Shown here piece after piece: positions 1 to 27,985 of a DNA stretch of 27,985 bases. This DNA is from a virus. Lineage: Duplodnaviria > Heunggongvirae > Uroviricota > Caudoviricetes. The translations under genes were made by a program, and so were the position numbers. Below the pieces are notes generated by a model. That model ran no database searches and was not told the DNA's origin. It saw only the letters and a list, made by a program, of their open reading frames with translations. The stretch is taken from the IMG/VR virus record IMGVR_UViG_2609459774_000007, positions 1 through 27,985 of that record. The stretch is one strand, 5' to 3'. Numbering within the stretch: the stretch's first letter is position 1; each line of letters begins with the position of its first letter.

Positions 1-483
1 ATGACGAAGAAAAAAGCACATAAACCTGGTTCAGCGACCATCGCGCTTAACAAGCGCGCCCGTCACGAATACTTTATCGAAGAAGAGTTCGAAGCGGGAC
101 TTGCCCTGCAAGGCTGGGAGGTTAAATCCCTGCGCGCAGGAAAAGCCAATATCAGCGACAGCTACGTCCTTCTGCGTGACGGAGAGGCATTTCTGTTTGG
201 CGCTAACATCACGCCAATGGCCGTGGCCTCCACGCATGTGGTGTGCGATCCTACCCGTACCCGCAAGTTACTTCTCAACCAACGCGAACTGGACTCATTG
301 TACGGTCGCGTCAATCGAGAAGGCTATACCGTAGTGGCGCTCTCCCTGTACTGGAAAAATGCCTGGTGCAAAGTGAAAATCGGCGTCGCCAAAGGTAAAA
401 AACAGCACGATAAACGTTCAGATATCAAAGAACGCGAATGGCAGGTGGATAAAGCACGTATCATGAAAAACGCCCACCGTTAA
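1..483 (+). CDS. smpB: SsrA-binding protein SmpB (trans-translation factor)
   Basis: 160-aa ORF matching enterobacterial SmpB over its full length as I recall it; lies immediately upstream of the tmRNA gene, the conserved smpB-ssrA arrangement. Confidence 0.95.
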
Positions 484-639
484 ACCTGCACTCCAATTAT
501 TGACCAGTTCCTCACCGCGCCTCCCTCTCCGGCGGCGCGAATGAACATCTTATTGGCTATCACATCCGACACAAATGTTGCCATCCCATTGCTTAATCGA
601 ATAAAAATCAGGCTACATGGGTGCTAAATCTTTAACGAT

Positions 640-697
640 AACGCCATTGAGGCTGGTCATGGCGCTCATAAATCTGGTATACTTACCTTTACACATT
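640..697 (+). promoter_or_regulatory. putative ssrA promoter region
   Basis: A -10-like hexamer TATACT at 678-683 lies about 15 nt upstream of the mature tmRNA 5' end (698), consistent with a short processed leader; the -35 element is not clearly identifiable. Confidence 0.4.
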
Positions 698-1060
698 GGG
701 GCTGATTCTGGATTCGACGGGATTTGCGAAACCCAAGGTGCATGCCGAGGGGCGGTTGGCCTCGTAAAAAGCCGCAAAAAATAGTCGCAAACGACGAAAA
801 CTACGCTTTAGCAGCTTAATAACCTGCTTAGAGCCCTCTCTCCCTAGCCTCCGCTCTTAGGACGGGGATCAAGAGAGGTCAAACCCAAAAGAGATCGCGT
901 GGAAGCCCTGCCTGGGGTTGAAGCGTTAAAACTTAATCAGGCTAGTTTGTTAGTGGCGTGTCCGTCCGCAGCTGGCAAGCGAATGTAAAGACTGACTAAG
1001 CATGTAGTACCGAGGATGTAGGAATTTCGGACGCGGGTTCAACTCCCGCCAGCTCCACCA
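698..1060 (+). ncRNA. ssrA: tmRNA (transfer-messenger RNA, SsrA)
   Basis: 363-nt sequence starting GGGGCUGAUUCUGGAUUCGACGGG and ending ...GGUUCAACUCCCGCCAGCUCCACCA; the tRNA-like acceptor/T-arm 3' end and overall length match E. coli tmRNA; directly downstream of smpB. Confidence 0.95.
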
Positions 1061-1064
1061 AATA
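1016..1064. repeat. attachment-site direct repeat, copy 1 (3' end of ssrA; attL of the P2-like element)
   Basis: 49 bp (ATGTAGGAATTTCGGACGCGGGTTCAACTCCCGCCAGCTCCACCAAATA) repeated exactly at 12713-12761; this copy is part of the intact tmRNA gene. Confidence 0.85.
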
Positions 1065-1068
1065 AATC

Positions 1069-1103
1069 AAGGGGTTACGTGAAAGCGTAGCCCCTTTTTC
1101 TTT
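1069..1103 (+). terminator. Rho-independent terminator immediately after ssrA (supplied by the inserted element)
   Basis: 11-bp stem AAGGGGTTACG/CGTAGCCCCTT (one G-U pair) with a 6-nt loop, followed by a TTTTTCTTT run, starting 9 nt after the tmRNA CCA end. Confidence 0.6.
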
Positions 1104-1183
1104 GGTAGTGGCGGCAAAATGGCGACAGACTATTGCGTCCATCTTGCCTATCGCCATCTTGAAATCATGCAAAGAGGTTTCAC

Positions 1184-1666
1184 ATGGAAGAACTTCACTT
1201 TGTTTACATCAATGCAAATGGTCGTATCGGTGTTCACTCAATACAGAGCATCAGTTATAGCGAAAATCATATACAGGGCATTTGTAAGAACACCGATCGA
1301 ATAAAAACCTTCCGAAAAGACCGCATTCTTAAACAGTACGATTCACCAGAACAAGCCATTCAGGAATGCGCGTCATTCCTCCCCGAAAACTACTCACATC
1401 TCACTAAGCAGTCTGGTCCGAAAAAAAATACATTCGATGTGTGTTTCACCGGATTTAAGAAAGCAGATAAAGAAAGATTGGTTGATAAGGCGAATGAACA
1501 AGGATTAACGGTAAGAGCCTCTGTAACCCAAAGCCTTCAGATGCTCTGTTGCGGTTACAATGCAGGCCCATCGAAAGTATCGGCAGCCAGGATGAAAGGC
1601 ACAATCATCATAGATGAGCCTGGCTTTATACATTTTCTTGAAACGGGTGAGATCCCAGATGAATAA
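1184..1666 (+). CDS. small BRCT-domain protein (uncharacterised N-terminal domain plus C-terminal BRCT fold); prophage-end cargo
   Basis: 160-aa ORF with a good RBS (AGAGG 6 nt upstream). The C-terminal ~85 aa show the BRCT pattern seen in NAD-dependent ligase C-termini (FDVCFTGF ... GLTV ... GTIIIDEPGFIHFL). Reads convergent to ogr. Confidence 0.6.
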   Translation: MEELHFVYINANGRIGVHSIQSISYSENHIQGICKNTDRIKTFRKDRILKQYDSPEQAIQECASFLPENYSHLTKQSGPKKNTFDVCFTGFKKADKERLVDKANEQGLTVRASVTQSLQMLCCGYNAGPSKVSAARMKGTIIIDEPGFIHFLETGEIPDE

Positions 1667-1668
1667 AA

Positions 1669-1684
1669 CCCTGCCGTAGCAGGT
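1669..1684. terminator. possible bidirectional terminator hairpin between the convergent BRCT gene and ogr
   Basis: Short stem CCTGC/GCAGG with a CGTA loop between the two stop codons, flanked by A-rich (left) and T/C-rich (right) sequence; the stem is short, so this is weak. Confidence 0.3.
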
Positions 1685-1692
1685 TCTCTTTC

Positions 1693-1911
1693 TCAAAAAT
1701 TCATATGCCCCTGACCACCTGGCAATGGATGTGGAGGAGCAGTAGCAATCAGTGCGGGTGTCACAATAAACCGGACCACTGTTTCATGGGTAACAAAAGT
1801 GCTCCCGCAGTTAATATTTTGGCACTGGCAGTAACGCTCTTTGGTGCTTTCAGTTACTTGAAAACTGCTCCTTGTGTGTGCCGCATGACCACATTTTGGA
1901 CAACTCATCAT
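1693..1911 (-). CDS. ogr: Ogr/Delta-family zinc-finger late-gene transcription activator
   Basis: The ORF contains CPKCGHAAHTRSS...KERYCQCQNINCGSTF...PHPLPGGQ, the Cys4 zinc-finger pattern of P2 Ogr. The 87-aa track ORF (to 1956) probably over-extends; the likely start is one of the two internal Met codons at residues 16-17 (about 1911/1908). Confidence 0.85.
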   Translation of the reverse strand: MMSCPKCGHAAHTRSSFQVTESTKERYCQCQNINCGSTFVTHETVVRFIVTPALIATAPPHPLPGGQGHMNF

Positions 1912-1979
1912 ATCCAGATCCCTACCTTTGCTATCAGAATCATTGTAATGATACACATAATATCAATATTGAGAACACT

Positions 1980-3080
1980 TTATTCCATTTCAAGATCATC
2001 AATCCTCACTTCAAGCTCCAGACTGGTCGTAAAACCGTTATCCGGGCTGACGGTATGCGTCAGAGTCGTAATGGTCCATTCCGCATCATCTATCGGCTGT
2101 TTAAAACCACTGACTTTCACTGGCATTTCCGTGTAGAGATCTGCCCGACCTTCCGCCAGTTGTAGCGAGAATGACGCAACGCCGCGTTGCAGGCGTTCCC
2201 ACTGCATTTTCGCTGCCCGTTCAGCGTTACTCCGATTAGCATAGGTGCGATTAAGTACCAGCACGTTTTCATCCGTACCCACCAGGTAATCGCCCTGCTT
2301 CGCTTCCGGCTCTTTCTTCTGCTTCTTAGTCCTGCGCTTACGCTTCACCGTAGTGCTTTCTTTCTTCGCGGGTTCGCGGGTATGCAACCAGCTGGCAATT
2401 ACGCCCGTGTAGGCTCCGCGATCTGCCAGGGTAAAGCGGTGGCTGTCGCCGTCCTTGCGTGTGATAGTGATCACTGGCAGAGGTTTACCGCTGGCGCTTT
2501 TGCCCTGTCCCTGCCGGATGAATAACAGATTGCCATTTTTCACCGACGCAATAGCACCGTACTGGCGCGCCAGCCGCATCAAAAAACTGCCGTCACTCTC
2601 ATTGGTCTGGTCTATATGATCCACGGGCTTATCCGACAGATCTTTACCCAATGCCATCTTCAGTTTGTGCCGCGCAGCTATTTCCTTCACCACTTCCCCA
2701 ACGGTGGTCTTGTGCCACGACTTTTCACGGCGGGTATTCAGCGTTTCCCGAAAATCAGCACTTCGCGCCCGGATAGTCAGTCGGTCCGGTGCGCCAGTGT
2801 GTTCAATCTCGTCCACCGTGAATGCCCCTTTCGGGAAAAGCGGCTGCCCCTTCCAGCCCAGCGCCAGCGTAATGACCGCACCACGGCGCGGCAGCACTAT
2901 TTTTCCATCGGCGTCGTCCAGCTCCAGATCAAGCTGGTCCGCTTCAAAGCCCCGGTTATCCGTCAGCGTCAGCCTCATCAGGCGGTTATCCAGCACAGTG
3001 GTGATATCCCTGCCCTCAATACTGATGCTGAATGCGGGAGTTTTGTTGCCTTTGTTAAGCAGTTCAGAGCTGAAATTCAC
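1980..3080 (-). CDS. D: P2 gpD-like tail protein (late control gene D family)
   Basis: 366-aa ORF placed immediately upstream of ogr on the same strand, the conserved D-ogr arrangement at the end of the P2/186 tail operon; the length and position fit gpD. Confidence 0.8.
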   Translation of the reverse strand: MNFSSELLNKGNKTPAFSISIEGRDITTVLDNRLMRLTLTDNRGFEADQLDLELDDADGKIVLPRRGAVITLALGWKGQPLFPKGAFTVDEIEHTGAPDRLTIRARSADFRETLNTRREKSWHKTTVGEVVKEIAARHKLKMALGKDLSDKPVDHIDQTNESDGSFLMRLARQYGAIASVKNGNLLFIRQGQGKSASGKPLPVITITRKDGDSHRFTLADRGAYTGVIASWLHTREPAKKESTTVKRKRRTKKQKKEPEAKQGDYLVGTDENVLVLNRTYANRSNAERAAKMQWERLQRGVASFSLQLAEGRADLYTEMPVKVSGFKQPIDDAEWTITTLTHTVSPDNGFTTSLELEVRIDDLEME

Positions 3081-3418
3081 GACATCAGCCCTCCCACCGT
3101 TTTACTGATATCGCTTAAGGCAGATGTTGCCGTTTCCTGCAGATTATTCAGTTGCGCACTGAGATCACCGAACATATCGGACAGGGATTCATCCACCCGT
3201 TTGAGCGACAGGGTGAACTCAATCCGGCGCGGCATACCGTCGCGGAAAAACTCCGTTTTAGTCTGATTCAGTCCCTCAATCACATACATGCCGTAAATCG
3301 TGCCGCTGCCTTCAATCAGAGGCCATGCTTTCCCCTGTTCTGCCATCTGCTCCAGTGCCAGCAACGACAGCCTGCCGCCTGTTATCTCCGGCATAAGAAC
3401 ACCGGAAAGCGTCAGCAT
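3077..3418 (-). pseudogene. U: P2 gpU-like tail protein, N-terminally truncated fragment
   Basis: 113-aa ORF (TLSGVLMPEITGGRLSLLALEQMAEQGKAW...) matches the C-terminal two-thirds of gpU as I recall it; overlaps the D start by 4 nt as in intact tail operons; the N-terminal part is missing. Confidence 0.65.
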
Positions 3419-3459
3419 GTCGTTTTCCGGTCCCAGAAACTGCGTGGACGGACGTCGGT

Positions 3460-4185
3460 TTACCCGACTGTTTGCCGCATGTCGCCAGCTGCGTTGATAC
3501 TGCAGTTGTCTTCCTGCCAGTAGATGGACAGGTTATCCAGACGGGTGATCAGCAGCGCATTCGGCGGGAAGAACGGCGCACGCACGGCCTGCAGGCCACC
3601 CATGCGTTTCTGGCTGATGATCATATCGGCAGCCAGTTTTTCACTGTTTTCCTGCTCTTTGTTGACCAGCGGGAAATACTTGTCAGACAACAGTTCACGA
3701 CCGCAAATCACCACCAGACCGTCATCGTCCTGGTAAACCACGTCGATAAGCTCATTGACGGCATCCATCACCACAGCGTCCAGGTTGGCATATTCGCCAC
3801 CTTTCCCGACTTTCACCGCACCCGGAGTGGTTTCACCGCCCGTGGTGGTGCTGCCCATGACGTGATCCGGTGCATCCTCACGGATTTTCTGCAGCCAGCC
3901 TTTGTTCACATCCTGCAGCAGCGGGTTTTCGCTACGGTTGGAGGTTTTCGCACGCTTCACGCCGTTAAAGCCGATCATGATGCGGTCCAGTGCCTGACGT
4001 TTCACGATGGCGTCACGGATGCGCACCTGGAAATCCTGAAACTTCGCCCACAGATCCAGCTTCGCGTAGGTCAGCACCGTGTCAAAGTTGGTCTGCTCGC
4101 ATTTATATTCCACATCGACCATCAGGGTCGGATCGGTGAAGTGATCGCCCTTGAGCCTGCGCTGGCAAAATACACCCGACGCGGA
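3460..4185 (-). pseudogene. N: P2 gpN-like major capsid protein, internal fragment (both ends missing)
   Basis: The 220-aa ORF (3460-4122) aligns with the middle of P2 gpN (YKCEQTNFD...LDLWAKFQDFQVRIRDAIVKRQ...GFNGVKRAKTS...VISQKRMGGL...LSIYW). The frame extends upstream to a stop at 4186-4188 without N-terminal homology, and the C-terminus diverges after SIYW. Confidence 0.75.
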
Positions 4186-4540
4186 TTAGACCTGGATACC
4201 TACTGGTTTGTGCAATACGGTATGACAACCCAGCCGTATCAGTTCACGAAAGGCAGCATTTTTCATCTGATGGAACCCACTGTAGAGCCAGCCCCTTCTC
4301 TTCATCACTACACTCACTAGCCGCTACAAGCTTAAGAAAAAAATCAATGCGCTGGAGCTTCAAAGACTCCAAAAAATAGTCCTGCATCTTTCCTCCTATA
4401 ACACCACACGCAATACTGTATGTATAACCACTGTTTATATTTACAGTATATAATAATCTTACTGATGTAAAACGTTTTTTTACATTCATCAGCCTGATAT
4501 GCCTGGTATTATTAAGAGCACGAATTGTTAACCCGCGTAA

Positions 4541-6955
4541 TTAATACAGGTTCCGCCACTGATCATCTTCCTGCAAACGCTGGTTCCGATAGAAGATACG
4601 CAGGCCTGCTCCTGACGGAATACTGCCTCCGCGAAGGAGTAAATCGATCTCTTTCTCGCTGCCATCAAATCCTCTGGACTTCAGCTCATACACGAGCTGC
4701 AGTCGCTGATGGTCTGTAATTCGCTGTTTGTAGTCTTTACGCCGTTTCGGTTTCACCAGGCGTAACCTTGCTGCCAGTTCCCGGCGCTCTTTTTTGCTCA
4801 TACTGTGCAGGTAATCGTGCAACTCCTTGTCATCCATGCTGGTAATGTCCGTTCTGGGGTCCCCATCAGCTGATTTATCTTTCTCCTGTTGGTTCAAATT
4901 TTCAGCAAGGGGACAGTTATTGCCACGAGTCCAAGGGGCGCAAGCGCCCTGGTCGGCTGCCGCCTCCTGAACGTCAACGGCCTTACGAACCATTTTCCAC
5001 TTCACTGCATGAGTGCAGATCTTGCCCTCTGCAATGGGTGACCAGATGCCATAAATACGAATGCCGTGATCGCCATAGGCGGTCGGCTCTTCGTTGATTT
5101 CATAAGCGGTTCTGATCAGGTGATATTTGCGGGGAACCAGTACGCCGCCCTGCTTCATGATGTAGGTGGCAAAACAACCAGCATCAGCAGCAGCCAGGAT
5201 TGCATCAAGGCGCGGGTTATCCAGTACCGGCGCACCTGCTTTTTTGTCCCCCTGTTGCCTTGCCGCCTGACCAGCCAGCAATCGCAGTTCACGGTAAGCC
5301 TGACGCCCCGGAATGCCAAAGAAGCGGAATTGCTGAACACGATGCAGAGACGCCCAGGCATTAACGTATTCAGCATTATCACGCAGGGATTTCCCCGTTT
5401 CCTTGCTGATCTCGCCAGCCAGACCACGCCCGTCAATGTTCTTACTGATGTATTTCGCGATGTAGCTTGTTGGCGTACCTTTGCGCGGGTTAATCAACTC
5501 AGACTTAAAGCGCGGCCCAGTGTTATTGCCCAGCTCCTCGCGGTCTTCACGGATGGCAAACTTACGCAGTAATACAGTGATGGCGCGGCGGTCTTTTTTG
5601 CGCATAAAACACAACAGGTGCCAGTGAACTGTACCGTCATGATGCGGCTCAGCCACCCGCACGCCATACCAGCGCAATCCGGCTTTGTGCATCGCCTTAC
5701 GAAATGCAGCAAACATGCCGACCAGGTAATCACTACTTTGTCTTACCGTCGCATTTGTCCAGGTTGGGTTGGGCCTGCCGTTATTTAGCGTGGAATGGAA
5801 ACGTGACGGACAGGTGATGGTGTAGAAAACGGCACAGTCACTGCGCATTTCAGCGATAAGCTCCAGACCTTTAACACAGGCCATCATCTCATTGCGGCGA
5901 TGCGCCGGGTTGCTGCTGCTGGCGTTTACCACATCTTCCATATCCAGCGTGTCACCGTCTTCGTTCACCAGTTCATGAGAACGGAAAAACTCCAGCGACT
6001 TACGGCGCTGCTCACGTTTATGCATCACGGCTTCATAGCTGACATAGGGAGATGCTTTTTTGCTGACCAGACAGACAGCACGCAACTGCTCTTCCCGCCA
6101 TTCGCAACGCATCTTCCATAATTTCCTATACCACCAGTCGGCGCACAGCATACGCGCCAGCGAACCCGGAATGAGTTCATAGGGCACGGGTTTACGGCGG
6201 TTTCTTTTCCGACGGAGTTGCTCAAACGCAGGCGGGATGACATCCAGTCGCAGGGTTTCTGCTGCCACCTTTTCCCATGTCTTGCGGATTTCTTCTGGCT
6301 TAACATCATCGGTGGCGTACAAATCACCACAAGCGGCATCAAGACACATGCTCATATGCGCAGCGACAAGAGTAGACAGGCGTTTCACCTGATCCTGACT
6401 CATTTCAGGCAGGATCAGCAGGCCGTCCAGCCCTTCATGGCTTGCCATAAAGCGAAAAGAAGTGGATAGCTGACTCTCGCGTACATGCTCCAGTCGTTCC
6501 AGACATGGCTTAATCGTCTCACGCAAATAGCGGGAATAAGCCTTTGGCCTGCCCAGGCTGCTGAAGTATTCGATACGTTGCATCAGCGGCTTGCTGATGT
6601 GGGTGGGCTGGGCGCTGACATCTGCCAGAATGACCATGTCTGGGTTAAAACGCTGCTGCTCATGCGCCAGCTTTGCCCGACTAATGAGCTTATCCTGCTC
6701 CATTTCGCGCTGGACAGGATCACGGGATTCATTAAAGAAATAACGCTCCCAGACCTGATCACTCAGTGCCTCACGGCGCAGCAGTTCCTGCTCGTTATCG
6801 GCAGCGTACAGAGTGATCAGGTTTGAAAGCGCAGAAACCGGCGCAACTTCCGCCGGGTCCAGATAAGGGTTAATGGCCTTTTTCGGGCTGTTCCATGAGA
6901 ACGATGCGGAAGCCTCGTTAAAGCCGCAGCAGTTGTTCATATCGGCATGGTTCAT
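4541..6955 (-). CDS. A: P2/186 gpA-like rolling-circle replication initiation endonuclease
   Basis: 804-aa ORF with the HxH metal-binding motif (VHWHLL) and the paired-tyrosine motif YIAKYISK typical of phage gpA initiators; located between the early regulatory genes and the structural gene remnants. Confidence 0.85.
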
Positions 6956-7917
6956 GCACGTACTCCGTACACGGCAGAACTATCCACGCCACGCGAATAA
7001 TCAAATCCCACCCAGCAGCGCGGCCCGGAAACAGCGATGATTTCTGTTGCAGATTTACTCTCACCAGCTGCTACGCCGATGCTGCGTTTTGCCTTGATGT
7101 AGTGGTGAGTAAAATTGCGATACAGCGAACGGATCAGGGATGTGTCACTGTTAGAAATAATGACCGGATGTCCTTCTGATGACCGATGTTCAAGAACGGA
7201 TGCCAGGTGATACTGGTCATCTTCAGTGAAGCCGTCAGTGTGATAACCGGAAAACGTGCCGTCATACGGCGGATCGCAATACACCACATCCCCCGCCTTC
7301 AACATCGCCAGCGTTTCATCAAAGCTGGCGCAGATAAACGTTGCCCGCTGGGCTTTTTCTGCAAATGCGCGAATTTCTTTTTCAGGAAAATACGGATTTT
7401 TATAATTACCGTAGGGAATGTTGAAATGCCCGCTCTTGTTATAGCGACATAAACCACGGTAACCGTGACGATTGAGATACAGGAAATATACCGCTTTCAT
7501 GAAATCAGTAATTTCAGTTGAGTAATTAAACTCCTGCCTTATGTTGTAATAAGCCACCTCCCTGTTTGCTTCCTCAAATAAAGCTCTGGCGCGAGATATA
7601 AACGATTCACAATCAGCAGCAACCTTTTTATAGAGGTTGATTAAATCAGGATTAATATCCGCAACAAGATAGCTGGGGTAGTGGATCTCCTGCGCTTCGT
7701 TCTGGATTGCTTCAGCGGTCACACGCAGCAGTTCTGCCGCTTCGACGTGGTTTAGCTGGCGGGATGTGATATGACACGCAAGACTATCAAGGCGGGCAGC
7801 CATTGCTTCAGCCCTTGCCCGGCGTTCTTCCAGACGAGCCTCTGTCAGTAAAATATTAAGCCCTGCGTCATCCGGTCCGATTTTAGTCGTGAGGGTTTCA
7901 ATATTACGCATAATCAA
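6952..7917 (-). CDS. Dam-like N6-adenine DNA methyltransferase (D12 class) with a non-canonical N-terminus
   Basis: Residues ~85-300 align with E. coli Dam from the ADIN(S/P)DLI(S/N)LY segment through FLYLNR.GY.GLCRYN, PYFPE and the catalytic DPPY motif (VVYCDPPY). The first ~85 aa are unrelated and the KWAGGK/FxGxG region is not seen. Confidence 0.8.
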
Positions 7918-7978
7918 TTCTCCTGAATTTAGATAAAGGGATGCCCGGCGGGTTTACGCCATTAATTTCATTAGCTGG

Positions 7979-8320
7979 TTAATTCGGCATGGTTAGCCGT
8001 CTGGGAAATAAGCTCACCACTGCACGAAAATGATTCATTGCTTTAATCAACTCCCGCTTTTCGTCAGTGGTCAGCTCATTAATGCTGATGCTATGACGTT
8101 CAGCTGGAATTTTTGCCATAAAGAATATGGCAGCCAGTGCCCGTTTATTTTGTTCGCTATTAATATCCCGTGGATCACGCATATCTTTAATAAACTGCTC
8201 AAGCTCTGACTCAATATTAAGACCAAAAACTTTCGCTCTTAATTCCGCAATGTGATTAAGTCCATTCAGGCGTTCACCGGGGCTTAATGGAACAGTCGCC
8301 GCAGCGCCTTCAATAGCCAT
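7979..8320 (-). CDS. hypothetical prophage early protein (position equivalent to 186 dhr)
   Basis: 113-aa ORF on the early-operon strand between the cII/fil region and dam; no recognisable motifs. Confidence 0.45.
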   Translation of the reverse strand: MAIEGAAATVPLSPGERLNGLNHIAELRAKVFGLNIESELEQFIKDMRDPRDINSEQNKRALAAIFFMAKIPAERHSISINELTTDEKRELIKAMNHFRAVVSLFPRRLTMPN

Positions 8321-8514
8321 TTGTTCCCCCGTTTTTTCGTTGATAGTTCTGCCAACAATTCATCTTGCGAACGGCACGGATGCCAGCGTTTACCATCCTC
8401 ACCCATGATCCAGCCGTGACCGTAGTGCATTGCCGGACTTTGTTTTACCAGCAGCGATGCAAATGATGGTTCTTTCGTCAGCATAAGCACCTCACAGCAA
8501 ACCGAATGAAGCAC
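8284..8514 (-). CDS. hypothetical small early protein, possibly Fil-like
   Basis: 76-aa ORF directly downstream of cII in the position occupied by fil in phage 186; overlaps both neighbours, as is common in compact phage operons. Assignment is by position only. Confidence 0.4.
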   Translation of the reverse strand: MLHSVCCEVLMLTKEPSFASLLVKQSPAMHYGHGWIMGEDGKRWHPCRSQDELLAELSTKKRGNKWLLKALRRLFH

Positions 8515-9001
8515 CGAGGCCAGTCACGGTATCAACTGCACTCGCCATCGCAGGATTAGCCTGTAAACGGGCCTGCAATGAAACAGCCGCCAGCGCCATC
8601 AGTCGTGTAACAGAGTTAATGCTGCTGATCGCATCACGACGGCCTGCACTGGTTTTTACATCGCCAGAAACCGCCCCTGCCGCAACACGCCCGATCTCTG
8701 CGGTTGCACTCATGACGTAATGTGGCAGTTTCTCTTTTGCTACCTCATTAATCGGTACACATGGCAGGCAGTGAATCTGTGCCAGAAAACCATCTATCAG
8801 CGTTGAGTCTTCTGTCAGATCGGTAAGCAGCCAGATTTCTGGCGCATTGAGCTGATGCGGTTGATCTGGGTTGAGTTTGTTTCGCAGTGTCTGAACATTC
8901 ATTCCTGCACGTTCTGCCAGCTTCGCCATATTGTGATGTAGTGCAAAAGCTCTACAGGCTTCATCAAAATGCGGGTGTTTGGAAATCTTATAATCAAACA
9001 T
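8492..9001 (-). CDS. cII: 186-type CII-like transcriptional activator
   Basis: 169-aa ORF, the length of phage 186 CII, with an N-terminal HTH-like segment; sits in the apl-cII-fil order downstream of the divergent cI/apl switch. Confidence 0.7.
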   Translation of the reverse strand: MFDYKISKHPHFDEACRAFALHHNMAKLAERAGMNVQTLRNKLNPDQPHQLNAPEIWLLTDLTEDSTLIDGFLAQIHCLPCVPINEVAKEKLPHYVMSATAEIGRVAAGAVSGDVKTSAGRRDAISSINSVTRLMALAAVSLQARLQANPAMASAVDTVTGLGASFGLL

Positions 9002-9033
9002 GCTACCCCCTTAGAAAGTTCTCATAATTGAAC

Positions 9034-9276
9034 TTACTTACCAACAATGACGCGGAAGTTGGAATGACCGAGGGATTCACGGACCTGATCGGTTTTGTAC
9101 ATTAAATAACGCAGGCTTACGCGGCCTTTGTTTTTTTCTTTCTTGACCATGTATTTAGCAAGCTGACCATGGTGAATTTTTTGATACACGGAGCCGCGGG
9201 AGATACCTTCCCATTCCGCGAACTCAGCAGGCGTTGCCATCTCTTTTGGTACACGAATTGAAATATCAGTACTCAT
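9034..9276 (-). CDS. Apl/Cox-family small HTH protein (putative excisionase / lytic-promoter regulator)
   Basis: 80-aa ORF transcribed divergently from the repressor gene, first gene of the early lytic operon; HTH-like segment ATPAEFAEWEGISRGSVYQKIHHGQL. Confidence 0.55.
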   Translation of the reverse strand: MSTDISIRVPKEMATPAEFAEWEGISRGSVYQKIHHGQLAKYMVKKEKNKGRVSLRYLMYKTDQVRESLGHSNFRVIVGK

Positions 9277-9392
9277 AGTGCAGTATCTCTTAGTTTGGTT
9301 TCGTTTTATCTTGTTTTATGTGGTTTGGTTTTGCTTTTCAAACCATAAATGGATATTAGGATCACTTTTTATATACGTCAAGAGGTTTGATT
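9277..9392. promoter_or_regulatory. divergent lysis-lysogeny switch region (apl/cI intergenic; candidate operators and promoters)
   Basis: 116-bp AT-rich intergenic region between divergent apl and cI, with repeated GTTTGGTTT / TGGTTTGGTTTTG motifs and an inverted AAACCA copy. Confidence 0.5.
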
Positions 9393-10025
9393 ATGAGTTT
9401 AATAAAGGCGGGAAATGATAGTGGTGGGCGCGATGCAATTAACAGGCTTATTAAGGCTTACAACTTCAGCTCACGACAGCAGCTCTGCGAACATCTGGAA
9501 GTATCAAAAAGCACTATGGCTAACAGATACTTAAGGGATAGCTTTCCTGCCGAATGGGTAATTCAATGTGCCCTTGAAACAGGAGCTTCCCTTCTATGGC
9601 TGGCTACTGGTCAAGGAGATATGTATGCGTGTGAGAACGAAGAAACAAATCTCAAAAATGAACCTCCTGTCACTGTAAGACCACTTTCTAAGATCGTTGC
9701 TCCTAGCATCAAACGTGTTGAACTGAAGAACGGCGAACTGCAGCCAAGTGATGAAATTCTTCTTGATAGCAGCCTGCTCGATGGTGACTCATCCAACGCT
9801 TTATTTGTTAAAACAGCTAATAATAGCTTTGTAGTGGATACGTCCGTTAAACAAGTCAGTAATGGCTTCTGGTTAGTCGATATGGACGGAGTTAAAAGCA
9901 TCGTTAAAATTGCGCGCATACCCGGAAACAAAATAGTAGTTAACCAAGATGACACTTCATTTGAATGTTCTGTAGATGATGTGGAAGTCGTAGGACGTGC
10001 AGTCAAAGTAATCAAGAACCTCTAA
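9393..10025 (+). CDS. cI: 186-type CI-like immunity repressor
   Basis: About 210 aa with an N-terminal HTH (VSKSTMANRYLRD...) and a C-terminal oligomerisation-like region; immediately upstream of int as in 186-type prophages. The track ORF starts at a TTG (9387); ATG at 9393 has AGAGG 7 nt upstream. Confidence 0.75.
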   Translation: MSLIKAGNDSGGRDAINRLIKAYNFSSRQQLCEHLEVSKSTMANRYLRDSFPAEWVIQCALETGASLLWLATGQGDMYACENEETNLKNEPPVTVRPLSKIVAPSIKRVELKNGELQPSDEILLDSSLLDGDSSNALFVKTANNSFVVDTSVKQVSNGFWLVDMDGVKSIVKIARIPGNKIVVNQDDTSFECSVDDVEVVGRAVKVIKNL

Positions 10026-10028
10026 CTT

Positions 10029-11048
10029 ATGACCATCAGAAAACAGCCGAACGGAAAATGGTTGTGTGAGTGCTATCCCAATGGACGCAATGGTAAGCGC
10101 GTGCGTAAGCAATTTGCTACCAAAGGCGAAGCCATTGCGTTTGAAAGCTTCACAATGGAAGAAGTGAACAAAAAACCGTGGTTAGGAGAAAAGGATGATC
10201 GGCGACACCTATCAGAATTAATTGAGCTTTGGTATTCCCTGTATGGTCAGACACTCGCAGACCCCAAGCGCCTCATGGCGAAACTTAGAATTATCTGTAA
10301 TGGTCTAGGCGACCCCATCGCCTCAGAACTGACAGCCGGTGACTTTACGAAATACCGCGAAGCACGGTTAAAAGGTGAAGTACGAAATGAAGATGGGACG
10401 CTTATGTCGCCCGTTAAGCCCCGCACGGTAAACCTCGAACAGCGCAATCTATCATCGGTGTTCGGTACATTAAAAAAACTAGGACACTGGTCAGCACCAA
10501 ACCCGCTGGCAGGACTTCCAACCTTCAAAATTGCCGAAGGTGAGCTGGCTTTTCTTTCCATGGACGAAATCAAGCGCCTGTTGGCTGCATGTGCTGAATC
10601 TCAAAGCCCCAGCTTATTAATGATTGCCAAAATATGTTTGGCTACCGGCGCACGTTGGAGCGAAGCCGAAAACCTGCATGGCCACCAAATATCGAAATAC
10701 CGAATTACTTATATAAAGACAAAAGGTAAGAAAAACAGAACAGTACCGATATCACAGGAACTATATGACGAACTCCCCAAGCACAGAGGGAAGTTATTCA
10801 CGCCATGCAGAAAAGCCTTTGAGCGTGCAGTAAAGCGGGCCGGTATTGAACTTCCGGAGGGGCAATGCACCCATGTATTACGTCATACATTCGCCAGCCA
10901 TTTTATGATGAACGGCGGAAACATACTGGTACTACGCGATATTCTGGGCCATGTGGATATAAAAATGACGATGATTTATGCCCACTTTTCCCCTGACCAC
11001 CTAGAAGATGCGGTAACAAAAAACCCACTGTTTAATTTAAAATGGTAA
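10029..11048 (+). CDS. int: P2-type tyrosine integrase
   Basis: 339-aa ORF with clear similarity to P2 Int (PxGRNGKRxRxxF...; catalytic-region HxLRHTFASHFMMNGG...MxYAHF); transcribed toward the attR repeat. Confidence 0.9.
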   Translation: MTIRKQPNGKWLCECYPNGRNGKRVRKQFATKGEAIAFESFTMEEVNKKPWLGEKDDRRHLSELIELWYSLYGQTLADPKRLMAKLRIICNGLGDPIASELTAGDFTKYREARLKGEVRNEDGTLMSPVKPRTVNLEQRNLSSVFGTLKKLGHWSAPNPLAGLPTFKIAEGELAFLSMDEIKRLLAACAESQSPSLLMIAKICLATGARWSEAENLHGHQISKYRITYIKTKGKKNRTVPISQELYDELPKHRGKLFTPCRKAFERAVKRAGIELPEGQCTHVLRHTFASHFMMNGGNILVLRDILGHVDIKMTMIYAHFSPDHLEDAVTKNPLFNLKW

Positions 11049-12583
11049 ATTTAACGATGAAAAGATTGAAATCAGTTTCCGATGCAGTTATCCAACTCAG
11101 ATTAAATGCGGTAAAAGCAAGTATTCAAAGCGTCAATCCAAACGAGTTTATAACACATTGCCTTGATTATAACCTCCAGAAATTTAACAATCAGCTTGAA
11201 ATGTTACAACACCTACCATGGGTTGTGAATTTATGCATTAAATGGTCCGCCAGTGCGCTGGGTAAAAAACGGAAATTTAAACATATTGACAGACCTGGTG
11301 CTGTCAGGTTGCTACAACGAGCATATGAGGAACTAAGTATAATTCCAACTGGTCTGGAAAATATAGACAAAGGGATTAACTTTTTCCTTAGAAATACGTT
11401 ATATCAACAAGGTATTTATCAAAGATTAGATGCTTTAAATACAATTAGCAGACAAGTTTTCTTGTTTTCTTCCTTAGATGACAACAATAGAATCAAGCGT
11501 AGATTCAAAGAACTTACTGATGTTGATATAAACGATTTTCTAAAACTATCATTTGTGTTAGTATCACTCGTTACCTTACAAGCACCAGTAAAGAAAATAA
11601 CAATAGATTCTTTCGCAGCTCTTTACTCCGTAATACCTAAAGATACAATCGAGAAATTTCTGAATACTATATCTATCCCTTACGAAGAACTAGCTCGGTT
11701 TTGCTGTACAAAAGATAATGAGACACCTTTAGTAGAATATTATGCTCCATCGCCTTTCTTAGAAAAACCTTTCATCAAATTCGAAGGAAATTATCACCAA
11801 ATACATACGCAGCTAACTTCGACCAGTATACAAACCTTTATATATGATTTGCTTCGCAGAGATGATGCAGAATCGTTCATGGACAAATTTGGGCGAGTTT
11901 TCGAAAATGCAGTCAACCAGCTATTAGATGAAAGTGGAATTGCTTATATTGCTGAAGGAAATTTAAAAGAATATCTACCTCAAGAGAATAAAGTTGTAGA
12001 TTTTCTACTACCTCATGATGAAGCTAACATTTTCATCGATGCTAAAGGTGTTGAGATAAACCAAAAGGGAATGGTTACACTACGACCAGGGGATATTTCT
12101 GCCAATATAAAAAGCTCCGTATTAAAAACTATAGAACAAGCACACTCAGTAAATAGAGAGCTAATTAAAAAAGGTAACCAAAATTTTTCTTTTAAAAAAG
12201 AGTCCTACATTTTATGTCTTACTTATAAAAATTTATTCCTTGGAAATGGTACATTTCTAAATAAATCCTATGCTAACATCGAAATGAAAAAAATCCGAGA
12301 TAGGCATTCAGAAGAATATCAAATACCTGATGAGAACATTTTCTGCATATCATTTGAGGAATTCGAGTATCTGCTATCTTCTTGCAAGGAATACTCAAAA
12401 CCTGTACATGAGGTACTGCGAGAAGCTGTAGTTAGAAACCAAACACCATCAAGTGCAGTTTTCCTTTTTGCACATCATATCCGTGACTCATTCCCCAAAA
12501 TACGTTCATCTGAGATCGTCAGGCTCGCAGGCTTGAGCGAGATCAACCATATCGTTGAACGATTAGAGCAAGCTGGCTCTTGA
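11042..12583 (+). CDS. uncharacterised 513-aa cargo protein with a putative C-terminal PD-(D/E)xK nuclease core
   Basis: Long AT-rich ORF between int and attR, overlapping the int stop (alternative start ATG 11057). The C-terminal half has E...VVDFLLP...IFIDAKG, fitting the E/D/(D/E)xK arrangement of PD-(D/E)xK nucleases; the N-terminal ~270 aa have no recognised motifs. Confidence 0.6.
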   Translation: MVNLTMKRLKSVSDAVIQLRLNAVKASIQSVNPNEFITHCLDYNLQKFNNQLEMLQHLPWVVNLCIKWSASALGKKRKFKHIDRPGAVRLLQRAYEELSIIPTGLENIDKGINFFLRNTLYQQGIYQRLDALNTISRQVFLFSSLDDNNRIKRRFKELTDVDINDFLKLSFVLVSLVTLQAPVKKITIDSFAALYSVIPKDTIEKFLNTISIPYEELARFCCTKDNETPLVEYYAPSPFLEKPFIKFEGNYHQIHTQLTSTSIQTFIYDLLRRDDAESFMDKFGRVFENAVNQLLDESGIAYIAEGNLKEYLPQENKVVDFLLPHDEANIFIDAKGVEINQKGMVTLRPGDISANIKSSVLKTIEQAHSVNRELIKKGNQNFSFKKESYILCLTYKNLFLGNGTFLNKSYANIEMKKIRDRHSEEYQIPDENIFCISFEEFEYLLSSCKEYSKPVHEVLREAVVRNQTPSSAVFLFAHHIRDSFPKIRSSEIVRLAGLSEINHIVERLEQAGS

Positions 12584-12712
12584 TTGCACAATTGCAAATT
12601 GGCGACAAATTGGCGGCAGAGCATTAAAAATGCGTAAAATAAACAAACACCAAATAATACTAATATGCTGTTTTAAAACATAAATATATGTTTTTATCAT
12701 AATAATAATGGT

Positions 12713-12761
12713 ATGTAGGAATTTCGGACGCGGGTTCAACTCCCGCCAGCTCCACCAAATA
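12713..12761. repeat. attachment-site direct repeat, copy 2 (partial ssrA 3' end; attR of the P2-like element and attL-type junction of the P4-like island)
   Basis: Exact 49-bp repeat of 1016-1064; the sequence upstream of it is unrelated to ssrA, so this is only a partial ssrA copy. Confidence 0.85.
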
Positions 12762-12791
12762 TTGATGTACTGAAGTTCAGTAAAGTCTACT

Positions 12792-12826
12792 AAGCCCGCA
12801 CAGCACAAGCTCTGCGGGCTTTTTTA
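12792..12826 (+). terminator. Rho-independent terminator downstream of the second att copy
   Basis: GC-rich stem GCCCGCA/TGCGGGC with a ~12-nt loop, followed by TTTTTT. Confidence 0.55.
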
Positions 12827-12923
12827 CGTCTATTGTAGTCTAGTGAGAATTGCTGAGAACTACGAGTTATGGCACCCTGAATGGGACCCACGAAGATGGG
12901 TCCTAAAATCGAGGGTCCCAAAC

Positions 12924-14153
12924 ATGGCCAAAATCGCTAAGAAGCTCACTGACACTGAAATCAAAAGCACCAAACCTGCCGAAAAAGAGGTTAACCTTTT
13001 TGACGGCGATGGTTTGCTGTTGCGAATCGCTCCCCTGGCGAAGGGAGGGAAGAAAAATTGGTATTTCAGATATGCAGTGCCTGTGACCAAAAAGCGAACT
13101 AAGGTGAGCTTAGGAACCTATCCTCACCTTACACTTGCGAAGGCACGAGCTTTACGTGATGAATACTTGTCGTTGCTTACAAATGGTATAGACCCCCAAG
13201 TTCATAACAACCAAAAAGCCAATGCACTGAAAGATGCCACGGAACATACATTTCAAGCAGTAGCCAAGAAGTGGCTTGATGAGAAAGTCAAAACGTCAGG
13301 CATCTCCCAAGATCATGCTAACGACATCTGGCGAAGCCTAGAGAGAAATATCTTTTCCACATTGGGTGATACCCCAATTAAGGAGATTCGCCCTAAAATG
13401 CTTAAACAGCATTTAGAACCCATAGAAAAACGAGGTGTCCTTGAAACACTTCGCCGCATCATATCCCGCCTGAATGAAATTTTCCGCTATGCAGCAACAG
13501 AAGAACTCATAGAATTCAACCCGGCAGACAACCTGGGGCAACGGTTCAGCAAGCCAAAAAAACAGAATATGCCAGCATTACCCCCTTCCGAACTCCCTCG
13601 CTTCTTGGTTGCTCTAAACAATGCTTCTATCCGTTTGGAAACAAGGCTACTGATTGAGTGGCAACTTCTCACATGGGTTCGCCCAGGTGAAGCTGTTCGC
13701 ACAAGATGGTCAGATATTGATATTGAAACTGGCATGTGGAACATCCCGGCGGAGTTTATGAAAATGAAGAAGCCTCACAAAGTTCCACTGAGCAAAGAAG
13801 CTTTGCGAGTTTTGGATTTAATGAAAGTCATCAGCGGGCATAGAGAGTGGGTGTTCCCCAGTATCAAAGCTCCACTCAATCACATGCATGAACAAACAGC
13901 TAATGCGGCCATAATCCGTATGGGTTTCGGAGGTGAGCTTGTAGCTCACGGTATGCGATCCATTGCTAGAACGGCTGCTGAGGAGTCTGGCAAGTTTAGG
14001 ACTGATGTCTTAGAAGCCGCCCTTGCCCACTCGAAGAAAGATGAAATAATTGCAGCCTACAATCGTGCAGAGTATCTCACTGAACGGGTGGTTCTCATGC
14101 AATGGTGGAGTGACTATGTTTCGTCTCAAAAATGCAAAGTTATTGCCGCATAA
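12924..14153 (+). CDS. P4/IntA-family tyrosine integrase
   Basis: Strong similarity to E. coli CP4-57 IntA as I recall it (LTDTEIK..KP, DIWRSLER, LETLRR, PLS.EAL.(V/I)L, HG.RSIA.TA, LAH, AYNR.(E/D)YL..R...MQWW.D). The track ORF starts at 12843; the homology-supported start is ATG 12924 (MAKIAKKLTDTEIK). Confidence 0.9.
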   Translation: MAKIAKKLTDTEIKSTKPAEKEVNLFDGDGLLLRIAPLAKGGKKNWYFRYAVPVTKKRTKVSLGTYPHLTLAKARALRDEYLSLLTNGIDPQVHNNQKANALKDATEHTFQAVAKKWLDEKVKTSGISQDHANDIWRSLERNIFSTLGDTPIKEIRPKMLKQHLEPIEKRGVLETLRRIISRLNEIFRYAATEELIEFNPADNLGQRFSKPKKQNMPALPPSELPRFLVALNNASIRLETRLLIEWQLLTWVRPGEAVRTRWSDIDIETGMWNIPAEFMKMKKPHKVPLSKEALRVLDLMKVISGHREWVFPSIKAPLNHMHEQTANAAIIRMGFGGELVAHGMRSIARTAAEESGKFRTDVLEAALAHSKKDEIIAAYNRAEYLTERVVLMQWWSDYVSSQKCKVIAA

Positions 14154-14215
14154 CTCTCCCATGATGGATTAACTATCTTGATTTAGTTAAAGAATTAATA
14201 ATCACACCATTAACC

Positions 14216-14265
14216 TATGTGGACTAAGCATAGCCATTTACAAATGGGGACATTGAGTCCACATA
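14216..14265. repeat. 50-bp nested inverted repeat (candidate recombinase or ParB binding/crossover site)
   Basis: Outer 10-bp arms TATGTGGACT / AGTCCACATA flank a 30-bp spacer that itself contains CCATTT-AC-AAATGG (6-bp arms around a non-palindromic AC centre); between intA and the serine recombinase gene. Confidence 0.5.
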
Positions 14266-14435
14266 ACGAAAGCTGTCGGTCATATCAGCTAAATAATTCA
14301 CATCTCTTCTCGATTATCATACACCTCGAAGATCTACCAAATTCGCTCTAATCAATGATAAAACAGTTGAATTCGGTTGAAATTTGATCAATTTTATCCA
14401 CTACATTGTATTGAATCATCCATGAGGTTTCGTGC

Positions 14436-15992
14436 ATGGCTAGCGAAAATGACAAAAATCATAGAGTTAGGGTCGCGCAGTACTTGAGGATGTCTACCGA
14501 CCATCAGCAATATTCTTTACATAATCAGTCCGAATATATCAAAGATTATGCTGAAAAGAACAATATGGAAATCGCTTATACCTACGATGATGCAGGTAAG
14601 AGCGGAGTCAGTATCGTAGGCAGGCATTCTTTGCAGCAGTTACTTAGCGATGTAGAACAAAAGAAAATAGATATACAGGCTGTATTATTTTATGATGTGA
14701 GCCGTTTTGGTCGTTTTCAAAATAGTGATGAAGCGGCATATTATTCCTTTCTATTTGAGAGAAATGGTGTAGATCTTATATATTGTTCCGAACCTATACC
14801 CACTAAAGATTTCCCTTTAGAGTCCTCTGTTATACTGAATATAAAAAGATCTAGTGCTGCATATCACAGCAGGAATCTATCTGAAAAGGTATTTATAGGG
14901 CAAGTAAATTTAATAAAGCTTGGTTATCATCAAGGCGGTATGGCTGGTTATGGGCTGAGACGTCTTTTAGTAGACGAAAATGGCATAGCTAAAGAAATAT
15001 TGAGTTTCCGCAAAAGAAAGAGTATTCAAACAGATAGGGTAATATTAATTCCGGGACCAAAAAATGAAATAAAAATTGTAAATAGAATATATGATCTCTT
15101 TATAGATAATAACGTCCCAGAATTCATTATTGCTGAGAGATTAAATGAACAGAACATACCTGCAGAAAATGGAACATTATGGACTCGTGCAAAAATACAT
15201 CAAATTTTGACAAATGAAAAATATATTGGAAACAACATATATAACAAAACCTCATCTAAATTAAAAAGTAGGCTTGTAAAAAACCCCAAACATGAATGGG
15301 TTAGATGTGACAAGGCATATAAACCTATTATTTCAAAGAAAAAATACAATAAAGCTCAAGAAATAATTCAGCTCCGATCCATTCATTTGACTAATGAAGA
15401 TCTATTAGAAAAACTAAAACAAAAATTAGAATCTAATGGAAAACTATCAGGCTTTATCATTGATGAAGATGATACAGGCCCTTCATCTTCTGTTTATAGA
15501 ACCCGATTTGGTGGTCTTTTAAGAGCATATACTTTGATTGGTTATAAGCCAGAACATGATTACAGCTATCTCAAAATAAATGAAGCACTAAGATCATTTT
15601 ACTCAGAGATAATTGAGGATTTTAAGGGTGAAATTTTAAAAAGTAACTGTCATATAGACGAGTATAAATATGCCCCAATGCTTTACATCAATGATGAGTT
15701 TTTAATTTCCGTCCTTGTTACTAAATGCATACATATGAAATCAGGTAAACTTAGATGGAAAGTCCGGTTTGATAACTCACAGAAAGCAGACATAACAATT
15801 GTTATACGAATGAATTCACAAAATATTTCACCTCTTGATTTTTATATCATACCAAAGATTGAAAACGAATATAATAAAATGTGCATGACGGAAACAAACA
15901 ACATTCGATTAGATCTCTATAGATTTGATAATCTTGATAAACTTCTACAAATTATTACTCGCATGAAAGTGAGGGAACTATATGCTGCCTGA
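14436..15992 (+). CDS. large serine recombinase (resolvase/invertase catalytic domain plus recombinase domain)
   Basis: 518-aa AT-rich ORF; the N-terminus has the serine-recombinase catalytic pattern (YLRMSTDHQQYSLHNQ ... YDDAGKSG ... DVSRFGR); RBS GAGG upstream. Confidence 0.85.
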   Translation: MASENDKNHRVRVAQYLRMSTDHQQYSLHNQSEYIKDYAEKNNMEIAYTYDDAGKSGVSIVGRHSLQQLLSDVEQKKIDIQAVLFYDVSRFGRFQNSDEAAYYSFLFERNGVDLIYCSEPIPTKDFPLESSVILNIKRSSAAYHSRNLSEKVFIGQVNLIKLGYHQGGMAGYGLRRLLVDENGIAKEILSFRKRKSIQTDRVILIPGPKNEIKIVNRIYDLFIDNNVPEFIIAERLNEQNIPAENGTLWTRAKIHQILTNEKYIGNNIYNKTSSKLKSRLVKNPKHEWVRCDKAYKPIISKKKYNKAQEIIQLRSIHLTNEDLLEKLKQKLESNGKLSGFIIDEDDTGPSSSVYRTRFGGLLRAYTLIGYKPEHDYSYLKINEALRSFYSEIIEDFKGEILKSNCHIDEYKYAPMLYINDEFLISVLVTKCIHMKSGKLRWKVRFDNSQKADITIVIRMNSQNISPLDFYIIPKIENEYNKMCMTETNNIRLDLYRFDNLDKLLQIITRMKVRELYAA

Positions 15993-16878
15993 AAAAAATG
16001 AATTCCCAATAATTCAAATTGAGATTGCAAAAATAAAATTTCTTAACCCACGAACAAGAAATAAGGTAGTGCATGAAGAAATAAAGGAAAGCATAAAAAA
16101 AAGAGGATTAAGCAAGCCAATAAGCGTAAGAGCTATTGATGAAGGCGATTTCAAATATGCTTTAATTTGTGGTCAAGGGAGAATAGAGGCTCTCGTTGCA
16201 TTAGGTGAAACTATTATTCCAGCAATTATAAGAGATGTATCAGAAGAAGATGCTTACGTTATGAGTTTAGTTGAAAACATTGCAAGGAGAAGGCCACGTT
16301 CTAATGAGTTATTACAGGTGATTAAAGACATGAAAATCAGAGGACTTTCAGACTCCGAAATAAGTGAGATTACTGGATATTCATCGAACTGGGTGAGCAG
16401 TATTAATATGCTACTTGATAAGGGAGAGCATAAACTTCTCTCAGCAGTCGAACGGGGTAATTTGCCTCTGTATCTCGCAGTGCAATTTGCAAGATGTGAA
16501 ACTGAGGAAGCACAAGATATTCTTACCGAAGCATATGATAAAAAATTAATAAAAAGTCGGGACATTATAAAGATAAAACACATTCTAAATCAAAGAACAG
16601 TTGGGAATAAAGGTGCAAAAGCAGCCGGATTTTATTATCACAAACCATCAAAAAGGATGACTGCAGAGGAGTTGATTGAGCTTTATGAAAATAGTATCGC
16701 TGAACATAAATCTGTTTATAACAACTCAAAATTCATAAAAACCAACCTACTAATAGTAAATGAGATTTTTAACATCATAATGATGAATAAAAGCTTTCAA
16801 CATATACTTGAACAAGAGAATCTTTCAGAACTACCATCTCAGATATTAACCCCAGTAAACAAAGAGGTATTAAAATGA
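15982..16878 (+). CDS. ParB/Srx-fold protein with HTH (ParB-like, paralogue 1)
   Basis: 298 aa; N-terminal ParB-like region (IQIEIAKIKFLNPR ... ISVRAIDEGDFKYALICGQGRIEAL ... IPAIIRDVSEEDAYVMSLVENIARR) followed by an HTH-like segment; start overlaps the recombinase stop. Confidence 0.7.
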   Translation: MLPEKNEFPIIQIEIAKIKFLNPRTRNKVVHEEIKESIKKRGLSKPISVRAIDEGDFKYALICGQGRIEALVALGETIIPAIIRDVSEEDAYVMSLVENIARRRPRSNELLQVIKDMKIRGLSDSEISEITGYSSNWVSSINMLLDKGEHKLLSAVERGNLPLYLAVQFARCETEEAQDILTEAYDKKLIKSRDIIKIKHILNQRTVGNKGAKAAGFYYHKPSKRMTAEELIELYENSIAEHKSVYNNSKFIKTNLLIVNEIFNIIMMNKSFQHILEQENLSELPSQILTPVNKEVLK

Positions 16879-17771
16879 TTCAGATACGTTTTGGCGATAA
16901 TTTTATTTACCTGGAAACTAATAAGTTAATTCCATCTAAGGAATTATTAGAAAACGTAAAGCGAAGCCATAAATATCATCAAATAGTTACCTCTATCGAA
17001 AGCTTAGGTATTATTGAACCAATAATAGTATTCTATGACAAAGATAAAGATGTCACTAAGATACTTGATGGCCATTTAAGGGTTGAGGCTTTAAAAGACT
17101 TAGGTATAGAAAAAGCTCCATGTATACTTTCGAGCATAGATGATGCTTTCACTCCTAACAAACAAGTGAATCATATAAATGTAGTTGAAGAACATAGAAT
17201 GATAATTAAGTCTCTGGCAAAAGTATCAATTGAAAAACTTAGTGCTGCTTTGGGCATATCTGTTGATGCCATAAAAGATAAAGCGAATGTGATGAACGGC
17301 ATAGATCCAAGTGTAATTGCGAAACTTTCTGATAAACCTATACCTAAGGCTACATTTGACGTTTTGAGGAAAATGAAGCCAATTCGCCAAATTGAAGCAG
17401 TCGGTACAATGATTAATTTTGATAATTATAGTAAAAAATTTGCAATGAGCATCTTGGATGCAACACCGGCATCGATGATAGTAAATAAAGGGAAAAACAC
17501 TCCCTATAAAAAGGACATAAAAAAAACCATACTTCGTCTGGAACAAGAAATGGCAACAACTTCGGAAGAAACGAAAAAGCTTCAAACCGAGTATGGTTCA
17601 GATATGTTGAAATTCGTTATAATCCAGTCATATATTAATAAATTACTTGGCAATTCTAAAGTTCTTCATTGGTTCTTAGAAAACGAGGTTGATTATCTTA
17701 ATGAGTTAAAAAGAATTTCTAGAATAAATTCTTTGGATGATAAGACTCTTACTGAAAACAGCAAGTCATAG
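16875..17771 (+). CDS. ParB/Srx-fold protein with HTH (ParB-like, paralogue 2)
   Basis: 298 aa; ParB-like N-terminal region with a DGHxR-type motif (ILDGHLRVEAL) and an HTH-like segment (LSAALGISVDAIKD); start overlaps the stop of the preceding ParB-like gene by 4 nt. Confidence 0.65.
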   Translation: MIQIRFGDNFIYLETNKLIPSKELLENVKRSHKYHQIVTSIESLGIIEPIIVFYDKDKDVTKILDGHLRVEALKDLGIEKAPCILSSIDDAFTPNKQVNHINVVEEHRMIIKSLAKVSIEKLSAALGISVDAIKDKANVMNGIDPSVIAKLSDKPIPKATFDVLRKMKPIRQIEAVGTMINFDNYSKKFAMSILDATPASMIVNKGKNTPYKKDIKKTILRLEQEMATTSEETKKLQTEYGSDMLKFVIIQSYINKLLGNSKVLHWFLENEVDYLNELKRISRINSLDDKTLTENSKS

Positions 17772-18879
17772 TCATGGTTTTATATAGCCTAAATAAACCA
17801 AGAAGTATACTTACACAACGACCTTCACGCCGAAGAAGCTGTCAGATACGCCAGCAACCAAAGCATTACGTTTAAGTGTCAGTCATTGATACGAAGGGAT
17901 AACTGCGTATCAGCAGCCGGACATTGAGTCGAATAAAGGCTGGTAGAGAGGGACAGTTCTGTGTCATCGGGAGATTCGTCAGAAACATCAGCGGCAGAAC
18001 AGATGAACCAGCAATTGGTAGTGCACAGAAAACTCTCCAGTATTTAATTATTCAACTTAACACTAAAAAAAATCACATAGTTAATATCATAATTTTTCTT
18101 TGGTCTACGTATGCGAGAGATATTGTGGCTTTAACCGGGTATTAGGAGTCGTTTCAGATAAAAGATGTTCTTCGATTCGACTGGACTTGGTAATAGCAAT
18201 AAGTAATCGTTAATATTGAAGGACGAAAGGCTACTTCAAAACAAAGTAACCTTTCCAATATTCCCATCTATGGGACAAGTGGTACATTAACTGCACATAG
18301 TGCAGGATACATATGACATAAAACTTTTTATTTATGGCATACATTATAAATAACTTGTATTTTATGAATGTCAATAGGTTCTTGTTTAATACTTTTAAAA
18401 TTATTAATTGATTGTTTTTATTATAGCTTCGCTTGTACAAGCGAAGATCCTATTGTTCTTGAATGAATAATGCCAATTATAAGAGAAGCAAGGGCTAACT
18501 CTGCGAAGCCGCTGCGCTTGCTTCTTCGAGTTCCCCTTGCTTTTCTGCCCTTCGGTTATAAAAGAAGCCAAACTGCTACCAACCTTGAATCTCTATATTT
18601 TTGAATAGACAAACATTACCCGCTCCCTTAATCACCACTATCAAAAATAAAAAATCATCTTACAAATAACCCCATACACATCATTTTAGATTGCGACCTT
18701 ATTAAATTAAAAATTCAACCTTAGATGGAATTTAATGTACAAGGAATGTCCTACTGTAACGGAGAATTTTAAACATTAAAAATTACAACTATGGTTTGTC
18801 ATAGCCTGTACATCTATTCACCTCATGCATATGCACTAAGAAAGCTTTTTTGAATACTGGAGTTGTCCCTGCTAAAACG

Positions 18880-19210
18880 GACACGGCTAATTAACTGCTA
18901 ATATGGCATCACGATATTCGCGTGGCGATTTCATGTTCAACCCCTTGTGTGGATGCAGATTATTATAATCCTCTATCTATTCTGCCATTGTTTCCATCAT
19001 TTAGACTGCATCCAGCAGATCATCTACGTACACATAATCCCGCTTGAACGTCTTTACAAACGATTCTGCCATGCCGTTACTTCCCGGACTGCGTACTGGT
19101 GTAGTACACACGATGAACCACAGTGAACTAGCGAATGTGCGCGTGGCATCGGCTGTGCAGCAATTATGCCAATGACACTGGCTCCATTGACGGCAATGAC
19201 CTGACATCTA
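18880..19210 (-). pseudogene. IS3-family (IS2-like) transposase 3' fragment, frameshifted remnant
   Basis: Two frames on the minus strand give ...RSPGSNGMAESFVKTFKRDY... and ...HPHKGLNMKSPREYRDA..., matching the C-terminal region of IS2 InsD-type transposases ([20 protein letters not shown] ... [14 protein letters not shown]); no intact ORF. Confidence 0.6.
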
Positions 19211-19367
19211 CAATCCCGCTACAAAGCATTTACTCCATGAGTCATTGCACTTGCTGAGCTACACGAACACACTAAAACCAGATAATAATTAATCGCTGTA
19301 TAAGCTCGTAACAAGCGGAACTTTAAGGCAAAATAGGGCCATCTTCCCCCTTCATAAGGTTACGCTA

Positions 19368-20915
19368 ATGGCCAGAAAACCTAAAGAAATCAAAACAGAC
19401 CCGTTAGAGGTCATCCTGTGGAAAGCGGCAGACAAACTGCGTAAAAACATTGATGCAGCCGAGTACAAGCACGTCGTACTAGGCCTCATTTTCCTTAAGT
19501 ACATTTCTGATTCTTTTGAATCTCATTATGAGTTGCTGAAAGCCGGTAAAGGCGAGTTCGCAGGTGCTGATCCGGAAGACAAAGACGAGTACACCGCTTA
19601 CAACGTTTTCTTTGTCCCTGAGCTTGCACGTTGGAACTATCTGATTTCTAAGGCCAAGCTTCCTGAAATCGGTAAGATGGTTGATGATGCGATGGAGCTT
19701 ATCGAAGCGGGCAATCCACAGTTAAAAGGTGTGTTGCCGAAAGTCTATGCCCGACAAAACCTCGACGCCACTGTTCTGGGTGAGCTGATAGATCTGATTG
19801 GCAACATTGCACTAGGAGATGCCAAAGCACGCTCTGCTGACGTTTTAGGTCACGTATTCGAATACTTCCTAGGTGAATTTGCACTGGCAGAAGGCAAACA
19901 AGGCGGCCAGTTCTATACGCCAAAATCTATTGTAAGCCTGCTGGTTAACATGCTGGAACCCTATAAAGGCCGTGTCTTTGATCCCTGCTGTGGTTCTGGT
20001 GGTATGTTCGTTCAGTCAGAAAAATTTGTAGAAGCACATCAGGGAAATATTGACGATATTTCGATCTATGGGCAGGAGTCCAACCAGACCACTTGGCGTC
20101 TGGCAAAAATGAACCTGGCAATTCGTGGGATTAATTCTGAACACGTTCGCTGGAATAATGAAGGTTCATTTCTTAACGATGCTCACAAAGATTTGAAATC
20201 TGATTTTATCATAGCTAACCCACCGTTTAACGTTTCCGACTGGTCTGGTGAGCAGCTTCGTGGTGATGCCCGCTGGCAATATGGCATTCCACCTGCTGGC
20301 AACGCTAACTTTGCATGGATGCAACATTTTTTGTATCACTTGTCTCCTAAAGGGCAAGCGGGTGTTGTTCTGGCAAAAGGGGCATTAACTTCTAAAAGCT
20401 CTGGTGAAGGTGATATTCGTGCTGCACTGGTAAAAGATGCCAATGTGATTGACTGTATCGTCAACTTACCGGCAAAGCTGTTCCTGAATACTCAGATCCC
20501 TGCTGCATTATGGTTTATGCGCCGTGACCGTCATAACAGCAACCAGTATCGTGATCGTAGTAAAGAAATTCTGTTTATTGATGCCCGTAATCTCGGTCAT
20601 TTAATTAATCGTCGTACCAAAGTACTTTCTGACGACGATATAAAAACCATCGCTGATACCTATCATAACTGGCGTAACAAAGGTGGCGACTACGAAGACG
20701 TCGCTGGTTTCTGTGCGTCAGTAGACATTGCTGAAGTTGCTAAACTCGATTATGTGCTGACACCTGGCCGTTATGTTGGTCTTGCTGATGAAGAAGACGA
20801 TTTCGACTTTAAAGAACGCTTTACGGCTCTTAAAGCTGAGTTTGAAGCGCAACTGGAAGAAGAGGCGCGTCTGAACAGAGCCATCGTTGATAATCTGGCG
20901 AAGGTGGTTTTATGA
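19368..20915 (+). CDS. hsdM: type I restriction-modification system, DNA methyltransferase subunit
   Basis: 515-aa ORF with an HsdM-type N-terminus and the N6-adenine methyltransferase catalytic motif NPPF (IIANPPFN); start overlaps nothing upstream and its stop overlaps the hsdS start by 4 nt. Confidence 0.92.
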
Positions 20916-22105
20916 GTAGGTGGAGAAATTTTTGTATAACTGAATTAGCAGATTTTTGCAACGCACAAAGAATTCCTTTGAGTGCTATGGAACGAGCCCA
21001 TAAGAAAGGAAATTTTCCATATTATGGAGCGTCAGGAATTGTCGATTATATCGACAATTATATTTTTGATGGCAGCTACATCCTTATTTCTGAAGATGGA
21101 GAAAACTTAAAGTCCAGAAAAACACCTATAGCATTTGAAGCTACTGGAAAATTTTGGGTTAATAATCACGCTCATGTCCTTAAAGCTAAAAAGCCCCATT
21201 TAACGGCATTGATAATCCAATATTTTTCACAACTTGATCTATCTCCTTATTTAACAGGTGCTGCTCAACCAAAATTAAATAAAGCATCGCTAAATTTGAT
21301 TCCTCTTTACTTACCAATTGATGAATCTGAACAAAAAGCCATCGCCTCTATTTTGTCCTCTCTTAAAGACAAAATAGACCTGCTTCATCGCCAGAATAAA
21401 ACTCTGGAATCCATGGCAGAAACCCTATTTAGACAGTGGTTTATTGAAGAGACGCATGCGGATTGGGAAATAACGACTCTTGATTGTCATATTACAGTAG
21501 CTAAGGGATTAAGCTACAAGGGAGCCGGCCTTACCACGTCAGATAACGGCATTCCACTTTTTAGTTTGAACTCAGTACTTGAGGGCGGTGGTTATAAGAG
21601 TGCAGGTATAAAATACTACAATGGTGATTTTAAAGAAAGGCATATTATAAAGCCTGGGGATATCATTGTAGCCAATACAGAACAGGGCCATGAATATCGA
21701 CTCATAGGGTATCCTGCTATAATTCCAAAAACAGAAAGCGAATTATCCATATATACGCATCATTTATTTAAAATCAGCATCAATGACGATAGTTACTTAA
21801 CCAATGCTTTTCTGTACTATTTACTTTGCTCCAAAGATATGCATGAGCAAGTTGTTGCTGCAACTAACGGTTCAACTGTAAATCAGCTGTCGGCTGACGG
21901 ATTACAACGCCCAGAATTCAAACTCCCCCCGGAGTGTATGGTGAAAGAATTCACTACACAGATTGATTTCTTCTGGAAAAAAATAAGTATTAACAACTCA
22001 CAAATTAAAAACATAGAATCTCTGCGCGACACTCTCCTTCCCAAACTGATGAGCGGCGAAGTACGGGTTCAGTATGCGGAAGAAGCAATCGCATCAGTAG
22101 CATAA
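20912..22105 (+). CDS. hsdS: type I restriction-modification system, specificity subunit
   Basis: 397-aa ORF with a two-target-recognition-domain architecture and the typical HsdS N-terminal pattern ([14 protein letters not shown]); translationally coupled to hsdM. Confidence 0.85.
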
Positions 22106-22163
22106 AATAATTATGCGGGTGTACAGCCCGCTCTCTGGTTAAGCGGCAATAAGGACAGTACGC

Positions 22164-25100
22164 ATGGCAAAGATGACCGAATCCGATATTGAAGTAATGG
22201 CAATTGAGCACCTGCAAGGGCTGGGCTATGAGTATGTTTACGGCCCGGACATTGAACCCAGTGGAATCAATCCGTTACGTAGCTATCAGCAGGTTATCCT
22301 TGAAGATAAAGTGCGTACAGCATTGCAACGAATTAACCCGCACCTTAGTGAGCAGAAGTGTGAAGAAGCTCTAAAACAGGTGATGCAGATCAGCTCACCT
22401 GACCTAATGGCAAACAATCTAACCTTTCATCGCCTTTTGACCGAAGGAATCAATATCGAAGTCAGCAAGGATGGTAATACACAAGGAGAACTGGCCAGCC
22501 TGATCGACTTTAACGATCCCACTAATAATGCATTTCTGGTCATTAATCAGCTCACCATCAAAGAAGGCAACCATACCCGCCGACCTGATCTTATTTTATT
22601 CATCAATGGCCTGCCATTAGTCGTTATCGAACTTAAAAATGCCGCTGACGAAAATGCAACGGTAACAGGTGCCTATAATCAGATTAAAACCTATCAGAAC
22701 CAAATCCCCGGTCTGTTTAACTACAATGCTTTTAATGTGATATCTGACGGGCTGGAAGCCAAAGCGGGGACGGTTTCTGCCGATTTCAGTCGTTATATGA
22801 CGTGGAAAACTGCTAACGGTAAAACGCAAGCCACCAGTACCCAACCACAGCTTGAAGTTTTATTACAGGGGTTGCTTAATCCTGTAACGCTGCTGGATAT
22901 AATCCGCCACTTTATCGTGTTTGAGGCCAGCAAACATGAAGACAGCAAAGGGATTATCAGTATCCGTACTGTTAAAAAAATGGCGGCTTATCACCAGTAC
23001 TACGCGGTCAATGCAGCAGTTCTTTCCACTATTCGTGCCTCAGCGGTGAATGCGGACTCCCCCTCTGCCGAAGTGGCACTGCGCCAGCAGGGACGTAACA
23101 GTAAAGATCTTGTTAATGCGCAAAAAACCGGAGATCGCAAAGCGGGCGTAGTCTGGCATACTCAGGGTTCCGGTAAATCGCTTTCGATGGTGTTTTATAC
23201 CGGGAAAATTGTGCTGGCGCTGGATAATCCGACAGTTGTTGTGATTACTGACCGTAACGACTTAGATGATCAGCTATTCGGTACGTTCTCTTCCGCGACC
23301 CAGCTACTTCGTCAGACACCAAAACAGGCCAACAACCGGGAAGAACTCAAAGAATATTTGCGTGTCGCCTCTGGCGGTGTGGTGTTTACTACTATTCAAA
23401 AATTCCAGCCTGATGATGGCAGCAATATCTATGAGTTGTTGTCAGACAGAACCAATATTGTCGTTATCGCTGATGAAGCACACCGTTCCCAGTACGGTTT
23501 CAGCGCCAAAGAAGTTGACGTGAAAGACAGCGAAGGCAACGTAACAGGTAAACGCACCGTTTACGGCTTTGCCAAATATATGCGTGATGCCTTACCTAAT
23601 GCGACCTATCTCGGCTTTACCGGAACCCCCATAGAAAAAACGGACGTCAACACGCCTGCTGTTTTTGGTAACTATGTTGATATCTACGATATCTCGCAGG
23701 CCGTTGAAGATGGTGCAACAGTTCGTATCTTTTATGAAAGCCGTCTTGCCAAAATTGCCATCAGTGATGAAGGTCGTCAGCTTATTGAAGACTTTGATGA
23801 TGAGTTTAACGAGGACGAACTGACGCTCACGCAAAAAGAACGTTCTAAATGGGCCAGAATCGAAGGTTTGATTGGCAGTTCAAAACGTATTAAAGCGATT
23901 GCGGCGGATATGGTTCTGCACTTTGAGCAGCGCTTAAAATCCAATGCCGATCATGGTAAGGGCATGATTGTTACCATGTCCCGCCGTATTGCTGCTGAAC
24001 TATATAAAGAAATCATAGCCTTAAAACCTGAATGGCACAGCGATGATTTAAATGACGGTATAATAAAAGTCGTCATGACCTCTTCTGCTGCTGACGGGCC
24101 AGAAATTGCCAAACACCACACCACAAAAAAAGAACGTCAGGTTCTGGCTAACCGTATGAAGGATGACGACGACAAGCTGAAACTGGTGATAGTGCGTGAT
24201 ATGTGGTTAACCGGCTTCGACGCTCCCAGCATGCATACGCTGTATATCGACAAACCAATGAAAGGCCACAACCTTATGCAGGCAATTGCCCGTGTGAACC
24301 GTGTGTATAAAGATAAGATAGGCGGTCTGGTTGTTGACTATCTGGGCATTGCCTCTGATTTAAAAGAAGCCCTCTCCTTTTACTCTGATGCAGGTGGACG
24401 TGGAGATCCTGCTGAGGTTCAGGAAGAAGCCGTAACGCTCATGCAGGAAAAGCTGGAAATCCTGGAAGGCATGATGCATGGATACGATTACAAAGCTTAC
24501 TTTGCCGCAACTACCTCACAACGCCTGACAATTATTCTTGAATCAGAAAACCATATTTTAGGGCTGGATAACGGTAAAGGTAAAATGCGTTTCCTCGCTG
24601 CGGTTGCAGCCTTATCGCAGGCATTTGCATTGGCGACACCGCACGATAAAGCAATGGAAGCGGCACCCGAAGTAGCATTCTTCCAGGCAGTAAAAGCCAG
24701 ACTGAATAAATTTACTGAAAACTCAGACGGATCAGAAGAAGAACACAATGACAGTCTCGAAGTTCGGGTAAAACAGACTATCGATCAGGCTCTGGTTACC
24801 GATAAAGTTGTTGATATTTTTGACGCTGCTGGGATACAAAAACCTGATATTTCCGTTCTTTCTGAAGAATTCCTTCAGGAAATGAAGGATTACCAACACA
24901 GAAATATTGCTTTGGAAACGCTTAAAAAACTGCTTTCTGACGAGATCAAGGTTCGCTCGAATCAAAGTATCACCCAAGGCAAAAAACTGATTGATATGCT
25001 GACCTCTGCAATCAATGGCTACCAGAACAAGGTACTGACCGCAGCGGAGGTAATTGATGAGCTAATCAAGCTTGCCAAGACTATCCAGGAATCTGACAGC

Positions 25101-25403
25101 CTTGCCAGCCAGTTAAACCTCAGCGCTTATGAATATGCCTTCTATTCTGCTGTTGCAGATAACGACAGTGCTCGCGAGTTAATGGAAAAGGAAAAACTAC
25201 GAGAACTGGCAGTCGTACTTACGGAGGCTATCCGCAACAATGTCAGTCTTGACTGGACAGTGAAAGAAGCAGCAAGAGCAAAAATTCGCGTGGTGGTAAA
25301 ACGTCTGCTCAAAAAATATGGTTATCCGCCTGATATGTCATTGCTCGCCACAGAGACTGTTTTGAAGCAGGCTGAACTTTTAGCTGGAGAATTAGGAAAA
25401 TGA
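22164..25403 (+). CDS. hsdR: type I restriction-modification system, restriction (helicase/endonuclease) subunit
   Basis: 1079-aa ORF with an N-terminal nuclease region and SF2 helicase motifs including DEAH (VVIADEAHRSQ); RBS AAGGA upstream. Confidence 0.92.
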   Translation: MAKMTESDIEVMAIEHLQGLGYEYVYGPDIEPSGINPLRSYQQVILEDKVRTALQRINPHLSEQKCEEALKQVMQISSPDLMANNLTFHRLLTEGINIEVSKDGNTQGELASLIDFNDPTNNAFLVINQLTIKEGNHTRRPDLILFINGLPLVVIELKNAADENATVTGAYNQIKTYQNQIPGLFNYNAFNVISDGLEAKAGTVSADFSRYMTWKTANGKTQATSTQPQLEVLLQGLLNPVTLLDIIRHFIVFEASKHEDSKGIISIRTVKKMAAYHQYYAVNAAVLSTIRASAVNADSPSAEVALRQQGRNSKDLVNAQKTGDRKAGVVWHTQGSGKSLSMVFYTGKIVLALDNPTVVVITDRNDLDDQLFGTFSSATQLLRQTPKQANNREELKEYLRVASGGVVFTTIQKFQPDDGSNIYELLSDRTNIVVIADEAHRSQYGFSAKEVDVKDSEGNVTGKRTVYGFAKYMRDALPNATYLGFTGTPIEKTDVNTPAVFGNYVDIYDISQAVEDGATVRIFYESRLAKIAISDEGRQLIEDFDDEFNEDELTLTQKERSKWARIEGLIGSSKRIKAIAADMVLHFEQRLKSNADHGKGMIVTMSRRIAAELYKEIIALKPEWHSDDLNDGIIKVVMTSSAADGPEIAKHHTTKKERQVLANRMKDDDDKLKLVIVRDMWLTGFDAPSMHTLYIDKPMKGHNLMQAIARVNRVYKDKIGGLVVDYLGIASDLKEALSFYSDAGGRGDPAEVQEEAVTLMQEKLEILEGMMHGYDYKAYFAATTSQRLTIILESENHILGLDNGKGKMRFLAAVAALSQAFALATPHDKAMEAAPEVAFFQAVKARLNKFTENSDGSEEEHNDSLEVRVKQTIDQALVTDKVVDIFDAAGIQKPDISVLSEEFLQEMKDYQHRNIALETLKKLLSDEIKVRSNQSITQGKKLIDMLTSAINGYQNKVLTAAEVIDELIKLAKTIQESDSLASQLNLSAYEYAFYSAVADNDSARELMEKEKLRELAVVLTEAIRNNVSLDWTVKEAARAKIRVVVKRLLKKYGYPPDMSLLATETVLKQAELLAGELGK

Positions 25404-25448
25404 TTCCCTAAATTTTTAGCATATAAACTATTTGGTAATGGTCCCAAC

Positions 25449-25826
25449 TTATTGATAGTGTTTTATGTTCAGATAATGCCCGATTACTTTGTCATGCAGC
25501 TCCACCGATTTTGAGAACGACAGCGACTTCCGTCCCAGCCGTGCCAGATGCTGCCTCAGATTCAGGTTATGCCGCTCAATTCGCTGCGTATATCGCTTGC
25601 TGATTACATGCAGCTTTCCCTTCAGGCGGGATTCATACAGCGGCCAGCCATCCGTCATCCATATCACCACGTCAAAGGGTGACAGCAGGCTCATAAGACG
25701 CTCCAGCGTCGCTATAGTGCGTTCACCGAATACGTGCGCAACAACCGTCTTCCAGAGCCTGTCATACGCGTAAAACAGCCAGCGCTGCCGCGATTTAGCC
25801 CCGACGTAGCCCCACTGTTCGTCCAT
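25449..25826 (-). CDS. insB: IS1 InsB' transposase frame (expressed as an InsAB' fusion by -1 frameshifting)
   Basis: 125-aa ORF from the first Met matches the C-terminal ~125 aa of InsB ([23 protein letters not shown]...HYLNIKHYQ); the frame extends further upstream, overlapping insA. Confidence 0.8.
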
Positions 25827-26113
25827 TTCCGCGCAGACGATGATGTCACTGCCCGGCTGTATGCGCGAGGTTGCCGACTGCGGCCTGAGTTTTTTAAGTG
25901 ACGTAAAATCGTGTTGAGGCCAACGCCATTCATGGCCATATCAATGATTTTCTGGTGCGTACCGGGTTGAGAAGCGGTGTAAGTGAACTGCAGTTGCCAT
26001 GTTTTACGGCAGTGAGAGCAGAGATAGCGCTGATGTCCGGCAGTACTTTTACCGTTACGCACCACCCCGTCAGTAGCTGAACAGGAGGGACAGCTGATAT
26101 AAACAGAAGCCAC
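25712..26113 (-). CDS. insA: IS1 InsA, variant (11-aa in-frame deletion; stop codon lost, extended to 133 aa)
   Basis: The first 65 aa match InsA, then the segment CRATARIMGVG is missing (MNGVG|LNTI), and the canonical TAA after ...GRSR reads CAA so the frame runs on to 133 aa. The frameshift motif TTAAAAAAC is retained. Confidence 0.8.
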
Positions 26114-26632
26114 TGGAGCACCTCAAAAACATCATCATACACTAAATCAGTAAGTTGGCAGCATCACCCCTTCCTGGCTGTTGAAAAAGACTACGCTGCT
26201 TAAATTTTAAATGAGCATCCTCAAGCCGAATAACTTAAAGGATGCTCTTCAAATTTTAATAAGAATTATCAACAGCAAAAAACCTCATAAAAAACACTAC
26301 TCATTTAATTTCCAAAATTAAGATGAACATTAATAACCACCATTATATTACATGATCTTTTCCATATCCTATAGCATTACTCTCTATAGTATTAATATCT
26401 GAGCCTCTAATTATCTCCTTTATACAGATTAGTTCCAATATGGATAAATATTCTTGTGAAAATGGTTAATCCACATCACATAGGATAACCTTAACGTCCC
26501 TATGTTCCATTAAGTTAAGAATAACCTTAAGCAAACCAAATCAGATACCCCCTAATAAAACAAAAATAAATTTGAATACCGTAAAATCTGGTGTCATTAA
26601 TATCTTGAAAACAACAAAAAAGGAGATAAACA

Positions 26633-27502
26633 ATGATATCAAGAGAAAATAATAAAAATAACCTATTCCGTGTAAAGTCTAAAAATGGTGTCCTTCGTTG
26701 CCTTAAGGCTGGCATGGATATAAATATGTGCAATAGTAAAGGTCAAACTGCTCTTTTTACCTGTAATGTACCTGAAGCTATACAGGCAATGATTGACGCT
26801 GACATTGACATTCACCACTTGGATAATGACGGTAATAATGCATTATTCTATGCTCAAAATGTTGAAACAGTGGAACTTCTTGTCAGCAATGGTATTAATG
26901 TTAACCACCGGAATAAGTCAGGCACCCTTGCGATTCAACATATTGATGTTTCACCAGGGTTAGTAAAATATCTTATCAAAGCAGGACTAGATATCCATAC
27001 CAAAGATAGCTATGGCAATTCCTTTCTTTTCATTCCATTTGAAGGATATGTGTACGATGCACTAATTGAGGCTGGTTGCGACATTAATCATAAAAATATA
27101 AGTGGACAGACAGCATTCGATCACTGGCAGTCAGAAAATAATAGCATAGTTGGTAAATATACGCACTGGGAATCTAAAAACGATAACTACATTCGTTTTC
27201 TTATCCGTAATATTCATCTTAAAGACAGTTCAAAAATTGTATTCACGAACATTACATTTAAATCAATTGAGCTGTTGTCGTTACTTATAAAGCAAAAAAA
27301 TGAATTTGAGATAAGTGATAAGTGCATTATCACACCAACAAATGCCGACGCTAAAAAATTAATTTTACAACTAAAGAAGCTGACAGACATTAGTCATGTT
27401 TGGTTTTACATAAGCAGTACATATCTACTGACGCACTATGCAGGAAGACTGCTAATTAAATTGGATTTGCCCCTATATTTCCAGACATCTGTTATCACTT
27501 AA
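26633..27502 (+). CDS. ankyrin-repeat protein, 3' end interrupted by the IS2 insertion
   Basis: AT-rich ORF with a strong RBS (AAGGAG) and repeated ankyrin-like units (GQTALF...; [11 protein letters not shown]...[15 protein letters not shown]; KSGTLAIQH...; DSYGNSFL...; ISGQTAF). The last ~14 codons (from 27460) are IS2 terminal sequence, so the native C-terminus is lost. Confidence 0.7.
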
Positions 27503-27985
27503 CCCATTACAAGCCCGCTGCCGCAGATATTCCCGTGGCGAGCGATAACCCAGCGCACTATGCGGATGCCATTCGTTATAATGCTCGAACGCCTCTGCAA
27601 GGTTCTTTGCTGCCGTTAACCCGTCTGGTTTGGGCATGATACTGATGTAGTCACGCTTTATCGTTTTCACGAAGCTCTCTGCTATTCCGTTACTCTCCGG
27701 ACTCCGCACCGCCGTGTTCTTCGGTTCAAGTCCCAACATCCGGGCGAACTGGCGTGTTTCATTAGCCCGGTAGCATGAACCATTATCCGTCAGCCACTCC
27801 ACTGGAGACGACGGAAGATCGTTGCCGAAGCGGCGTTCCACCGCTCCCAGCATGACGTCCTGTACTGTTTCACTGTTGAAGCCGCCGGTAGTGACCGCCC
27901 AGTGCAGTGCCTCACGATCACAGCAGTCCAGCGCGAACGTGACACGCAGTCTCTCTCCGTTATCACAGCAGAACTCGAACCCGTC
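27460..27985 (-). mobile_element. IS2 insertion sequence, partial (continues beyond the window end)
   Basis: The terminal sequence at 27460-27500 is the reverse complement of the IS2 end (...GTGATAACAGATGTCTGGAAATATAGGGGCAAATCCA), and the adjacent ORF is IS2 InsD. Confidence 0.85.
27473..27985 (-). CDS. insD: IS2 transposase InsD (OrfB), 5'-partial at the window edge
   Basis: Matches the IS2 InsD C-terminal region (...[44 protein letters not shown]...[19 protein letters not shown]...); the frame continues in-phase upstream to the window end ([44 protein letters not shown]). Confidence 0.9.

Follow-up and report, generated by a model that had tools for sequence, protein, structure and literature searches.

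The window that we analysed (IMGVR_UViG_2609459774_000007, the whole stretch of 27,985 nucleotides) is very probably the smpB-ssrA locus of Escherichia coli, at which two integrative elements are stacked in tandem. The two are unrelated: one is a P2/186-family prophage that has been gutted, the other a defence island whose integrase is of the P4 type, and both lie at the 3' end of ssrA. Their limits can be placed with single-base precision: the phage remnant (11.6 kb, genus Elveevirus) occupies 1065-12712 together with one copy of a repeat, and the island starts at 12762. The coordinates of the features are collected in the table.

Table. Features of the smpB-ssrA window (positions counted from the first base of the window)
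Feature	Position	Strand	Basis or remark
smpB, chromosomal flank	1-483	+	Pfam SmpB, E = 1.5e-57; annotated as smpB in relatives
ssrA (tmRNA gene), intact, tag ANDENYALAA	698-1060	+	ARAGORN; Rfam RF00023
Repeat copy 1, core of phage attL	1016-1064	+	Repeat; Cartapus attP alignment
Phage-borne intrinsic terminator, now serving ssrA	1069-1103	+	12-bp stem and T-run; same place in Cartapus attP
TGGCGRCA octamer pair, 11 bp apart, P' arm	1109-1127	+	Candidate arm-type Int sites
Att-adjacent cargo ORF, 160 aa	1184-1666	+	Weak BRCT-like Pfam match, below family cut-off
ogr/Delta-like late activator	1693-1956	-	NCBIfam PRK09678, E = 2.3e-32; relatives' annotation
gpD late/tail gene, full length	1980-3080	-	Pfam Phage_GPD; colinear with Cartapus gp30
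gpU fragment, N-terminus deleted	3077-3507	-	Pfam GpU profile positions 45-120 only; blastn breakpoint
Major capsid gene (gpN), internal fragment	3507-4135	-	Pfam Phage_cap_P2 profile 90-289 of 327; Cartapus 5559-4931
Portal gene, internal fragment, 145 nt	4133-4277	-	Cartapus 1545-1401; deletion junctions 2 and 3 at its ends
gpA replication endonuclease, full length	4541-6955	-	Pfam Phage_GPA, E = 2.5e-126
DUF2732-Dam in-frame fusion	6952-7917	-	Product of 353-bp deletion
Early lytic operon, 186 type: DUF5347, Fil, CII, Apl/Cox-like excisionase	7979-9276	-	Pfam; Cartapus and PGAP annotation
CI repressor, 186-type	9387-10025	+	Pfam Phage_CI_repr and Phage_CI_C
Tyrosine integrase, P2/186-family, intact	10029-11048	+	Pfam Int_N and Phage_integrase
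GapS1-family anti-phage gene, 513 aa	11042-12583	+	NCBIfam NF047931; PGAP start would be 11057
TGGCGRCA octamer pair, P arm	12600-12618	+	Candidate arm-type Int sites
Repeat copy 2, displaced ssrA 3' fragment; phage attR core and island left (attL-type) junction	12713-12761	+	
Island-borne intrinsic terminator	12792-12826	+	Stem and T-run; homologous to K-12 CP4-57 ssrA terminator
P4/IntA-type tyrosine integrase	12924-14153	+	Pfam Arm-DNA-bind_3 (PF13356), Phage_int_M (PF22022), Phage_integrase (PF00589)
Large serine recombinase	14436-15992	+	Island gene
ParB/RepB-like genes (two)	15982-16878, 16875-17771	+	Island genes
Type I restriction-modification hsdM, hsdS, hsdR	19368-25403	+	Island cargo
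IS1	25449-26113	-	Eroded right part of island
Ankyrin-repeat gene	26633-27502	+	Eroded right part of island
IS2-family transposase, continuing past window edge	27473 onward	-	Eroded right part of island

Rfam scores ssrA at 295.8 bits (gathering score, 47), and ARAGORN agrees that the gene is full-length. A preliminary description of this DNA had claimed that the 3' end of the gene occurs a second time as an exact 49-bp copy. This was borne out: a repeat search, re-checked by string comparison, found a direct repeat with 100% identity at 1016-1064 and 12713-12761. The repeat is exactly 49 nt long, as the outer bases differ on both sides (G versus T at 1015/12712 and A versus T at 1065/12762). 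It consists of the 3'-terminal 45 nt of ssrA and the bases AATA past the CCA end; it is 49 nt long rather than 45 because AATA happens to follow the CCA end in both the phage and the island.

The two copies match the att sites of a phage. When attL and attR were recombined in silico by joining 12600-12761 to 1065-1500, the synthetic junction gave one colinear match, 94.5% identical, to the free Escherichia phage Cartapus (NC_070909.1; Peduoviridae, Elveevirus), in whose attP the left arm, an identical 49-bp core, and the right arm with its terminator hairpin are contiguous. The pairs of TGGCGRCA octamers in the two arms have counterparts at the corresponding places of that attP and are putative arm-type Int binding sites. 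The second copy had been proposed to be both attR of the phage and the attL-type junction of the island. The contiguous Cartapus attP supports the first role, and the second follows from genomes that carry only the island, in which the match starts exactly at window position 12713.

Each repeat copy had also been said to be followed by its own hairpin and T-run, and by folding both are real. The hairpin at 1069-1096 has a stem of 12 bp ahead of TTTCTTT (-19.8 kcal/mol, z = -4.6); the one at 12792-12821 is followed by TTTTTT, and the enclosing 78 nt (12758-12835) fold at -27.0 kcal/mol (z = -4.9). Because the attP of Cartapus carries the hairpin directly after its ssrA fragment, the inserted element does supply a replacement terminator for ssrA, as the preliminary description supposed. 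In island-only genomes, the terminator of ssrA is the island-borne hairpin.

The remnant keeps an intact integrase, Apl/Cox (9034-9276, - strand), CI, CII, gpA, both attP arms, and the GapS1 gene. Its assignment to the Peduoviridae is backed by P2-family late genes, gpA, ogr, and a 186-type CI/Apl/CII switch, as identified by Pfam and NCBIfam. The PRK09678 match to the ogr-like ORF (111.3 bits) is slightly under the cut-off of 116, and the gene as annotated in relatives spans 1693-1911. The remnant shares with Cartapus the gene order int, cargo, attP, cargo, ogr, D, U. Its integrase is 95% identical to that of Cartapus over 338 amino acids (gapless and full length), and nucleotide identity is 94-97% across the late-gene fragments, gpA, and the ogr-side cargo gene, whereas the region from CI to int is only ~86% identical. 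The Cartapus counterpart of that cargo gene (1184-1666) is annotated as "putative exonuclease."

Unlike the remnant, Cartapus has cos and a complete phage genome of 33.4 kb. By comparison with it, four deletions have stripped the remnant of cos and of nearly all head, tail, and lysis genes. Five window segments (1016-3507, 3507-4135, 4133-4277, 4274-7680, and 7679-11050) match five non-adjacent Cartapus segments by blastn, with overlaps of 1-4 nt at the deletion junctions. The first junction is at ~3507, and cos was lost in the third deletion. The 353-bp deletion removed a TraR/DksA gene and the first 43 residues of Dam, including the VEPFAGS motif. The truncated Pfam matches of gpU and the capsid protein agree with this map. 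All that remains of the virion genes is gpD and fragments of gpU, the capsid gene, and the portal gene (145 nt); a complete virion, lysis, and cos module is absent from the prophage by comparison with Cartapus. The term "P2-like prophage" from the preliminary description therefore holds for the family and fails for an intact phage, since this is a deletion remnant with neither cos nor a complete virion module. We infer that the remnant could still excise but can no longer be packaged. Its annotation should read as defective, with cos and virion genes gone, yet with an intact integrase, repressor, and GapS1 defence gene.

The integrase reads toward the second repeat copy, as had been described, but is not adjacent to it: the GapS1 gene and a 129-nt arm intervene. 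The curated family model NF047931 places the GapS1 protein in its family (401.6 bits versus a cut-off of 320, profile positions 1-455 of 455), and an anti-phage function is predicted from the family. Members of this family have a PD-(D/E)xK active site (D313/K328 in Vibrio GAPS1) and cause capsid-triggered dormancy (bioRxiv 10.1101/2023.03.28.534373). The gene has a low G+C content (~34%) and occupies the cargo slot between int and attP. In relatives, this slot is filled by RES, HNH, or hypothetical genes; the Cartapus gene there encodes a RES-domain protein.

Besides its P4/IntA-type integrase and serine recombinase, the island contains two ParB-like genes, IS elements, and a type I restriction-modification system; G+C is ~32% across 14436-17771. 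A P4/IntA-type integrase had been placed about 160 bp to the right of the second copy and reading away from it. Indeed, its ATG (12924) lies 163 nt to the right of the repeat, on the same strand as ssrA, and it has the three-domain architecture of this family. It matches its relatives over its full length and scores 444.6 bits against NCBIfam PRK09692 (cut-off, 434). In island-only genomes, the integrase starts ~165 nt past ssrA. The label "P4-like island" is apt for the integrase only: a Pfam scan of the main island ORFs, covering 16 of those listed with at least 60 amino acids, gave nothing but the serine recombinase, the two ParB-like proteins, hsdMSR, IS elements, and the ankyrin protein, and so no hallmark of a P4 satellite (alpha primase-helicase, sid/psu/delta, or cos). 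A third partial ssrA copy, which might mark the distal end of the island, was found neither in the window nor in MS20649, the closest relative, whose island is 100% identical and IS-eroded at its right end. The right end of our island lies past the window, and its erosion is read from relatives that match at 100% identity as far as the edge of the window. The attR of the island is probably gone. A more distant relative, WS4437A-1, retains a 13-nt ssrA scar at the right end of the island.

Other E. coli genomes have one or the other element by itself at ssrA, which supports the earlier proposal that two unrelated elements were captured in sequence. Strain AZ147 has the same remnant lineage (99.6-99.9%) at ssrA, followed by ypjA, and no island. 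In AMA1167, which has no phage, window positions 1-1064 (100%) directly abut 12713-27794 (99.98%) with the 49-bp overlap, and many other genomes likewise have the same island (99.98-100%) directly after an intact ssrA. Among 5,426 complete E. coli genomes, we found empty, single-element, and tandem sites: ssrA was empty in 1,389, an island of this integrase type lay directly at ssrA in 968, 87 had the phage type only, and 50 had a phage-island tandem junction. The exact pairing of this remnant with this island was in no complete genome surveyed (best tandem-junction match, 95.8%). Prophages were similarly frequent in genomes with an island behind ssrA (50 of 1,018) and in those with the native flank (87 of 1,476); these raw counts ignore kinship. 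This suggests that phage integration is indifferent to what lies downstream of ssrA.

Which element came first? The final sequence would be identical for either order of arrival, so the order is argued from parsimony among genomes rather than from the window itself. Removing 1065-12761 from the window recreates the AMA1167 arrangement, so the island most likely arrived first and the phage later, into an intact ssrA. Furthermore, phage-free genomes carry the island at 100% identity, with the same IS1/IS2 scars and no distal ssrA fragment, and at least two different phages lie in front of the identical island across genomes: in MS20649, it sits behind a different Elveevirus remnant with other cargo and another deletion. 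Counting against this order, island-only genomes could in principle stem from precise excision of a phage.

The reverse order, in which a phage entered an empty ssrA and an IntA-type island then entered the displaced 45-nt fragment (attR), is improbable. It predicts the same final sequence. The islands of relatives (K-12 and WS4437A-1) have a core of 13-15 nt at the 3' end of ssrA, the displaced fragment holds the whole of this core as seen at their right ends, and a second element may use either regenerated core (PMC7192596). However, more than 200 phage-free genomes carry a 100% identical island that shares the IS scars and has lost its right end, and without attR it would be unable to move site-specifically in that state. 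Also, the window and the island-only AMA1167 agree at 100% identity in the smpB-ssrA flank, and different phages precede the identical island. The idea that the whole 1-28 kb is one composite element with two integrases, inherited as a unit or with one integrase pseudogenised, draws on physical adjacency and nothing further; it has next to no probability and is refuted by AZ147 and AMA1167, where each part stands alone, and by Cartapus, whose genome lacks the island DNA, and it also fits poorly with the population counts and with a G+C content that varies along the region. The view that the second copy arose by chance or as an assembly artefact, and has no att function, has nothing in its favour and is refuted, since an exact 49-nt match is essentially impossible at random (~1e-21 expected in 28 kb by our own estimate of ~4e8 position pairs x 4^-49), 50 independent complete genomes have the same fragment where phage and island meet, and it belongs to attP in the sequenced Cartapus record.

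With the island first, we propose the following history for the locus. A P4/IntA-type island would have taken the 3' end of ssrA, bringing its own ssrA 3' end and terminator, and its right end would then have been eroded by IS elements. A temperate Elveevirus phage close to Cartapus, whose attP holds the last 45 nt of ssrA with a terminator hairpin straight after, would have recombined with the intact ssrA. This would have restored ssrA, with the phage hairpin as its new terminator (attL, 1016-1064 and 1069-1103), and pushed the former 45-nt 3' end out to 12713-12761, where it now serves as the island's left junction and as attR of the phage. Today's ssrA may have a phage-derived 3' end of 45 nt, depending on the position of the crossover within the core. 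Finally, about two thirds of the prophage genome was lost by four microhomology-bounded deletions, which took the N-terminus of Dam, cos, and the genes for head, tail, and lysis, and left those for immunity, integration, and replication; the two att-flanking cargo genes, GapS1 among them, survived this decay.

Excision of IntA-type islands leaves an inactivating deletion of T357 in ssrA (PMC10107115). Because the left junction of our island is the displaced 45-nt fragment, this deletion would fall in a dead fragment and leave tmRNA intact. We tentatively raise the possibility, which we consider rather doubtful, that a phage in a tandem array insulates ssrA from the island's excision switch. 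In AZ147, ssrA is intact and followed by the same phage remnant, behind which a fragment with the exact T-deleted scar is joined to the ypjA flank. This looks like the footprint of island excision behind the phage, but it would be equally expected if island excision had inactivated ssrA first and a phage had then entered and repaired the gene. Since the window island is probably without attR, insulation there would be history and not a live switch.

Tandem arrays at ssrA are already textbook knowledge, and dozens of sequenced E. coli genomes show this arrangement. Williams's "Traffic at the tmRNA gene" (2003) is said to describe tandem arrays of integrative elements at tRNA and tmRNA genes. 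The importance of this locus beyond correct annotation is small, but it illustrates cleanly how mobile elements build up at ssrA: the element that came last adjoins the gene and gives it a 3' end and terminator, and older elements move outward and erode.

Among known phages, Fels-2 and SopEPhi of Salmonella are P2-like and integrate in ssrA (PMC3448106; table in PMC10107115, citing Williams 2003). By published description, they resemble our remnant in being temperate, in having a 186-type CI/Apl switch, and in using ssrA as attB; unlike it, they are complete phages of a different host. The island resembles CP4-57 of E. coli K-12, which has a P4-type integrase of the same architecture and NCBIfam family right after ssrA on the same strand, and a homologous island-borne terminator for ssrA. 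However, the integrase is only 48% identical to IntA, and the cargo is wholly different (here a serine recombinase, two ParB-like genes, and type I restriction-modification); we detected no homologue of AlpA among the scanned ORFs. CP4-57 also retains a 14-nt attR with the T357 deletion, whereas the right end of our island is lost in its closest relatives. As for the array itself, island attP sites are known to carry a gene-restoring tDNA fragment, tandem arrays have been catalogued, and no target is more enriched than the tmRNA gene (PMC4383910); the mechanism of array formation has been described (PMC7192596). The locus has the form of the Islander and TIGER tandem arrays: intact tDNA, element, fragment, element, with an integrase per element and the newest attP restoring the gene (PMC4383910, PMC7192596). 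Strict Islander criteria, which also ask for a distal tDNA fragment in the same orientation for each member, would call only the phage, which has one (12713-12761), as the island has none in the window or in MS20649. TIGER relies on uninterrupted reference genomes, and these exist for both members: AMA1167 without the phage, AZ147 without the island, and the 1,389 genomes with an empty site.

A repeat search of the window, which we re-checked, found a single long direct repeat, whose two copies (49 nt, 100% identical) comprise the final 45 nt of ssrA followed by AATA. Its length is 49 nt exactly, because the bases bordering the two copies differ on both the left and the right, and a match of this length within 28 kb cannot have arisen by chance. 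This bears out the preliminary description, which had reported an exact copy of the tmRNA 3' end at two sites, each followed by a hairpin and a T-run; both hairpins are present as judged by folding energy and z-score.

Features of the window and of related sequences (L labels mark the stretches compared with the window)
Feature	Sequence	Coordinates	Remarks
smpB	window	1-483	opens the window
tmRNA gene (ssrA)	window	698-1060	intact; ARAGORN; Rfam RF00023, 295.8 bits
Repeat, copy 1	window	1016-1064	in ssrA
Hairpin terminator 1	window	1069-1096	followed by TTTCTTT; -19.8 kcal/mol, z = -4.6
TGGCGRCA pair	window	1109-1127	
160-aa protein gene	window	1184-1666	BRCT-like "exonuclease"
DUF2732-Dam fusion	window	6952-7917	minus strand
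Tyrosine integrase of Element A	window	10029-11048	full length; 95% identical to Cartapus integrase
GapS1 gene	window	11042-12583	
TGGCGRCA pair	window	12600-12618	
Repeat, copy 2	window	12713-12761	
Hairpin terminator 2	window	12792-12821	followed by TTTTTT; inside 78-nt stretch 12758-12835 (-27.0 kcal/mol, z = -4.9)
Island integrase	window	from 12924	ATG start
Recombinase-ParB module	window	14436-17771	G+C about 32%
TGGCGRCA pairs	Cartapus (L006)	23352-23370, 23558-23576	
RES-domain protein gene	Cartapus (L005)	2789-3994	
160-aa protein gene	Cartapus (L005)	4282-4764	
HNH endonuclease gene	WS4437A-1 (L002)	22224-23219	
401-aa hypothetical	MS20649 (L004)	15689-16894	
237-aa hypothetical	MS20649 (L004)	2468-3181	
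Phage attR fragment	AZ147 (L001)	16088-16150	

To reconstruct the attP of Element A (the phage-derived sequence between the two copies, 1065-12712), we joined 12300-12761 to 1065-1500, using both junctions, and searched a phage collection with the product. From position 301 (window 12600) to its end, this query gave one colinear match (94.5%) to the free Escherichia phage Cartapus (NC_070909.1), at a site between a RES-domain cargo gene beside int and a 160-aa cargo gene beside ogr. In a five-way alignment, the core of the Cartapus attP is the same 49 bp, its left arm is the sequence to the left of window 12713, and the sequence to the right of window 1064 forms its right arm, terminator hairpin included. 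The alignment implies that the phage carries the ssrA 3' end and terminator and that the second repeat copy is the phage attR core. Thus, two earlier proposals hold: the second copy is the attR of a P2-like phage, and the inserted element supplied a replacement terminator for ssrA. On both attP arms, in the window and in Cartapus alike, TGGCGRCA octamers also occur in pairs with 11-bp spacing; by analogy with P2-family integrases, they are candidate arm-type Int sites.

Element A had been described as a P2-like prophage. The family assignment stands, and its nearest sequenced relative is Cartapus (Peduoviridae, Elveevirus), but the deletion map against this phage shows a gutted remnant rather than an intact prophage. 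Pfam and NCBIfam identified ogr, gpD, DUF5347, Fil, CII, an Apl/Cox-like protein, a 186-type CI repressor, and gpA; in Pfam, gpU lacks its N-terminus and the P2-family capsid protein is represented by an internal fragment only. By blastn, five blocks of the 33.4-kb Cartapus genome are kept, with joins that overlap by 1-4 nt, which indicates four deletions: about 15.4 kb running from gpU into the capsid gene; about 3.4 kb reaching from the capsid gene into the portal gene; about 2.8 kb comprising the remaining portal gene, cos, and neighbouring accessory genes; and 353 bp that removed a TraR/DksA gene and joined DUF2732 in frame to Dam. Because of these deletions, Element A is an 11.6-kb defective remnant that cannot form particles. 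In the fusion protein, residues 1-43 of Dam are missing, and with them the VEPFAGS motif for SAM binding; DPPY is still present. The methylase is probably inactive. The four Elveevirus prophages inspected at ssrA (in the window and in E. coli strains AZ147, WS4437A-1, and MS20649) are each independently truncated, with unlike deletions, yet every one has kept its early region (int-CI-Apl-CII-gpA) together with the cargo that flanks att. Such a pattern agrees with repeated loss of genes for virion and lysis, those for immunity and defence being retained.

A P2-type integrase had been said to read toward the second copy; the integrase is confirmed, and another gene intervenes between it and the repeat. 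PADLOC (2023 release) returned zero matches for the 513-aa product of this gene, which was then identified by the NCBIfam model for GapS1 (401.6 bits versus 320), a described anti-phage protein (bioRxiv 10.1101/2023.03.28.534373). More broadly, the Elveevirus attP is flanked on either side by variable cargo slots. The slot between int and attP holds GapS1 in the window and in AZ147, a RES-domain protein in Cartapus, an HNH endonuclease in WS4437A-1, and a 401-aa hypothetical protein in MS20649; the slot between attP and ogr holds the 160-aa protein (window and Cartapus) or a 237-aa hypothetical protein (MS20649). The surroundings of attP look like an att-flanking defence hotspot.

Element B, which follows the second copy (from 12762), had been called a P4-like island. 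Its integrase does have the three-domain architecture of the P4 type and is 48% identical to IntA of CP4-57 from E. coli K-12, but a Pfam scan of the island's main ORFs found no P4 satellite genes. Element B is a genomic (defence) island whose integrase belongs to the P4 family, and not a P4-like satellite. The integrase is followed by a large serine recombinase, two ParB/RepB-like genes, and a type I restriction-modification system, and then by IS1, an ankyrin-repeat gene, and a transposase of the IS2 family that is cut off by the window edge. The recombinase and the two consecutive ParB/RepB-like genes form a module that is 96% conserved in WS4437A-1, where the cargo beyond it differs (NACHT, RelA/SpoT); it may serve as a second system for recombination, in a partition-like role, or in defence. 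No AlpA-type excisionase turned up in the Pfam scan of island ORFs, and small ORFs within 17.7-19.4 kb appear to be non-coding or IS-derived. The island is probably immobile.

Each element also occurs alone. AZ147 carries the same phage lineage (99.6-99.9% identity) with the same GapS1 and another internal deletion; its remnant adjoins the ypjA flank directly and the island is absent. Conversely, in AMA1167, which has the island and no phage, the equivalent of window 1-1064 (100%) abuts 12713-27794 (99.98%) with an overlap of exactly 49 bp, and removing 1065-12761 from the window regenerates this arrangement. An island query (12700-27985) was at least 80% covered in 261 complete genomes, and in most top matches the match began at query position 14 (window 12713). 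In MS20649, a 100% identical island follows another Elveevirus remnant, which differs in its cargo and in its deletion, and WS4437A-1 carries both elements as a further variant.

The order of arrival is undecidable from the window sequence alone; comparisons among genomes favour the island having arrived first and the phage second. Many phage-free genomes have an island that is 100% identical and shares both the IS1 insertion and the right end bounded by IS2. In relatives, an amylase pseudogene and glaH come after this end, and the 17 kb downstream contain no distal ssrA fragment. An island lacking attR could not move as such, which supports the island-first order. Furthermore, at least two different phages occupy the position ahead of the identical island, and the smpB-ssrA flank of the window is identical to that of AMA1167. 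In the reverse order, the phage would have arrived first and the island would have entered the phage's attR fragment later. Entry into a displaced fragment is permitted mechanistically (PMC7192596), but this order requires the same scars to have arisen repeatedly, and we consider it very improbable.

That the whole region is one co-inherited composite element is refuted by queries specific to each junction, run on 5426 complete E. coli genomes, along with the occurrence of each element alone: 1389 have an empty site (ssrA to the ypjA flank), 968 have this integrase type immediately next to ssrA, 87 have the phage arm, fragment, and ypjA flank, and 50 have the phage arm, fragment, and IntA tandem junction. 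The exact combination of phage and island was not found in complete E. coli genomes; the best matches reached 83% coverage at about 95% identity, with the tandem junction at 95.8% at most.

The related island of WS4437A-1 reaches ypjA, and its right end is a 13-nt CGCCAGC-CCACCA scar with one T missing; the CP4-57 attR of K-12 bears the same scar, which accounts for the T357 deletion that CP4-57 excision leaves in ssrA (PMC10107115). These scars place the IntA-type core within the final 13-15 nt of ssrA. The displaced 45-nt fragment holds this core entirely, so it is a plausible island attL, as proposed. A third partial ssrA copy, suggested as a possibility, is absent from the window (searched for an 18-nt ssrA 3' end, allowing 3 mismatches, and for the T-deleted scar, allowing 2) and, within 17 kb downstream, from MS20649, the nearest relative; the only extra match (7748-7765, opposite strand, 3 mismatches, in the Dam coding region) was dismissed as chance. 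E. coli DTU-1, a laboratory strain, was the sole genome with a 100% match to a synthetic query for the empty site, the T deletion being part of the match, which would fit a K-12 derivative that has lost CP4-57 and has the T357 deletion in ssrA. The phage attR fragment of AZ147 also lacks the T matching T357 (CGCCAGC-CCACCAATCATG), exactly as at the right ends of CP4-57 and the WS4437A-1 island. Either an IntA-type island was excised from a tandem array in which the displaced fragment served as attL, or island excision had already inactivated ssrA, which the incoming phage then repaired by integrating into it.

With the corrections regarding the prophage, the GapS1 gene, the type and probable immobility of the island, and its earlier arrival, our data support the interpretation of tandem capture. 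A phage-island junction of this type is also present in about 50 complete E. coli genomes. The feature is real and already known, and nothing about it departs from published descriptions. Fels-2 and SopEPhi are P2/186-like phages that integrate in ssrA (PMC3448106), and islands with a P4-type integrase at ssrA are likewise established, CP4-57 being one example; in K-12, the terminator after ssrA is homologous to the one upstream of the window's island integrase. The attP of islands is known to restore the tDNA, 125 tandem arrays have been reported, and the tmRNA gene is the most enriched integration target (PMC4383910); the formation of such arrays has also been described (PMC7192596).

Follow-up and report, generated by a model that had tools for sequence, protein, structure and literature searches.

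The window, a 27,985-nt stretch of DNA comprising all of an IMG/VR virus record classified in the Caudoviricetes, carries between positions 1016 and 12761 a series of P2/186-type phage genes bordered by two copies of the 3′ end of the Escherichia coli ssrA gene. Both hallmarks of site-specific integration are present, in the form of a tyrosine integrase and perfect direct att repeats, and an Rfam scan of the window returned tmRNA as its sole match. The repeats and the full-length genes between them are as follows:

1016-1064, plus strand: att repeat at the ogr end, 49 nt made up of the ssrA/tmRNA 3′ end plus 4 nt, identical to 12713-12761
1184-1666, plus strand: full-length cargo ORF of 160 aa, lying between att and ogr, with 98% identity to Cartapus gp32 (see below) and a weak BRCT-like C-terminus
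1693-1911, minus strand: ogr, late-gene activator with an Ogr/Delta zinc finger, 72 aa, full length
1980-3080, minus strand: gene D (Phage_GPD), full-length tail/baseplate hub gene of 366 aa, now cut off from its late operon
4541-6955, minus strand: gene A, encoding a full-length 804-aa replication initiator endonuclease (Phage_GPA)
7979-8320, minus strand: DUF5347 gene, early lytic operon, full length
8284-8484, minus strand: fil, early lytic operon, full length
8492-9001, minus strand: cII, early lytic operon, full length
9034-9276, minus strand: apl/cox, early lytic operon, full length
9393-10025, plus strand: cI repressor of the 186 type (Phage_CI_repr and Phage_CI_C), 210 aa, full length
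10029-11048, plus strand: tyrosine integrase (int), 339 aa, full length
11057-12583, plus strand: gapS1-family anti-phage gene, cargo between int and att, full length
12713-12761, plus strand: att repeat at the int end, 49 nt, copy of the ssrA 3′ end

The hallmark Pfam matches in this region were those of the P2-type major capsid (PF05125, 2e-96), GpU (PF06995, 3e-26), GPD (PF05954, 4e-27), Ogr/Delta (PF04606, 2e-20) and GPA (PF05840, 2.5e-126) families, with the profiles for N (capsid) and U covered only partly. The region shares with coliphage 186 its type of CI (PF07022/PF16452), CII (Phage_CP76) and Fil. When we compared it with Escherichia phage Cartapus (Peduoviridae, Elveevirus; NC_070909), we found five collinear blocks in the same orientation, ending at abrupt breakpoints and all 96–97% identical to the phage at the nucleotide level. 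The retained blocks follow the P2-like gene order (att-ogr-D-U...N..Q-cos-...A...cI-int-att), and the order ogr-D-U...N...Q...gp44-A-dam...cII-apl-cI-int is shared by Cartapus and related P2/186-like phages of Klebsiella, Salmonella and E. coli (RE2010, Fels-2 group). The original prediction had described a minus-strand order of A, a middle fragment of N, a fragment of U, D and ogr, and this order was borne out. Cartapus also has cargo slots beside ogr and beside int, whereas the int-adjacent cargo is gapS1 in the prophage and a RES-domain gene in Cartapus, and the two cI products share 58% identity and are of different immunity types.

What the prophage lacks relative to Cartapus, and to its intact relatives in general, is approximately 22.7 kb (close to the ~20 kb first proposed) that include every morphogenesis, lysis and packaging gene as well as cos. 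Cartapus DNA from 5560 to 20971 and from 1546 to 4930 is absent from the window, where we likewise found nothing matching the Cartapus cos ends. In tblastn searches of the window, we detected no match for the Cartapus DUF4145, P, O, M, L, T, RES, traR/dksA, dinI, gp46 or gp47 proteins, and only partial matches for N, Q, U and Dam. With the capsid, tail, lysis and terminase genes and cos all gone, the element can neither form particles nor be packaged by a helper phage. The remaining DNA is a silent, vertically inherited block comprising cI, int, apl, cII, fil, A, ogr and D, plus the cargo genes gapS1 and the 160-aa ORF. The earlier description of a gutted prophage, incapable of making particles but with its regulatory and cargo genes kept, thus holds, given the nucleotide collinearity with an intact phage and the partial coverage of the N and U profiles. 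From these comparisons, we estimate a probability of about 90% that positions 1016-12761 represent an 11.7-kb cryptic (defective) P2/186-like prophage of the Peduoviridae, inserted in the ssrA 3′ end of E. coli and reduced by four internal collinear deletions, which would have taken it from about 34.4 kb to its present 11.7 kb.

The first two of these deletions, which we call J1 and J2, left fragments of the capsid, tail and portal genes:

3507-3508: J1, joining U (Cartapus 20972) to N (Cartapus 5559), gpU codon 18 to N codon 299, with 1-nt microhomology
3077-3507, minus strand: U′, gpU codons 18-161 of 161
3508-4135, minus strand: N′, codons 91-299 of 352 of the major capsid gene (Cartapus capsid as reference)
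3460-4122, minus strand: chimeric 220-aa ORF, beginning at an internal N Met, crossing J1 and stopping out of frame in U-derived DNA
4133-4135: J2, joining N (Cartapus 4931, codon 91) to the portal gene Q (Cartapus 1545), with 3-nt microhomology (TCG)
4133-4277, plus strand: Q′, 145-bp piece from within the portal gene, approximately codons 120-167 of 344

At J1, some 15,413 bp containing M, L, the lysis genes, all tail genes through T, the U 5′ end and the N 3′ end were lost, and at J2 some 3,388 bp containing the N 5′ end, scaffold gene O, terminase gene P and the 5′ part of Q; the comparator for both is a 96–97% identical relative and not the true ancestor, so that these lengths are estimates. 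N′, which had been correctly recognized as a middle fragment, covers positions 90-289 of the 327 in PF05125 and directly adjoins the U fragment. For the latter, gpU codons 18-161 were matched from 3511 to 3080, such that 89% of U is still present, with no start codon before an internal Met at 3418 and a largest ORF of 113 aa (3077-3418). No Shine-Dalgarno sequence was found upstream of the chimeric 220-aa ORF, and a promoter and terminator scan of positions 1000-5000 gave promoter-like sites at chance level (3 found, 3.2 expected), and none of N′, U′ and D has a convincing promoter.

The original prediction had called for alignment with an intact phage to map the endpoints and look for microhomology at the junctions; with Cartapus, this alignment resolved four junctions (J1–J4), each with 1–4 nt of microhomology. 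It had inferred at least two deletions, and deletion was indeed the process, but the two junctions that it named were an undercount. One had been placed at 3419-3462 from ORF ends and in fact lies at 3507/3508, while the other, placed near 4150-4190, is really two, at 4133-4135 (N′ to Q′) and 4274-4277 (Q′ to the gene downstream of A), with the 145-bp portal fragment between them having been overlooked. Junctions with such short microhomology are usually attributed to replication slippage or end-joining, and each of the deletions would have arisen through illegitimate (non-homologous) joining at these 1–4 nt.

Since the source is a draft contig, we considered whether the junctions could be assembly artefacts, or whether the N-like and U-like ORFs could be true full-length members of shorter protein families. 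The draft state of the contig was the sole point that we found in favor, and both ideas are effectively refuted: the same junctions recur in over 20 isolates and gut metagenomes that were assembled independently, the microhomology is far below any assembler k-mer, the N and U Pfam profiles are covered only in part, and homology to the full-length genes continues in the DNA flanking each ORF. The interpretation of both ORFs as fragments therefore stands.

The third junction, J3, falls in the gene immediately downstream of A:

4274-4277: J3, joining the portal fragment to codon 39 of a 62-aa gene, with 4-nt microhomology (AACC, plus strand)
4271-4387, minus strand: remnant of the 62-aa gene (Cartapus gp44) downstream of A, 5′ 39 codons, truncated by J3; by position a tumA-like antirepressor gene
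4430-4448, minus strand: LexA box (TACTGTAAATATAAACAGT, a perfect match), lying about 40 nt ahead of the truncated 62-aa gene

Relative to otherwise near-identical elements in other assemblies (e.g., L006), J3 removed 3,590 bp: the rest of the portal fragment, the gene for a 778-aa AAA_13/PDC-S06 ATPase, the cos region, a dinI/tumB-like gene and the 3′ portion of the 62-aa gene. The cos-like region lies inside the 3,590 bp that L006 has and the window is missing. A LexA box followed by a small gene and then a dinI homologue, downstream of A, is an arrangement shared with 186, Fels-2 and PSP3, and the split tum layout is that of Fels-2 and PSP3 (PMC3121763). The dinI homologue, annotated as TumB or tum in relatives, is present in these relatives and in the near-identical elements but deleted in the window, and it is the only part of the operon that matches PSP3 tumB at the DNA level. 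A tblastn search of 50,697 phage records with the 62-aa product of the small gene gave no match to either 186 Tum or PSP3 TumA, and the window copy of this gene is cut short at codon 39. We regard the 62-aa protein as a putative antirepressor on the basis of its position and the LexA box. Because this LexA-controlled, Tum-like operon is truncated, SOS inducibility has probably been lost through J3.

The fourth junction altered dam:

7679-7680: J4, a 355-bp deletion relative to Cartapus and E. coli Ecol_AZ147, with 2-nt microhomology
6952-7911, minus strand: in-frame DUF2732::Dam fusion, DUF2732 residues 1-77 followed by Dam residues 44-285

The deleted segment comprised a traR/dksA-like gene and the dam 5′ end (Dam residues 1-43, with motifs KWAGNK and EPFAGS). 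In agreement with this, the Dam portion first matched at profile position 40 of 253 (Pfam), 44 of 267 (TIGR00571) and 46 of 271 (NF008152), and its score of 235.8 bits was below the 441-bit equivalog cutoff. The DPPY motif is still present in the fusion, but the N-terminal AdoMet-binding motif (FxGxG type) is missing, and for this reason the fused methylase is probably inactive. Thus, while int, cI, apl, cII, A, D and ogr are full length, as had been predicted, dam is not intact as had also been supposed.

Index blocks of independent assemblies carrying the exact N′::U′ ORF numbered at least 44, and those with the exact DUF2732::Dam fusion at least 47; all carriers that we read had the element beside ssrA/smpB or beside another prophage at that site. 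J1, J2 and J4 co-occurred in every assembly read. Dozens of these assemblies lack J3 and are otherwise colinear with the window, with 3,590 extra bp at that position and 99.4–99.95% identity; such intermediates (e.g., GCA_021646645.1, L007) keep cos, dinI, the full 62-aa gene and the PDC-S06-type ATPase. The ORF spanning J3 turned up in no assembly other than GCA_000703925.1, whose sequence shows 100% identity to the window and is the window's own contig. Since J1, J2 and J4 are present without J3 in dozens of other assemblies, J3 is the latest deletion and arose in the window's own strain, with the other three common to a widely sampled E. coli lineage; by the same comparison, at least two deletion events were separated in time.

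Further states of decay were seen at the same site. Ecol_AZ147 carries a single D′|A′ deletion, with an intact dam and no J4; its identity to the window is 99.9% across the early region that the two share and, as for the intermediates, within 99.4–99.95% for shared DNA in general. In a metagenome contig (L009), ogr and most of D are missing as well, and a related prophage at the same ssrA att site, in MS20649, shows a T|dinI junction. These siblings show that such deletions recur. They also bear on the possibility that all or most of the junctions date from one catastrophe, for instance an excision, replication or repair episode that went wrong after a failed induction. The constant company of J1, J2 and J4 would fit such an event, as would the small islands that N′ (628 bp) and Q′ form between large deletions, which is what multi-break repair predicts. 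However, J3 is demonstrably later than the other junctions, Ecol_AZ147 has its near-identical early region without J4, and every fragment remains in its original order and orientation, and we therefore consider a single event improbable.

Neither the final nor the intermediate structure was found among 5,426 complete E. coli genomes, where no place covered ≥80% of window positions 3300-4500 and the best matches were intact N genes. A two-piece match in MSB1_9I proved to come from another prophage, located elsewhere in the genome, whose N|Q deletion is unrelated to the present one. In IMG/VR, a 30-mer spanning J1 occurred in one contig (L023), of the intermediate form, and a 30-mer spanning J3 matched no contig; IMG/VR includes predicted prophages, so its matches are uninformative on packaging. 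Over 629 nt, N′ matches intact N genes of other E. coli with 100% identity. The original prediction had left a choice between retention of regulatory and cargo functions and recent decay, and the latter is better supported by this identity, by the near-identical intermediates and by the restriction of J3 to the window's own contig.

Selective retention of cI and gapS1 is nevertheless plausible. GapS1 scored 401.6 bits against NCBIfam NF047931 (cutoff 320), covering model positions 1-455 of 455, and its GAPS1 homologues have been shown by experiment to be anti-phage; PADLOC 2023, which lacks a GapS1 model, matched neither GapS1 nor the N′ ORF. The repressor was likely kept in that its loss would de-repress the harmful fil and A, and cI and GapS1 may also shield the host from other phages. 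Taken further, the element could be a selectively maintained (domesticated) defense and immunity island rather than a product of simple decay, with cI conferring superinfection immunity against homoimmune P2/186-like phages, GapS1 causing capsid-triggered dormancy, and orphan Ogr, D or the truncated capsid ORF perhaps interfering with incoming P2-like phages. The retention of the int-cI-apl-cII-fil block and of cargo at both ends in the window, the intermediates, L009, Ecol_AZ147 and MS20649 would agree with this, as would the GapS1 score and the wide distribution of the remnant. Yet the copies are 99.4–100% identical, and the carriers differ by only 0–39 substitutions in clustered, recombination-like patches that give no power to a test for purifying selection. 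The lineage also keeps shedding pieces, including the candidate defense ATPase (PDC-S06), D and ogr; the N′ ORF has neither a ribosome-binding site nor a late promoter, in a region where promoter-like sites are at chance level; and toxicity of de-repressed fil and A explains the retention of cI equally well. On balance, we find selective maintenance of the whole island rather unlikely.

Decidedly more speculative is the idea that the J1+J2+J4 predecessor (~15.3 kb, with cos, A/ori, int, apl, cI, ogr and both att sites) was a helper-dependent mini-P2 satellite and perhaps a defense island (cI immunity, GapS1, PDC-S06), of which the window would be a copy just grounded by loss of cos and of the SOS antirepressor, with cI, gapS1 and perhaps ogr, D and N′ under selection. 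If this were true, the mini-P2 would be a satellite derived by deletion from the very family that supplies its helper, and P2/186-like phages could package it as multimers.

Our preferred reading, a cryptic prophage worn down by successive deletions, has a counterpart in the P2 remnant of E. coli K-12, which is far more reduced than the one at ssrA and is not known to carry int, cI or A. That remnant lies at the cyaR site and is listed as “ogr-D′” in a published prophage table (PMC3032704). Both are P2-family prophages cut by deletion, in K-12 down to the att-proximal ogr/D end, whereas the ssrA remnant, besides occupying a different site, still has its early region in full, D intact and an att site at each end.

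For annotation, the region is best treated as a single cryptic P2/186-like prophage with pseudogenes N′, U′ and Q′, a truncated gp44 and a dam fusion; to list independent “capsid,” “tail” and “methylase” genes here would be wrong. The prophage fits standard stepwise decay and leaves current views of that process unchallenged (e.g., PMC7744054; PMC6379469). Within a single prophage lineage at a single att site, at least six independent microhomology-mediated deletions can be traced, with intermediates sampled. They point to an order in which a P2-like prophage is grounded, the structural genes going first and, later and in the window's strain, cos and a putative SOS-induction module, while the repressor-integrase block and the terminal defense cargo persist throughout the decay.

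The window opens with smpB (1-483) and the ssrA/tmRNA gene (698-1060), and phage DNA begins at 1016. Perfect 49-nt direct repeats (ATGTAGGAATTTCGGACGCGGGTTCAACTCCCGCCAGCTCCACCAAATA), one at the ssrA 3′ end (1016-1064) and the other at 12713-12761, delimit the element to 1016-12761, 11.7 kb vs. 33.4 kb in an intact relative. Megablast matched 74 phage records, the best being Escherichia phage Cartapus (NC_070909; Peduoviridae, Elveevirus), which covers 79% of window 1000-12000 at 94.6% identity; close relatives occupy the ssrA site in many E. coli chromosomes.

According to the original prediction, a fragment of capsid gene N abuts a fragment of tail gene U, followed by D and ogr. Pfam searches identified these genes, together with A:

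1693-1956, minus strand: Ogr/Delta (E = 2e-20; profile 2-47 of 47)
1980-3080, minus strand: Phage_GPD (E = 4e-27; profile 27-302 of 305)
3077-3418, minus strand: GpU (E = 3e-26; profile 45-120 of 120 only)
3460-4122, minus strand: P2-family major capsid (E = 2e-96; profile 90-289 of 327 only)
4541-6955, minus strand: Phage_GPA (E = 2.5e-126; profile 1-321 of 321)

By tblastn with Cartapus proteins, D (366/366), ogr (72/72) and A (804/804) were complete, as were the 160-aa ORF, int, cII, fil, DUF2732 and apl/cox, the last being 100% identical to Cartapus. Capsid N (codons 91-299 of 352), gpU (codons 18-161 of 161), portal Q (about codons 118-171 of 344) and gp44, a 62-aa gene downstream of A in Cartapus (codons 1-39), were partial, and Cartapus DUF4145, P, O, M, L, T, RES, traR/dksA, dinI, gp46 and gp47 had no tblastn match in the window. 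With N and U partial and D and ogr full length, the predicted arrangement is therefore correct, far beyond chance; the partial profile and protein coverage excludes that the N-like and U-like ORFs are full-length members of shorter families.

Blastn against Cartapus resolved the remnant into five collinear blocks, all in the same orientation:

1016-3507 (Cartapus 23463-20972): cargo ORF, ogr, D and U fragment
3507-4135 (Cartapus 5559-4931): N fragment
4133-4277 (Cartapus 1545-1401): 145-bp piece of the portal gene
4274-7680 (Cartapus 31927-28522): 5′ part of gp44, A, and dam without its 5′ end
7679-11050 (Cartapus 28168-24793): DUF2732 through int

The blocks meet at four deletion junctions:

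J1, 3507/3508: U to N, about 15,413 bp deleted, microhomology 1 nt
J2, 4133-4135: N to Q, about 3,388 bp deleted, microhomology 3 nt (TCG)
J3, 4274-4277: Q to gp44, 3,590 bp deleted (measured against near-identical intermediates), microhomology 4 nt (AACC)
J4, 7679-7680: dam to DUF2732, 355 bp deleted (against either Cartapus or the 99.9%-identical Ecol_AZ147 copy), microhomology 2 nt

The alignment to an intact phage that had been proposed as a check thus mapped the endpoints and revealed microhomology of 1-4 nt at every junction. The element has indeed been gutted, at four junctions where at least two deletions had been envisaged, and the positions first suggested (3419-3462 and 4150-4190), which were derived from ORF ends, were misplaced. 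The N frame runs across J1 into U-derived DNA, where it is out of frame with U and meets a stop at 3460. From an upstream stop to the Met at 3418, the frame of U offers no ATG, GTG or TTG. The deletions total ~22.7 kb, which with the remaining 11.7 kb gives ~34.4 kb, a normal P2-like genome size. They would have arisen by RecA-independent illegitimate recombination at the short microhomologies.

The 355-bp deletion created an ORF (6952-7911, minus strand) joining DUF2732 residues 1-77 in frame to Dam residues 44-285; this range comes from comparing the sequences directly, and the tblastn alignment gives 40-285. The missing Dam segment, which in Cartapus reads MSTILKWAGNKTANMSELKKHLPAGPRLVEPFAGSCAVMMETD, contains the KWAGNK and PFAGS motifs. 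D12-class Dam enzymes bind AdoMet through an FxGxG-type motif, and because the N-terminal AdoMet-binding motif is missing, the fusion is probably inactive. Among the genes previously listed as intact (int, cI, apl, cII, A, dam, D and ogr), int, apl, cII, A, D and ogr were full length by tblastn, and dam proved to be this N-terminally truncated fusion. Automatic annotation would name it "DNA adenine methylase" despite the lost motifs.

Exact-sequence matches to the 220-aa N-U ORF and the 319-aa DUF2732-Dam fusion were present in at least 44 and at least 47 index blocks of public assemblies, respectively, the carriers being E. coli drafts and human-gut metagenome assemblies. One contig, JNPW01000028.1 of GCA_000703925.1, was 100% identical to window 1-13000. 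The other aligned contigs reaching the J3 site were colinear at 99.4-99.95% identity and carried 3,590 bp more exactly at J3. Besides a stretch that matches the joined Cartapus cos ends at 92% identity, this additional DNA holds a dinI homologue, the remainder of the 62-aa gene, a longer (220-aa) portal fragment and a gene for a 778-aa AAA_13 ATPase that hits PADLOC candidate system PDC-S06 (8.5e-267). Exact-sequence look-up placed the J3-spanning ORF only in the window's own contig. The absence of J3 from otherwise colinear relatives, together with this confinement, shows that J3 is the latest, strain-specific deletion and the one that took cos, and that J1, J2 and J4 are older and lineage-wide. 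The window's J1-J3 arrangement occurred in 0 of 5,426 complete E. coli genomes.

The intermediate form (contig L006, 6259-9849; also L007, L008, L011, L013, L014 and the IMG/VR contig L023) represents a common predecessor of ~15.3 kb that keeps the cos-like region, A, int, apl, cI, ogr and both att sites, and that could in principle be packaged by a helper phage. Its PDC-S06-type ATPase gene lies in the P2 "hotspot" adjoining cos, and is split into two ORFs in some copies. Other relatives at the ssrA site have decayed differently: in metagenome contig L009, window 1761-3010 is gone, taking ogr and most of D (2 nt of microhomology); Ecol_AZ147, 99.9% identical in the shared early DNA, has a single junction between D and A fragments (3 nt) with traR-dam intact; and MS20649 has a tape-measure/dinI junction.

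The truncated 62-aa gene starts at an ATG at 4387 preceded by AGGAGG, and immediately upstream lies a perfect LexA box, TACTGT-N8-ACAGT (4430-4448), the sole match in the window (0.31 expected by chance). LexA box, 62-aa gene and dinI homologue follow in order in L006 (6044-6578; box at window 4430-4448), and the annotation of relatives calls this homologue TumB, tum or "SOS induction modulator." Tum of phage 186 is an antirepressor under LexA control with a DinI-like second half; in Fels-2 and PSP3 tum is split, the antirepressor lying upstream and the DinI homologue downstream (PMC3121763). The layout resembles this split tumA/tumB operon of 186-like phages, although the 62-aa protein has no detectable similarity to 186 Tum or PSP3 Tum. 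The window's repressor is of the 186 CI type (PF07022/PF16452). As judged by position and regulation, J3 probably destroyed the SOS-induction module.

Retention of functions and recent decay had both been offered as explanations. Several E. coli have intact N genes that match the 629-nt N fragment at 100% identity, and differences among carriers (L008, L009, L012, L019 and L022 vs. the window) are few and grouped in short patches (2058-2261, 5834-5954, 6572-6644 and 8196-8681); both observations point to recent, ongoing decay, and the carrier sample lacks power to test for selection. Such clustering resembles the outcome of recombination with other P2-like prophages more than that of mutation in situ, and suggests that other P2-like phages or prophages have acted on the cryptic prophage by gene conversion.

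A second integrative island follows in tandem (12843-27985), directly after the int-end att copy, and many E. coli genomes carry it at 100% identity:

12843-14153: P4-type integrase (NF007246)
14436-15992: large serine recombinase
15982-17771: two ParB/RepB-like genes, in a 30-34% GC stretch
19368-20915, 20912-22105 and 22164-25403: type I R-M system (hsdM, hsdS and hsdR)
26633-27502: ankyrin-repeat protein, after the R-M system

In L011 (GCA_019373645.1), a lambdoid-type prophage (13222-20663; integrase with Arm-DNA-bind_2, S24 repressor) sits right past the remnant's att boundary, in place of the window's smpB-ssrA. The ssrA site appears to accumulate tandem elements. Cargo genes occupy both prophage ends (int side, 11057-12583; ogr side, 1184-1666). 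On the int side the window has a GapS1-family anti-phage gene (NCBIfam score 401.6 bits), Cartapus a RES-domain gene and MS20649 a different hypothetical gene; on the ogr side, the MS20649 gene differs from the window's 160-aa ORF, whose weakly BRCT-like C-terminus resembles the end of PADLOC PDC-S48. On this evidence, both att-proximal slots look like exchangeable cargo hotspots.

The claim that the element can no longer make particles held: P, O, M, L and T are unmatched, N, U and Q fragmentary, and cos gone. With this gene content, it can neither build nor fill a capsid nor lyse the cell, and it offers no cos to a helper phage. Under CI it would be transcriptionally silent apart from cI/int and cargo genes. 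CI may have been kept because without it two proteins would be de-repressed, the division inhibitor Fil and A, which acts in nicking and replication. Excision would be possible in principle, since both att sites survive and int and apl are intact; its trigger has probably been lost. In E. coli MSB1_9I (L003, NZ_LR890508.1, 12899-13569), an unrelated P2-like prophage at another locus, adjoining rcdA, has lost its scaffold gene, terminase gene and portal 5′ end, with N full length; head-gene deletions seem common in E. coli P2-like prophages.

The original prediction was therefore right in outline and wrong on junction number, junction positions and dam. The gutted prophage is real and now resolved to the base, yet ordinary: textbook prophage grounding, in which lytic-function genes are preferentially lost and integrase and host-beneficial genes kept (PMC7744054; PMC6379469), the closest named analogue being the "ogr-D′" P2 remnant of E. 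coli K-12 (PMC3032704). Capsid-triggered dormancy has been demonstrated for the GapS1 family (bioRxiv 10.1101/2023.03.28.534373), and GapS1 together with CI immunity may be of benefit to the host.

Follow-up and report, generated by a model that had tools for sequence, protein, structure and literature searches.

Among class-I methyltransferases the cofactor is held by motif I, which comprises the first, central strand (beta-1) of the Rossmann sheet and a glycine loop; FxGxG is the motif I AdoMet glycine loop on beta-1, and motif IV follows the pattern (D/N/S)PP(Y/F/W). In circularly permuted DNA methyltransferases motif I is found downstream of motif IV. The intact relatives of the locus described here share the gene order DUF5347, DUF2732 (77 aa), TraR/DksA zinc-finger (75 aa), dam (285 aa) and gene A, with stop and start codons overlapping between genes, and the annotations of RE2010 and Cartapus have DUF2732, the DksA-like gene and dam as three distinct genes. 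A regular-expression scan of the intact Dam homologue locates KWAGNK at residues 6-11 (motif X) and EPFAGSC at residue 30 (motif I), both within dam codons 1-43. The K9A mutation of E. coli Dam (EcoDam) relaxes its GATC specificity (PMC6567924). A literature search on the function of DUF2732 gave incidental mentions only and no functional information.

The window, that is, the whole stretch of DNA analysed (27,985 nucleotides), contains a defective P2-like (Peduoviridae, Fels-2/186-type) prophage at the ssrA gene of E. coli, with the following features.

698 to 1060: ssrA tmRNA gene (tmRNA call)
1016 to 1064, plus strand: attachment-site copy 1, at the 3' end of ssrA; 49-bp perfect direct repeat
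3077 to 4122, minus strand: structural-gene debris, capsid and gpU fragments
3077 to 3418, minus strand: truncated gpU, profile positions 45-120 of 120
3460 to 4122, minus strand: capsid fragment, profile positions 90-289 of 327
4541 to 6955, minus strand: gene A (gpA), 804 aa, replication
7979 to 8320, minus strand: DUF5347 gene, 113 aa, early operon, upstream of the fused ORF
10029 to 11048: integrase
12713 to 12761, plus strand: attachment-site copy 2; 49-bp perfect direct repeat

The attachment-site repeats enclose an element of 11.7 kb, as against 33-35 kb for intact relatives, and on the copy-2 side blastn homology to AZ147 reaches window position 12758. Because these repeats lie at the tmRNA gene, an integrase is present and the virion genes are fragmented or missing, the element is a cryptic prophage. 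Its CI repressor is intact.

Between the DUF5347 gene and gene A this element has a single ORF in which a DUF2732 protein is joined to the greater part of a Dam methyltransferase.

7920 to 7924, minus strand: Shine-Dalgarno AGGAG, once that of DUF2732 and now that of the fused ORF (read from the sequence)
6952 to 7911, minus strand: chimeric ORF, 319 aa plus TGA stop; DUF2732 (1-77) and Dam (44-285 of the parent)
7681 to 7911, minus strand: DUF2732 part (PF10809), codons 1-77, complete domain, own TAA stop deleted
7679 to 7682, minus strand: deletion junction between 7681 and 7680; 355 bp missing, in frame
6952 to 7680, minus strand: Dam part (PF02086), parental codons 44-285 and stop
7264 to 7275, minus strand: catalytic motif IV DPPY, residues 213-216, intact

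The minus-strand frame is open throughout 6952-7917 in the window sequence, and the ATG at 7911 is probably its start; a start at the TTG at 7917 would add two residues. The ATG is preferred because it stands 8 nt from AGGAG, as against only 2 nt for the TTG, and because the homologous 77-aa DUF2732 genes of RE2010 and Cartapus are annotated from an ATG; AGGAG itself is unchanged in both in a three-way DNA alignment. At the other end, the TGA of the fused ORF overlaps the ATG of gene A (6955-6953) as ATGA, the same as in intact phages. The upstream gap to the DUF5347 gene measures 67 bp from the ATG and 61 bp from the TTG at 7917, the latter being the figure given by an earlier sequence-only reading. 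That reading took the shortness of the gap as an argument that no piece had been missed, which is misleading, since the missing piece was deleted inside the operon and not left upstream.

The two halves of the protein have separate and clear affiliations. Pfam DUF2732 (PF10809) matches residues 1-76 over profile positions 1-75 of 75 (E = 9.8e-28), and over residues 1-77 the identity with the separately encoded 77-aa DUF2732 protein of E. coli AZ147 (WP_032434758.1) is 100%. Pfam MethyltransfD12 (PF02086) matches residues 75-278 (E = 1.8e-60) over profile positions 40-253 of 253 only, so that the full length of the family profile is not covered, and every match of the PADLOC orphan-MTase and MTase_II profiles begins at profile position 45 or later. 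The methyltransferase profiles all align colinearly, none from a profile position before 40-72. In a phmmer search against the PDB, residues 78-297 are colinear with EcoDam residues 47-270 (E = 1.4e-58), and the Dam part has a single substitution (K to E) in its 242 residues relative to the Dam of AZ147. Thus the description of a Dam-like protein with an N-terminal region foreign to Dam is borne out, the first 77 residues being unrelated and the last 242 of Dam type (D12 class). The statement that the N-terminus had been replaced by an unrelated segment is apt as a description, but the segment is a whole neighbouring DUF2732 gene that was joined to dam by deletion.

Comparison with intact relatives reveals the nature of this event. 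A stretch of exactly 355 bp that RE2010, Cartapus and E. coli prophages including Ecol_AZ147 possess is absent from the window; the three-way alignment with RE2010 and Cartapus has a single clean gap of 355 columns (columns 311-665) in the window, with flanks of about 95% identity on both sides, and by blastn the AZ147 flanks match those of the window except at 1 position in 1,755 bp on one side and at 3 in 5,080 bp on the other. With these 355 bp went the stop codon of DUF2732, the TraR/DksA zinc-finger gene in its entirety and the first 43 codons of dam. Most probably, at roughly 0.93, a single deletion of 355 bp within the early (replication) operon of a defective P2-like prophage left this ORF as a chimeric gene remnant. 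The deletion extends from the stop codon of DUF2732 to codon 43 of dam and, since the reading frame is kept, DUF2732 runs on directly into Dam at residue 44. The parental breakpoints lie between GGAGATCCACTA and ATGG and between GGAGACGGAGTA and CCCC; the TA at 7679-7680 is a 2-bp microhomology common to both, the two blastn blocks share 2 bp, and the TA belongs to an imperfect 12-mer repeat (GGAGA-N5-TA). The deletion probably came about at this microhomology within the repeat, by slippage or by illegitimate recombination. By chance, one deletion in three has an in-frame outcome.

The distribution of the junction bears on whether the fused form might instead be an artefact of sequencing or assembly, or the ancestral form from which the three-gene form arose by insertion. 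Of the complete E. coli genomes searched (5,426), 1,231 carry the region, and in all 40 of the matches listed the two halves stand at least 355 bp apart. Neither these 5,426 genomes nor 50,697 phage records contain a match to a 44-mer that spans the junction, and a 38-mer and a 24-mer had no exact match in GTDB species-representative genomes, a result that bears on representatives only. This rarity of the allele, and nothing further, favors an artefact or an ancestral fusion. The fusion protein was nevertheless found in 47 index blocks and in all 24 contigs read from them (isolates and gut metagenomes), the junction was also found in one contig each of IMG/VR and ENA, and it recurs nearly identically in 12 of 12 other assemblies compared; the same junction in independent isolate and metagenome assemblies argues against an artefact. 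Against an ancestral fusion, the 355 bp that would be "extra" in the relatives code for the N-terminus of Dam, which is conserved and homologous to EcoDam residues 7-46, and contain the TraR/DksA gene, which is likewise conserved; Klebsiella and Salmonella phages have these 355 bp, as do the 1,231 E. coli genomes. Both possibilities have a negligible probability and were rejected on the strength of the independent assemblies and the conserved genes within the 355 bp.

The loss of dam codons 1-43 removes motif X and motif I together, along with the lysine equivalent to EcoDam K9. Neither KWAGxK nor E-x-F-x-G-x-[GSAC] has a match anywhere in the 319-aa fusion, as the sequence-only reading had noted for KWAGGK and motif I, and a motif scan found no glycine-loop AdoMet motif C-terminal of DPPY. 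Since the strand and glycine loop of motif I and the K9-equivalent lysine are lost, the fusion is predicted from its sequence almost certainly neither to methylate DNA nor to bind AdoMet. An active methyltransferase with an alternative or permuted AdoMet element supplied by the new N-terminus had also been proposed, and the DPPY, which is indeed present at residues 213-216, and an intact motif II (ADIN, D85) are consistent with it; the target-recognition region is kept as well. The N-terminus, however, is a complete and independently occurring DUF2732, predicted to be all-helical and without a glycine loop, and no motif-I-like sequence occurs elsewhere in the fusion. Because the remaining motifs stand in the normal alpha-class order and a single residue of the 242 departs from the intact parent, nothing is permuted. 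The permuted-methyltransferase reading is hardly credible and was rejected on these colinear matches, the missing glycine loop and the near identity to the parent; the other branch of the earlier proposal, an inactive Dam derivative, is the one that the prediction supports.

Structure prediction is in agreement with this conclusion. The AlphaFold2 model of the fusion (mean pLDDT 52, pTM 0.43) has an N-terminus of three helices, as had been anticipated, and no strand in place of beta-1, while the intact Dam control, run with the same shallow alignment (pLDDT 68, pTM 0.71), has beta-1 at residues 28-30; both models are of modest quality, confidence is not stability, and only the comparison between the two was used. 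In that comparison the predicted confidence of the catalytic half of the fusion collapses relative to the control. The alignment and structure checks that had been suggested thus give a Dam sequence that is colinear from EcoDam residue 47 and no strand that replaces beta-1.

The sibling carriers extend the history of the element; GCA_000703925.1 and GCA_019373645.1 are examples of carrier strains. Most of those examined (e.g. L006) hold about 3.6 kb more prophage than the window, showing that decay of the prophage is still under way, and the fusion allele occurs in two structurally different remnants. Because it is found in many assemblies, including these two architectures, the allele is not strongly deleterious. 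This persistence could also suggest that the fusion is a neo-functionalised, non-catalytic protein, either a GATC-binding or regulatory protein or a DUF2732 altered by its Dam-derived tail, and has been kept for that role. The frame, the ribosome-binding site and the stop/start overlap with gene A have all been kept, and the phmmer alignment with the PDB shows conservation of the residues at the EcoDam DNA-contact positions Y119, L122, R124, P134 and Y138, with R in place of N120; methylation-independent repression by EcoDam, which has been proposed (PMC4417163), also counts in its favor. On the other hand, the carriers are nearly identical, their fusion genes having 0-3 synonymous differences with no sign of selection, although so few differences, among carriers collected by exact protein look-up, give no power for a selection test. 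The central beta-strand is gone and the catalytic half loses its predicted confidence, the prophage is dead and the operon is controlled by its intact CI repressor, and no second DUF2732+D12 architecture occurs among the best 120 homologues. Such a new function is therefore improbable, and slightly more so the specific version in which DUF2732-Dam(delta 1-43) is a domesticated dead protein that recognises GATC DNA or tethers DUF2732 to DNA. If true, a domesticated fusion would influence the host or incoming P2-like phages, for example through replication control or superinfection, and this would be why a widespread commensal lineage of E. coli has retained it.

The preserved frame and the undamaged remainder of Dam count against the remnant reading, being compatible with retained function, but both are expected of an event so recent (about 99.9% identity to the intact allele). 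As a remnant, the fusion would depend for its translation on the ribosome-binding site of DUF2732, and would be made only once the CI-repressed early operon is on; its product would then either misfold and be degraded or act as a DUF2732 protein with an inert tail. The locus is a clean, datable case of stepwise prophage decay, with the states represented by intact dam (AZ147), the 355-bp fusion, and the fusion with a further 3.6-kb deletion (the window). The fusion is an ordinary decay product, a known phenomenon that raises no new biological question. It does call for caution in annotation: the exact protein is present in NCBI (e.g. EFE4631606.1) as a Dam-family methyltransferase, and public databases label it "Dam family site-specific DNA-(adenine-N6)-methyltransferase" despite the missing cofactor-binding motif. 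Because the domain is matched while that motif is absent, methylome and defence-system surveys that count methyltransferases by domain would miscount it.

Among known systems, the closest to the Dam part of the fusion is the Dam of Fels-2/186-type prophages (RE-2010 YP_007003503.1, Cartapus YP_010664013.1, AZ147 WP_078232680.1), which from its residue 44 on corresponds to fusion residues 78-319 and whose gene occupies the same site before gene A with the same ATGA overlap; the fusion differs in lacking residues 1-43 (KWAGNK, EPFAGSC) and in being translated as a continuation of DUF2732. With E. coli Dam (PDB 2G1P, 4GOL and others) it shares DPPY, motif II and the DNA-contact positions, but it has no counterpart of EcoDam residues 1-46, including K9 and the motif I loop. 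Compared with the stand-alone DUF2732 (PF10809) phage proteins, it has lost the stop and gained a C-terminal extension of 242 aa. In its origin the fusion resembles the deletion-made chimeric ORFs of cryptic prophages, which likewise arise by internal microhomology deletion in a decaying prophage. The homologue search found other deletion chimeras of the same dam, namely Dam+gpD, Dam+tail-fibre collar and Dam+gpA, from which the present fusion differs only in its partner and in that the 5' end of dam was hit and not the 3' end.

The open reading frame described in the sequence-only reading runs without interruption on the minus strand of the window (6952-7917), although the TTG start proposed there at 7917 is improbable, since it lies only 2 nt from the AGGAG at 7920-7924. 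An ATG at 7911 is 8 nt from the same AGGAG, and related phages have the homologous gene annotated from this codon. Thus, the likely start is the ATG at 7911, which gives a protein of 319 aa; the 61 bp to the upstream gene is correct when counted from the TTG. Residues 75-278 form a D12-class N6-adenine methyltransferase domain (PF02086, Pfam, E = 1.8e-60), with the match covering only profile positions 40-253 of 253, and residues 78-297 are colinear with residues 47-270 of E. coli Dam (EcoDam; phmmer against the PDB, E = 1.4e-58). These alignments confirm the Dam-like C-terminal part with its DPPY (residues 213-216). The reported lack of KWAGxK and motif I is equally borne out: neither KWAGxK nor ExFxGx(G/S/A/C) occurs anywhere in the entire 319-aa protein, and an intact homologue has a KWAGxK-type motif at residue 6 and motif I at residue 30.

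The N-terminal residues 1-76 match DUF2732 (PF10809) over profile positions 1-75 of 75 (Pfam, E = 9.8e-28). The Dam N-terminus has been replaced, as had been noticed, and the unrelated segment is a complete domain that also occurs independently. Annotation of the same DNA in Salmonella phage RE-2010 and Escherichia phage Cartapus shows a separate 77-aa DUF2732 gene, followed by a 75-aa DksA/TraR-like zinc-finger gene, a 285-aa dam and replication gene A, and the stop codon of each gene in this series overlaps the start of the next.

A three-way alignment of the window with RE-2010 and Cartapus contains a single clean 355-column gap, in the window, with approximately 95% identity on either side. 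At least 80% of the query (window 6800-8400) is matched by 45 phage records (megablast), and among the full-length phage matches listed the query falls in two pieces over approximately 1,955 bp of the record, versus 1,601 bp in the window. The region is present in 1,231 of 5,426 complete E. coli genomes, and the fusion as the ancestral form is refuted. In all 40 genome matches listed the query halves lie 355 bp apart, or 654 bp with an extra DUF3850 gene. This extra gene is found between DUF2732/TraR and dam in a subset of E. coli prophages (e.g. those of matched genomes H32 and H45), where the span is 1,125 bp versus 826 bp without it, so that this part of the early operon varies in content.

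The parental allele is found in the E. coli genome Ecol_AZ147 (AZ147): either side of the gap matches the query at 100% identity, and longer stretches show 1 mismatch to the window in 1,755 bp and 3 in 5,080 bp. Set against the translated AZ147 genes, the protein consists of DUF2732(1-77), identical, and then Dam(44-285) with one K-to-E change; it is a truncated prophage Dam joined to its upstream neighbour. The deleted 355 bp comprise:

Part 1: the TAA stop codon of DUF2732
Part 2: the whole TraR/DksA gene
Part 3: dam codons 1-43 (MSTILKWAGNKTAIMSELKKHLPAGPRLVEPFAGSCAVMMETE)

At the junction, between window positions 7681 and 7680, the two remaining parts meet in frame. The parental breakpoints, marked by a slash, are GGAGATCCACTA/ATGG and GGAGACGGAGTA/CCCC; they have the terminal TA and 8 of 12 positions in common, a likeness that would fit a microhomology-mediated deletion. 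An earlier suggestion, that the protein carries a permuted or alternative cofactor-binding element, is contradicted by a C-terminal part colinear with and near-identical to its parent and by an N-terminus that is an independent domain, and must be considered extremely improbable.

The exact 319-aa protein is already public in NCBI, although annotated there as an active methyltransferase (e.g. EFE4631606.1, "Dam family site-specific DNA-(adenine-N6)-methyltransferase"). The assembly index lists it in 47 blocks, and the 24 contigs read from these, which derive from E. coli isolates as well as human-gut metagenomes, all carry it; the allele is thus real, and an assembly artefact is ruled out. The early-region neighbours are the same in all ten places listed, and each of these that is long enough shows the defective remnant. 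Window 1-17911 has a 100% identical counterpart in an isolate contig (GCA_000703925.1, JNPW01000028.1), and a junction 24-mer matched a single contig in IMG/VR and a single metagenome contig in ENA, each with an identity to the window of 99.96% or more. A junction-centred 44-mer had no match in the 5,426 complete E. coli genomes or among 50,697 phage records, neither a junction 38-mer nor the 24-mer occurred in species-representative genomes, and the allele was not found in any functional phage. Among carriers found by exact-protein look-up, 0-3 synonymous sites differ in the fusion gene. A single recent event, inherited within E. coli, is consistent with this distribution. In one metagenome carrier (L008) the fusion gene is identical and mismatches to the window cluster at 4283-5393 (gpA) and 7975-8681 (DUF5347/fil/cII), which suggests patchy recombination with related prophages.

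In class-I AdoMet-dependent methyltransferases, the glycine loop that contacts AdoMet is supplied by motif I, which is situated on the first and central strand of the Rossmann-like beta-sheet, and motif X folds over the cofactor. Both motifs are within the deleted part of dam, and the replacement is a helical domain without a glycine loop (helices from an AlphaFold2 model). Thus, the proposed inactive Dam derivative holds as to the loss of both motifs, and loss of methyltransferase activity is very likely, judging from what is known of this class. The deleted N-terminus also contained the lysine equivalent to EcoDam K9, and a K9A mutation in EcoDam leads to methylation of non-GATC sites (PMC6567924). 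AlphaFold2, run on the fusion and intact Dam with an identical shallow alignment as a rough check and no measure of stability, gave the fusion a mean pLDDT of 52 and a pTM of 0.43, with 10-residue pLDDT blocks of the catalytic half mostly at 30-50 and no strand replacing beta-1; intact Dam reached 68 and 0.71, with blocks mostly at 70-87 and beta-1 at residues 28-30. The models agree with a damaged fold in the fusion.

The in-frame ORF, the conserved recognition residues and the persistence of the allele would accord with a non-catalytic regulatory or DNA-binding role, for which methylation-independent repression by EcoDam, itself a proposal, may be a precedent (PMC4417163). However, the carriers are near-identical and too alike for a selection test, and such a role seems very unlikely. 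For the truncated, very likely inactive Dam, translation would use the DUF2732 ribosome-binding site and transcription would require that the early operon be derepressed; the gene for its CI repressor is intact.

The fusion resides in an 11.7-kb defective P2-like element (intact relatives are 33-35 kb) delimited by 49-bp repeats:

698-1060: ssrA tmRNA gene
1016-1064 and 12713-12761: perfect 49-bp att direct repeat with the sequence of the ssrA 3' end

Integrase, CI, cox-like, cII, fil, DUF5347, the fusion ORF, gpA, gpD and ogr are retained. Its virion genes are reduced to a fragment of the major capsid gene (profile positions 90-289 of 327) and a truncated gpU (positions 45-120 of 120), with none of the others left. 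Most sibling fusion carriers examined have approximately 3.6 kb more at window ~4274-4277 (13638-17225 in carrier L006), encoding DinI, a 778-aa AAA_13 ATPase and a portal fragment, and the window lineage therefore underwent a further, later deletion; carrier L010 has the same short form. The AAA_13 gene is itself split in some metagenome carriers. In the nearly identical AZ147 remnant (AZ147 locus L005, 9321-11326), DUF2732, TraR and dam are intact and gene A is cut after approximately 346 codons and adjoins gpD; there the same prophage has decayed independently. This prophage family decays through successive internal deletions.

Two further ORFs lie within the prophage, and a second island (12843-25403) directly follows the second att copy:

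11042-12583, +: 513-aa ORF that separates the P2-type integrase from the att repeat
1184-1666, +: 160-aa ORF within the end of the prophage, flanked by ssrA and ogr
12843-14153: IntA-like tyrosine integrase, second island
14436-15992: serine recombinase, second island
15982-17771: two ParB/RepB-like genes, second island
19368-20915 (hsdM), 20912-22105 (hsdS) and 22164-25403 (hsdR): complete type I restriction-modification system, second island

The 513-aa ORF has no Pfam or PADLOC match; its AZ147 orthologue is a 'GapS1 family protein' in RefSeq, and the prophage may carry it as anti-phage cargo. For the 160-aa ORF, Pfam gives no match and PADLOC only a weak one (E = 2e-7), to the C-terminus of PDC-S48, a candidate defence protein.

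Compared with an active D12 methyltransferase, the fusion lacks motif I, motif X and full coverage of the profile but retains motif II, motif IV and the recognition residues, and methyltransferase counts by domain can include dead fusions such as DUF2732-Dam. Deletion chimeras seem to be common in this prophage family: the protein database holds others in which prophage dam is joined to gpD, tail-fibre collar or gpA (matches P0010, P0011, P0049, P0072, P0069 and P0073), some named Dam-family methyltransferase in NCBI. The DUF2732-Dam fusion is one more deletion chimera of cryptic prophages, a known kind.

What the first reader, a model, noticed from the sequence alone, without database searches (positions are those of the whole stretch)
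11042..12583. AT-rich 513-aa cargo gene between int and attR with a PD-(D/E)xK-like nuclease core: candidate single-gene defence or abortive-infection factor
Intact P2/186-type genomes have int next to the attachment site; here a 1.5-kb gene of strongly deviating composition (visibly AT-rich against ~50% GC phage genes) is wedged between int and attR, overlapping the int stop. Its C-terminal half carries an ordered acidic / D / D-x-K arrangement (FENAV ... VVDFLLPHDEANIFIDAKG) consistent with a PD-(D/E)xK nuclease, and the large N-terminal region is unrecognisable. That architecture (variable N-terminal domain plus C-terminal nuclease) recurs in single-protein anti-phage systems, and prophage ends are known sites for defence cargo. 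I could not match it to a specific named system from sequence alone.
Basis: partly seen in the sequence, partly recalled or inferred. Interest (0 to 1): 0.75.

Follow-up and report, generated by a model that had tools for sequence, protein, structure and literature searches.

The report
Known GapS1 anti-phage gene in prophage remnant

Summary
The ORF, its low GC content, its position between int and attR, and its acidic/D/D-x-K motif are all real. The gene is not an unknown. It passes NCBI's curated GapS1 model (401.6 bits, cut-off 320), and RefSeq annotates the identical gene as gapS1 in two E. coli genomes. Read from Met-6 (window 11057), the protein is 507/508 identical to EJP5250929.1, one of three E. 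coli GAPS1 homologues that Mahata et al. cloned and showed to protect against coliphages.

[quoted passage not shown] The substrate is unknown.

The host element is an 11.7-kb remnant in ssrA, not an intact prophage. The likely start is 11057, so the overlap with int is doubtful. The int–att slot is a variable cargo site, already reported as a minor P2 defence hotspot. Three unannotated alternative occupants of that slot are the only fresh lead.

Verdict: already known, low interest.

The parts
11057..12583 (+). gapS1 coding sequence (508 aa; the longest ORF starts 15 nt earlier, at 11042)
   Evidence: ORF. NCBIfam NF047931 antiphage_GapS1 at 401.6 bits, cut-off 320. RefSeq gapS1 annotation with this start. 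507/508 identical to the tested EJP5250929.1. The cloned construct starts at the same ATG.
11042..11056 (+). Possible 5-codon N-terminal extension (MVNLT) that would overlap the int stop; probably not translated
   Evidence: Absent from homologues. pLDDT is below 50 for residues 1-9. Not used by PGAP or in the functional clone.
11069..11770 (+). N-terminal all-helical region (about residues 10-243 of the 513-aa numbering), the presumed sensor part
   Evidence: Helices 14-234 in the AF2 model. No Pfam or PDB match. Conserved family positions R117, Q122, Q123, Q127, R137 and P243. The sensor role is inferred from the paper's discussion.
11867..12352 (+). PD-(D/E)xK nuclease core (residues ~276-437). 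E288 = nt 11903-11905, D320 = 11999-12001, D333 = 12038-12040, K335 = 12044-12046
10029..11048 (+). Tyrosine integrase of the 186/P2-like element, immediately upstream on the same strand
   Evidence: Pfam Int_N + Phage_integrase. Annotated site-specific integrase.
9387..10025 (+). CI repressor gene, first gene of the CI-int-gapS1 same-strand block
   Evidence: Pfam Phage_CI_repr + Phage_CI_C. The same CI-int-cargo order occurs in all relatives.
1016..1064 (+). attL core: the 3' end of ssrA (tmRNA 698-1060)
   Evidence: 49-nt perfect direct repeat. tmRNA found by ARAGORN and Rfam.
12713..12761 (+). attR core: duplicated ssrA 3' end, 130 nt after the gapS1 stop
   Evidence: The same core lies roughly 90-130 nt after the cargo stop (or after the int stop where the slot is empty) in related loci.
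12792..12826 (+). Strong intrinsic terminator, the first one on the + strand after int and gapS1
   Evidence: Terminator scan. Hairpin of -20.5 kcal/mol, z -5.1, followed by a U-run.

Best explanation
[quoted passage not shown] GAPS1 is a self-contained ~500-aa defence protein with a helical N-terminal region and a C-terminal PD-(D/E)xK phosphodiesterase domain.

It is carried as AT-rich accessory cargo in the slot between int and attR of a 186/P2-like prophage, now an 11.7-kb remnant, integrated in ssrA.

The most likely mechanism comes from work on the Vibrio prototype. The protein stays idle until a phage structural protein appears during infection (the major capsid protein, for T7). The nuclease domain then becomes active and arrests cell growth (dormancy), so the phage cannot complete its cycle. 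Here the catalytic residues are E288, D320, D333 and K335.

The gene sits 8 nt after int on the same strand, with no terminator before attR. It is therefore probably co-transcribed with cI-int from the lysogenic promoter and expressed in the lysogen.

Shown here: family membership, near-identity to a validated allele, the fold, conservation of the catalytic residues, and the location.

Taken from the paper: anti-phage activity of the 507/508-identical allele; loss of defence with D313A or K328A in the prototype; the capsid trigger and dormancy in the prototype.

Inferred: that this allele uses a capsid-type trigger, that the N-terminal region is the sensor, and co-transcription with cI-int. 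The nucleic-acid substrate is unknown.
For: NCBIfam NF047931 scores 401.6 bits against a cut-off of 320, covering residues 24-479 over the full 455-position model.

The identical gene is annotated gapS1 in E. coli AZ147 and BEN5202.

The 90% cluster contains EJP5250929.1. The pairwise comparison gives 507/508 identities, with E157 here and K there. The cloned DNA of that homologue starts with the same bases as window 11057 onward.

The paper reports that three E. coli homologues, including EJP5250929.1, protect against diverse coliphages. D313A and K328A abolish defence. T7 Gp10 escape mutations I217T and V247A defeat it. Co-expression with Gp10 gives dormancy.

D320 and K335 are invariant in 132/132 members, and position 333 is D in 98 and E in 34. 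The D-to-K spacing of 15 residues equals that of D313/K328.

The family has 1401 clusters at 50% identity with E<=1e-3. Almost all are ~500 aa and match full-length.

There is no + strand terminator between int and 12792.
Against: No experiment was done on this exact allele or in this strain.

The trigger and the dormancy phenotype were established for the Vibrio prototype, which shares 24-29% identity with the E. coli homologues, and for E. coli ZH142-A (growth arrest at high MOI). They were not established for EJP5250929.1 itself.

I could not retrieve the prototype sequence. The mapping of D320 to D313 and K335 to K328 therefore rests on invariance and spacing.

No convincing promoter or Shine-Dalgarno sequence was identified directly upstream.

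The host prophage is decaying, so expression from the lysogenic operon is assumed rather than shown.
Confidence: 0.93

Rival explanations
1. The family is the same, but the mode of action differs. The nuclease acts like a restriction enzyme, cutting invading phage DNA directly and sparing the cell, rather than acting on host targets to impose dormancy.
For: The best structural matches are the cleavage domains of Type IIS enzymes and nickases (N.BspD6I, R.BspD6I small subunit, FokI) and of HindIII. The authors state that the target is unknown and that GAPS1 may also eliminate the phage and allow recovery (discussion).
Against: In the prototype, co-expression of GAPS1 with the T7 capsid protein alone, without phage DNA, stops growth. 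E. coli ZH142-A arrests at MOI 5. Both point to a host-directed or indiscriminate activity.
Confidence: 0.15
2. The gene is a silent relic. It is intact by chance but no longer expressed or useful, and sits in a prophage remnant that is being eroded.
For: The element has lost nearly all morphogenesis genes and keeps only fragments of gpU and the capsid gene. No clear dedicated promoter or ribosome-binding site was found.
Against: A 1.5-kb ORF at 35% GC remains open. The sequence is 100% or 99.9% identical at the DNA level in two other genomes, one of which carries a prophage that retains its capsid, terminase and portal genes. It differs by one residue from an allele with demonstrated activity. 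CI and int upstream are intact.
Confidence: 0.05
3. It is a phage housekeeping nuclease needed for the 186-like phage's own cycle, for example recombination, excision or DNA processing, and not a defence gene.
For: It lies in an operon-like arrangement with int. PHROGs groups it with phage proteins of unknown function (phrog_14259).
Against: Related integrases (80-92% identity) were found in 223 complete E. coli genomes, but only 2 carry this gapS1 allele. Among the six other genomes inspected, five hold an unrelated gene in the slot and one holds none. A core function would not be optional. The family also occurs outside phages, in GMT islands and across many bacterial orders.
Confidence: 0.02

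Closest known systems
E. coli GAPS1 homologue EJP5250929.1 (Mahata et al., bioRxiv 10.1101/2023.03.28.534373)
   Same: 507 of 508 residues are identical, and the start codon and length are the same. That protein, cloned in pBAD33.1, protected E. coli against diverse coliphages.
   Different: There is one substitution (E157 here, K there, in the 513-aa numbering), located in the N-terminal region. The genomic context of EJP5250929.1 was not examined here. This copy sits in a prophage remnant.
GAPS1 prototype WP_005477165.1 of Vibrio parahaemolyticus VPaI-6 (GMT island)
   Same: A single ~500-aa protein with a C-terminal PD-(D/E)xK domain. It has a conserved D and K 15 residues apart (D313/K328 there, D320/K335 here). 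It belongs to the same curated NCBIfam family.
   Different: The paper reports only about 24-29% identity between the prototype and the E. coli homologues. The prototype is carried on a Gamma-Mobile-Trio island, not on a prophage. Its trigger (T7 Gp10) was determined for the prototype only.
Klebsiella Peduoviridae prophage GapS1 alleles (ST437-OXA245phi4.1 gp49; Kp4845-2)
   Same: The same CI-int-gapS1-att arrangement, the same ssrA att core in ST437-OXA245phi4.1 (not found in the Kp4845-2 record), and AT-rich cargo of 31-34% GC.
   Different: Only 52-58% protein identity. They are annotated only as hypothetical proteins in the phage records.
Accessory defence loci of P2-like phages (old/tin and Z/fun hotspots, and the minor int-att hotspot)
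   Same: An AT-rich, swappable cargo gene at a fixed position in a P2-like prophage. The int-att position is listed as holding 3% of P2 defence systems. Variable occupancy was confirmed here.
   Different: It is not at the two classical hotspots described by Rousset et al. 2022 (PMC9122126). The main text of the 2026 survey does not name GAPS1.
FokI / N.BspD6I-type Type IIS cleavage domains and other defence PD-(D/E)xK effectors (Shedu SduA, Can2, Avs3 nuclease)
   Same: The same catalytic fold and motif.
   Different: Sequence identity is 9-14%. There is no recognisable DNA-recognition, CARF or STAND domain. The N-terminal region has no solved analogue.

Membership tests
GapS1 / GAPS1 anti-phage family | Scores above the curated cut-off of NCBIfam NF047931 (antiphage_GapS1) over the full model | tested here: met
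   401.6 bits against 320, E 4.5e-120, residues 24-479 on model positions 1-455 of 455.
GapS1 / GAPS1 anti-phage family | Single self-contained protein of ~500 aa with a C-terminal PD-(D/E)xK domain | tested here: met
GapS1 / GAPS1 anti-phage family | Conserved active-site Asp and Lys (D313 and K328 of the prototype), needed for defence | tested here: met
   D320 and K335 are present and invariant in 132/132 members, with the same 15-residue spacing. Residue-by-residue alignment to the prototype was not possible because its sequence was not retrieved. The need for these residues in defence comes from the paper.
GapS1 / GAPS1 anti-phage family | Protects bacteria against phage infection | not testable with these tools
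   Published for EJP5250929.1, which is 507/508 identical. Not tested for this exact allele.
GapS1 / GAPS1 anti-phage family | [quoted passage not shown] | not testable with these tools
   Shown for the Vibrio prototype with T7 Gp10. Growth arrest at high MOI was shown for E. coli ZH142-A.
PD-(D/E)xK phosphodiesterase superfamily | Alpha-beta-beta-beta-alpha-beta core, with an acidic residue at the start of the second strand and (D/E)xK in the third | tested here: met
P2-like prophage int-att accessory (defence) hotspot | Lies between the integrase gene and the att site of a P2-like element | tested here: met
   int at 10029-11048, gapS1 at 11057-12583, attR core at 12713-12761. The element carries gpD, gpU, P2 capsid, gpA, CII and CI.
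P2-like prophage int-att accessory (defence) hotspot | Variable gene content at the same position among related elements | tested here: met
   Relatives with 80-92% identical int carry a 352-aa, 401-aa or 222-aa unrelated gene, or nothing. All cargo is 30-35% GC.

The most novel reading that the evidence does not exclude
The gene itself is known. The slot it occupies may be under-exploited. In ssrA-targeting 186-like prophages of E. coli, the position right after int acts as a one-gene swap cassette. It is probably driven by the lysogenic cI-int transcript.

Besides gapS1, it holds at least three AT-rich genes: 352 aa (WP_059320302), 401 aa (WP_001429732, in strain LF82) and 222 aa (WP_001083625). 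None of them has a Pfam, NCBIfam or PADLOC match.

The most novel reading not excluded is that these are new single-gene anti-phage systems, and that gapS1 is kept by selection (domesticated) while the rest of the prophage decays.
Probability: 0.3. Interest if true: 0.45.

Novelty: already known. Interest (0 to 1): 0.12.

Why it matters
For this window the result mainly serves as an annotation: the "unknown nuclease" is a validated defence gene.

Three modest points follow:
- A defence gene persists intact while its prophage has been whittled down to 11.7 kb. This is consistent with host-level selection for the cargo.
- GapS1 alleles differing by up to about 50% all sit in the same CI-int-gapS1-attR(ssrA) arrangement in E. 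coli and Klebsiella Peduoviridae. This gives a defined natural expression context for a system so far studied mostly from plasmids.
- The neighbouring alleles of the slot supply three unannotated candidates that could be tested cheaply for anti-phage activity.

Tried and rejected
Pfam gave only sub-threshold noise (TPD, PilX, PrgX).

PADLOC-DB v2.0.0 (2023) has no model for this family and returned nothing.

PHROGs gave a strong match, but only to an 'unknown function' family (phrog_14259).

The PDB sequence search gave only chance matches (SdrE, PilX; E >= 0.07). No GapS1 structure is deposited.

Attempts to obtain the Vibrio prototype sequence for a residue-level mapping failed:
- The profile search in the word-indexed database returned only the same 30 proteins.
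- Six family members with D313/K328 numbering were looked up, and none was the Vibrio protein.
- The paper's supplementary table holds synthesised genes for GAPS2-13 and the E. coli homologues, but not GAPS1.

I ran no further search on this, because membership was already settled.

The promoter scan gave no more promoter-like sites than shuffled sequence (13 against 9.6 +/- 3.0), and none convincingly upstream of gapS1.

Rfam found nothing but tmRNA.

I considered and rejected two ideas. One was that the gene is a core phage function, rejected because the slot is variable and sometimes empty. The other was that the prophage is intact, rejected because the element is 11.7 kb and holds gene fragments.

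Full report
**1. What is in the sequence**

The window holds an uninterrupted ORF at 11042..12583 on the + strand (513 aa). Its composition stands out. GC is 0.35 and GC3 is 0.28, against 0.46 for the integrase gene just upstream, 0.53 for the replication gene gpA, and 0.49 for the rest of the element.

A perfect 49-nt direct repeat of the 3' end of ssrA lies at 1016-1064 and at 12713-12761. No such match occurred in 100 shuffles. These repeats are the attL and attR cores of an element integrated into the tmRNA gene. The ORF is the last gene before attR and directly follows int (10029..11048).

**2. Two corrections to the observation**

First, the start codon. The longest ORF begins at ATG 11042 and would overlap the int stop by 7 nt. 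The evidence favours ATG 11057 (508 aa):
- RefSeq/PGAP uses it in both genomes that carry the identical gene.
- All homologues begin at the equivalent Met.
- Residues 1-9 of the long form are modelled with pLDDT below 50.
- The synthetic gene that was shown to be active begins 'atgAAAAGATTGAAATCAGTTTCC…', which is exactly window 11057 onward.

With this start there is an 8-nt gap after int. In two Klebsiella relatives the spacing is similarly tight: a 4-nt ATGA overlap in one, and 12 nt with a GGAG Shine-Dalgarno sequence in the other.

Second, the host element is not an intact P2/186 genome. It is only 11.7 kb long. It contains gpD, a C-terminal fragment of gpU, an internal fragment of the P2-type capsid gene, gpA, a DUF2732-dam fusion ORF, DUF5347, CII, an Apl-like gene, CI and int. 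It is a deletion remnant. The same CI-int-gapS1 module occurs in E. coli BEN5202, within a prophage that still has its capsid, scaffold, terminase, portal and head-completion genes.

**3. Identity of the gene**

Pfam and PADLOC-DB v2.0.0 return nothing useful. PHROGs places the protein in phrog_14259, 'unknown function'.

NCBIfam gives a decisive hit. NF047931 'antiphage_GapS1 / GapS1 family protein' scores 401.6 bits against a curated cut-off of 320, and the alignment covers the whole 455-position model.

Megablast against 5,426 complete E. coli genomes finds the gene in two of them, at 100% and 99.9% identity, both annotated 'gapS1: GapS1 family protein'.

The family was defined by Mahata et al. 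(bioRxiv 10.1101/2023.03.28.534373). The paper reports the following:
- GAPS1 is a single protein from the Vibrio parahaemolyticus GMT island VPaI-6 with a C-terminal PD-(D/E)xK domain.
- D313A and K328A abolish defence against T7.
- T7 escape mutants map to the capsid protein Gp10.
- Co-expression with Gp10 causes dormancy.
- Three E. coli homologues protect against diverse coliphages.
- Deleting the native homologue in E. coli ZH142-A sensitises it to phage BASEL21.

**4. Near-identity to a tested allele**

The 90%-identity cluster of the window protein contains EJP5250929.1, one of the three cloned and tested E. coli homologues. The direct comparison gives 507/508 identities without gaps. 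The only difference is E157 here and K there (513-aa numbering), in the N-terminal region. In practice, the window gene is an allele that has already been shown experimentally to be an anti-phage system.

**5. Independent check of the nuclease claim**

An AlphaFold2 model built on a 23-sequence alignment is confident (mean pLDDT 84.5, pTM 0.87). Residues 14-234 are all-helical.

The C-terminal half has the order helix 276-298 (E288), strand 321-324 (preceded by D320), strand 329-335 (D333-x-K335), helix 354-377, strand 388-394. This is the canonical PD-(D/E)xK core.

- then Shedu SduA, the Avs3 nuclease and NucC

Foldseek gives the same set with weak statistics. No GapS1 structure is deposited.

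An exhaustive HMMER search finds 1,401 clusters at 50% identity with E<=1e-3 and 565 with E<=1e-30. Nearly all are ~500 aa and match end to end.

I aligned 132 members with a median 25% identity to the query. The results were:
- D320 is D in 132/132.
- K335 is K in 132/132.
- Position 333 is D in 98 and E in 34.
- E288 is E in 124.
- P243 and Q366 are invariant, and Q123 is Q in 131/132.

The spacing between the invariant D and K (15 residues) equals that of D313/K328 in the prototype. I could not retrieve the prototype sequence, so this correspondence is inferred rather than aligned.

**6. Likely mechanism**

Taken from the paper: a phage structural protein made during infection activates the protein. 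The PD-(D/E)xK domain is required. The outcome is growth arrest that blocks phage production.

Inferred for this allele: the helical N-terminal ~240 residues are the sensor (the authors' suggestion), and the trigger is capsid-like.

Unknown: the nucleic-acid substrate, and whether cells recover.

The structural resemblance to FokI/BspD6I-type cleavage domains suggests regulation by oligomerisation, since those domains are active only when paired. This is speculation based on general knowledge of those enzymes.

On expression: the gene is on the same strand as CI and int. The terminator scan reports only one + strand site downstream of int, at 12807-12821. Folded over 12785-12835, it forms a strong hairpin at 12792-12826 (-20.5 kcal/mol, z -5.1) followed by a U-run, and it lies beyond attR. 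In phage 186 the cI-int operon is the lysogenic transcript (established knowledge). Co-transcription in the lysogen is therefore the simplest reading, but it is untested.

**7. The slot**

Integrases 80-92% identical to this one occur in 223 of 5,426 complete E. coli genomes, but only two carry this gapS1 allele.

Six sampled relatives have the same CI-int backbone, followed by different content:
- a 352-aa gene (FG31-1, KE58)
- a 401-aa gene (LF82)
- a 222-aa gene (C21, STEC2018-553)
- nothing (TUM9754)

In every case the ssrA att core follows roughly 90-130 nt after the stop of the last gene. All cargo genes are 30-35% GC, against 45-49% for int.

Klebsiella Peduoviridae carry 52-58% identical gapS1 alleles in the same place.

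The slot is thus a one-gene variable cassette. This kind of location is already on record. [quoted passage not shown] It is distinct from the two classical P2 hotspots of Rousset et al. 2022 (PMC9122126).

The three alternative occupants have no Pfam, NCBIfam or PADLOC match. They are the only new lead to come out of this work.

**8. Verdict**

The system is already named and curated, and an allele that differs by a single residue has been validated experimentally. The type of location is also documented.

Novelty: already known. Interest: low (0.12). The residual value lies in the natural expression context, the retention of the gene in a decayed prophage, and the uncharacterised sister cargo genes.

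Noticed in passing
L005:5522-6580 (E. coli FG31-1; also KE58 in L009), L006:5527-6732 (LF82), L007:5528-6196 (C21; also STEC2018-553 in L008): Three unrelated AT-rich genes (30-35% GC) of 352, 401 and 222 aa occupy exactly the int-attR slot that gapS1 occupies here. All are annotated hypothetical, and none matches Pfam, NCBIfam or PADLOC. They are candidate uncharacterised defence cargo. TUM9754 (L010) has the slot empty.
   Followed up: partly
window 1065-12712: The 186/P2-like element is an 11.7-kb remnant. gpD is intact. It is followed by a gpU fragment (3077-3418, profile positions 45-120 only) and a capsid-gene fragment (3460-4122, profile positions 91-289 of 327), then gpA. All tail, baseplate, terminase and portal genes are missing. 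The regulatory/int/gapS1 end is intact.
   Followed up: partly
window 6952-7917 (-): A single 321-aa ORF combines a DUF2732 domain (residues 2-77) with the D12 adenine methyltransferase domain. In relatives, DUF2732, TraR/DksA and dam are three separate genes. This looks like an in-frame deletion fusion that removed the TraR-like gene.
   Followed up: no
window 12843-27985: A second island sits in tandem directly after attR. It carries a P4-type tyrosine integrase (12843-14153), a large serine recombinase (14436-15992), two ParB/RepB-like genes (15982-17771), a complete type I restriction-modification system (hsdM 19368-20915, hsdS 20912-22105, hsdR 22164-25403) and an ankyrin-repeat protein (26633-27502). 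Much of it is 29-37% GC. No third copy of the ssrA core lies in the window, so its far end is outside.
   Followed up: partly
window 1184-1666 (+): A 160-aa ORF lies between attL/ssrA and the ogr/gpD end of the element. It has no Pfam match and is annotated hypothetical (WP_021534458.1) in AZ147. It may be cargo at the other end of the prophage.
   Followed up: no
window 12792-12826 (+): A strong intrinsic terminator (-20.5 kcal/mol, z -5.1) lies 30 nt after the attR core. It is probably the terminator that served ssrA before the prophage inserted. It would now end any cI-int-gapS1 read-through transcript.
   Followed up: partly
L001 (E. coli AZ147) 15543-15875: In AZ147 the exact 35-nt att core was found only at ssrA itself and not downstream of gapS1. 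The element there is also shorter, with a truncated replication gene. The right junction may have been altered by a further deletion.
   Followed up: no
window 9353-9381 (-): A promoter-like site (TTGACG-17-TAATAT) lies in the CI/apl intergenic region and points toward apl-cII. It is positioned like the lytic promoter pR of the phage 186 switch.
   Followed up: no

Follow-up and report, generated by a model that had tools for sequence, protein, structure and literature searches.

Direct repeats beside the attR core of an ssrA-integrated P2-family prophage remnant: probable integrase arm-type sites of the 186/Fels-2 type

The prophage remnant and its two attachment arms

The window analysed here, which is the whole 27,985-nt stretch of DNA, opens with smpB and the tmRNA gene ssrA and carries, inserted in this E. 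coli ssrA gene, an element of ~11.7 kb that is an internally deleted P2-family prophage remnant with both of its ends kept. The gene order of the element runs from a BRCT/ligase-like ORF through ogr-like, gpD, truncated gpU-like, truncated major head, gpA, methyltransferase, fil, cII, apl-like, cI and int genes to an ORF of 513 aa, and DNA comparison groups the element with Fels-2, RE2010, Cartapus, SEN8 and related Klebsiella and Yersinia phages. The truncated gpU-like tail gene directly adjoins the truncated major head gene (3077-4122), a junction that marks the internal deletion. Most of the late genes were lost in this event, with int, cI, apl and both att arms left intact. A second island (12762-27985) lies in tandem at the same ssrA core, and its recombinase, ParB/RepB-like, restriction-modification and ankyrin-repeat genes are listed with the other features of the window in Table 1.

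The repeats considered here lie downstream of the 513-aa ORF and are followed by an AT-rich stretch that extends up to the attR core, a 49-bp block identical to the 3′ end that the phage supplied to the intact ssrA gene at attL. An equivalent pair of repeats begins 45 nt past the attL core, on the same strand as the int-side pair. The immediate contexts of the four sites are AAT-TGGCGACA and AAT-TGGCGGCA on the int side and TAG-TGGCGGCA and AAA-TGGCGACA on the far side. A strong hairpin, overlapped by an exact IHF consensus, is located between the attL core and the far-side pair and terminates ssrA in the lysogen; by analogy with phage 186, it would also terminate the cI-int operon in the free phage.

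Table 1. Features of the window; arm-type, IHF and Apl sites are predictions
Feature	Position	Strand	Remark
smpB	1-483		Window start
ssrA (tmRNA)	698-1060	+	3′ end within 1016-1064
attL core, phage-supplied 3′ end of intact ssrA	1016-1064	+	Identity block shared with attR core
Exact IHF consensus AATCAAGGGGTTA	1065-1077	+	0 mismatches; directly after core
Terminator hairpin between core and P′ arm sites	1069-1096	+	Strong; overlapped by IHF consensus
Predicted far-side (P′) arm site 1, TGGCGGCA	1109-1116	+	Motif match, fixed distance from core
Predicted far-side (P′) arm site 2, TGGCGACA	1120-1127	+	Conservation among relatives stops directly after
Possible third far-side arm site, inverted, TGGCGATA	1149-1156	-	Cartapus has minus-strand TGGCGACA at the same place
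apl/cox-like excisionase gene	9034-9276	-	Position as apl of Fels-2, Cartapus and MLG42; no Pfam match
Four AYMAAAC repeats between apl and cI	9293-9329	-	Exact 10-bp spacing; probable Apl operators
cI	9387-10025		Between apl-like gene and int
Tyrosine integrase, P2 family, 186/Fels-2 type	10029-11048	+	Pfam Int_N and Phage_integrase
Cargo, 513-aa GapS1-family antiphage protein	11042-12583	+	NCBIfam NF047931 match of 401.6 bits (cutoff 320)
Predicted int-side (P) arm site 1, TGGCGACA	12600-12607	+	Outermost attP/attR element; Fels-2 homology starts here
Hypervariable 3-nt spacer between int-side sites	12608-12610		From comparison of relatives
Predicted int-side (P) arm site 2, TGGCGGCA	12611-12618	+	11 bp from site 1
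A-tract heptamers TTAAAAA, GTAAAAT, ACAAAC, candidate Apl operators	12624-12650	+	~10-bp phasing; tentative
Two IHF-like elements, TAAN5TGTTT	12661-12693 (12661-12696 as TAAN5TGTTTT)	-	20 bp apart; each 2 mismatches to WATCAANNNNTTR; tentative
attR core, displaced ssrA 3′ end	12713-12761	+	49 bp identical to 1016-1064
P4-type integrase, second island	12843-14153
Large serine recombinase, second island	14436-15992
Two ParB/RepB-like proteins, second island	15982-17771
Type I restriction-modification system hsdM/S/R, second island	19368-25403
Ankyrin-repeat protein, second island	26633-27502

The repeat unit and its conservation among relatives

The initial annotation had described two tandem copies of CAAATTGGCG and two copies of ATTGCA, followed by a very AT-rich stretch leading into the att core. 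The CAAATTGGCG copies occupy 12595-12604 and 12606-12615, and ATTGCA is found at 12583-12588 and again at 12591-12596, which confirms the presence of a repeat, the positions given and the AT-rich stretch. The register of the repeat did not hold, because the unit that is conserved in relatives is TGGCGRCA, recurring with an 11-bp period and separated by a 3-nt spacer that is free to vary. From the comparison of relatives, CAAAT is variable spacer and flank and falls outside the conserved unit; ahead of the first copy, it is unrelated cargo-side sequence when compared across 46 non-redundant relatives. The ATTGCA copies (12583-12596, plus strand) are part of the 3′ end of the 513-aa gene and its flank, and their columns show zero conservation among relatives; in locus L030, the P-arm pair is identical to that of the window and the upstream flank is unrelated. 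Since a 6-mer recurring within 20 nt is, by our own estimate, expected more than 100 times per 28-kb window, this pair is noise and was rejected as a feature. A terminator or hairpin role for the interval 12584-12620 was also rejected, as no such structure was predicted there.

The tandem repeat itself is non-random. When up to two mismatches were permitted, the composite 20-nt sequence TGGCGRCANNNTGGCGRCAG had only two matches in the window, at 12600-12619 and 1109-1128, both of which are exact and in the same orientation, one in each prophage arm and 11.5 kb apart. Shuffled sequence gave a mean of 0.05 matches, and two matches were found in none of 100 shuffles. The shorter unit TGGCGRCA taken alone occurs six times in the window, compared with 1.8 expected occurrences.

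For the comparative analysis, the cores of relatives were anchored by the ssrA core sequence alone, the motif being no part of the selection, and 65 ssrA-like cores were taken from phage records and IMG/VR contigs. The int-side pair is located at -113/-102 from the core, to within 1 nt, in every one of the 63 integrase-side ssrA cores; the two remaining cores are attL sites with the body of the ssrA gene upstream. The far-side pair is found at +55/+66 from the 38-nt core query in all six cores that are followed by phage DNA. An information profile built from 46 representatives, with mutual identity below 93%, reveals near-invariant TGGCG and CA columns, with the 3-nt spacer and all columns upstream of the pair almost informationless. 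The spacer reads AAT, TTT, CTT, ACT, GAT, AAA, AAG, TAA, CAT, GTT, ATG, ATA, AAC and others in different relatives. A comparison with the attP arms of Fels-2-type phages had been proposed initially as one means of checking the repeats, and they proved to be present in Fels-2 and in every ssrA-integrating relative examined. In Fels-2, SEN8 and MLG42, which lack a cargo gene, the first TGGCG begins 5 nt past the int stop codon, and the pair is also found beside cargos unrelated to that of the window (a RES-domain protein and proteins of 506-516 aa). A five-way alignment shows that the window becomes alignable with Fels-2, SEN8 and MLG42 exactly from the first TGGCG, and that alignability with Fels-2 and SEN8 is lost just past the last far-side repeat. 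These homology bounds imply that the repeats delimit a conserved attP of ~225 bp.

The relatives are fairly close, with Int proteins at least 83% identical, and part of this conservation could be due to shared ancestry, although the contrast between the conserved motif and its variable spacer and flank argues against this. A relative with a different core was sought to see whether the motif follows Int, and none was found among the relatives examined; Kp4845-2 also proved to be an ssrA integrator. The only comparator with a different core is phage 186 itself. Loci L010 and L011, whose int genes are ~80% identical at the DNA level, fell outside the comparison, their records ending before the att site. 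IMG/VR loci without the first exact core marker were all ssrA cores with at least one substitution, with the exception of L063 (IMGVR_UViG_2713896946_000004). This locus has a normal int-side arm and diverges from ssrA within the first few bases of the core (GGTATGCAGGATTCATGGG...), ~118 nt past the pair, and its junction could be rearranged or aberrant.

Probable identity of the repeats and weighing of alternatives

The integrase of the element is 91% identical to Fels-2 Int and 55% identical to 186 Int. It carries W11, E14 and Y16, as do the 186 and Fels-2 integrases, at the three N-terminal positions that have been proposed to separate two Int types by arm specificity (PMC3448106); P2 Int has Y, D and R at these positions. 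Direct repeats are present in all P2-like phages but one and are of two types, tgTGGaCa in the P2 type and tgccGCCActt in the 186 type (PMC3448106). The reverse complement of the latter, aagTGGCggca, is the motif present in the window, which is also close to YAYCGCCAYTY, the sequence given in the phage 186 GenBank record for predicted Int arm-type sites, three on one side and two on the other. The int side of 186 reads TGGCGATAAAG-TGGCGGTAGAAA-TGGCGAAT directly after orf69, and the far side reads TGGCGATAGAA-TGGCGGTGGA together with an inverted copy. A further search of the literature brought to light no new experimental footprints on arm sites of the 186 type.

Taken together, the match to a published consensus, the same-strand pairs flanking both copies of the core at fixed positions, the selective conservation of the motif and the 186-type residues of Int argue for the repeats being arm-type sites. 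On this comparative evidence, they are very probably the two int-side arm-type sites of a 186/Fels-2-type attP that now forms the attR of a defective prophage, in line with the reading as integrase arm-type sites that had first been put forward, with binding itself a prediction. Both the site type and its consensus are already published, and direct repeats have been reported for the Fels-2/SopE-phi group (PMC3448106).

Accessory-factor (IHF/Cox) sites had been named in the initial annotation as the other possible identity of the repeats. Operators of the directionality factor Apl/Cox are head-to-tail direct repeats one helical turn apart, a description that the 11-bp period of the pair would suit (PMC7498355), and the Apl operators of 186 likewise lie on the int side of the core. 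However, Apl/Cox sites need at least three adjacent phased repeats and are confined to one arm (PMC7498355), whereas here there are two on the int side and both arms are occupied, including the far side, where 186 is without Apl sites. Moreover, TGGCGRCA is absent from the apl-cI switch region between the early promoters (9277-9387), where Apl operators must occur too, and AYMAAAC is found there instead. We regard an Apl/Cox identity for these repeats as very unlikely. It seems similarly improbable that they bind CI, CII or a host protein and thereby control transcription that continues from the cI-int-cargo operon into attP. Transcription from pL would be expected to cross the repeats before it reaches the terminator beyond the core, and 186 CI does have remote flanking sites, but the CI and CII sites annotated in 186 lie elsewhere and have different sequences, TGGCGRCA is not found at pR or pL, and symmetric placement about the core at fixed distances is a trait of arm sites, unlike a transcriptional operator. 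That the repeats were brought in by the cargo cassette, for instance as its terminal repeat or as an element that regulates or terminates GapS1 expression, or arose by chance duplication, is the least credible of the alternatives: they begin close to the cargo stop codon and the CAAATTGGCG register reaches into cargo-side sequence, but no terminator or hairpin is predicted at the repeats, the pair is duplicated in the other arm 11.5 kb distant, and its occurrence in cargo-free Fels-2, SEN8 and MLG42 and next to unrelated cargos excludes a cargo-borne repeat.

By analogy with the layout of 186, the interval 12620-12712 of the AT-rich stretch would be expected to hold Apl and IHF sites. In the 186 record, five Apl operators immediately follow the int-side arm sites in the direction of the core, an IHF footprint lies at the position that corresponds to the IHF-like pair of the window, and another abuts the core on the far side. 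Within the window, conserved TAAAA/AA blocks phased at ~10 bp are found at 12625-12657 (offsets 25-29, 35-39, 46-47 and 56-57, counted from arm site 1), and relatives read ATAAAAC in this stretch, which is the heptamer of the 10-bp array between apl and cI. The A-tract heptamers on the int side are thus candidate operators for the excisionase Apl, with an uncertain register in that a spacing of ~10 bp results when the T of TAAAA is the anchor, but not when the 3′ C is. Among relatives, the tentative IHF-like elements also have conserved TAA and TGTTTT blocks. In the switch region, the AYMAAAC array probably represents the Apl operators, by analogy with 186, in which seven such operators lie between pR and pL (PMC7498355). 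This array is kept in Fels-2 and partly in MLG42, and is unlike the TGGCAA-like operators of 186.

If the site works as in lambda, P2 and 186, Int would bind the TGGCGRCA units through its small N-terminal domain; the int side has two of these units and the far side two or three, with 11-bp spacing within the pairs. The same protomers would use their central and C-terminal domains to bind and cut the 49-bp ssrA-identical core. IHF bound in the AT-rich stretch and beside the core would bend the DNA and enable arm-bound Int to reach the core. During excision, Apl would occupy the phased operators just inside the int-side arm pair. Occupancy of the repeats by Int, like the parts assigned to IHF and Apl, is inferred by this analogy. 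As the prophage is a deletion remnant, the arm sites may no longer be used in the source strain.

The attP of phage 186 (Eganvirus) provides a close parallel, since there too the core is flanked on either side by TGGCG-centred direct repeats spaced 11 bp apart, with two or three copies directly downstream of the int operon and with two direct copies and one inverted copy on the far side. The 186 record gives the same order of int, a small ORF, arm sites, Apl operators, IHF, core, IHF, terminator and arm sites, and annotates a 'predicted terminator of lysogenic operon' at the same position as the hairpin of the window. The small ORF of 186, orf69, lies between int and the arm sites, where the window has a 1.5-kb defence gene. 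The two systems differ in their cores, located in tRNA-Ile in 186 and at the 3′ end of ssrA in the window, in the repeat flank (RTR in 186, RCA in the window) and in the Apl operators, which are TGGCAA-like hexamers in 186, whereas the putative operators of the window are A-tract heptamers (AYMAAAC). The Fels-2/SopE-phi group (Felsduovirus) shares with the window the same ssrA core, TGGCGRCA pairs at identical distances, the far-side arm and the terminator. Unlike the element in the window, which is the product of an internal deletion, Fels-2 lacks any gene in the gap that separates int from the arm pair, and its third far-side copy, like that of SEN8, is direct, in contrast to the inverted copy of 186 and the possible inverted copy of the window. 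The P2 attP resembles that of the window in overall design: each side of the core carries two direct arm repeats, IHF acts between the core and one of the arms, the Cox boxes are located on the int side, and the int operon ends with arm sites. It differs in its arm motif, TGTGGACA, in int-side repeats that overlap the last codons of int, in a short core that is neither tRNA nor tmRNA, and in the discriminator residues of Int (PMC3448106).

The int-att slot and its cargo

The 513-aa cargo was recognised by NCBIfam as a member of the GapS1 family; searches of the same protein with Pfam and PADLOC gave no recognition. RefSeq labels the gene gapS1, and the int-gapS1-attR block occurs in only 2 of 5,426 complete E. 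coli genomes. The first description of GAPS1 came from work on the Gamma-Mobile-Trio (10.1101/2023.03.28.534373). The start of the gene overlaps the stop codon of int, its own stop codon (12581-12583) lies 16 nt before the first TGGCGRCA, and gapS1 is probably expressed with cI and int from the lysogenic promoter.

The tandem repeats had initially been taken to place the cargo gene within the functional attachment region. The comparison with relatives does not support this, because homology with Fels-2 starts at the first TGGCG, the ~225-bp attP is contiguous, and no conserved arm-type copy was found upstream of the cargo in the window or in relatives. Together with the position of the first repeat 5 nt past the int stop in Fels-2-type phages, this homology break indicates that the cargo is situated between int and the outermost arm site. 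As judged from sequence, the GapS1 gene is part of the mobile element but not of the functional att site, since attP has its outer boundary at the first arm site.

The slot between int and att is either empty (5 nt) in relatives or filled by 0.64-2.2 kb of diverse genes, and its breakpoints are always the int stop codon and the first arm site (loci L002, L003, L006, L009 and L012-L091). Its contents include a RES-domain protein in Cartapus and RE2010, HNH endonucleases, proteins of 506-516 aa in Klebsiella phages and large hypothetical proteins. A minor defence hotspot between int and att has already been reported for the P2 family (PMC13586616), and the locus described here has the properties of such a hotspot, with variable and often defensive genes between the int stop and att, inside the element. 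At the opposite end, a 160-aa BRCT/NAD-ligase-like ORF (phrog_2561, 1184-1666) lies just past the far-side arm sites and is present in Cartapus and MLG42 and absent from Fels-2 and SEN8. This pattern of presence and absence implies that the other edge of attP borders a variable slot too.

A further idea, which we consider unlikely, is that the first arm site and the last int codons are fixed borders of a cassette slot whose cargo is read from the lysogenic promoter through attP, with interference between expression and the occupancy of attP by Int and Apl. The overlap between the int stop and the cargo start, the lack of a terminator ahead of the arm sites and the homology break at TGGCG fit such coupling without demonstrating it. 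If it were true, read-through could modulate excision of the prophage or of the remnant.

The importance of these observations lies mainly in correct annotation, the feature being a textbook part of a known attP type and the hotspot having been published as well. On the arm-site interpretation, the outer attP boundary of this prophage family would be fixed at the first TGGCGRCA, and TGGCGRCANNNTGGCGRCAG at -113 from the ssrA core would provide a 20-nt signature that delimits Fels-2-like prophages and their int-att cargo slot. The GapS1 gene would then travel inside the mobile element but outside its recombination site.

What the first reader, a model, noticed from the sequence alone, without database searches (positions are those of the whole stretch)
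14436..17771. AT-rich three-gene operon: large serine recombinase plus two tandem ParB-like HTH proteins
The three ORFs are on the same strand with overlapping start/stop codons (15982/15992 and 16875/16878), indicating one translationally coupled operon, and the whole block is markedly AT-rich relative to the flanking intA and hsd genes. The first protein has a clear serine-recombinase catalytic N-terminus and large-recombinase length; the next two are divergent paralogues with ParB/Srx-type N-terminal domains and HTH segments. There is no ParA-type ATPase, so this is not a standard partition cassette, and a tyrosine integrase already serves the island. The combination could be a nested mobile element with its own integrase and ParB-like excision or maintenance factors, a DNA-inversion switch, or a defence or gene-silencing-relief module (ParB-fold proteins recur in DNA-modification and defence systems). 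I do not recognise it as a named system.
Basis: partly seen in the sequence, partly recalled or inferred. Interest (0 to 1): 0.7.

Follow-up and report, generated by a model that had tools for sequence, protein, structure and literature searches.

The report
Conserved serine-recombinase plus two-ParB module
Behind the integrase of an E. coli ssrA genomic island sits a real three-gene operon, a serine recombinase lacking its usual DNA-recognition domain plus two ParB-type DNA-binding proteins, which travels as one fixed unit through islands, prophages and plasmids of many bacteria and has no described function.

Summary
Three overlapping same-strand ORFs (14436-17771) encode a catalytically intact large-type serine recombinase (SR) and two ParB_N+RepB proteins (PB1, PB2). 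The block is AT-rich and lies just after a P4-type integrase at a duplicated ssrA attachment site.

The order SR-PB1-PB2 held in every related locus with enough sequence: 80 species genomes, about 50 IMG/VR contigs, and both plasmid loci inspected (103 plasmid records match PB2). This held down to about 30% PB2 identity. Both flanks vary, and no ParA ATPase recurs nearby.

SR matches phage serine integrases only over the catalytic and recombinase domains. It lacks the zinc-ribbon/coiled-coil domain and has its own conserved C-terminal domain. PB1 keeps all three ParB CTP-switch motifs; PB2 keeps one.

Neighbours are integrases or host genes upstream, and restriction, helicase, Abi or prophage-tail genes downstream. 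PADLOC, NCBIfam, Rfam and the literature searches gave no name for the module.

Most likely it is a ParB-directed site-specific recombination module serving mobility or maintenance of cargo islands, by analogy with Gamma-Mobile-Trio systems. A defence role is the main rival.

A large, mainly alphaproteobacterial branch also carries a strongly covarying, undescribed structured RNA right after PB2. It was not detected in this window.

The parts
14436..15992 (+). SR: large-type serine recombinase (518 aa). It has the catalytic domain, the recombinase domain and a family-specific C-terminal domain (about residues 315-518). It has no zinc ribbon or coiled coil.
   Evidence: Pfam Resolvase 7.7e-22 and Recombinase 6e-22. 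Invariant Y16, R18, S20, D87, R90 and R93 in an essentially gapless family alignment. The AF2 model matches the SPbeta, Bxb1 and phiC31 integrases over only about 325 columns. Homologues carry only PF00239 and PF07508.
15982..16878 (+). PB1: ParB/Noc/KorB-like protein (298 aa) with all three ParB CTP-switch boxes conserved (NPRxR; CGQGRxEA; ENxARR) and a helix-turn-helix region. Its start overlaps the SR stop by 11 nt.
   Evidence: Pfam ParB_N 1.6e-13 and RepB 8.5e-08. NCBIfam parB_part above its cut-off. PDB sequence hits to Spo0J, Myxococcus ParB, Noc and KorB. Invariant columns in alignment A6.
16875..17771 (+). PB2: RepB-type ParB paralogue (298 aa). Only the DGHLRVEA box is invariant and the other CTP boxes are degenerate. 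It has a long C-terminal helix. Its ATG overlaps the PB1 stop (ATGA).
   Evidence: Pfam RepB 2.2e-24 and ParB_N 1.1e-05. Invariant D65, G66, R69 and E71. The AF2 model (pLDDT 78.5) matches CTP-bound ParB, Noc and KorB structures. The family has 424 clusters (50% identity) at E <= 1e-30.
14154..14435 (+). 282-bp spacer between intA and SR. It belongs to the block that travels with the trio in this lineage. It holds a 50-bp imperfect palindrome (14216-14265, TATGTGGACT...AGTCCACATA), a candidate protein-binding or recombination site. No consensus sigma-70 promoter was found on the + strand.
   Evidence: A TGTGG...CCACA palindrome lies upstream of SR in three independent enterobacterial lineages, against a background of 0.011 per 500 nt. 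It is not universal, and its function is untested.
17772..17822 (+). About 50-bp tail after the PB2 stop, conserved in all E. coli-type copies. Beyond it, lineages diverge into different cargo.
   Evidence: Homology between the window lineage and the L005/L006 lineage ends 51 nt past the last PB2 codon. Only these ~50 nt after the stop are shared by the ~560 genomes lacking the TIGR04141 cargo.
12843..14153 (+). Context: a P4-type tyrosine integrase (intA) directly upstream on the same strand. This allele co-occurs with the trio in E. coli.
   Evidence: Pfam Arm-DNA-bind_3, Phage_int_M and Phage_integrase. The near-identical allele is limited to about the same number of genomes as the trio. 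Integrase and trio phylogenies are incongruent across lineages.
12714..12761 (+). Context: a second copy of the ssrA 3' end (attachment-site repeat). It marks the left end of the island that holds intA and the trio, and shows that two islands sit in tandem at ssrA.
   Evidence: Exact 26-nt repeat at 1035-1060 and 12732-12757, none expected by chance. Sequences. In APEC O78 the island follows ssrA directly.

Best explanation
The trio is a self-contained, horizontally exchanged site-specific recombination module of mobile elements. SR is an active serine recombinase that has lost the zinc-ribbon/coiled-coil domain, which in phage serine integrases recognises att sites and controls synapsis. PB1, a ParB-type CTP switch with a helix-turn-helix, and PB2, its degenerate RepB-type partner, most likely act as a heteromer. 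That heteromer would bind a specific DNA site and recruit or license SR through SR's own conserved C-terminal domain.

The biological job is most likely movement or maintenance of cargo-carrying islands: integration/excision, or resolution of the circular form. In this window that would be the ssrA island carrying the type I restriction system. The logic resembles Gamma-Mobile-Trio islands, where recombinases plus a partition-type DNA-binding protein mobilise defence-rich cargo.

Shown: the domain content, the conserved catalytic and CTP-motif residues, the strict synteny, the block-wise horizontal exchange and the position at island edges. Inferred: the PB1/PB2-SR interaction, the DNA site, and the biological role.
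For: 1. Strict SR-PB1-PB2 order and strand in all 80 genome loci and about 50 IMG/VR loci where sequence allows, down to about 30% PB2 identity. The two plasmid loci inspected, including pAtC58, also carry the full trio.
2. Start/stop overlaps in the window.
3. The SR catalytic residues are invariant and the whole 518-aa protein aligns essentially without gaps, including the C-terminal domain. The fold matches serine integrases only over the catalytic and recombinase domains. No zinc-ribbon Pfam domain appears anywhere in the family.
4. PB1 keeps all three CTP boxes. PB2 matches CTP-bound ParB, Noc and KorB folds.
5. DNA homology between different hosts is confined to the block. It runs from about -80 to -300 upstream of SR to about +10 to +50 after PB2 in Enterobacterales, and from the SR start to the end of the 3' RNA in Rhodobacterales.
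6. The position is typical of integration modules. In the Enterobacterales loci analysed, the trio lies directly after a P4-type integrase on the same strand at 283-504 bp, across several integrase families that are not congruent with the trio. Truncated or convergent integrase genes lie immediately downstream in at least five other lineages. Host core genes are often the next upstream neighbours, and variable cargo lies downstream.
7. Precedent: GMT islands need two tyrosine recombinases plus an StbA-like partition-type DNA binder to excise and insert, and they carry defence cargo (bioRxiv 10.1101/2023.03.28.534373).
Against: No pair of attachment sites, terminal repeats or empty site was found. 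The one informative boundary pair (L009/L015) shows no shared core dinucleotide or terminal inverted repeat.

In E. coli there is a single copy per genome, and nearly all copies sit in one context. So there is no sign of recent independent movement.

Where a P4-type integrase is present it could do the integration alone, leaving SR without an obvious task.

The trio occurs on megaplasmids, which presumably have replication and partition systems of their own (not checked).

IS insertions in SR and truncated PB2 variants show the module is dispensable.

The SR-PB1/PB2 interaction was not modelled.
Confidence: 0.4

Rival explanations
1. The trio is an anti-phage or anti-plasmid defence (or inter-element exclusion) system. 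The ParB-type proteins would load on invading DNA, and the serine recombinase, which makes covalent double-strand breaks, would cut or rearrange it.
For: The module behaves like defence cargo. It is a discrete block shuffled between islands, prophage ends and plasmids. It is sporadic: 12% of E. coli genomes and 499 of 185,579 species. It lies among type I restriction, TIGR04141/DUF6119 with Hxs radical-SAM genes, helicases matching Gabija, Zorya, DISARM, Dpd or BREX models, AbiEii, Fic, RloB and toxin-antitoxin genes. In alphaproteobacterial prophages it lies in the accessory region beside tail-fibre genes. It is often inactivated by IS elements.
Against: SR and PB1 match no PADLOC model at all, and PB2's only match is its ParB-like N-terminus against a type II methyltransferase model, not a system component. 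I know of no precedent for a serine recombinase as a defence effector. ParB loading is normally sequence-specific, which suits self-recognition better than sensing invaders. The neighbourhood evidence is not quantified against a background and equally fits a mobility module that carries defence cargo.
Confidence: 0.3
2. The trio alone is a minimal selfish mobile element of about 3.6-4 kb: a serine-recombinase 'transposon' that inserts by itself, preferentially at the edges of other islands or next to integrase genes. The surrounding cargo would belong to other elements.
For: Nearly identical trios (95-97%) sit in two unrelated contexts, with homology limited to -227...+19 around the genes and no shared cargo (L009/L010 against L015). 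The 94-97% E. coli-type lineage is flanked by integrase sequence on both sides and occurs both at ssrA and inside a tRNA-Arg island. Integrase and trio phylogenies are incongruent.
Against: There is one copy per genome and essentially one site in 655 E. coli genomes. No conserved termini were found at the block ends. In Enterobacterales nothing beyond about 20-50 bp after the stop codon is conserved. The downstream integrase fragments are equally well explained by tandem island accretion followed by deletion. In L031 the fragment is not a copy of the upstream integrase.
Confidence: 0.12
3. The trio is an ordinary partition or stability cassette (centromere-binding proteins plus a multimer resolvase), as on plasmids, that simply came along with plasmid-derived DNA.
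For: Both ParB-like proteins hit the RepB partition family. The module occurs on rhizobial and Burkholderia plasmids. Resolvase-plus-stability operons exist, for example the RK2 par locus (my own knowledge).
Against: There is no ParA or Walker ATPase in the window or among the recurrent neighbours. Nearly all genome-scan and E. coli copies are chromosomal. The recombinase is a 518-aa large-type enzyme, not a small resolvase. No repA/repC partners lie adjacent. No repeated centromere-like array was found.
Confidence: 0.05
4. The trio is a DNA-inversion (phase-variation) switch controlling neighbouring genes such as the type I restriction system.
For: A serine recombinase lies upstream of hsdMSR. 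Phase-variable restriction systems are known (my own knowledge).
Against: No inverted repeats bracket any nearby segment. The downstream genes differ between lineages that carry the same trio. SR is not a Hin/Gin-type invertase.
Confidence: 0.03

Closest known systems
Large serine recombinases / serine integrases and transposases (phiC31 Int, Bxb1 gp35, SPbeta SprA, TnpX, CcrAB)
   Same: The N-terminal catalytic domain has the Ser nucleophile and the conserved Arg/Asp residues. It is followed by the long helix and the 'Recombinase' domain. The AF2 model aligns to the SprA, Bxb1 and phiC31 structures at E 1e-10 to 1e-15. The size is about 520 aa.
   Different: There is no zinc-ribbon domain and no coiled-coil motif. 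Instead there is a family-specific, highly conserved C-terminal domain of about 200 aa. The gene is always followed by two ParB-type genes. No att sites were identified.
Gamma-Mobile-Trio (GMT) islands (bioRxiv 10.1101/2023.03.28.534373)
   Same: Three conserved adjacent genes combine recombinase activity with a partition-family DNA-binding protein. They sit at the edge of islands whose variable cargo is rich in defence genes, on chromosomes and plasmids.
   Different: GMT uses two tyrosine-type recombinases and an StbA-like binder. Here there is one serine recombinase and two ParB-family proteins. GMT mobility, circular form and insertion sites are shown experimentally; nothing is shown for this trio. 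Distribution here extends beyond Gammaproteobacteria.
ParB-family CTP switches without ParA (KorB, Noc, VirB)
   Same: PB1 keeps the three CTP-binding boxes and the helix-turn-helix. PB1 matches Spo0J/ParB, Noc and KorB by sequence, and the PB2 model matches them by fold. As with KorB, Noc and VirB, no ParA partner is present.
   Different: Here two divergent paralogues are always paired, one with a degenerate nucleotide pocket, and they are coupled to a recombinase. No binding site is known.
RepB of repABC replicons
   Same: The Pfam RepB domain is present in both proteins and is strong in PB2.
   Different: No repA or repC lies adjacent. NCBIfam RepB equivalog scores are far below cut-off.
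XisF-XisH-XisI of the Anabaena fdxN element (my own knowledge)
   Same: A large serine recombinase whose reaction needs two small accessory proteins encoded next to it.
   Different: The accessory proteins belong to unrelated families. Pfam reports only ParB_N and RepB for PB1 and PB2 and no XisH or XisI match.

Membership tests
Large serine recombinase (serine integrase) family | N-terminal resolvase-type catalytic domain with the serine nucleophile and conserved Arg/Asp residues | tested here: met
   Pfam Resolvase 7.7e-22. Y16, R18, S20, D87, R90 and R93 are invariant in 31- and 63-sequence alignments.
Large serine recombinase (serine integrase) family | 'Recombinase' DNA-binding domain after the long E helix | tested here: met
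   Pfam Recombinase 6e-22 at residues 210-312. Structural match to SprA, Bxb1 and phiC31 over about 325 columns.
Large serine recombinase (serine integrase) family | Zinc-ribbon domain with embedded coiled-coil (att-site recognition and directionality control) | tested here: not met
   No Zn_ribbon_recom hit in the query or in any listed homologue, which carry only PF00239 and PF07508. Only one Cys (C431) is invariant or nearly invariant in the C-terminal half. Fold matches stop after the recombinase domain.
Large serine recombinase (serine integrase) family | attP/attB (or attL/attR) sites bounding a mobile element | tested here: inconclusive
   No repeats bracket the block in the window. No shared core or terminal inverted repeats at the L009/L015 boundaries. 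A 50-bp imperfect palindrome at 14216-14265 has serine-integrase-att-like geometry but is not general.
ParABS partition system | ParA/Walker-type ATPase encoded with ParB | tested here: not met
   None in the annotated island. None in the plasmid examples next to the trio. None among the 25 commonest Pfam families of upstream or downstream neighbours.
ParABS partition system | ParB with N-terminal CTP-binding boxes and helix-turn-helix | tested here: met
   PB1 has NPRxR, CGQGRxEA and ENxARR invariant and scores above the NCBIfam parB_part cut-off. PB2 meets this only partly.
ParABS partition system | parS centromere sites near the operon | tested here: inconclusive
   No repeated array was found. 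Palindromes upstream of SR are enriched about 2.5-fold over control windows but are lineage-specific.
repABC RepB | RepB partition protein flanked by repA and repC in one operon | tested here: not met
   The RepB Pfam domain is present, but NCBIfam RepB equivalogs score 35.6 against a cut-off of 201.5, and no repA or repC lies next to the trio.
Known anti-phage defence systems (PADLOC-DB 2.0) | Match of the component proteins to a system's HMMs | tested here: not met
   No hits for SR or PB1. PB2 matches only through its ParB-like N-terminus to a type II methyltransferase model.
Hin/Gin/Pin-type DNA invertase switch | Small serine invertase with a C-terminal HTH and inverted recombination sites bracketing an invertible segment | tested here: not met
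   SR is 518 aa with a Recombinase domain. The invertase equivalog scores 24 bits against a cut-off of 272. No bracketing inverted repeats were found.
Gamma-Mobile-Trio islands | GmtY/GmtZ tyrosine recombinases plus an StbA-like GmtX | tested here: not met
   The trio here holds a serine recombinase and ParB-family proteins. GMT composition is taken from the paper. The resemblance is in logic only, not in membership.
Rfam RNA families (for the 3' RNA of relatives) | Match to a curated covariance model | tested here: not met
   No Rfam 15 hit at E <= 5 over the element in L058, and none in the window near the trio.

The most novel reading that the evidence does not exclude
The SR-PB1-PB2 module is a new kind of DNA-recombination machine. 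ParB-family CTP-switch proteins would replace the recombinase's own DNA-recognition domain to choose the site and time of serine recombination. In a large, mainly alphaproteobacterial branch a dedicated structured RNA would be an additional component. It would work either as a new mobility system for defence islands or as a new anti-plasmid/anti-phage system.
Probability: 0.25. Interest if true: 0.85.

Novelty: new variant of a known kind. Interest (0 to 1): 0.6.

Why it matters
Serine integrases are major genome-engineering tools. Their site choice and directionality depend on the zinc-ribbon/coiled-coil domain that this family lacks. A widespread family that has handed this task to two ParB-type proteins would show a new way to target and control serine recombination. 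It would also add a new function for ParB CTP switches.

If the module mobilises islands, it would explain how restriction and other defence cargo spreads at hotspots such as ssrA in E. coli, Enterobacter, Salmonella and Cronobacter. It would also add a serine-recombinase counterpart to GMT islands. If it is a defence system, it would be the first built on a serine recombinase.

The structured RNA found in relatives is a well-supported new RNA family with an obvious protein context to test.

Tried and rejected
1. Looked for the 3' RNA in the window and in Enterobacterales. Model R1 with default filters and the broader core model R2 (filters off on the window; default on 50 loci) found nothing. 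The best window hit was 6.9 bits at an unrelated place.
2. No element after the PB2 stop is shared across the enterobacterial lineages.
3. Searched for attachment sites. Only two copies of the ssrA 3' end exist in the window. No direct or inverted repeats bracket the trio. No terminal repeats or common core were seen at the L009/L015 block ends.
4. Tested whether the 14216-14265 palindrome is a general cis site. A TGTGG...CCACA palindrome recurs in three lineages, and palindromes are about 2.5-fold enriched upstream of SR. Sequences are lineage-specific, and an AAGGGCAAC-type palindrome occurs in only three loci.
5. Tested the idea that the trio inserts into integrase 3' ends while restoring the gene. 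Downstream integrase fragments exist. In L031 the fragment is not a copy of the upstream integrase, and no trio-free copy of the TIGR04141 island was found in E. coli. Tandem accretion plus deletion explains the data equally well.
6. PADLOC and NCBIfam gave no system name. Seven literature searches found no characterisation. One accession hit merely mentions the genes next to an Stx2l prophage, and another concerned pinR/pinQ.
7. The first SR homology search returned only near-identical proteins and had to be repeated with a profile.
9. The promoter/terminator scan gave no signal above shuffled expectation.


Full report
**Observation**

The window is an E. coli ssrA region: smpB at 1-483 and tmRNA at 698-1060. 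GC is 0.29-0.36 across them, against 0.42-0.47 in the flanking integrase and hsdM genes, although other nearby segments are equally AT-rich.

Pfam gives Resolvase + Recombinase for ORF1 (SR), and ParB_N + RepB for ORF2 (PB1) and ORF3 (PB2). PB1 and PB2 are only remotely alike: 30% identity over 63 residues.

The trio lies 283 bp after a P4-type tyrosine integrase (12843-14153). That integrase follows a second copy of the ssrA 3' end (12714-12761). The window therefore holds two islands in tandem. In APEC O78 the integrase-trio island follows ssrA directly and continues with an IS remnant, hsdMSR, IS1, an ankyrin-repeat gene and IS2.

**Distribution and unit character**

The trio is present once per genome in 655-660 of 5,426 complete E. 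coli genomes, always on the chromosome.

A scan of one genome per species found PB2 relatives in 499 species. In all 80 best loci, SR, PB1 and PB2 are adjacent in the same order and strand wherever the contig reaches. The hosts include:
- Enterobacterales
- Rhodobacterales, Rhizobiales, Caulobacterales and Acetobacterales
- Achromobacter and Nevskia
- a Thermoanaerobaculia MAG.

The same holds in about 50 IMG/VR contigs, down to 29-33% PB2 identity. PB2 relatives also match 103 plasmid records. Both plasmid loci inspected carry the full trio: Agrobacterium pAtC58 (ATU_RS24145-24135) and a 30-kb Paraburkholderia plasmid. The PB2 family comprises 424 clusters (50% identity) at E <= 1e-30.

DNA comparison between loci shows that homology is confined to the block itself.
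- In Enterobacterales it runs from about 80-300 bp upstream of SR to about 10-50 bp after the PB2 stop.
- In Rhodobacterales, copies 85-90% identical in different genera start to align at the SR start codon and stop about 170-245 bp after PB2.

**The proteins**

*SR.* Relatives align over all 518 residues essentially without gaps. The catalytic residues are invariant: Y16, R18, S20 (the nucleophile in YxRMST), D87, R90 and R93. The C-terminal 200 residues are also highly conserved.

The AlphaFold model (pLDDT 70) matches the SPbeta, Bxb1 and phiC31 integrases over only about 325 columns, which is the catalytic plus recombinase domains. Neither the query nor any listed homologue has a zinc-ribbon domain. 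SR is therefore a large-type serine recombinase in which the att-recognition and directionality domain has been replaced by a domain of its own.

*PB1.* It keeps all three ParB CTP-switch boxes as invariant columns: NPRxR, CGQGRxEA and ENxARR. By sequence it matches Spo0J, Myxococcus ParB, Noc and KorB.

*PB2.* It keeps only the DGHLRVEA box. Its model matches CTP-bound ParB, Noc and KorB structures, and it carries a long C-terminal helix.

**Neighbourhood**

Flanks vary on both sides.

*Upstream.* A cluster of P4-type integrase genes lies immediately upstream on the same strand in 13 Enterobacterales loci. In the loci measured the gap to SR is 283-504 bp. The integrases belong to different families and their divergence is not congruent with that of the trio. 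For example, integrase identity is 80% where SR identity is 61%, and a 95%-identical SR occurs with and without an integrase. Elsewhere the upstream neighbours are small divergent genes, an HTH regulator or ParE in alphaproteobacteria, or ordinary host genes such as AcrB, LysR regulators and transporters.

*Downstream.* Truncated integrase genes lie directly after PB2 in at least three lineages, and convergent full-length ones in two more.

*Downstream cargo.* This is highly diverse. It includes:
- type I restriction genes
- TIGR04141/DUF6119 with HxsABCD radical-SAM genes
- helicases matching Gabija, Zorya, DISARM, Dpd or BREX models
- AbiEii-type ATPases, Fic, WYL and RelA/SpoT-domain proteins.

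In at least 16 alphaproteobacterial proviruses the trio lies beside GTA-like tail-fibre genes. No ParA family is among the 25 commonest Pfam families on either flank.

One E. coli lineage (95% identity) carries the trio inside a tRNA-Arg island, flanked by integrase fragments on both sides.

**A structured RNA in relatives (not in the window)**

In a large, mainly alphaproteobacterial branch, the roughly 200-250 nt right after PB2 are more conserved than the genes themselves. Indels of 2 and 11 nt exclude a coding function.

A covariance model finds this element in 37 loci in the first search set and in 37 in the second, mostly IMG/VR contigs. In each locus the top hit starts at or within about 170 nt of the PB2 end, on the same strand.

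On an independent MAFFT alignment of the 127-nt core from 43 loci, a seven-helix structure gives:
- 95.8% paired cells, against 33-44% when the partners are slid
- compensatory double changes in 17 of 33 pairs, against 2-4 in the slid controls
- 0 of 500 shuffles reaching the observed values.

Frequent G-U pairs on the + strand indicate an RNA transcribed with the operon. Rfam 15 has no match. Neither model detects the element in the window or in any enterobacterial locus.

**Interpretation**

The molecular picture is reasonably well supported. It is an active serine recombinase without its usual DNA-recognition domain, permanently coupled to a pair of ParB-family DNA binders, one of them with an intact CTP switch. 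The likeliest mechanism is that PB1/PB2 recognise a DNA site and recruit or license SR through its C-terminal domain. That step is inference.

For the biological role I favour a mobility or maintenance module of cargo islands, at confidence 0.4. The reasons are:
- the block sits where integration modules sit, at island edges and next to or between integrases
- variable cargo lies downstream
- it occurs on chromosomes, prophages and plasmids
- GMT islands offer a close functional precedent.

The main weakness is that no attachment sites, termini or empty sites could be found. In addition, E. coli copies show no independent movement.

The rivals are:
- A defence or exclusion function (0.3) fits the neighbourhood and the sporadic, often IS-disrupted distribution. 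It has no PADLOC component-level match and no known precedent.
- A trio-only selfish element (0.12) fits the L009/L015 comparison. It lacks termini and multicopy evidence.
- A plain partition cassette (0.05) is contradicted by the data.
- An inversion switch (0.03) is also contradicted by the data.

**Novelty**

No curated family, defence catalogue, RNA family or paper accessible here describes the module. Seven literature searches found nothing on it. Its parts belong to known families, so I rate it a new variant of a known kind (site-specific recombination systems) with a well-supported new RNA family attached in relatives. The function is open and directly testable.

Noticed in passing
L045:10904-11031 (core). 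Also L050:9381-9508, L064:6941-7067, L113:6556-6683 and about 70 further loci, always right after the PB2 homologue.: An undescribed structured RNA of about 130-250 nt at the 3' end of the operon in a large, mainly alphaproteobacterial branch. The core is nearly invariant. Seven helices show 95.8% pairing and compensatory changes in 17 of 33 pairs. G-U pairs lie on the sense strand. There is no Rfam match, and it was not detected in the window or in Enterobacterales.
   Followed up: yes
window 9387-12583: A second tight operon in the island between ssrA and the second att copy: a 212-aa ORF, a XerC/integron-like tyrosine recombinase (10029-11048) and a GapS1 anti-phage protein (11042-12583; NCBIfam 4.5e-120). 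Starts and stops overlap. GC is 0.34.
   Followed up: partly
window 1184-9001: The rest of the first island looks like a decayed P2-type prophage or satellite with extra genes: a P2-family major capsid fragment (3460-4122, -), a VgrG-related/phage protein (1980-3080, -), a Dam-family methyltransferase (6952-7917, -) overlapping an 804-aa protein with no family hit (4541-6955, -), and a YmfL-like regulator (8492-9001, -).
   Followed up: partly
window 1035-1060 and 12732-12757: Exact duplication of the ssrA 3' end shows two islands integrated in tandem at ssrA. In APEC O78 only the integrase-trio island is present.
   Followed up: yes
window 14216-14265: A 50-bp imperfect palindrome (TATGTGGACT...AGTCCACATA) lies about 170-220 bp upstream of SR. 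Similar TGTGG...CCACA palindromes lie upstream of SR in Rahnella (L017) and Samsonia (L020). The geometry resembles a serine-integrase att site or an operator. It is not general.
   Followed up: partly
L005:10947-11203; L006:4337-4627; L164:15452-15676; also L104-L107, L026, L031 and L111: 5'-truncated tyrosine-integrase fragments lie immediately downstream of PB2 on the same strand in several lineages. In the E. coli-type lineage the fragment covers the last ~100 codons and is 65-72% identical to the upstream integrase. This is either tandem-island decay or a hint at a target preference for integrase genes.
   Followed up: partly
L164 (E. coli GF153) 11176-20859: A 95%-identical trio sits inside a tRNA-Arg island rather than at ssrA. 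It is preceded by a truncated intA and followed by TIGR04141 plus hxsA, hxsC, hxsB and hxsD. A similar DUF6119/radical-SAM cargo also follows much more divergent trios (L025, L027, L029, L033, L038).
   Followed up: partly
E. coli EC19/EC20/EC24 (H1-H3), 2017.10.01CC (H92), CM2010-0578/1 (H101); protein cluster P0030: IS5 or IS3 insertions lie within the trio region in several E. coli genomes (SR is annotated in two pieces). A 178-aa truncated PB2 variant is common (386 member sequences). The module is dispensable and often decaying.
   Followed up: no
It lies in the 17772-18566 stretch shared with Enterobacter, Leclercia and Phytobacter copies, but outside the block common to all lineages.
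   Followed up: no
L064:2691-3413(-), L039:757-1440(-), L084:6083-6490(-), L085:4862-5209(-), L082:7041-7424(-): In many non-enterobacterial loci a small gene is transcribed divergently from SR. In one cluster it is a 228-240-aa protein with a C-terminal HTH_11/DeoR-like domain, sometimes next to ParE-type toxin genes. It is a possible regulator of the operon and is absent from the window.
   Followed up: partly
L131:7287-7327, L132:2910-2950, L067:381-400: Paired 20-bp palindromes of the type AAGGGCAAC-TT-GTTGCCCTT lie about 180-205 bp upstream of SR in three alphaproteobacterial lineages. They are candidate operator or ParB sites of those lineages.
   Followed up: partly

Follow-up and report, generated by a model that had tools for sequence, protein, structure and literature searches.

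The window that we analysed, the whole 27,985-bp stretch of IMG/VR virus record IMGVR_UViG_2609459774_000007 (Caudoviricetes), carries three consecutive genes, hsdM, hsdS, and hsdR, whose ORFs are uninterrupted at the positions and lengths given in Table 1, together with an integrase, a recombinase module, and several IS elements. Assignments of the three products as type I modification, specificity, and restriction subunits agreed among Pfam, NCBIfam, and PADLOC (E-values 1e-29 to 0). The initial annotation of this DNA had described a complete type I restriction-modification (R-M) system in M-S-R order with NPPF in M, two recognition domains in S, and DEAH in R, and had named frameshifts or premature stops as the finding that would speak against it. 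Motif and profile searches recovered every one of these motifs and domains, and no frameshift or premature stop was present across the 6 kb of hsdM-hsdS-hsdR.

Table 1. Features of the R-M locus and its surroundings (positions are those of the window).
Feature	Position	Strand	Details
ssrA (tmRNA), integration target	698..1060	+	ARAGORN; Rfam RF00023, 296 bits
Second copy of the 49-bp ssrA 3' end (att repeat)	12713..12761	+	Exact repeat of 1016-1064
P4-type tyrosine integrase of the R-M-bearing island	12924..14153	+	Pfam Arm-DNA-bind_3, Phage_int_M, Phage_integrase; APEC O78 WP_001062342.1
AT-rich module: large serine recombinase and two ParB/RepB-like genes	14436..17771	+	Pfam; 30-34% GC
IS3-family transposase remnant	18887..19156	-	Directly 5' of hsdM; pseudogene at the equivalent APEC O78 position
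Sigma-70-like site TTGACG-16-TACAAT	19187..19214	+	Best site upstream of hsdM, 10/12 consensus positions; candidate promoter only
hsdM	19368..20915	+	N6-adenine DNA methyltransferase subunit, 515 aa
hsdS	20912..22105	+	Specificity subunit, 397 aa; TRD1 ~1-140, conserved 141-180, TRD2 ~181-360, conserved 361-397
GC-rich hairpin GCGGGTGTACAGCCCGC	22115..22131	+	Lies in the 58 bp separating hsdS from hsdR; the scan listed it for the minus strand only
hsdR	22164..25403	+	Restriction subunit, 1079 aa; N-terminal PD-(D/E)xK nuclease, SF2 motor, HindI-like C-terminal domain
IS1-family element	25434..26167	-	Directly 3' of hsdR; Pfam InsA, DDE_Tnp_IS1
Ankyrin-repeat gene	26633..27502	+	Pfam Ank; accompanies the R-M segment in several genera
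IS2 (IS3-family) element	27473..27985	-	Truncates the island and runs past the window end; Pfam rve, rve_3

HsdM matched Pfam HsdM_N plus N6_Mtase (E=2.6e-107) and PADLOC MTase_I (E=6e-188), and its SAM motif (CGSGG at residue 208) and NPPF (residue 284) complete the combination of methyltransferase fold, SAM motif, and NPPF/NPPY by which type I modification subunits are recognised. In HsdR, Pfam identified HSDR_N, SWI2_SNF2/ResIII, T1R_D3-like, and T1RH-like_C, and TIGR00348 scored 591 bits (cut-off 285). Both defining parts of a type I restriction subunit were found, i.e., the N-terminal PD-(D/E)xK nuclease (D142...E156-x-K158, followed by QIKTY at 173) and the SF2 DEAD-box motor (GSGKS at 335, DEAH at 437, TGTP at 486, and QAIARVNR at 706). 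Pfam Methylase_S matched both halves of HsdS, the N-terminal one with E=1e-24 and the C-terminal one with E=2.4e-4 (21.8 bits, slightly below the 22-bit cut-off), and the PADLOC Specificity_I model spanned residues 1-397 (E=7e-146). An alignment of 15 alleles resolved HsdS into variable (1-140), conserved (141-180), variable (181-360), and conserved (361-397) segments, corresponding to the two variable recognition domains and two conserved helical regions of type I specificity subunits. Selection on both hsdM and hsdR is strongly purifying (dN/dS 0.02-0.06 against six other genomes), with values of 0.024-0.036 for hsdM versus other genera and 0.027-0.059 for hsdR over its 1079 codons. By analogy with characterised members of the family, HsdS, its recognition domains spaced by the two conserved helices, would bind a bipartite, asymmetric DNA target and recruit two HsdM subunits, which would methylate one adenine per strand. 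On a target unmethylated on both strands, as on phage or plasmid DNA entering the cell, a pair of HsdR subunits would join, the DEAH motor translocating DNA with ATP and the N-terminal nuclease cutting at a distance.

The specificity gene is far more variable than its partners. Versus E. coli M159-1, M is 97% and R 98.5% identical, but S is only 32% identical, and the similarity of some E. coli genomes to this HsdS is confined to TRD1, to TRD2, or to the central conserved region. As read from these alignments, the pattern is that of classic recognition-domain swapping, a hallmark of the family. The initial annotation had considered the specificity likely to be strain-specific; this holds insofar as other alleles, in which one or both recognition domains are exchanged, occur on the same M/R backbone, but it is an overstatement, as the exact hsdS allele of the window is present in ~240 E. 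coli genomes and in Kluyvera, being common to a lineage and shared between genera.

The surroundings bear out a location on an ssrA integrase island, away from the canonical immigration control region (ICR), and the position first described, between an AT-rich recombinase module and IS elements, with the IS3 remnant lying upstream and IS1 and IS2 downstream. What had been called the ssrA island is, however, composed of three layers: a prophage remnant, an older island with the integrase and the recombinase/ParB genes, and a captured R-M fragment. The prophage remnant (1065-12712) is P2/186-like and is flanked by the 49-bp ssrA repeats, the second of which forms its junction with the R-M island. 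Apart from the tmRNA, an Rfam search of the window returned nothing. Within the older island, the R-M genes are carried by a piece of another element, a mobilizable one (~18476-27461; GC 37-47% in the R-M segment). The serine recombinase/ParB module was considered as a partner of the R-M system and rejected, as it is absent from all 41 of 41 related R-M loci in other species; PADLOC reported nothing on this module beyond a weak ParB-domain match. In E. coli M159-1, an intact IS3 occupies the position of the upstream remnant, and in APEC O78 the terminal element is annotated as IS2, with core genes directly after it. Since no distal att copy bounds the island in APEC O78, we regard it as eroded.

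The 6,036-bp system occurs at ≥99% identity in 242 of 5,426 complete E. coli genomes, where it is annotated as type I R-M, and was 100% identical in all matches listed from H4 on, e.g., APEC O78. The RefSeq proteins in APEC O78 and ~240 other complete E. coli genomes are WP_000101606.1, WP_001356249.1, and WP_001096907.1, and hsdM has the same coordinates and length as the first of these in APEC O78. Further carriers include FDAARGOS_433, AR434, AR437, and YD786. Positions 12713-27985 of the window are 99.97% identical to APEC O78 and the ssrA-side context is the same, but the window has, in addition, the 11.6-kb prophage remnant between ssrA and the island. Kluyvera cryocrescens encodes an HsdM and an HsdS identical (100%) to those of the window, 8,966 bp are shared with Kluyvera at 98.3% identity, and relatives in other genera adjoin tRNA-Arg, tRNA-Met, tRNA-Gly, or tmRNA. 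Horizontal acquisition, as originally proposed, agrees with the patchy presence of the system, found in only ~6% of complete E. coli genomes, and with near-identical copies in Kluyvera, Citrobacter, Pantoea, Pectobacterium, and other genera; the long Kluyvera match, the tRNA or tmRNA neighbours of the relatives, and the GC content of the segment point the same way. A plasmid origin was rejected, megablast having returned 0 matches in 72,556 plasmids.

Considering that the genes are intact, with every catalytic motif and the domain architecture of the family, and considering the purifying selection, their distribution, and their context, we conclude that hsdMSR very probably constitutes an intact and functional type I R-M system (probability roughly 0.88), its expression and activity being predicted from sequence. 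A few E. coli genomes (H1-H3) have IS insertions within the system, indicating that it is dispensable. Together with an eroded, IS-rich island that has lost its distal att site, such insertions might suggest a decaying relic, effectively pseudogenes that happen still to be open. However, a dN/dS far below 1, at least 99% identity across 242 genomes, and reading frames free of disruption throughout 6 kb leave this explanation with a negligible chance of being correct.

The arrangement of the genes is also conserved. hsdM and hsdS share 4 bp (ATGA), and a Shine-Dalgarno sequence, AAGGTGG, lies upstream of this overlap; the overlap and the Shine-Dalgarno core AAGGT were found in 15 of 15 related loci, from Enterobacterales to Acinetobacter, and M-S-R order was kept in every related locus with all three genes identified. 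The overlap probably couples translation of hsdM and hsdS, as the initial annotation had suggested. The separate ribosome-binding site that it had assigned to hsdR was also located, with TAAGGA 8 nt 5' of the ATG and 58 bp between the hsdS stop and the hsdR start. The stem of the hairpin in this gap recurs, with changes in the loop and in part of the stem, in related loci L005, L006, L009, L010, and L011; L007 and L012 have degraded versions of it, and in Proteus loci the corresponding gap holds a canonical terminator made up of a stem and a T-run. The hairpin may be an attenuator or a processing signal that sets hsdR apart from the M-S unit. With this gap and hairpin before it, hsdR is probably controlled separately, at least in part, and such split control would allow modification to be established before restriction. 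The region contained fewer promoter-like sites than shuffled sequence did, and terminators were at chance, so that the sigma-70-like site upstream of hsdM is weak evidence for a promoter. Moreover, since the upstream region abuts the IS3 remnant, the native promoter could be damaged.

Conceivably, the genes could be intact and yet act predominantly or exclusively in methylation, for epigenetic purposes or "self-marking", with restriction silenced through poor hsdR expression or restriction alleviation. The hairpin, the full terminator of the Proteus relatives, and any effect of the IS3 remnant on transcription would each be consistent with this. Separate control of hsdR is, in fact, normal in M-S-R type I systems such as type IC. 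Against silent restriction, hsdR is as constrained as hsdM and keeps all of its nuclease and motor motifs; since this would not be expected of an unused activity, we consider a methyltransferase-only role improbable and a functional R-M system the better explanation.

The locus itself is real but ordinary, the R-M set being already known from genome annotation. It is a standard defence module, and the tmRNA locus has been described as E. coli defence hotspot #9 (PMC10121019), so that it has little importance beyond bookkeeping. A more particular role may exist in APEC O78, whose ICR lacks hsd genes and holds a penicillin acylase gene alone. This strain and its relatives form an empty-ICR lineage that presumably includes ST23 and ST410 strains. 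Since the ICR is empty in APEC O78-type strains, these may depend chiefly on the R-M system as a type I barrier against transformation and conjugation, a point of use in engineering them; were it truly the sole type I barrier, its recognition motif could shape plasmid and phage entry into a clinically important lineage. Since the allele is common to a whole E. coli lineage and Kluyvera, one methylome would give the motif for all carriers. Literature searches with the three RefSeq accessions, "ST410 methylome", and "ST410 restriction-modification" yielded no published motif or characterisation of this system; in one ST410 paper, an automated finder reports only Dcm-type and M.EcoGVI methylases.

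By sequence, hsdMSR does not belong to type IA, IB, or IC. Type IA systems have EcoKI-like HsdM and HsdR, R-M-S order, and an ICR location, whereas here HsdM reached only 68 bits with EcoKI M, and the genes, arranged as M-S-R, lie at ssrA. The type IB equivalog model NF046051 (EcoAI/FtnUII) scored 26 bits against a cut-off of 550. The system resembles type IC (EcoR124I), a family delimited by subunit exchange, in its M-S-R order with hsdR set apart and in its HsdR architecture of nuclease, motor, helical domain, and C-terminal domain; however, both subunits are distant from the EcoR124 chains (HsdR, 105 bits, E=3e-29; HsdM, 141 bits) and, unlike EcoR124I, the genes are chromosomal and were found on no plasmid. 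Type IE appears unlikely in view of the KpnBI hsdM reportedly described by Chin et al. in 2004, which at ~2.6 kb is far larger than the 1.5-kb hsdM found here. Type ID, whose members include StySBLI, EcoR9I, and KpnAI and which has 6 bp between methylated adenines, is said to have its reference description in the 2001 work of Titheradge et al. We represented it by L002, whose M-S-R genes occupy the ICR of E. coli WP3-S18-ESBL-09 and whose ID label was reached by elimination. Compared with L002, taken as type ID by elimination only, HsdM was 48% and HsdR 31% identical, levels well below those usual within a type I family. The two systems share M-S-R order, the same nearest solved structure for HsdM (3KHK), and conserved HsdS regions that align almost without gaps at 40-48% identity, but L002 lies in the ICR rather than at ssrA. 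The type ID family is itself defined by complementation (PMC12707154). Among the other E. coli systems compared, the closest HsdR was that of L003, from a leuX-type island of E. coli AR_0089 (HsdR 45% and HsdM 46% identical); L003 lies on a different island and has an additional gene, for a DUF4268 protein, separating its hsdS from hsdR.

kwaA-kwaB (Kiwa) lies directly 3' of hsdR in five of the closest relatives (L004, L005, L007, L009, and L010), comprising four further genera and E. coli M159-1, and IS1, with breakpoints at 25433 and 26168, fills exactly this slot in the window. Citrobacter and E. coli also share a whole block consisting of R-M, Kiwa, ankyrin, hypothetical, ankyrin, hypothetical, and relaxase genes. 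It could be argued from these findings that the R-M genes are half of an obligatory R-M plus Kiwa cassette, perhaps including the ankyrin genes, that IS1 has crippled here. However, ~240 E. coli genomes and Kluyvera have the R-M system without Kiwa and with M, S, and R undecayed, many more distant relatives are M-S-R systems lacking Kiwa, and finding the two side by side agrees with the usual clustering of defence genes; published work shows type I R-M and Kiwa each to be self-sufficient. We therefore regard an obligatory cassette as very improbable, and favour a self-contained R-M system whose mobilizable-element fragment would have been captured into the ssrA integrase island and then trimmed by IS elements, which removed the neighbouring Kiwa genes. 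The locus would in this respect illustrate IS trimming of defence islands. A broader reading, which we find doubtful but not negligible, is that the M/R backbone represents an unlettered type I family spreading as an R-M plus Kiwa pair among Enterobacterales on mobilizable elements and serving as the sole type I barrier in the empty-ICR lineage. No target-site duplication was visible in the sequence flanking IS1. Beyond it, copies of the ankyrin gene that are 94-99% identical to that of the window lie 3' of the R-M genes in L004, L005, L006, L008, and L010.

The M-S-R system (19368-25403; 6,036 bp, + strand) is an ordinary, intact, and already annotated type I restriction-modification (R-M) system. 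It lies at a known hotspot, on an island that is layered and has been eroded by IS elements. Its three ORFs, all on the + strand, have exactly the coordinates given in the initial annotation and contain none of the frameshifts or premature stops that would argue against function (see table). TIGR00348 (NCBIfam) scored HsdR at 591 bits, above its cut-off of 285, and the T1RH-like_C domain of this protein is a HindI-type C-terminal domain (Pfam). PADLOC called the three proteins as type I MTase, specificity, and REase, with E-values of 1e-146 to 0. The motifs claimed from the sequence, NPPF in HsdM (at 284) and DEAH in HsdR (at 437), were both found along with the remaining motifs required by the family, i.e., CGSGG at 208 in HsdM and D142...E156-x-K158, QIKTY at 173, GSGKS at 335, TGTP at 486, and QAIARVNR at 706 in HsdR. 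hsdM and hsdS overlap at ATGA, just after AAGGTGG, and both this overlap and the Shine-Dalgarno core (AAGGT) ahead of it were conserved in 15 of 15 related loci. hsdR starts 58 bp after the end of hsdS and, as proposed, has an RBS of its own (TAAGGA, 8 nt upstream of the ATG).

Features of the R-M system and its surroundings in the window
Feature	Position	Strand	Description
Decayed P2/186-like prophage	1065-12712		Separates ssrA from the R-M island; exact 49-bp repeats of the ssrA 3' end on both sides
AT-rich module (30-34% GC)	14436-17771	+	Large serine recombinase and two overlapping ParB/RepB-like genes; phrog_95, phrog_3951, phrog_31451
hsdM	19368-20915	+	Uninterrupted ORF, 515 aa; Pfam HsdM_N and N6_Mtase (E=2.6e-107)
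hsdS	20912-22105	+	Uninterrupted ORF, 397 aa; Pfam Methylase_S
GC hairpin	22115-22131		In the S-R gap
hsdR	22164-25403	+	Uninterrupted ORF, 1079 aa; Pfam HSDR_N, SWI2_SNF2/ResIII, T1R_D3-like, T1RH-like_C
IS1-family element	25434-26167		Exactly in the Kiwa slot (cf. 17996-19556 of the E. coli M159-1 locus, L004); no target-site duplication

The hairpin stem was seen again in five related loci (L005, L006, L009, L010, and L011), with changes to the loop and some to the stem, and was degraded in two (L007 and L012); at its position in the S-R gap, Proteus relatives have a canonical terminator of stem and T-run. A promoter scan gave no signal above chance. As in other M-S-R systems, hsdMS and hsdR would be expressed at least in part as separate units. 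Against orthologues from six further genomes (E. coli M159-1, a metagenome-assembled proteobacterium, and members of four other named genera), dN/dS was 0.024-0.036 for hsdM and 0.027-0.059 for hsdR, and both genes are thus under strong purifying selection. Against L004, L006, and L010, dS of hsdM (0.40-0.59) exceeded that of hsdR (0.12-0.25) two- to threefold, a difference that points to intra-operon recombination breakpoints around hsdS.

HsdS had been described as having two target-recognition domains (TRDs). Methylase_S matched both halves, with E=1e-24 for the N half and a marginal hit to the C half (E=2.4e-4; 21.8 bits, slightly below the 22-bit cut-off), and the PADLOC specificity model spanned residues 1-397. 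The two-domain description was further borne out by an alignment of the 15 hsdS alleles on the same M/R backbone, in which residues 1-140 were variable, 141-180 conserved (82-92% conservation), 181-360 variable, and 361-397 conserved. Relative to E. coli M159-1, M was 97% and R 98.5% identical, but S only 32%, and within E. coli some genomes shared only TRD1 of hsdS, some only TRD2, and some only the central conserved region. Near-identical M and R combined with a divergent S and partial TRD sharing are the textbook signature of a working type I system whose diversity comes from TRD swapping (PMC3874165).

The 6,036 bp were matched in 347 of 5,426 complete E. coli genomes, at least 99% identity being found in 242; among the matches listed, every row from the fourth (H4) on was an uninterrupted 100% match, and IS1 or IS3 was inserted within the system in a few genomes (H1-H3). 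All E. coli matches were chromosomal, and a search of 72,556 plasmids for the R-M system found no carrier. The system is already known, being annotated in many E. coli genomes, where PGAP labels its genes as type I subunits M, S, and R (WP_000101606.1, WP_001356249.1, and WP_001096907.1, respectively, in the reference carrier APEC O78); nothing on it, its recognition sequence included, was found in the literature covered. In a cross-species scan of one genome per species, HsdR was 96-98% identical in Pseudocitrobacter, Pantoea, Kluyvera, Pectobacterium, Citrobacter, and Phytobacter, ~80% in Proteus, Acinetobacter, and a Neisseriaceae genome, and 60-65% in Bacteroidota, Ignavibacteria, and Geobacter; gene order was M-S-R in every related locus where all three genes could be located. 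Kluyvera cryocrescens NBRC 102467 shared 8,966 bp (window 18496-27461), including IS1, at 98.3% identity, with HsdM and HsdS 100% identical. Since the same HsdS occurs in many E. coli genomes and in K. cryocrescens, the initial annotation was too strong in calling the specificity strain-specific: alternative alleles do exist, but this one is common to a lineage and even crosses genera. The rest of its account of a complete type I system was correct.

The criteria that delimit type I families are subunit exchange, antibody cross-reaction, and sequence (PMC3874165, PMC12707154), and placement here was by sequence alone. The system differed from type IA in gene order and in an HsdM score of 68 bits against EcoKI M, from type IB in an HsdR score of 26 bits on the EcoAI model (cut-off 550), and from type IC (EcoR124 chains) in scores of 105 bits for HsdR and 141 bits for HsdM. 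Its closest classical relative was the M-S-R system in the immigration control region (ICR) of E. coli WP3-S18-ESBL-09 (M 48%, R 31%, and HsdS conserved regions 40-48% identical). Because IA, IB, and ID are the only types found in the ICR and this relative is not IA, IB, or IC, we infer by elimination that it is type ID. Identities of 48% in M and 31% in R are below the level usual within one type I family, and for this reason our system would be ID-related at most and was not filed as a member. A leuX-type island system of E. coli AR_0089 was similarly distant (M 46%, R 45%), and the nearest solved HsdM structure was 3KHK (E=5e-143). An unlettered family would be no surprise, since more type I families "undoubtedly exist" (PMC3874165).

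Classical E. coli hsd genes occupy the ICR, between yjiA and yjiN/yjiS, and leuX (hotspot 37) is a second rich site (PMC12707154). As initially noted, the system lies away from this canonical locus, at ssrA. The APEC O78 ICR (NC_020163.1, 593443-595983; yjiS-yjiA) contains only a penicillin G acylase gene and no hsd, mrr, or mcr genes; in that background, therefore, the system at ssrA does not duplicate a canonical one. The tmRNA locus is hotspot #9 of an E. coli defence-island survey and accepts prophages, satellites, mobilizable elements, and transposons (PMC10121019).

The window starts with smpB and ssrA, and a second, exact copy of the 49-bp ssrA 3' end (1016-1064) lies at 12713-12761. 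The intervening prophage retains gpD, a capsid fragment, gpA, a Dam-type methylase, CII, CI, and an integrase; APEC O78 is without this insert and otherwise 100% (window 1-1064) and 99.97% (12713-27985) identical. Directly 3' of the ssrA att site, a 160-aa ORF (1184-1666, +) matched phrog_2561 (labelled 'DNA ligase'; E=5e-77) and no Pfam family. A 513-aa ORF (11042-12583, +; 34% GC) overlaps the stop codon of the prophage integrase and matched phrog_14259 (function unknown), with no Pfam or PADLOC match; in MS20649 this slot is taken by a different hypothetical gene, of 401 aa. Similar ssrA P2-like prophages elsewhere carry, by annotation and irrespective of position, DUF262, anti-phage dCTP deaminase, P-loop NTPase, or AAA ATPase genes. 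The slot looks like a variable site for defence cargo, and the 513-aa ORF is possibly an uncharacterised defence gene.

Beyond the second att copy, the island runs in the order P4-type integrase, serine recombinase with two ParB/RepB genes, IS3 remnant, M-S-R, IS1, ankyrin gene, and IS2. Since IS2 directly abuts core genes in APEC O78 and no distal att copy of the island was found there, the island is eroded and unlikely to be mobile. The recombinase/ParB module was never beside the R-M genes in the related loci examined from other species, and the stretch common to other genera runs from ~18476 to 27461. In M159-1 and Citrobacter youngae, this stretch is part of a block with the gene order R-M, Kiwa (kwaA-kwaB), ankyrin, hypothetical, ankyrin, hypothetical, relaxase, and Kiwa immediately follows hsdR in five close relatives. 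Occupation of the Kiwa slot by an IS1 lacking a target-site duplication indicates an IS1-mediated deletion, by which Kiwa appears to have been lost from the window's lineage; K. cryocrescens has the same deletion. Relatives of the R-M system adjoin tRNA-Arg, tRNA-Met, and tRNA-Gly, and tmRNA in Proteus. Sharing across genera and location at such sites support well the earlier view of horizontally acquired defence cargo. The system does sit on an integrase island between an AT-rich recombinase module and IS elements, but its proximate vehicle was a mobilizable element that the ssrA island captured, rather than that integrase island. The related R-M/Kiwa element of M159-1 lies at another chromosomal site, near ygbA; the genes next to it (L004 4092-8075) encode a ThiF-family adenylyltransferase and a protein of the MPN/JAB family and may form another defence module.

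Follow-up and report, generated by a model that had tools for sequence, protein, structure and literature searches.

The window analysed here, a stretch of 27,985 nucleotides, holds an IS1 copy between the restriction gene hsdR and an ankyrin-repeat gene, and this locus raises two linked questions, namely whether the copy is still a mobile element and what happened to the DNA in which it lies. The feature is most probably an ordinary decayed, non-autonomous IS1 copy that marks an old IS1-associated deletion in an ssrA-integrated island.

Boundaries and coding content of the IS1 copy

The IS1 terminal-repeat pattern matched twice, each time at an end of the element (0 matches in 100 shuffles), and these two inverted-repeat matches define an element of 735 bp on the minus strand. 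Its terminal inverted repeats of ~23 bp begin GGTRATG...CCAACTTAYTGAT, as expected for the IS1 family, and both lead to the coordinates that the first-pass annotation had read from the sequence (a 735-bp element at 25434-26168). Alignment to the reference element, IS1A of Escherichia coli K-12 (768 bp; NC_000913.3 19796-20563), leaves a single 33-bp gap, outside which the identity is ~97%. The best E. coli matches share 99.9% identity over the full 735 bp, and an identity of at least 99% is reached in 240 records; the exact 735-bp sequence of the window is absent from complete E. coli genomes, where the nearest sequence is 99.9% identical. The parts of the element are as follows:

25434..26168, minus strand: IS1 with a 33-bp internal deletion (735 bp versus 768 bp, by alignment to K-12 IS1A)
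25434..25456, plus strand: right inverted repeat, IRR (GGTAATGGTCCCAACTTATTGAT), with GTC at positions 8-10 versus ACT in IS1A, a lineage marker
25449..26113, minus strand: insAB' through a -1 frameshift, 221 aa open, DDE_Tnp_IS1 complete (PGAP WP_223349789.1)
25712..26113, minus strand: extended insA* ORF with GTG start, 133 aa, composed of the zinc ribbon, the truncated helix-turn-helix (HTH) motif and an out-of-frame read-through across insB'
25871..25873, minus strand: former insA stop, TAA changed to CAA (TTG on the plus strand)
25889..25895, minus strand: A6C (AAAAAAC) programmed -1 frameshift motif, intact
25920..25927, minus strand: deletion junction, the sole GGCGTTGG repeat that was kept
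26146..26168, minus strand: left inverted repeat, IRL (GGTGATGCTGCCAACTTACTGAT), same as the canonical sequence

The copy resembles K-12 IS1A and IS1E (consensus, 768 bp) in its insA/insB' layout, its A6C motif, its zinc ribbon, its DDE_Tnp_IS1 domain and its identical IRL. Indeed, (i) the insA and insB' frames overlap, the TTAAAAAACTC motif is present, the fusion frame is open over 221 aa and a programmed frameshift is annotated by PGAP, (ii) the zinc ribbon is complete (Zn_ribbon_InsA PF03811, 71.5 bits, profile positions 1-35 of 35), and (iii) so is the catalytic domain (DDE_Tnp_IS1 PF03400, 253 bits, profile positions 1-131 of 131). It differs from IS1A and IS1E in its length of 735 bp, in the loss of HTH residues 66-76 and of the insA stop, in seven other InsAB' changes (S5Y, V92A, V102I, S130R, R132W, M145I and G149E relative to IS1A), in three base changes in the IRR and in the absence of a target-site duplication. 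A sequence search of solved structures returned no relative of the IS1 transposase.

The 33-bp gap is flanked in IS1A by two 8-bp GGCGTTGG repeats, and the residues missing from both InsA and InsAB' are CRATARIMGVG (equivalently GVGCRATARIM), which make up the first helix and the turn of the HTH motif. The IS1A alignment thereby bears out the earlier proposal of an in-frame 33-bp loss of CRATARIMGVG between GVG-encoding repeats. The HTH motif of the copy is incomplete: the profile HTH_Tnp_IS1 (PF12759) scores 53.6 bits versus 98.4 bits in IS1A, and the match consists of 33 residues over 44 profile positions, 11 positions being missing. A single-sequence AlphaFold2 model of the 133-aa InsA* has two helices after the zinc ribbon, at a mean pLDDT of 40, which is too poor for any conclusion. 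The primary source for the requirement of the HTH motif and the zinc finger is reportedly Ohta et al. 2004. Zinc finger and HTH motif are common to InsA and InsAB', and both are needed for the binding of IS1 ends (PMC12903888, PMC12428005); the IS1 transposase acts mostly in cis (PMC12903888, PMC12428005).

The extension of InsA to 133 aa by a change of the insA TAA to CAA, also put forward by the first-pass annotation, was confirmed by the alignment and by the ORF itself, and the same base change is the V92A substitution of InsAB'. The copy is labelled 'IS1 family transposase' by PGAP/RefSeq, as intact and with no pseudogene flag, because InsAB' still exceeds the family score cut-off (211 bits versus a cut-off of 100 for NF033558, the NCBI IS1 model). 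No paper linking IS1, insA and a 33-bp deletion was found in the literature searched.

The missing Kiwa genes and the spread of the island

The 9-bp flanks of the element differ (left, AAACTATTT; right, CCTTCCTGG), so that a target-site duplication is missing, and this remark of the first-pass annotation still held on re-examination. The ancestral arrangement was sought with 220-bp probes spanning each IS1 junction, and a minority of genomes was found in which the flank runs on without IS1. In two of these, E. coli MB06022 and 2273-PO3 (loci L008 and L009), the gene order is hsdM-hsdS-hsdR-kwaA-kwaB-ankyrin-hypothetical-ankyrin-...-relaxase. According to BLAST, the left flank of the window ends at position 6200 of L008, 30 bp past the hsdR stop, and the right flank resumes at position 7763, 35 bp before the kwaB stop. 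The IS1 copy therefore stands in place of exactly 1,562 bp, which comprise kwaA and kwaB minus its last 35 bp, and the breakpoints are clean at both IS1 ends. The host sequences concerned are:

22164..25403, plus strand: hsdR (type I restriction subunit R), intact, upstream of the IS1 copy and 30 bp from it
25404..25433, plus strand: left flank, first 30 bp of the native hsdR-kwaA spacer, with the left breakpoint after 25433
26169..26203, plus strand: right flank, last 35 bp of kwaB (FLAVEKDYAA*), the sole Kiwa remnant
26633..27502, plus strand: ankyrin-repeat gene, native Kiwa neighbour, with its 3' end cut by IS2

Kiwa (kwaA plus kwaB) is thus missing from the window apart from these last 35 bp of kwaB, whereas the flanking genes are the same as in the Kiwa island of MB06022, 2273-PO3 and E24377A, and the island backbone shared by the window and the Kiwa-bearing loci is 97-99% identical. 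The absence of a target-site duplication is explained by the 1,562-bp deletion. These Kiwa-intact genomes supply the comparison that had been called for in order to reconstruct the region downstream of hsdR, and they uphold the suggestion of an adjacent deletion or recombination event involving the copy. The abrupt shift from hsdR to an AT-rich ankyrin gene, which had been cited alongside it, is real (30 bp, with a GC content of 0.454 in hsdR versus 0.327 in 26169-27461); however, the ankyrin gene is not an import but a native neighbour, which lay 1.56 kb further off in the Kiwa-intact islands.

The distribution of the allele was followed in 5,426 complete E. coli genomes with a 44-mer probe that seeds only across the 33-bp junction. 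The deletion junction was present in 283 of them, at 287 places (median of 1 per genome), and it had no match on E. coli plasmids in the same set; for IS1 in general, the median is 11 places in each genome. Since 283 independent complete assemblies have the junction in common, it is not an artefact of sequencing or assembly. When the two host-IS1 junction 44-mers were combined as a probe for the locus, 292 genomes were detected (574 places), 282 with both junctions and 10 with one, while the native hsdR-kwaA junction is kept in at least 29 complete genomes, E24377A included. In strains APEC O78 and 042, PGAP annotates hsdM-hsdS-hsdR followed by an 'IS1 family transposase (programmed frameshift)', an ankyrin-repeat protein and IS2. 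In a wider search, with a single genome for each bacterial species, the deletion junction had one match, in Kluyvera cryocrescens NBRC 102467, where the two junctions are identical and the ankyrin gene is intact (328 aa). The identity of the junctions together with the deletion implies that the island already held the deleted IS1 at the time of the intergeneric transfer.

The order of the two mutations within the element can be read from the same genomes. The Kluyvera copy (locus L010) differs from that of the window at three positions (G37, T296, i.e. TAA kept, and C684), the copy of E. coli C 236-04A has TAA with A684, and that of E. coli MSB1_9I has TAA plus a block of IS1A-type bases at 325-621. 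CAA is found in APEC O78 and 042, whose copies differ from that of the window at position 37 only. As Kluyvera and some E. coli copies with the deletion keep TAA, the 33-bp deletion predates the loss of the stop. The CAA allele was found in 238 records, ~231 of which are at the hsdR-ankyrin locus. Among the copies at this locus, only that of the window has G37A, given that the nearest full-length match is 99.9% identical; the change occurs in 7 genomes, mainly in IS1A-type copies at other loci.

Downstream, an IS2 terminus (TGGATTTGCCCCTATATTTCC...) starting at 27462 (27462-27985) truncates the ankyrin-repeat gene, which encodes 289 aa in the window versus 328 aa in Kluyvera, MB06022, 2273-PO3 and MSB1_9I. 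PDC-M72A, a candidate defence model of PADLOC, is weakly matched by the ankyrin-repeat protein (E 4e-11), and the two ankyrin genes located after Kiwa and the type I restriction genes in the ancestral island may belong to the defence cargo.

Exchange among IS1 copies

The deletion allele and the hsdR junction are also encountered in other IS1 contexts. In E. coli ST540 (locus L007, NZ_CP007390.1), a chimeric full-length IS1 (4201-4968) lies at the same hsdR junction; it combines ~50 bp of window-type IRR with an IS1A-type remainder and directly abuts the tRNA-Ile (ileY) side. This arrangement is the product of recombination of the hsdR-adjoining copy with another IS1, by which the ankyrin genes and the remaining island were lost.

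On the Klebsiella pneumoniae IncL/M plasmid pRIVM_C016570_2 (locus L004, 2778-3512), an IS1 with the same 33-bp deletion lies inside ISEcp1, upstream of blaCTX-M-14, and is flanked by the 8-bp sequence CCCTTTTT. On the E. coli plasmid pBEC1-S17-ESBL-07_1 (AP022296, locus L011), this very position in ISEcp1 is taken by a full-length IS1 that has a 9-bp duplication, CCCCTTTTT. When these two IS1 copies are compared, the Klebsiella one carries an interior patch, made up of the deletion and eight window/Kluyvera-type bases, and both of its ends are of IS1A type. Transposition of a 735-bp element onto the Klebsiella plasmid was considered and rejected, as the site is shared with a full-length IS1 and the patch is interior only; instead, the comparison of the sequences indicates that the plasmid IS1 gained the deletion allele by gene conversion.

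A haplotype table displays a similar mosaicism in MSB1_9I and in copies at a pheV site. The E. coli strains WP2-S18-ESBL-08 (locus L005) and TUM1880 (locus L006) each have a mosaic IS1 with the 33-bp deletion (2778-3512 in both loci) in a pheV-associated island, adjoining an 'esterase-like activity of phytase' gene, and these two copies have a common right flank and different left flanks, with no obvious duplication. The deletion alleles at the pheV site may have arisen by gene conversion, by recurrent slippage or by rare mobilisation in trans. A deletion-bearing IS1 at a new site with a duplication of its own was never seen. Today, the hsdR-adjoining copy is very probably a mere patch of IS1 homology, which recombines with other IS1 copies into larger deletions (ST540) and trades sequence with them through gene conversion (Klebsiella plasmid, MSB1_9I).

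The stop-loss base has a wider distribution: the E. coli plasmids pTB202 (locus L016) and p13C1065T-3 (locus L017) have a 768-bp IS1 next to mobH, also with CAA, which has a divergent 5' haplotype and is called a pseudogene with an internal stop by PGAP. The stop-loss base thus exists independently of the 33-bp deletion.

Route of the deletion, mobility and significance

We infer the order of the Kiwa deletion and the 33-bp loss, as well as the route of the former, as follows. A full-length IS1 would have landed beside Kiwa, most likely in the AT-rich hsdR-kwaA spacer. The 1,562 bp with kwaA and nearly all of kwaB were then lost; the product of this step is visible in the genomes, and its preferred route would be an intramolecular replicative transposition from the IRL end, with a target inside kwaB, i.e. 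an IS1 adjacent deletion. Slippage between the 8-bp repeats would subsequently have dropped 33 bp in frame, with the putative effect that neither the InsA repressor nor the InsAB' transposase binds the IS1 ends and that self-movement is lost. The island with this copy then spread, as its distribution attests, to several E. coli lineages and to Kluyvera, and one sub-lineage of E. coli acquired CAA in place of the insA stop, to which the window adds G37A.

An adjacent deletion from an insertion in the hsdR-kwaA spacer is favoured because one insertion suffices and because IS1 is a classic, textbook former of adjacent deletions. It is less likely, but quite possible, that two direct IS1 copies flanked kwaA-kwaB instead and that RecA-dependent recombination excised the interval, leaving flanks that stem from different insertions. 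Such an exchange would require two independent IS1 insertions within 1.6 kb, one of them at the right breakpoint, in GC-richer coding sequence, which is less typical for a primary insertion of IS1; on the other hand, it would operate without an active transposase and would consequently fit even if the 33-bp deletion came first, and the ST540 chimera proves that the hsdR-adjoining copy did recombine with another IS1, with loss of DNA out to ileY. Intermediates were sought with synthetic queries, one with IS1 at the left site with the AAACTATTT duplication plus kwaA, the other with kwaB plus the CCTTCCTGG duplication and the IRR. Both matched the native empty site only (29 genomes), and none of the 5,426 genomes combined an IS1 at one of the two sites with an intact Kiwa system, which also speaks against two insertions. 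Both adjacent deletion and recombination between IS copies are well documented as events that remove target-site duplications, and the latter frequently accounts for an absent duplication (PMC11708052). The present locus resembles these documented cases in that a single IS replaces a host stretch, with breakpoints at the IS ends and no duplication (PMC11708052); it is the same in kind, its specific point being that the lost cargo was the two-gene Kiwa anti-phage system.

Regarding mobility, autonomous transposition has very likely been lost, a prediction drawn from the fall of the HTH score, from the published requirement for the HTH motif and from the single-copy state in ~282 genomes. The intactness of both frames, of the frameshift site, of the DDE domain and of both inverted repeats counts against a defect, and could be taken, with the complete zinc ribbon and the open 221-aa InsAB', as a sign that the 735-bp element is a functional natural isoform of IS1, in which the loss of 11 residues is tolerated because the preceding helix (KIIDMAMNG) replaces the deleted one, and which would still transpose on its own. 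PGAP names the product as a transposase and not as a pseudogene, and at least four IS1 sequence backgrounds contain the deletion allele, one plasmid copy having an 8-bp flanking repeat. A functional isoform is nevertheless very improbable: the plasmid site also holds a full-length IS1 with a 9-bp duplication, so that the duplication would date from an earlier full-length insertion, the HTH profile match is halved, and the element is single-copy in ~282 genomes despite a median of 11 IS1 places in each. Moreover, far milder changes immobilise K-12 IS1B, IS1C and IS1D (PMC12428005), which have 9 substitutions each and are essentially immobile in their native state (PMC12903888, PMC12428005).

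A role for the copy in the host is less probable still. HTH-less InsA* and InsAB' might be kept for a beneficial activity in trans, for instance as dominant-negative proteins versus IS1 transposases, and the copy would then be a domesticated regulator. The frames are still open in both E. coli and Kluyvera, and an InsA unable to bind its own promoter would presumably be derepressed, the repression by InsA being reported as 17-fold (PMC12903888). However, the 2-3 substitutions between copies are too few for a signal of purifying selection, the sole coding change kills the insA stop and appends 53 out-of-frame residues, and the carrier genomes still hold many other IS1 places, which makes such a retention extremely unlikely. 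It is likewise exceedingly improbable that the 33-bp allele, self-propagating or selected, spreads by gene conversion among resident IS1 copies while its products dampen IS1 in trans as a poison subunit; the idea of a spread by conversion comes from the allele being seen on the Klebsiella IncL/M plasmid and at the pheV-island site, and, if true, the allele would be a natural IS regulator of the poison-subunit type.

As a decayed copy, the element is best compared with K-12 IS1B, IS1C, IS1D and IS1F, which are likewise resident with open frames (PMC12428005, PMC12903888), have no measurable native transposition and serve as substrates for recombination or for a transposase supplied in trans (PMC12428005, PMC12903888). 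These four are full-length and have point substitutions only (e.g. L81F in the HTH motif), whereas the copy in the window has a deleted HTH helix and a read-through insA. IS decay and IS-associated deletion are a known kind of event, and the general importance of this case is small. Three practical points can be made. For annotation, hundreds of genomes have a copy labelled 'IS1 family transposase' despite a truncated DNA-binding motif, and as such copies are labelled intact, annotation-based counts of 'active' IS1 are slightly inflated. For defence, ~282 genomes, including APEC O78 and 042, lost Kiwa by one IS1-associated deletion while at least 29 keep it, and the Kiwa-less and Kiwa-bearing islands provide a natural with/without comparison on a single backbone. 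For epidemiology of the island, the two junctions plus the deletion are a clean marker of its horizontal spread, Kluyvera included. In addition, the locus offers an example of how IS1 copies recombine and undergo gene conversion with one another.

Further upstream in the window, the 3' end of ssrA recurs as a perfect direct repeat of 49 bp, at 1016-1064 and 12713-12761, with 11.7 kb in between. This segment, which APEC O78 does not have, contains P2-family genes, namely a truncated major capsid gene, the gpA replication gene and genes for a Dam-type methyltransferase, CII/CP76, an integrase and the CI repressor. The segment represents what is left of a P2-like prophage that integrated at ssrA, where it forms a tandem with the restriction island.

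Follow-up and report, generated by a model that had tools for sequence, protein, structure and literature searches.

An ankyrin-repeat gene truncated at an IS2 end and its intact counterparts on mobile islands of Enterobacterales

The generic ankyrin proteins of bacteria (Pfam Ank clan) are built from tandem 33-residue helix-loop-helix repeats. The Ank family, to which the gene described here belongs, has the same repeats at scores above the Pfam thresholds; it differs from the generic proteins in adding a conserved C-terminal region of ~150 residues and in occurring in few Enterobacterales clusters. Ankyrin stacks joined to a C-terminal adaptor are known from poxviruses, Orientia, and Legionella (ANK/F-box and PRANC proteins). 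The Ank family shares with them the logic of a variable N-terminal stack followed by a conserved C-terminal module, as well as a number of 5 to 8 repeats, the presence of multiple paralogues, and residence in mobile or parasitic genomes. In contrast to these families, however, Ank proteins carry no F-box or PRANC signal, and their hosts are free-living enteric bacteria, with no eukaryotic target implied.

Two further comparisons concern the genomic setting. Anti-defence genes are over-represented in the leading regions of plasmids, where their orientation allows them to be transcribed from the strand that is transferred (PMC11541004). Like these genes, the ank module adjoins and is co-oriented with a relaxase operon, on what would be the first side to enter the recipient, and it is similarly variable in content, with small or non-enzymatic products. 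It differs from them in showing no homology to known anti-defence genes; no plasmid-borne members were found, some family members reside on islets without mobilization genes, and no single-strand promoter hairpin of the Frpo/ssi type was detected. The second comparison is with the decay of islands through deletions adjacent to IS1 and IS2. The ank1 gene of the window (the whole stretch of DNA analysed, 27,985 nt) displays the marks of this process, namely fusion to an IS end, no target duplication, non-contiguous flanks, and loss of its neighbours. The ank island of E. coli C has decayed in parallel through ISSen4.

The truncated ank1 gene and its IS2 junction

The open reading frame at 26633-27502 (Table 1) is a genuine ankyrin-repeat gene, representing the 5' 84% (276/328 codons) of ank1. 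The earlier note on this DNA, made from the letters alone, had described it as an AT-rich ankyrin gene with a strong ribosome-binding site (RBS), and all three features were borne out. The 289-aa product matched Ank_4 (E = 2.8e-17; 62.9 bits, gathering cut-off 22.7), Ank_2 (2.7e-13; 50.7 bits, cut-off 27.3), Ank_5 (2.8e-09; 37.6 bits, cut-off 27), and Ank (22.2 bits, cut-off 21.1), so that profile searches uphold the ankyrin assignment, and AlphaFold2 predicts a solenoid of ~5 repeats. AAGGAG is present at 26620-26625, spaced 7 nt from the ATG. The GC content is 34.4% in the coding sequence (GC3 30.4%) and 29.7% in the region upstream of it, versus 51.6% in the flanking IS1 and 54.6% in the flanking IS2. 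The placement of the gene between these two elements was also correct, IS1 ending at 26168 and the first non-IS1 base being 26169.

Table 1. Features of the window and members of the Ank family
Feature	Coordinates	Strand	Size	Basis or remark
hsdM, hsdS, hsdR (type I restriction-modification)	19368..25403	+		island cargo
IS1 copy in place of kwaA and most of kwaB	25434..26168	-	735 bp	IS1 ends; Kiwa-island alignment
kwaB 3' end, TAA at 26201-26203	26169..26203	+	last 35 bp	alignment with JX21CE33 kwaB
AT-rich region upstream of ank1	26204..26632	+		GC count, orthologue comparison
Hairpin	26213..26247	+	9-bp stem, 17-nt loop	starts 10 nt past kwaB stop
ank1 remnant ORF	26633..27502	+	289 aa	ORF list
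Native ank1 part	26633..27461	+	codons 1-276 of 328	alignment with intact alleles
IS2-derived tail of fused ORF	27462..27502	+	13 codons + stop	
IS2 right end and 3' end of transposase gene	27462..27985 (window edge)	-		terminal sequence, RefSeq context
Ank1			328 aa	
Ank2			314-316 aa	
Ank3			330 aa	beside SIR2 protein in E. coli C; also at far end of a Salmonella island
AnkL			412 aa	more repeats
AnkS			291-306 aa	

The IS2 terminus TGGATTTGCCCC begins at 27462, and the match to native DNA runs to 27461. The start of IS2 at 27460 and the ~14 IS-derived codons of the earlier note were thus accurate to within 2 nt and one codon, respectively. In RefSeq, the same junction is annotated with an 'IS3-like element IS2 family transposase'. 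Protein alignment showed identity to intact alleles through residue 276 (…LLIK), beyond which the intact alleles continue with WLI(R/C)(N/H)DIKVD…KKRL and the window copy with residues derived from IS2. Uninterrupted ank1 encodes 328 aa in SCU-118, JX21CE33, OkiPb01681, and E. coli C. Intact homologues therefore do not end at the junction but run 52 residues further, and the truncation exchanged these 52 native residues for 13 foreign ones.

A plain insertion of IS2 is expected to leave a 5-bp target duplication and contiguous flanks. Neither was found here: the flanks of IS2 are TAAAT and GTTGC, showing no target duplication, and they are non-contiguous in ancestral arrangements. In a genome of identical context, the far flank of the IS2/IS3 composite does not match ank1; its counterpart in E. 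coli C lies ~170 bp away from the amylase pseudogene. The non-contiguous flanks, together with the lack of a target duplication, indicate that the IS2 event was a deletion or an IS-IS recombination. Hence, the truncation at the IS2 end claimed in the earlier note stands, but the simple insertion assumed there does not. The event took away everything from codon 277 of ank1 up to the amylase pseudogene, including hyp146, the paralogous ank2, the NikA-like/relaxase mobilization operon, and more. Apart from the ank1 remnant, no pieces of the module were found within the window. The decay of ank1 in the window is an ordinary IS process.

Among 5,426 complete E. coli genomes, the ank1 region was found in 311, chromosomal every time. 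A junction-spanning query recovered the exact ank1-IS2 junction in 215 of the 5,426, and 79 genomes, among them those of the tractable strains E. coli C/NCTC122 and ETEC E24377A, have an uninterrupted ank1 equivalent. Occurrence of the truncated allele in 215 complete genomes might suggest that selection maintains the 289-aa fusion because it retains a function, perhaps that of an ankyrin binder working on its own. Its reading frame, start codon, and RBS are all intact, RefSeq annotates it as a normal CDS, and the native part keeps ~5 ankyrin repeats of canonical type and most of the conserved C-terminal domain. Nevertheless, we regard a functional remnant as unlikely. The 215 junction copies are near-identical (>=99%), which fits recent clonal descent and gives no evidence of selection, and the partners hyp146 and ank2 are gone. 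The cut falls within a terminal degenerate ankyrin-like repeat (IKW|LI), leaving the product without invariant residues, one half of a pair of helices, a long terminal helix, and a conserved basic tail. In the lost segment, L278, I279, I283, V285, L290, K291, and Y296 are invariant, and the AlphaFold2 model of intact Ank1 has pLDDT values of 77-86 over residues 271-300. Given that invariant residues and the last helices are missing, the truncated product is very probably non-functional.

The window copy of ank1 is thus an ordinary IS-decayed remnant. The family itself consists of members of the ankyrin superfamily whose proteins are already in RefSeq under the name 'ankyrin repeat domain-containing protein' (e.g., WP_001356251.1 and WP_012138996.1).

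Intact loci and the Ank protein family

We show here that ank1 is the first gene of a module composed of ank1, an orphan gene for a 146-aa protein (hyp146), and ank2. In intact loci, ank1 is followed on one strand by hyp146, ank2, a NikA-like gene, and a gene for a MobA/VirD2-type relaxase, after which come three small genes, one opposite-strand gene, a gene for an HTH_36 protein, and an opposite-strand tyrosine recombinase gene. The suspicion of the earlier note that a downstream partner had been lost is thereby confirmed. Ank2 is 32% identical to Ank1 over the full length, the non-ankyrin half included.

In intact islands, the module is situated between defence cargo (type I restriction-modification [RM] and Kiwa) and the NikA-like/relaxase mobilization operon, and hsdMSR precedes Kiwa or IS1 and ank1 in all islands of the ank1 type. 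The island occupies ssrA in the window lineage and in E. coli C; in JX21CE33 it is inserted between mutS and ygbA, with a JAB/E1-E2 cluster aboard too. A block comprising hsdMSR, Kiwa or an IS, ank1, hyp146, ank2, nikA, and the relaxase gene recurs at 91-100% identity in Citrobacter youngae, Kluyvera cryocrescens, an Atlantibacter metagenome-assembled genome (MAG), Pseudocitrobacter, and an Enterobacteriaceae MAG. Such identity across genera shows recent intergeneric spread, and copies this similar in five or more genera bear out horizontal acquisition of the gene, which the earlier note had suggested on the basis of AT richness.

The trio or parts of it immediately precede the nikA-like and relaxase genes, in the same orientation, in E. 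coli, Salmonella, K. michiganensis, Citrobacter, Kluyvera, Atlantibacter, and a MAG. Of the related elements at mutS, those of E. coli L019-21 carry hyp145 alone, with other cargo (an AAA_15 ATPase and a 281-aa protein), and that of K. michiganensis L022 carries hyp146 and ank2 with zero cargo. Comparison of the elements indicates that hyp146 probably belongs to the element backbone, the ankyrin genes being optional. Relatives of hyp146 were not detected in Pfam, PHROGs, NCBIfam, or PADLOC, and a comparison with PDB sequences gave no credible match (four hits, all with E >= 0.2). According to tblastn, hyp146 is absent from the islets carrying the AnkL and AnkS subtypes. Past the end of ank2 or hyp145 there is a variable, terminator-like T-run hairpin, and nikA is preceded by a conserved TTGACT-type promoter-like block, indicating that the ankyrin genes are transcribed separately from the mobilization operon.

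A word-indexed search of 5.8 billion proteins returned full-family relatives solely from enterobacteria. Orthologues of 328 aa were 99-60% identical, and a subtype of 291-306 aa was 43-45% identical; the remaining hits were generic-repeat matches. When only the C-terminal domain served as the query of an exhaustive profile search, 21 hits were obtained among 1.84 billion cluster representatives. Long multi-stretch matches to the profile were giant ankyrin proteins, aligned at profile positions ~62-101 only. Since these proteins match the end of the domain, the C-terminal domain ends in a degenerate ankyrin repeat, the one cut by IS2. On the strength of these searches, the family is confined to Enterobacterales. 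Beyond generic repeat matches, no plasmid or phage homologues were detected, except for a 3.6-kb Salmonella 'plasmid' contig that represents a piece of this module. A full-text literature search returned nothing on the family or the island. Membership in a PADLOC-DB v2 system was considered and rejected, as the matches were partial and on the ankyrin repeats only (PDC-M72A with 8e-11 over residues 19-100, MzaA, and 'Ankyrin'), none of them full-length, and hyp146 had none.

At least five paralogous subtypes can be distinguished (Ank1, Ank2, Ank3, AnkL, and AnkS; Table 1), and at the loci examined family members were found in multiples every time. A basic K(K/R)RL or GGRL tail ends every subtype but AnkS. 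AnkL and AnkS are encoded as an adjacent pair in all occurrences. In Salmonella, this pair resides on an ssrA islet that has only a P4-type integrase and no mobilization genes, and it is also present in K. aerogenes, Citrobacter portucalensis, Superficieibacter, and Rahnella. The dN/dS ratios among ank1 alleles, 0.08-0.22, imply purifying selection on the intact gene.

AlphaFold2 models of full-length intact Ank1 (pLDDT 80.4) and of the C-terminal domain alone (pLDDT 80.6) were obtained. For Ank1, ~5 helix-pair repeats are predicted over residues ~10-170, with regular helix pairs at 40-55, 70-85, 100-116, 138-146, and 161-167. The repeats are followed in the prediction by a beta-alpha-beta-alpha-beta arrangement at ~200-260, an ankyrin-like helix pair at 266-280, and a long helix at 296-314. 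No Pfam, PDB, or viral-structure relative was found for the C-terminal region of ~150 residues. The intact Ank1 sequence, for which a signal peptide check had been proposed in the earlier note, has neither a signal peptide nor a lipobox.

Candidate functions of the ank module

The window holds an IS-decayed remnant of ank1, and we consider it probable that the intact proteins are protein binders in the conflict between mobile elements and their hosts. The ankyrin architecture and the lack of a catalytic signature suggest that intact Ank proteins act via protein binding and not via catalysis, and the obligate multiplicity of ank genes suggests that they probably work in pairs. The setting would be a conflict of the mobile element with its host or with competing phages.

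As a specific reading, we tentatively prefer a role of the intact module in establishment or counter-defence. The ank genes would lie on the oriT side that enters the recipient first, and their products would bind and neutralise defence proteins of the recipient. In MOBP/MOBQ-type systems, oriT is usually located upstream of the accessory-protein/relaxase operon, and the far side of oriT constitutes the leading region. In favour of such a role, the module is always situated just upstream of this operon and co-oriented with it, and hyp146 is backbone-like. Against it, no oriT was located, the search between ank2 or hyp146 and nikA revealing only the terminator-like hairpin and the TTGACT-type block. 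Likewise, single-stranded DNA folds upstream of ank1, hyp146, and hyp145 (z = -1.80, -1.29, and -2.20) were unexceptional and contained no long promoter-like hairpin of the Frpo kind, and no homologues were found on plasmids or phages. In addition, the AnkL and AnkS islets are integrase-only, without mobilization genes, which is a better fit to cargo than to a transfer function.

Cargo is the essence of the reading that we consider nearly as likely as counter-defence. The two- or three-gene ankyrin module may possibly serve in anti-phage or anti-plasmid defence, in which the solenoids would detect a protein of the phage, the effector being the C-terminal domain, the 146-aa protein, or both. 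Its neighbours are type I RM and Kiwa, with the JAB/E1-E2 cluster on the same island, and in E. coli C Ank3 adjoins a SIR2 protein that matches the candidate PDC-S25. AnkL and AnkS are the sole cargo of small islets with P4-type integrases, at ssrA and elsewhere, and the split into paralogous subtypes, of which there are at least five, is a pattern often shown by genes involved in conflict. However, Ank proteins have no recognisable effector domain, and the composition of the module is not fixed, since hyp146 can occur alone and ankyrin pairs can occur without hyp146. The K. michiganensis element, with hyp146 and ank2 in the absence of other cargo, also looks more like backbone.

Whether employed in counter-defence or in defence, Ank proteins could constitute a new class, although we hold this with reservation. 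In such a class, natural 'DARPin-like' solenoids, fused to a C-terminal domain not seen before, would capture specific immune or phage proteins so as to neutralise or sense them, and would be encoded beside the transfer origin of a mobilizable island that spreads among enterobacterial genera.

Ankyrin-repeat immunity proteins occur in polymorphic-toxin and T6SS systems (e.g., PMC11470151), and several tandem ank paralogues are present on integrase-bearing islands. Ank proteins might therefore be orphan immunity proteins against T6SS, CDI, or Rhs toxins of competitors, gathered on a mobile island. Inspection of the neighbours of intact homologues, which the earlier note had recommended with toxin/immunity pairs in mind, revealed the RM and Kiwa cargo and the mobilization genes, and at ~25 loci examined no toxin, Rhs, CDI, or T6SS gene adjoined the ank genes. 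The lack of a signal peptide or lipobox excludes periplasmic toxins as targets, and a common conserved C-terminal domain with a basic tail is unexpected if the specificities differ. We therefore judge an orphan immunity function improbable.

Still less probable, in our estimation, is that Ank proteins are eukaryote-directed effectors, comparable to the Ank proteins of Legionella, Coxiella, and Orientia and to phage ankyrins, with the basic tail directing their export. Effectors of eukaryote-like type classically include ankyrin proteins, and ankyrins of phages can alter immune responses of eukaryotes; moreover, the long family members all end with K(K/R)RL or GGRL, and the hosts are gut-associated Enterobacterales. 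However, the module is linked to no secretion system at any locus, and Pfam and fold searches revealed no F-box or PRANC domain. The NCBIfam models of the Dot/Icm effectors AnkH and AnkY scored 41.5 and 27.8 bits versus cut-offs of 600, on the repeats of ank2 only. Members of the family are also carried by strains of laboratory and commensal type, E. coli C being one, and by the environmental genera Rahnella and Superficieibacter. The family is neither an equivalog of Dot/Icm effectors nor toxin-adjacent.

The intact family remains uncharacterised; it is strongly constrained, rich in paralogues, and endowed with a conserved domain without detectable relatives. Its module holds a fixed position between defence cargo and mobilization genes on an island that has recently moved among at least five enterobacterial genera. 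If the preferred counter-defence reading or the defence reading is true, ankyrin-based protein binders would join the bacterial immune and anti-immune repertoire, and the module would offer a way to study how a mobilizable defence island gains a foothold after entering a new host.

IS1, the Kiwa remnant, and the region upstream of ank1

In the window, IS1 is located immediately past the hsdR stop codon; in the identical context RefSeq lists an 'IS1 family transposase'. In JX21CE33, kwaA and kwaB are present between hsdR and ank1 (PADLOC 3.7e-95 for KwaA and 8.2e-165 for KwaB), and intact kwaAB was also found in C. youngae and one MAG. The sole Kiwa remnant in the window is the 3'-terminal 35 bp of kwaB. 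This remnant on the right of IS1, together with the position of IS1 just past the hsdR stop, shows that IS1 replaced Kiwa. In this lineage, the replacement came first and the IS2-associated deletion later.

The 9-bp inverted repeat reported in the earlier note is real, with the arms GAGCATCCT at 26213-26221 and AGGATGCTC at 26239-26247, but it lies just past the kwaB stop and not in control DNA of the ankyrin gene. It forms the most robust local hairpin in single-stranded DNA folding and is kept alongside kwaB in JX21CE33. A consensus terminator scan made no call on this hairpin, the loop of which exceeds 8 nt. It probably represents the kwaB terminator.

In an 81% orthologue, upstream conservation is restricted to the ATG-proximal ~60 bp and the RBS. 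The two direct repeats that had been pointed out upstream of ank1 are present as exact copies of ATAACCTTAA at 26485 and 26521. JX21CE33, which has a 98%-identical allele, carries ATAACCACAA at the second ATAACCTTAA site, and the 81% orthologue keeps neither copy. Matches to the ATAACCTTAA 10-mer with at most one mismatch occur at chance frequency. A regulatory site was rejected for these repeats, which are not conserved even in the 98%-identical allele. At the opposite end of the window, positions 1-9000 represent a P2-like prophage remnant.

Organization of the ssrA locus and replacement of Kiwa by IS1

A P2-like prophage remnant follows ssrA within window 698-12600 and is arranged in tandem with the island carrying the restriction-modification (RM) and ankyrin genes. 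None of 5,426 complete E. coli genomes has this tandem arrangement as such, the closest match among them reaching 85% coverage at 94% identity. On its left side (window 12843-17771), the ssrA island has a GC content of 30-38% and encodes a P4-type integrase in addition to the recombinase and ParB-like genes listed in the table.

Within window 25434-26203, the Kiwa defence genes of the island are replaced by IS1, leaving the end of kwaB as their sole surviving part. At 735 bp, this IS1 copy is shorter than the canonical element of 768 bp, and its first ORF extends to 133 amino acids.

Features of the window and of related loci
Feature	Sequence	Position	Remark
ssrA (tmRNA)	window	698-1060	
ogr, late control D	window		among P2-like remnant genes
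Replication endonuclease	window	4541-6955	P2-like remnant; (-)
CI	window	9387-10025	P2-like remnant
Integrase	window	10029-11048	P2-like remnant
GapS1 family protein	window	11042-12583	P2-like remnant
Serine recombinase	window	14436-15992	left part of ssrA island
Two adjacent ParB-like genes	window	15982-17771	left part of ssrA island
kwaB remnant	window	26169-26203	last 35 bp
JAB + E1-E2 + 383-aa + 155-aa cluster	L006 (JX21CE33)	34099-38082	same island as window's
AAA_15/AAA_21 ATPase (496 aa) + 281-aa protein	L019-L021 (E. coli, mutS)	7164-9438	cargo, different from that of window-type island
Long ankyrin-family members with basic tail	L003	9449, 11205	
	L011	9289	
	L014 (E. coli C)	18600	

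The island in E. coli C and cargo of related elements

In the E. coli C copy of the same island (NZ_CP020543.1, 16359-29323), hsdM and hsdS have been lost to ISSen4, which fits the classic restriction-less phenotype of this strain. A second ISSen4 cuts ank2, and a third ankyrin-family member, Ank3 (330 aa), adjoins a SIR2 protein matching the PADLOC candidate PDC-S25 (4.4e-77).

The JX21CE33 cluster scored 3.5e-37 for JAB and 9.9e-103 for E1-E2, and no nucleotide cyclase was seen with it. The N-terminus of its 383-aa protein matches those of LmuA, Avs1a, and an MBL-type effector. The E. coli elements at mutS share the backbone and carry hyp145, the counterpart of the orphan gene hyp146, alone, without ankyrin genes. 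A linear 3.6-kb Salmonella contig labelled as a plasmid (OX345050.1) contains a partial hyp146 along with genes resembling ank2 and nikA; it is a fragment of this module and does not represent an independent replicon.

C-terminal tail of the ankyrin family

All long ankyrin-family members end in a basic tail, K(K/R)RL or GGRL, which is absent from the AnkS subtype. This tail could act as a localisation, degradation, or export signal.
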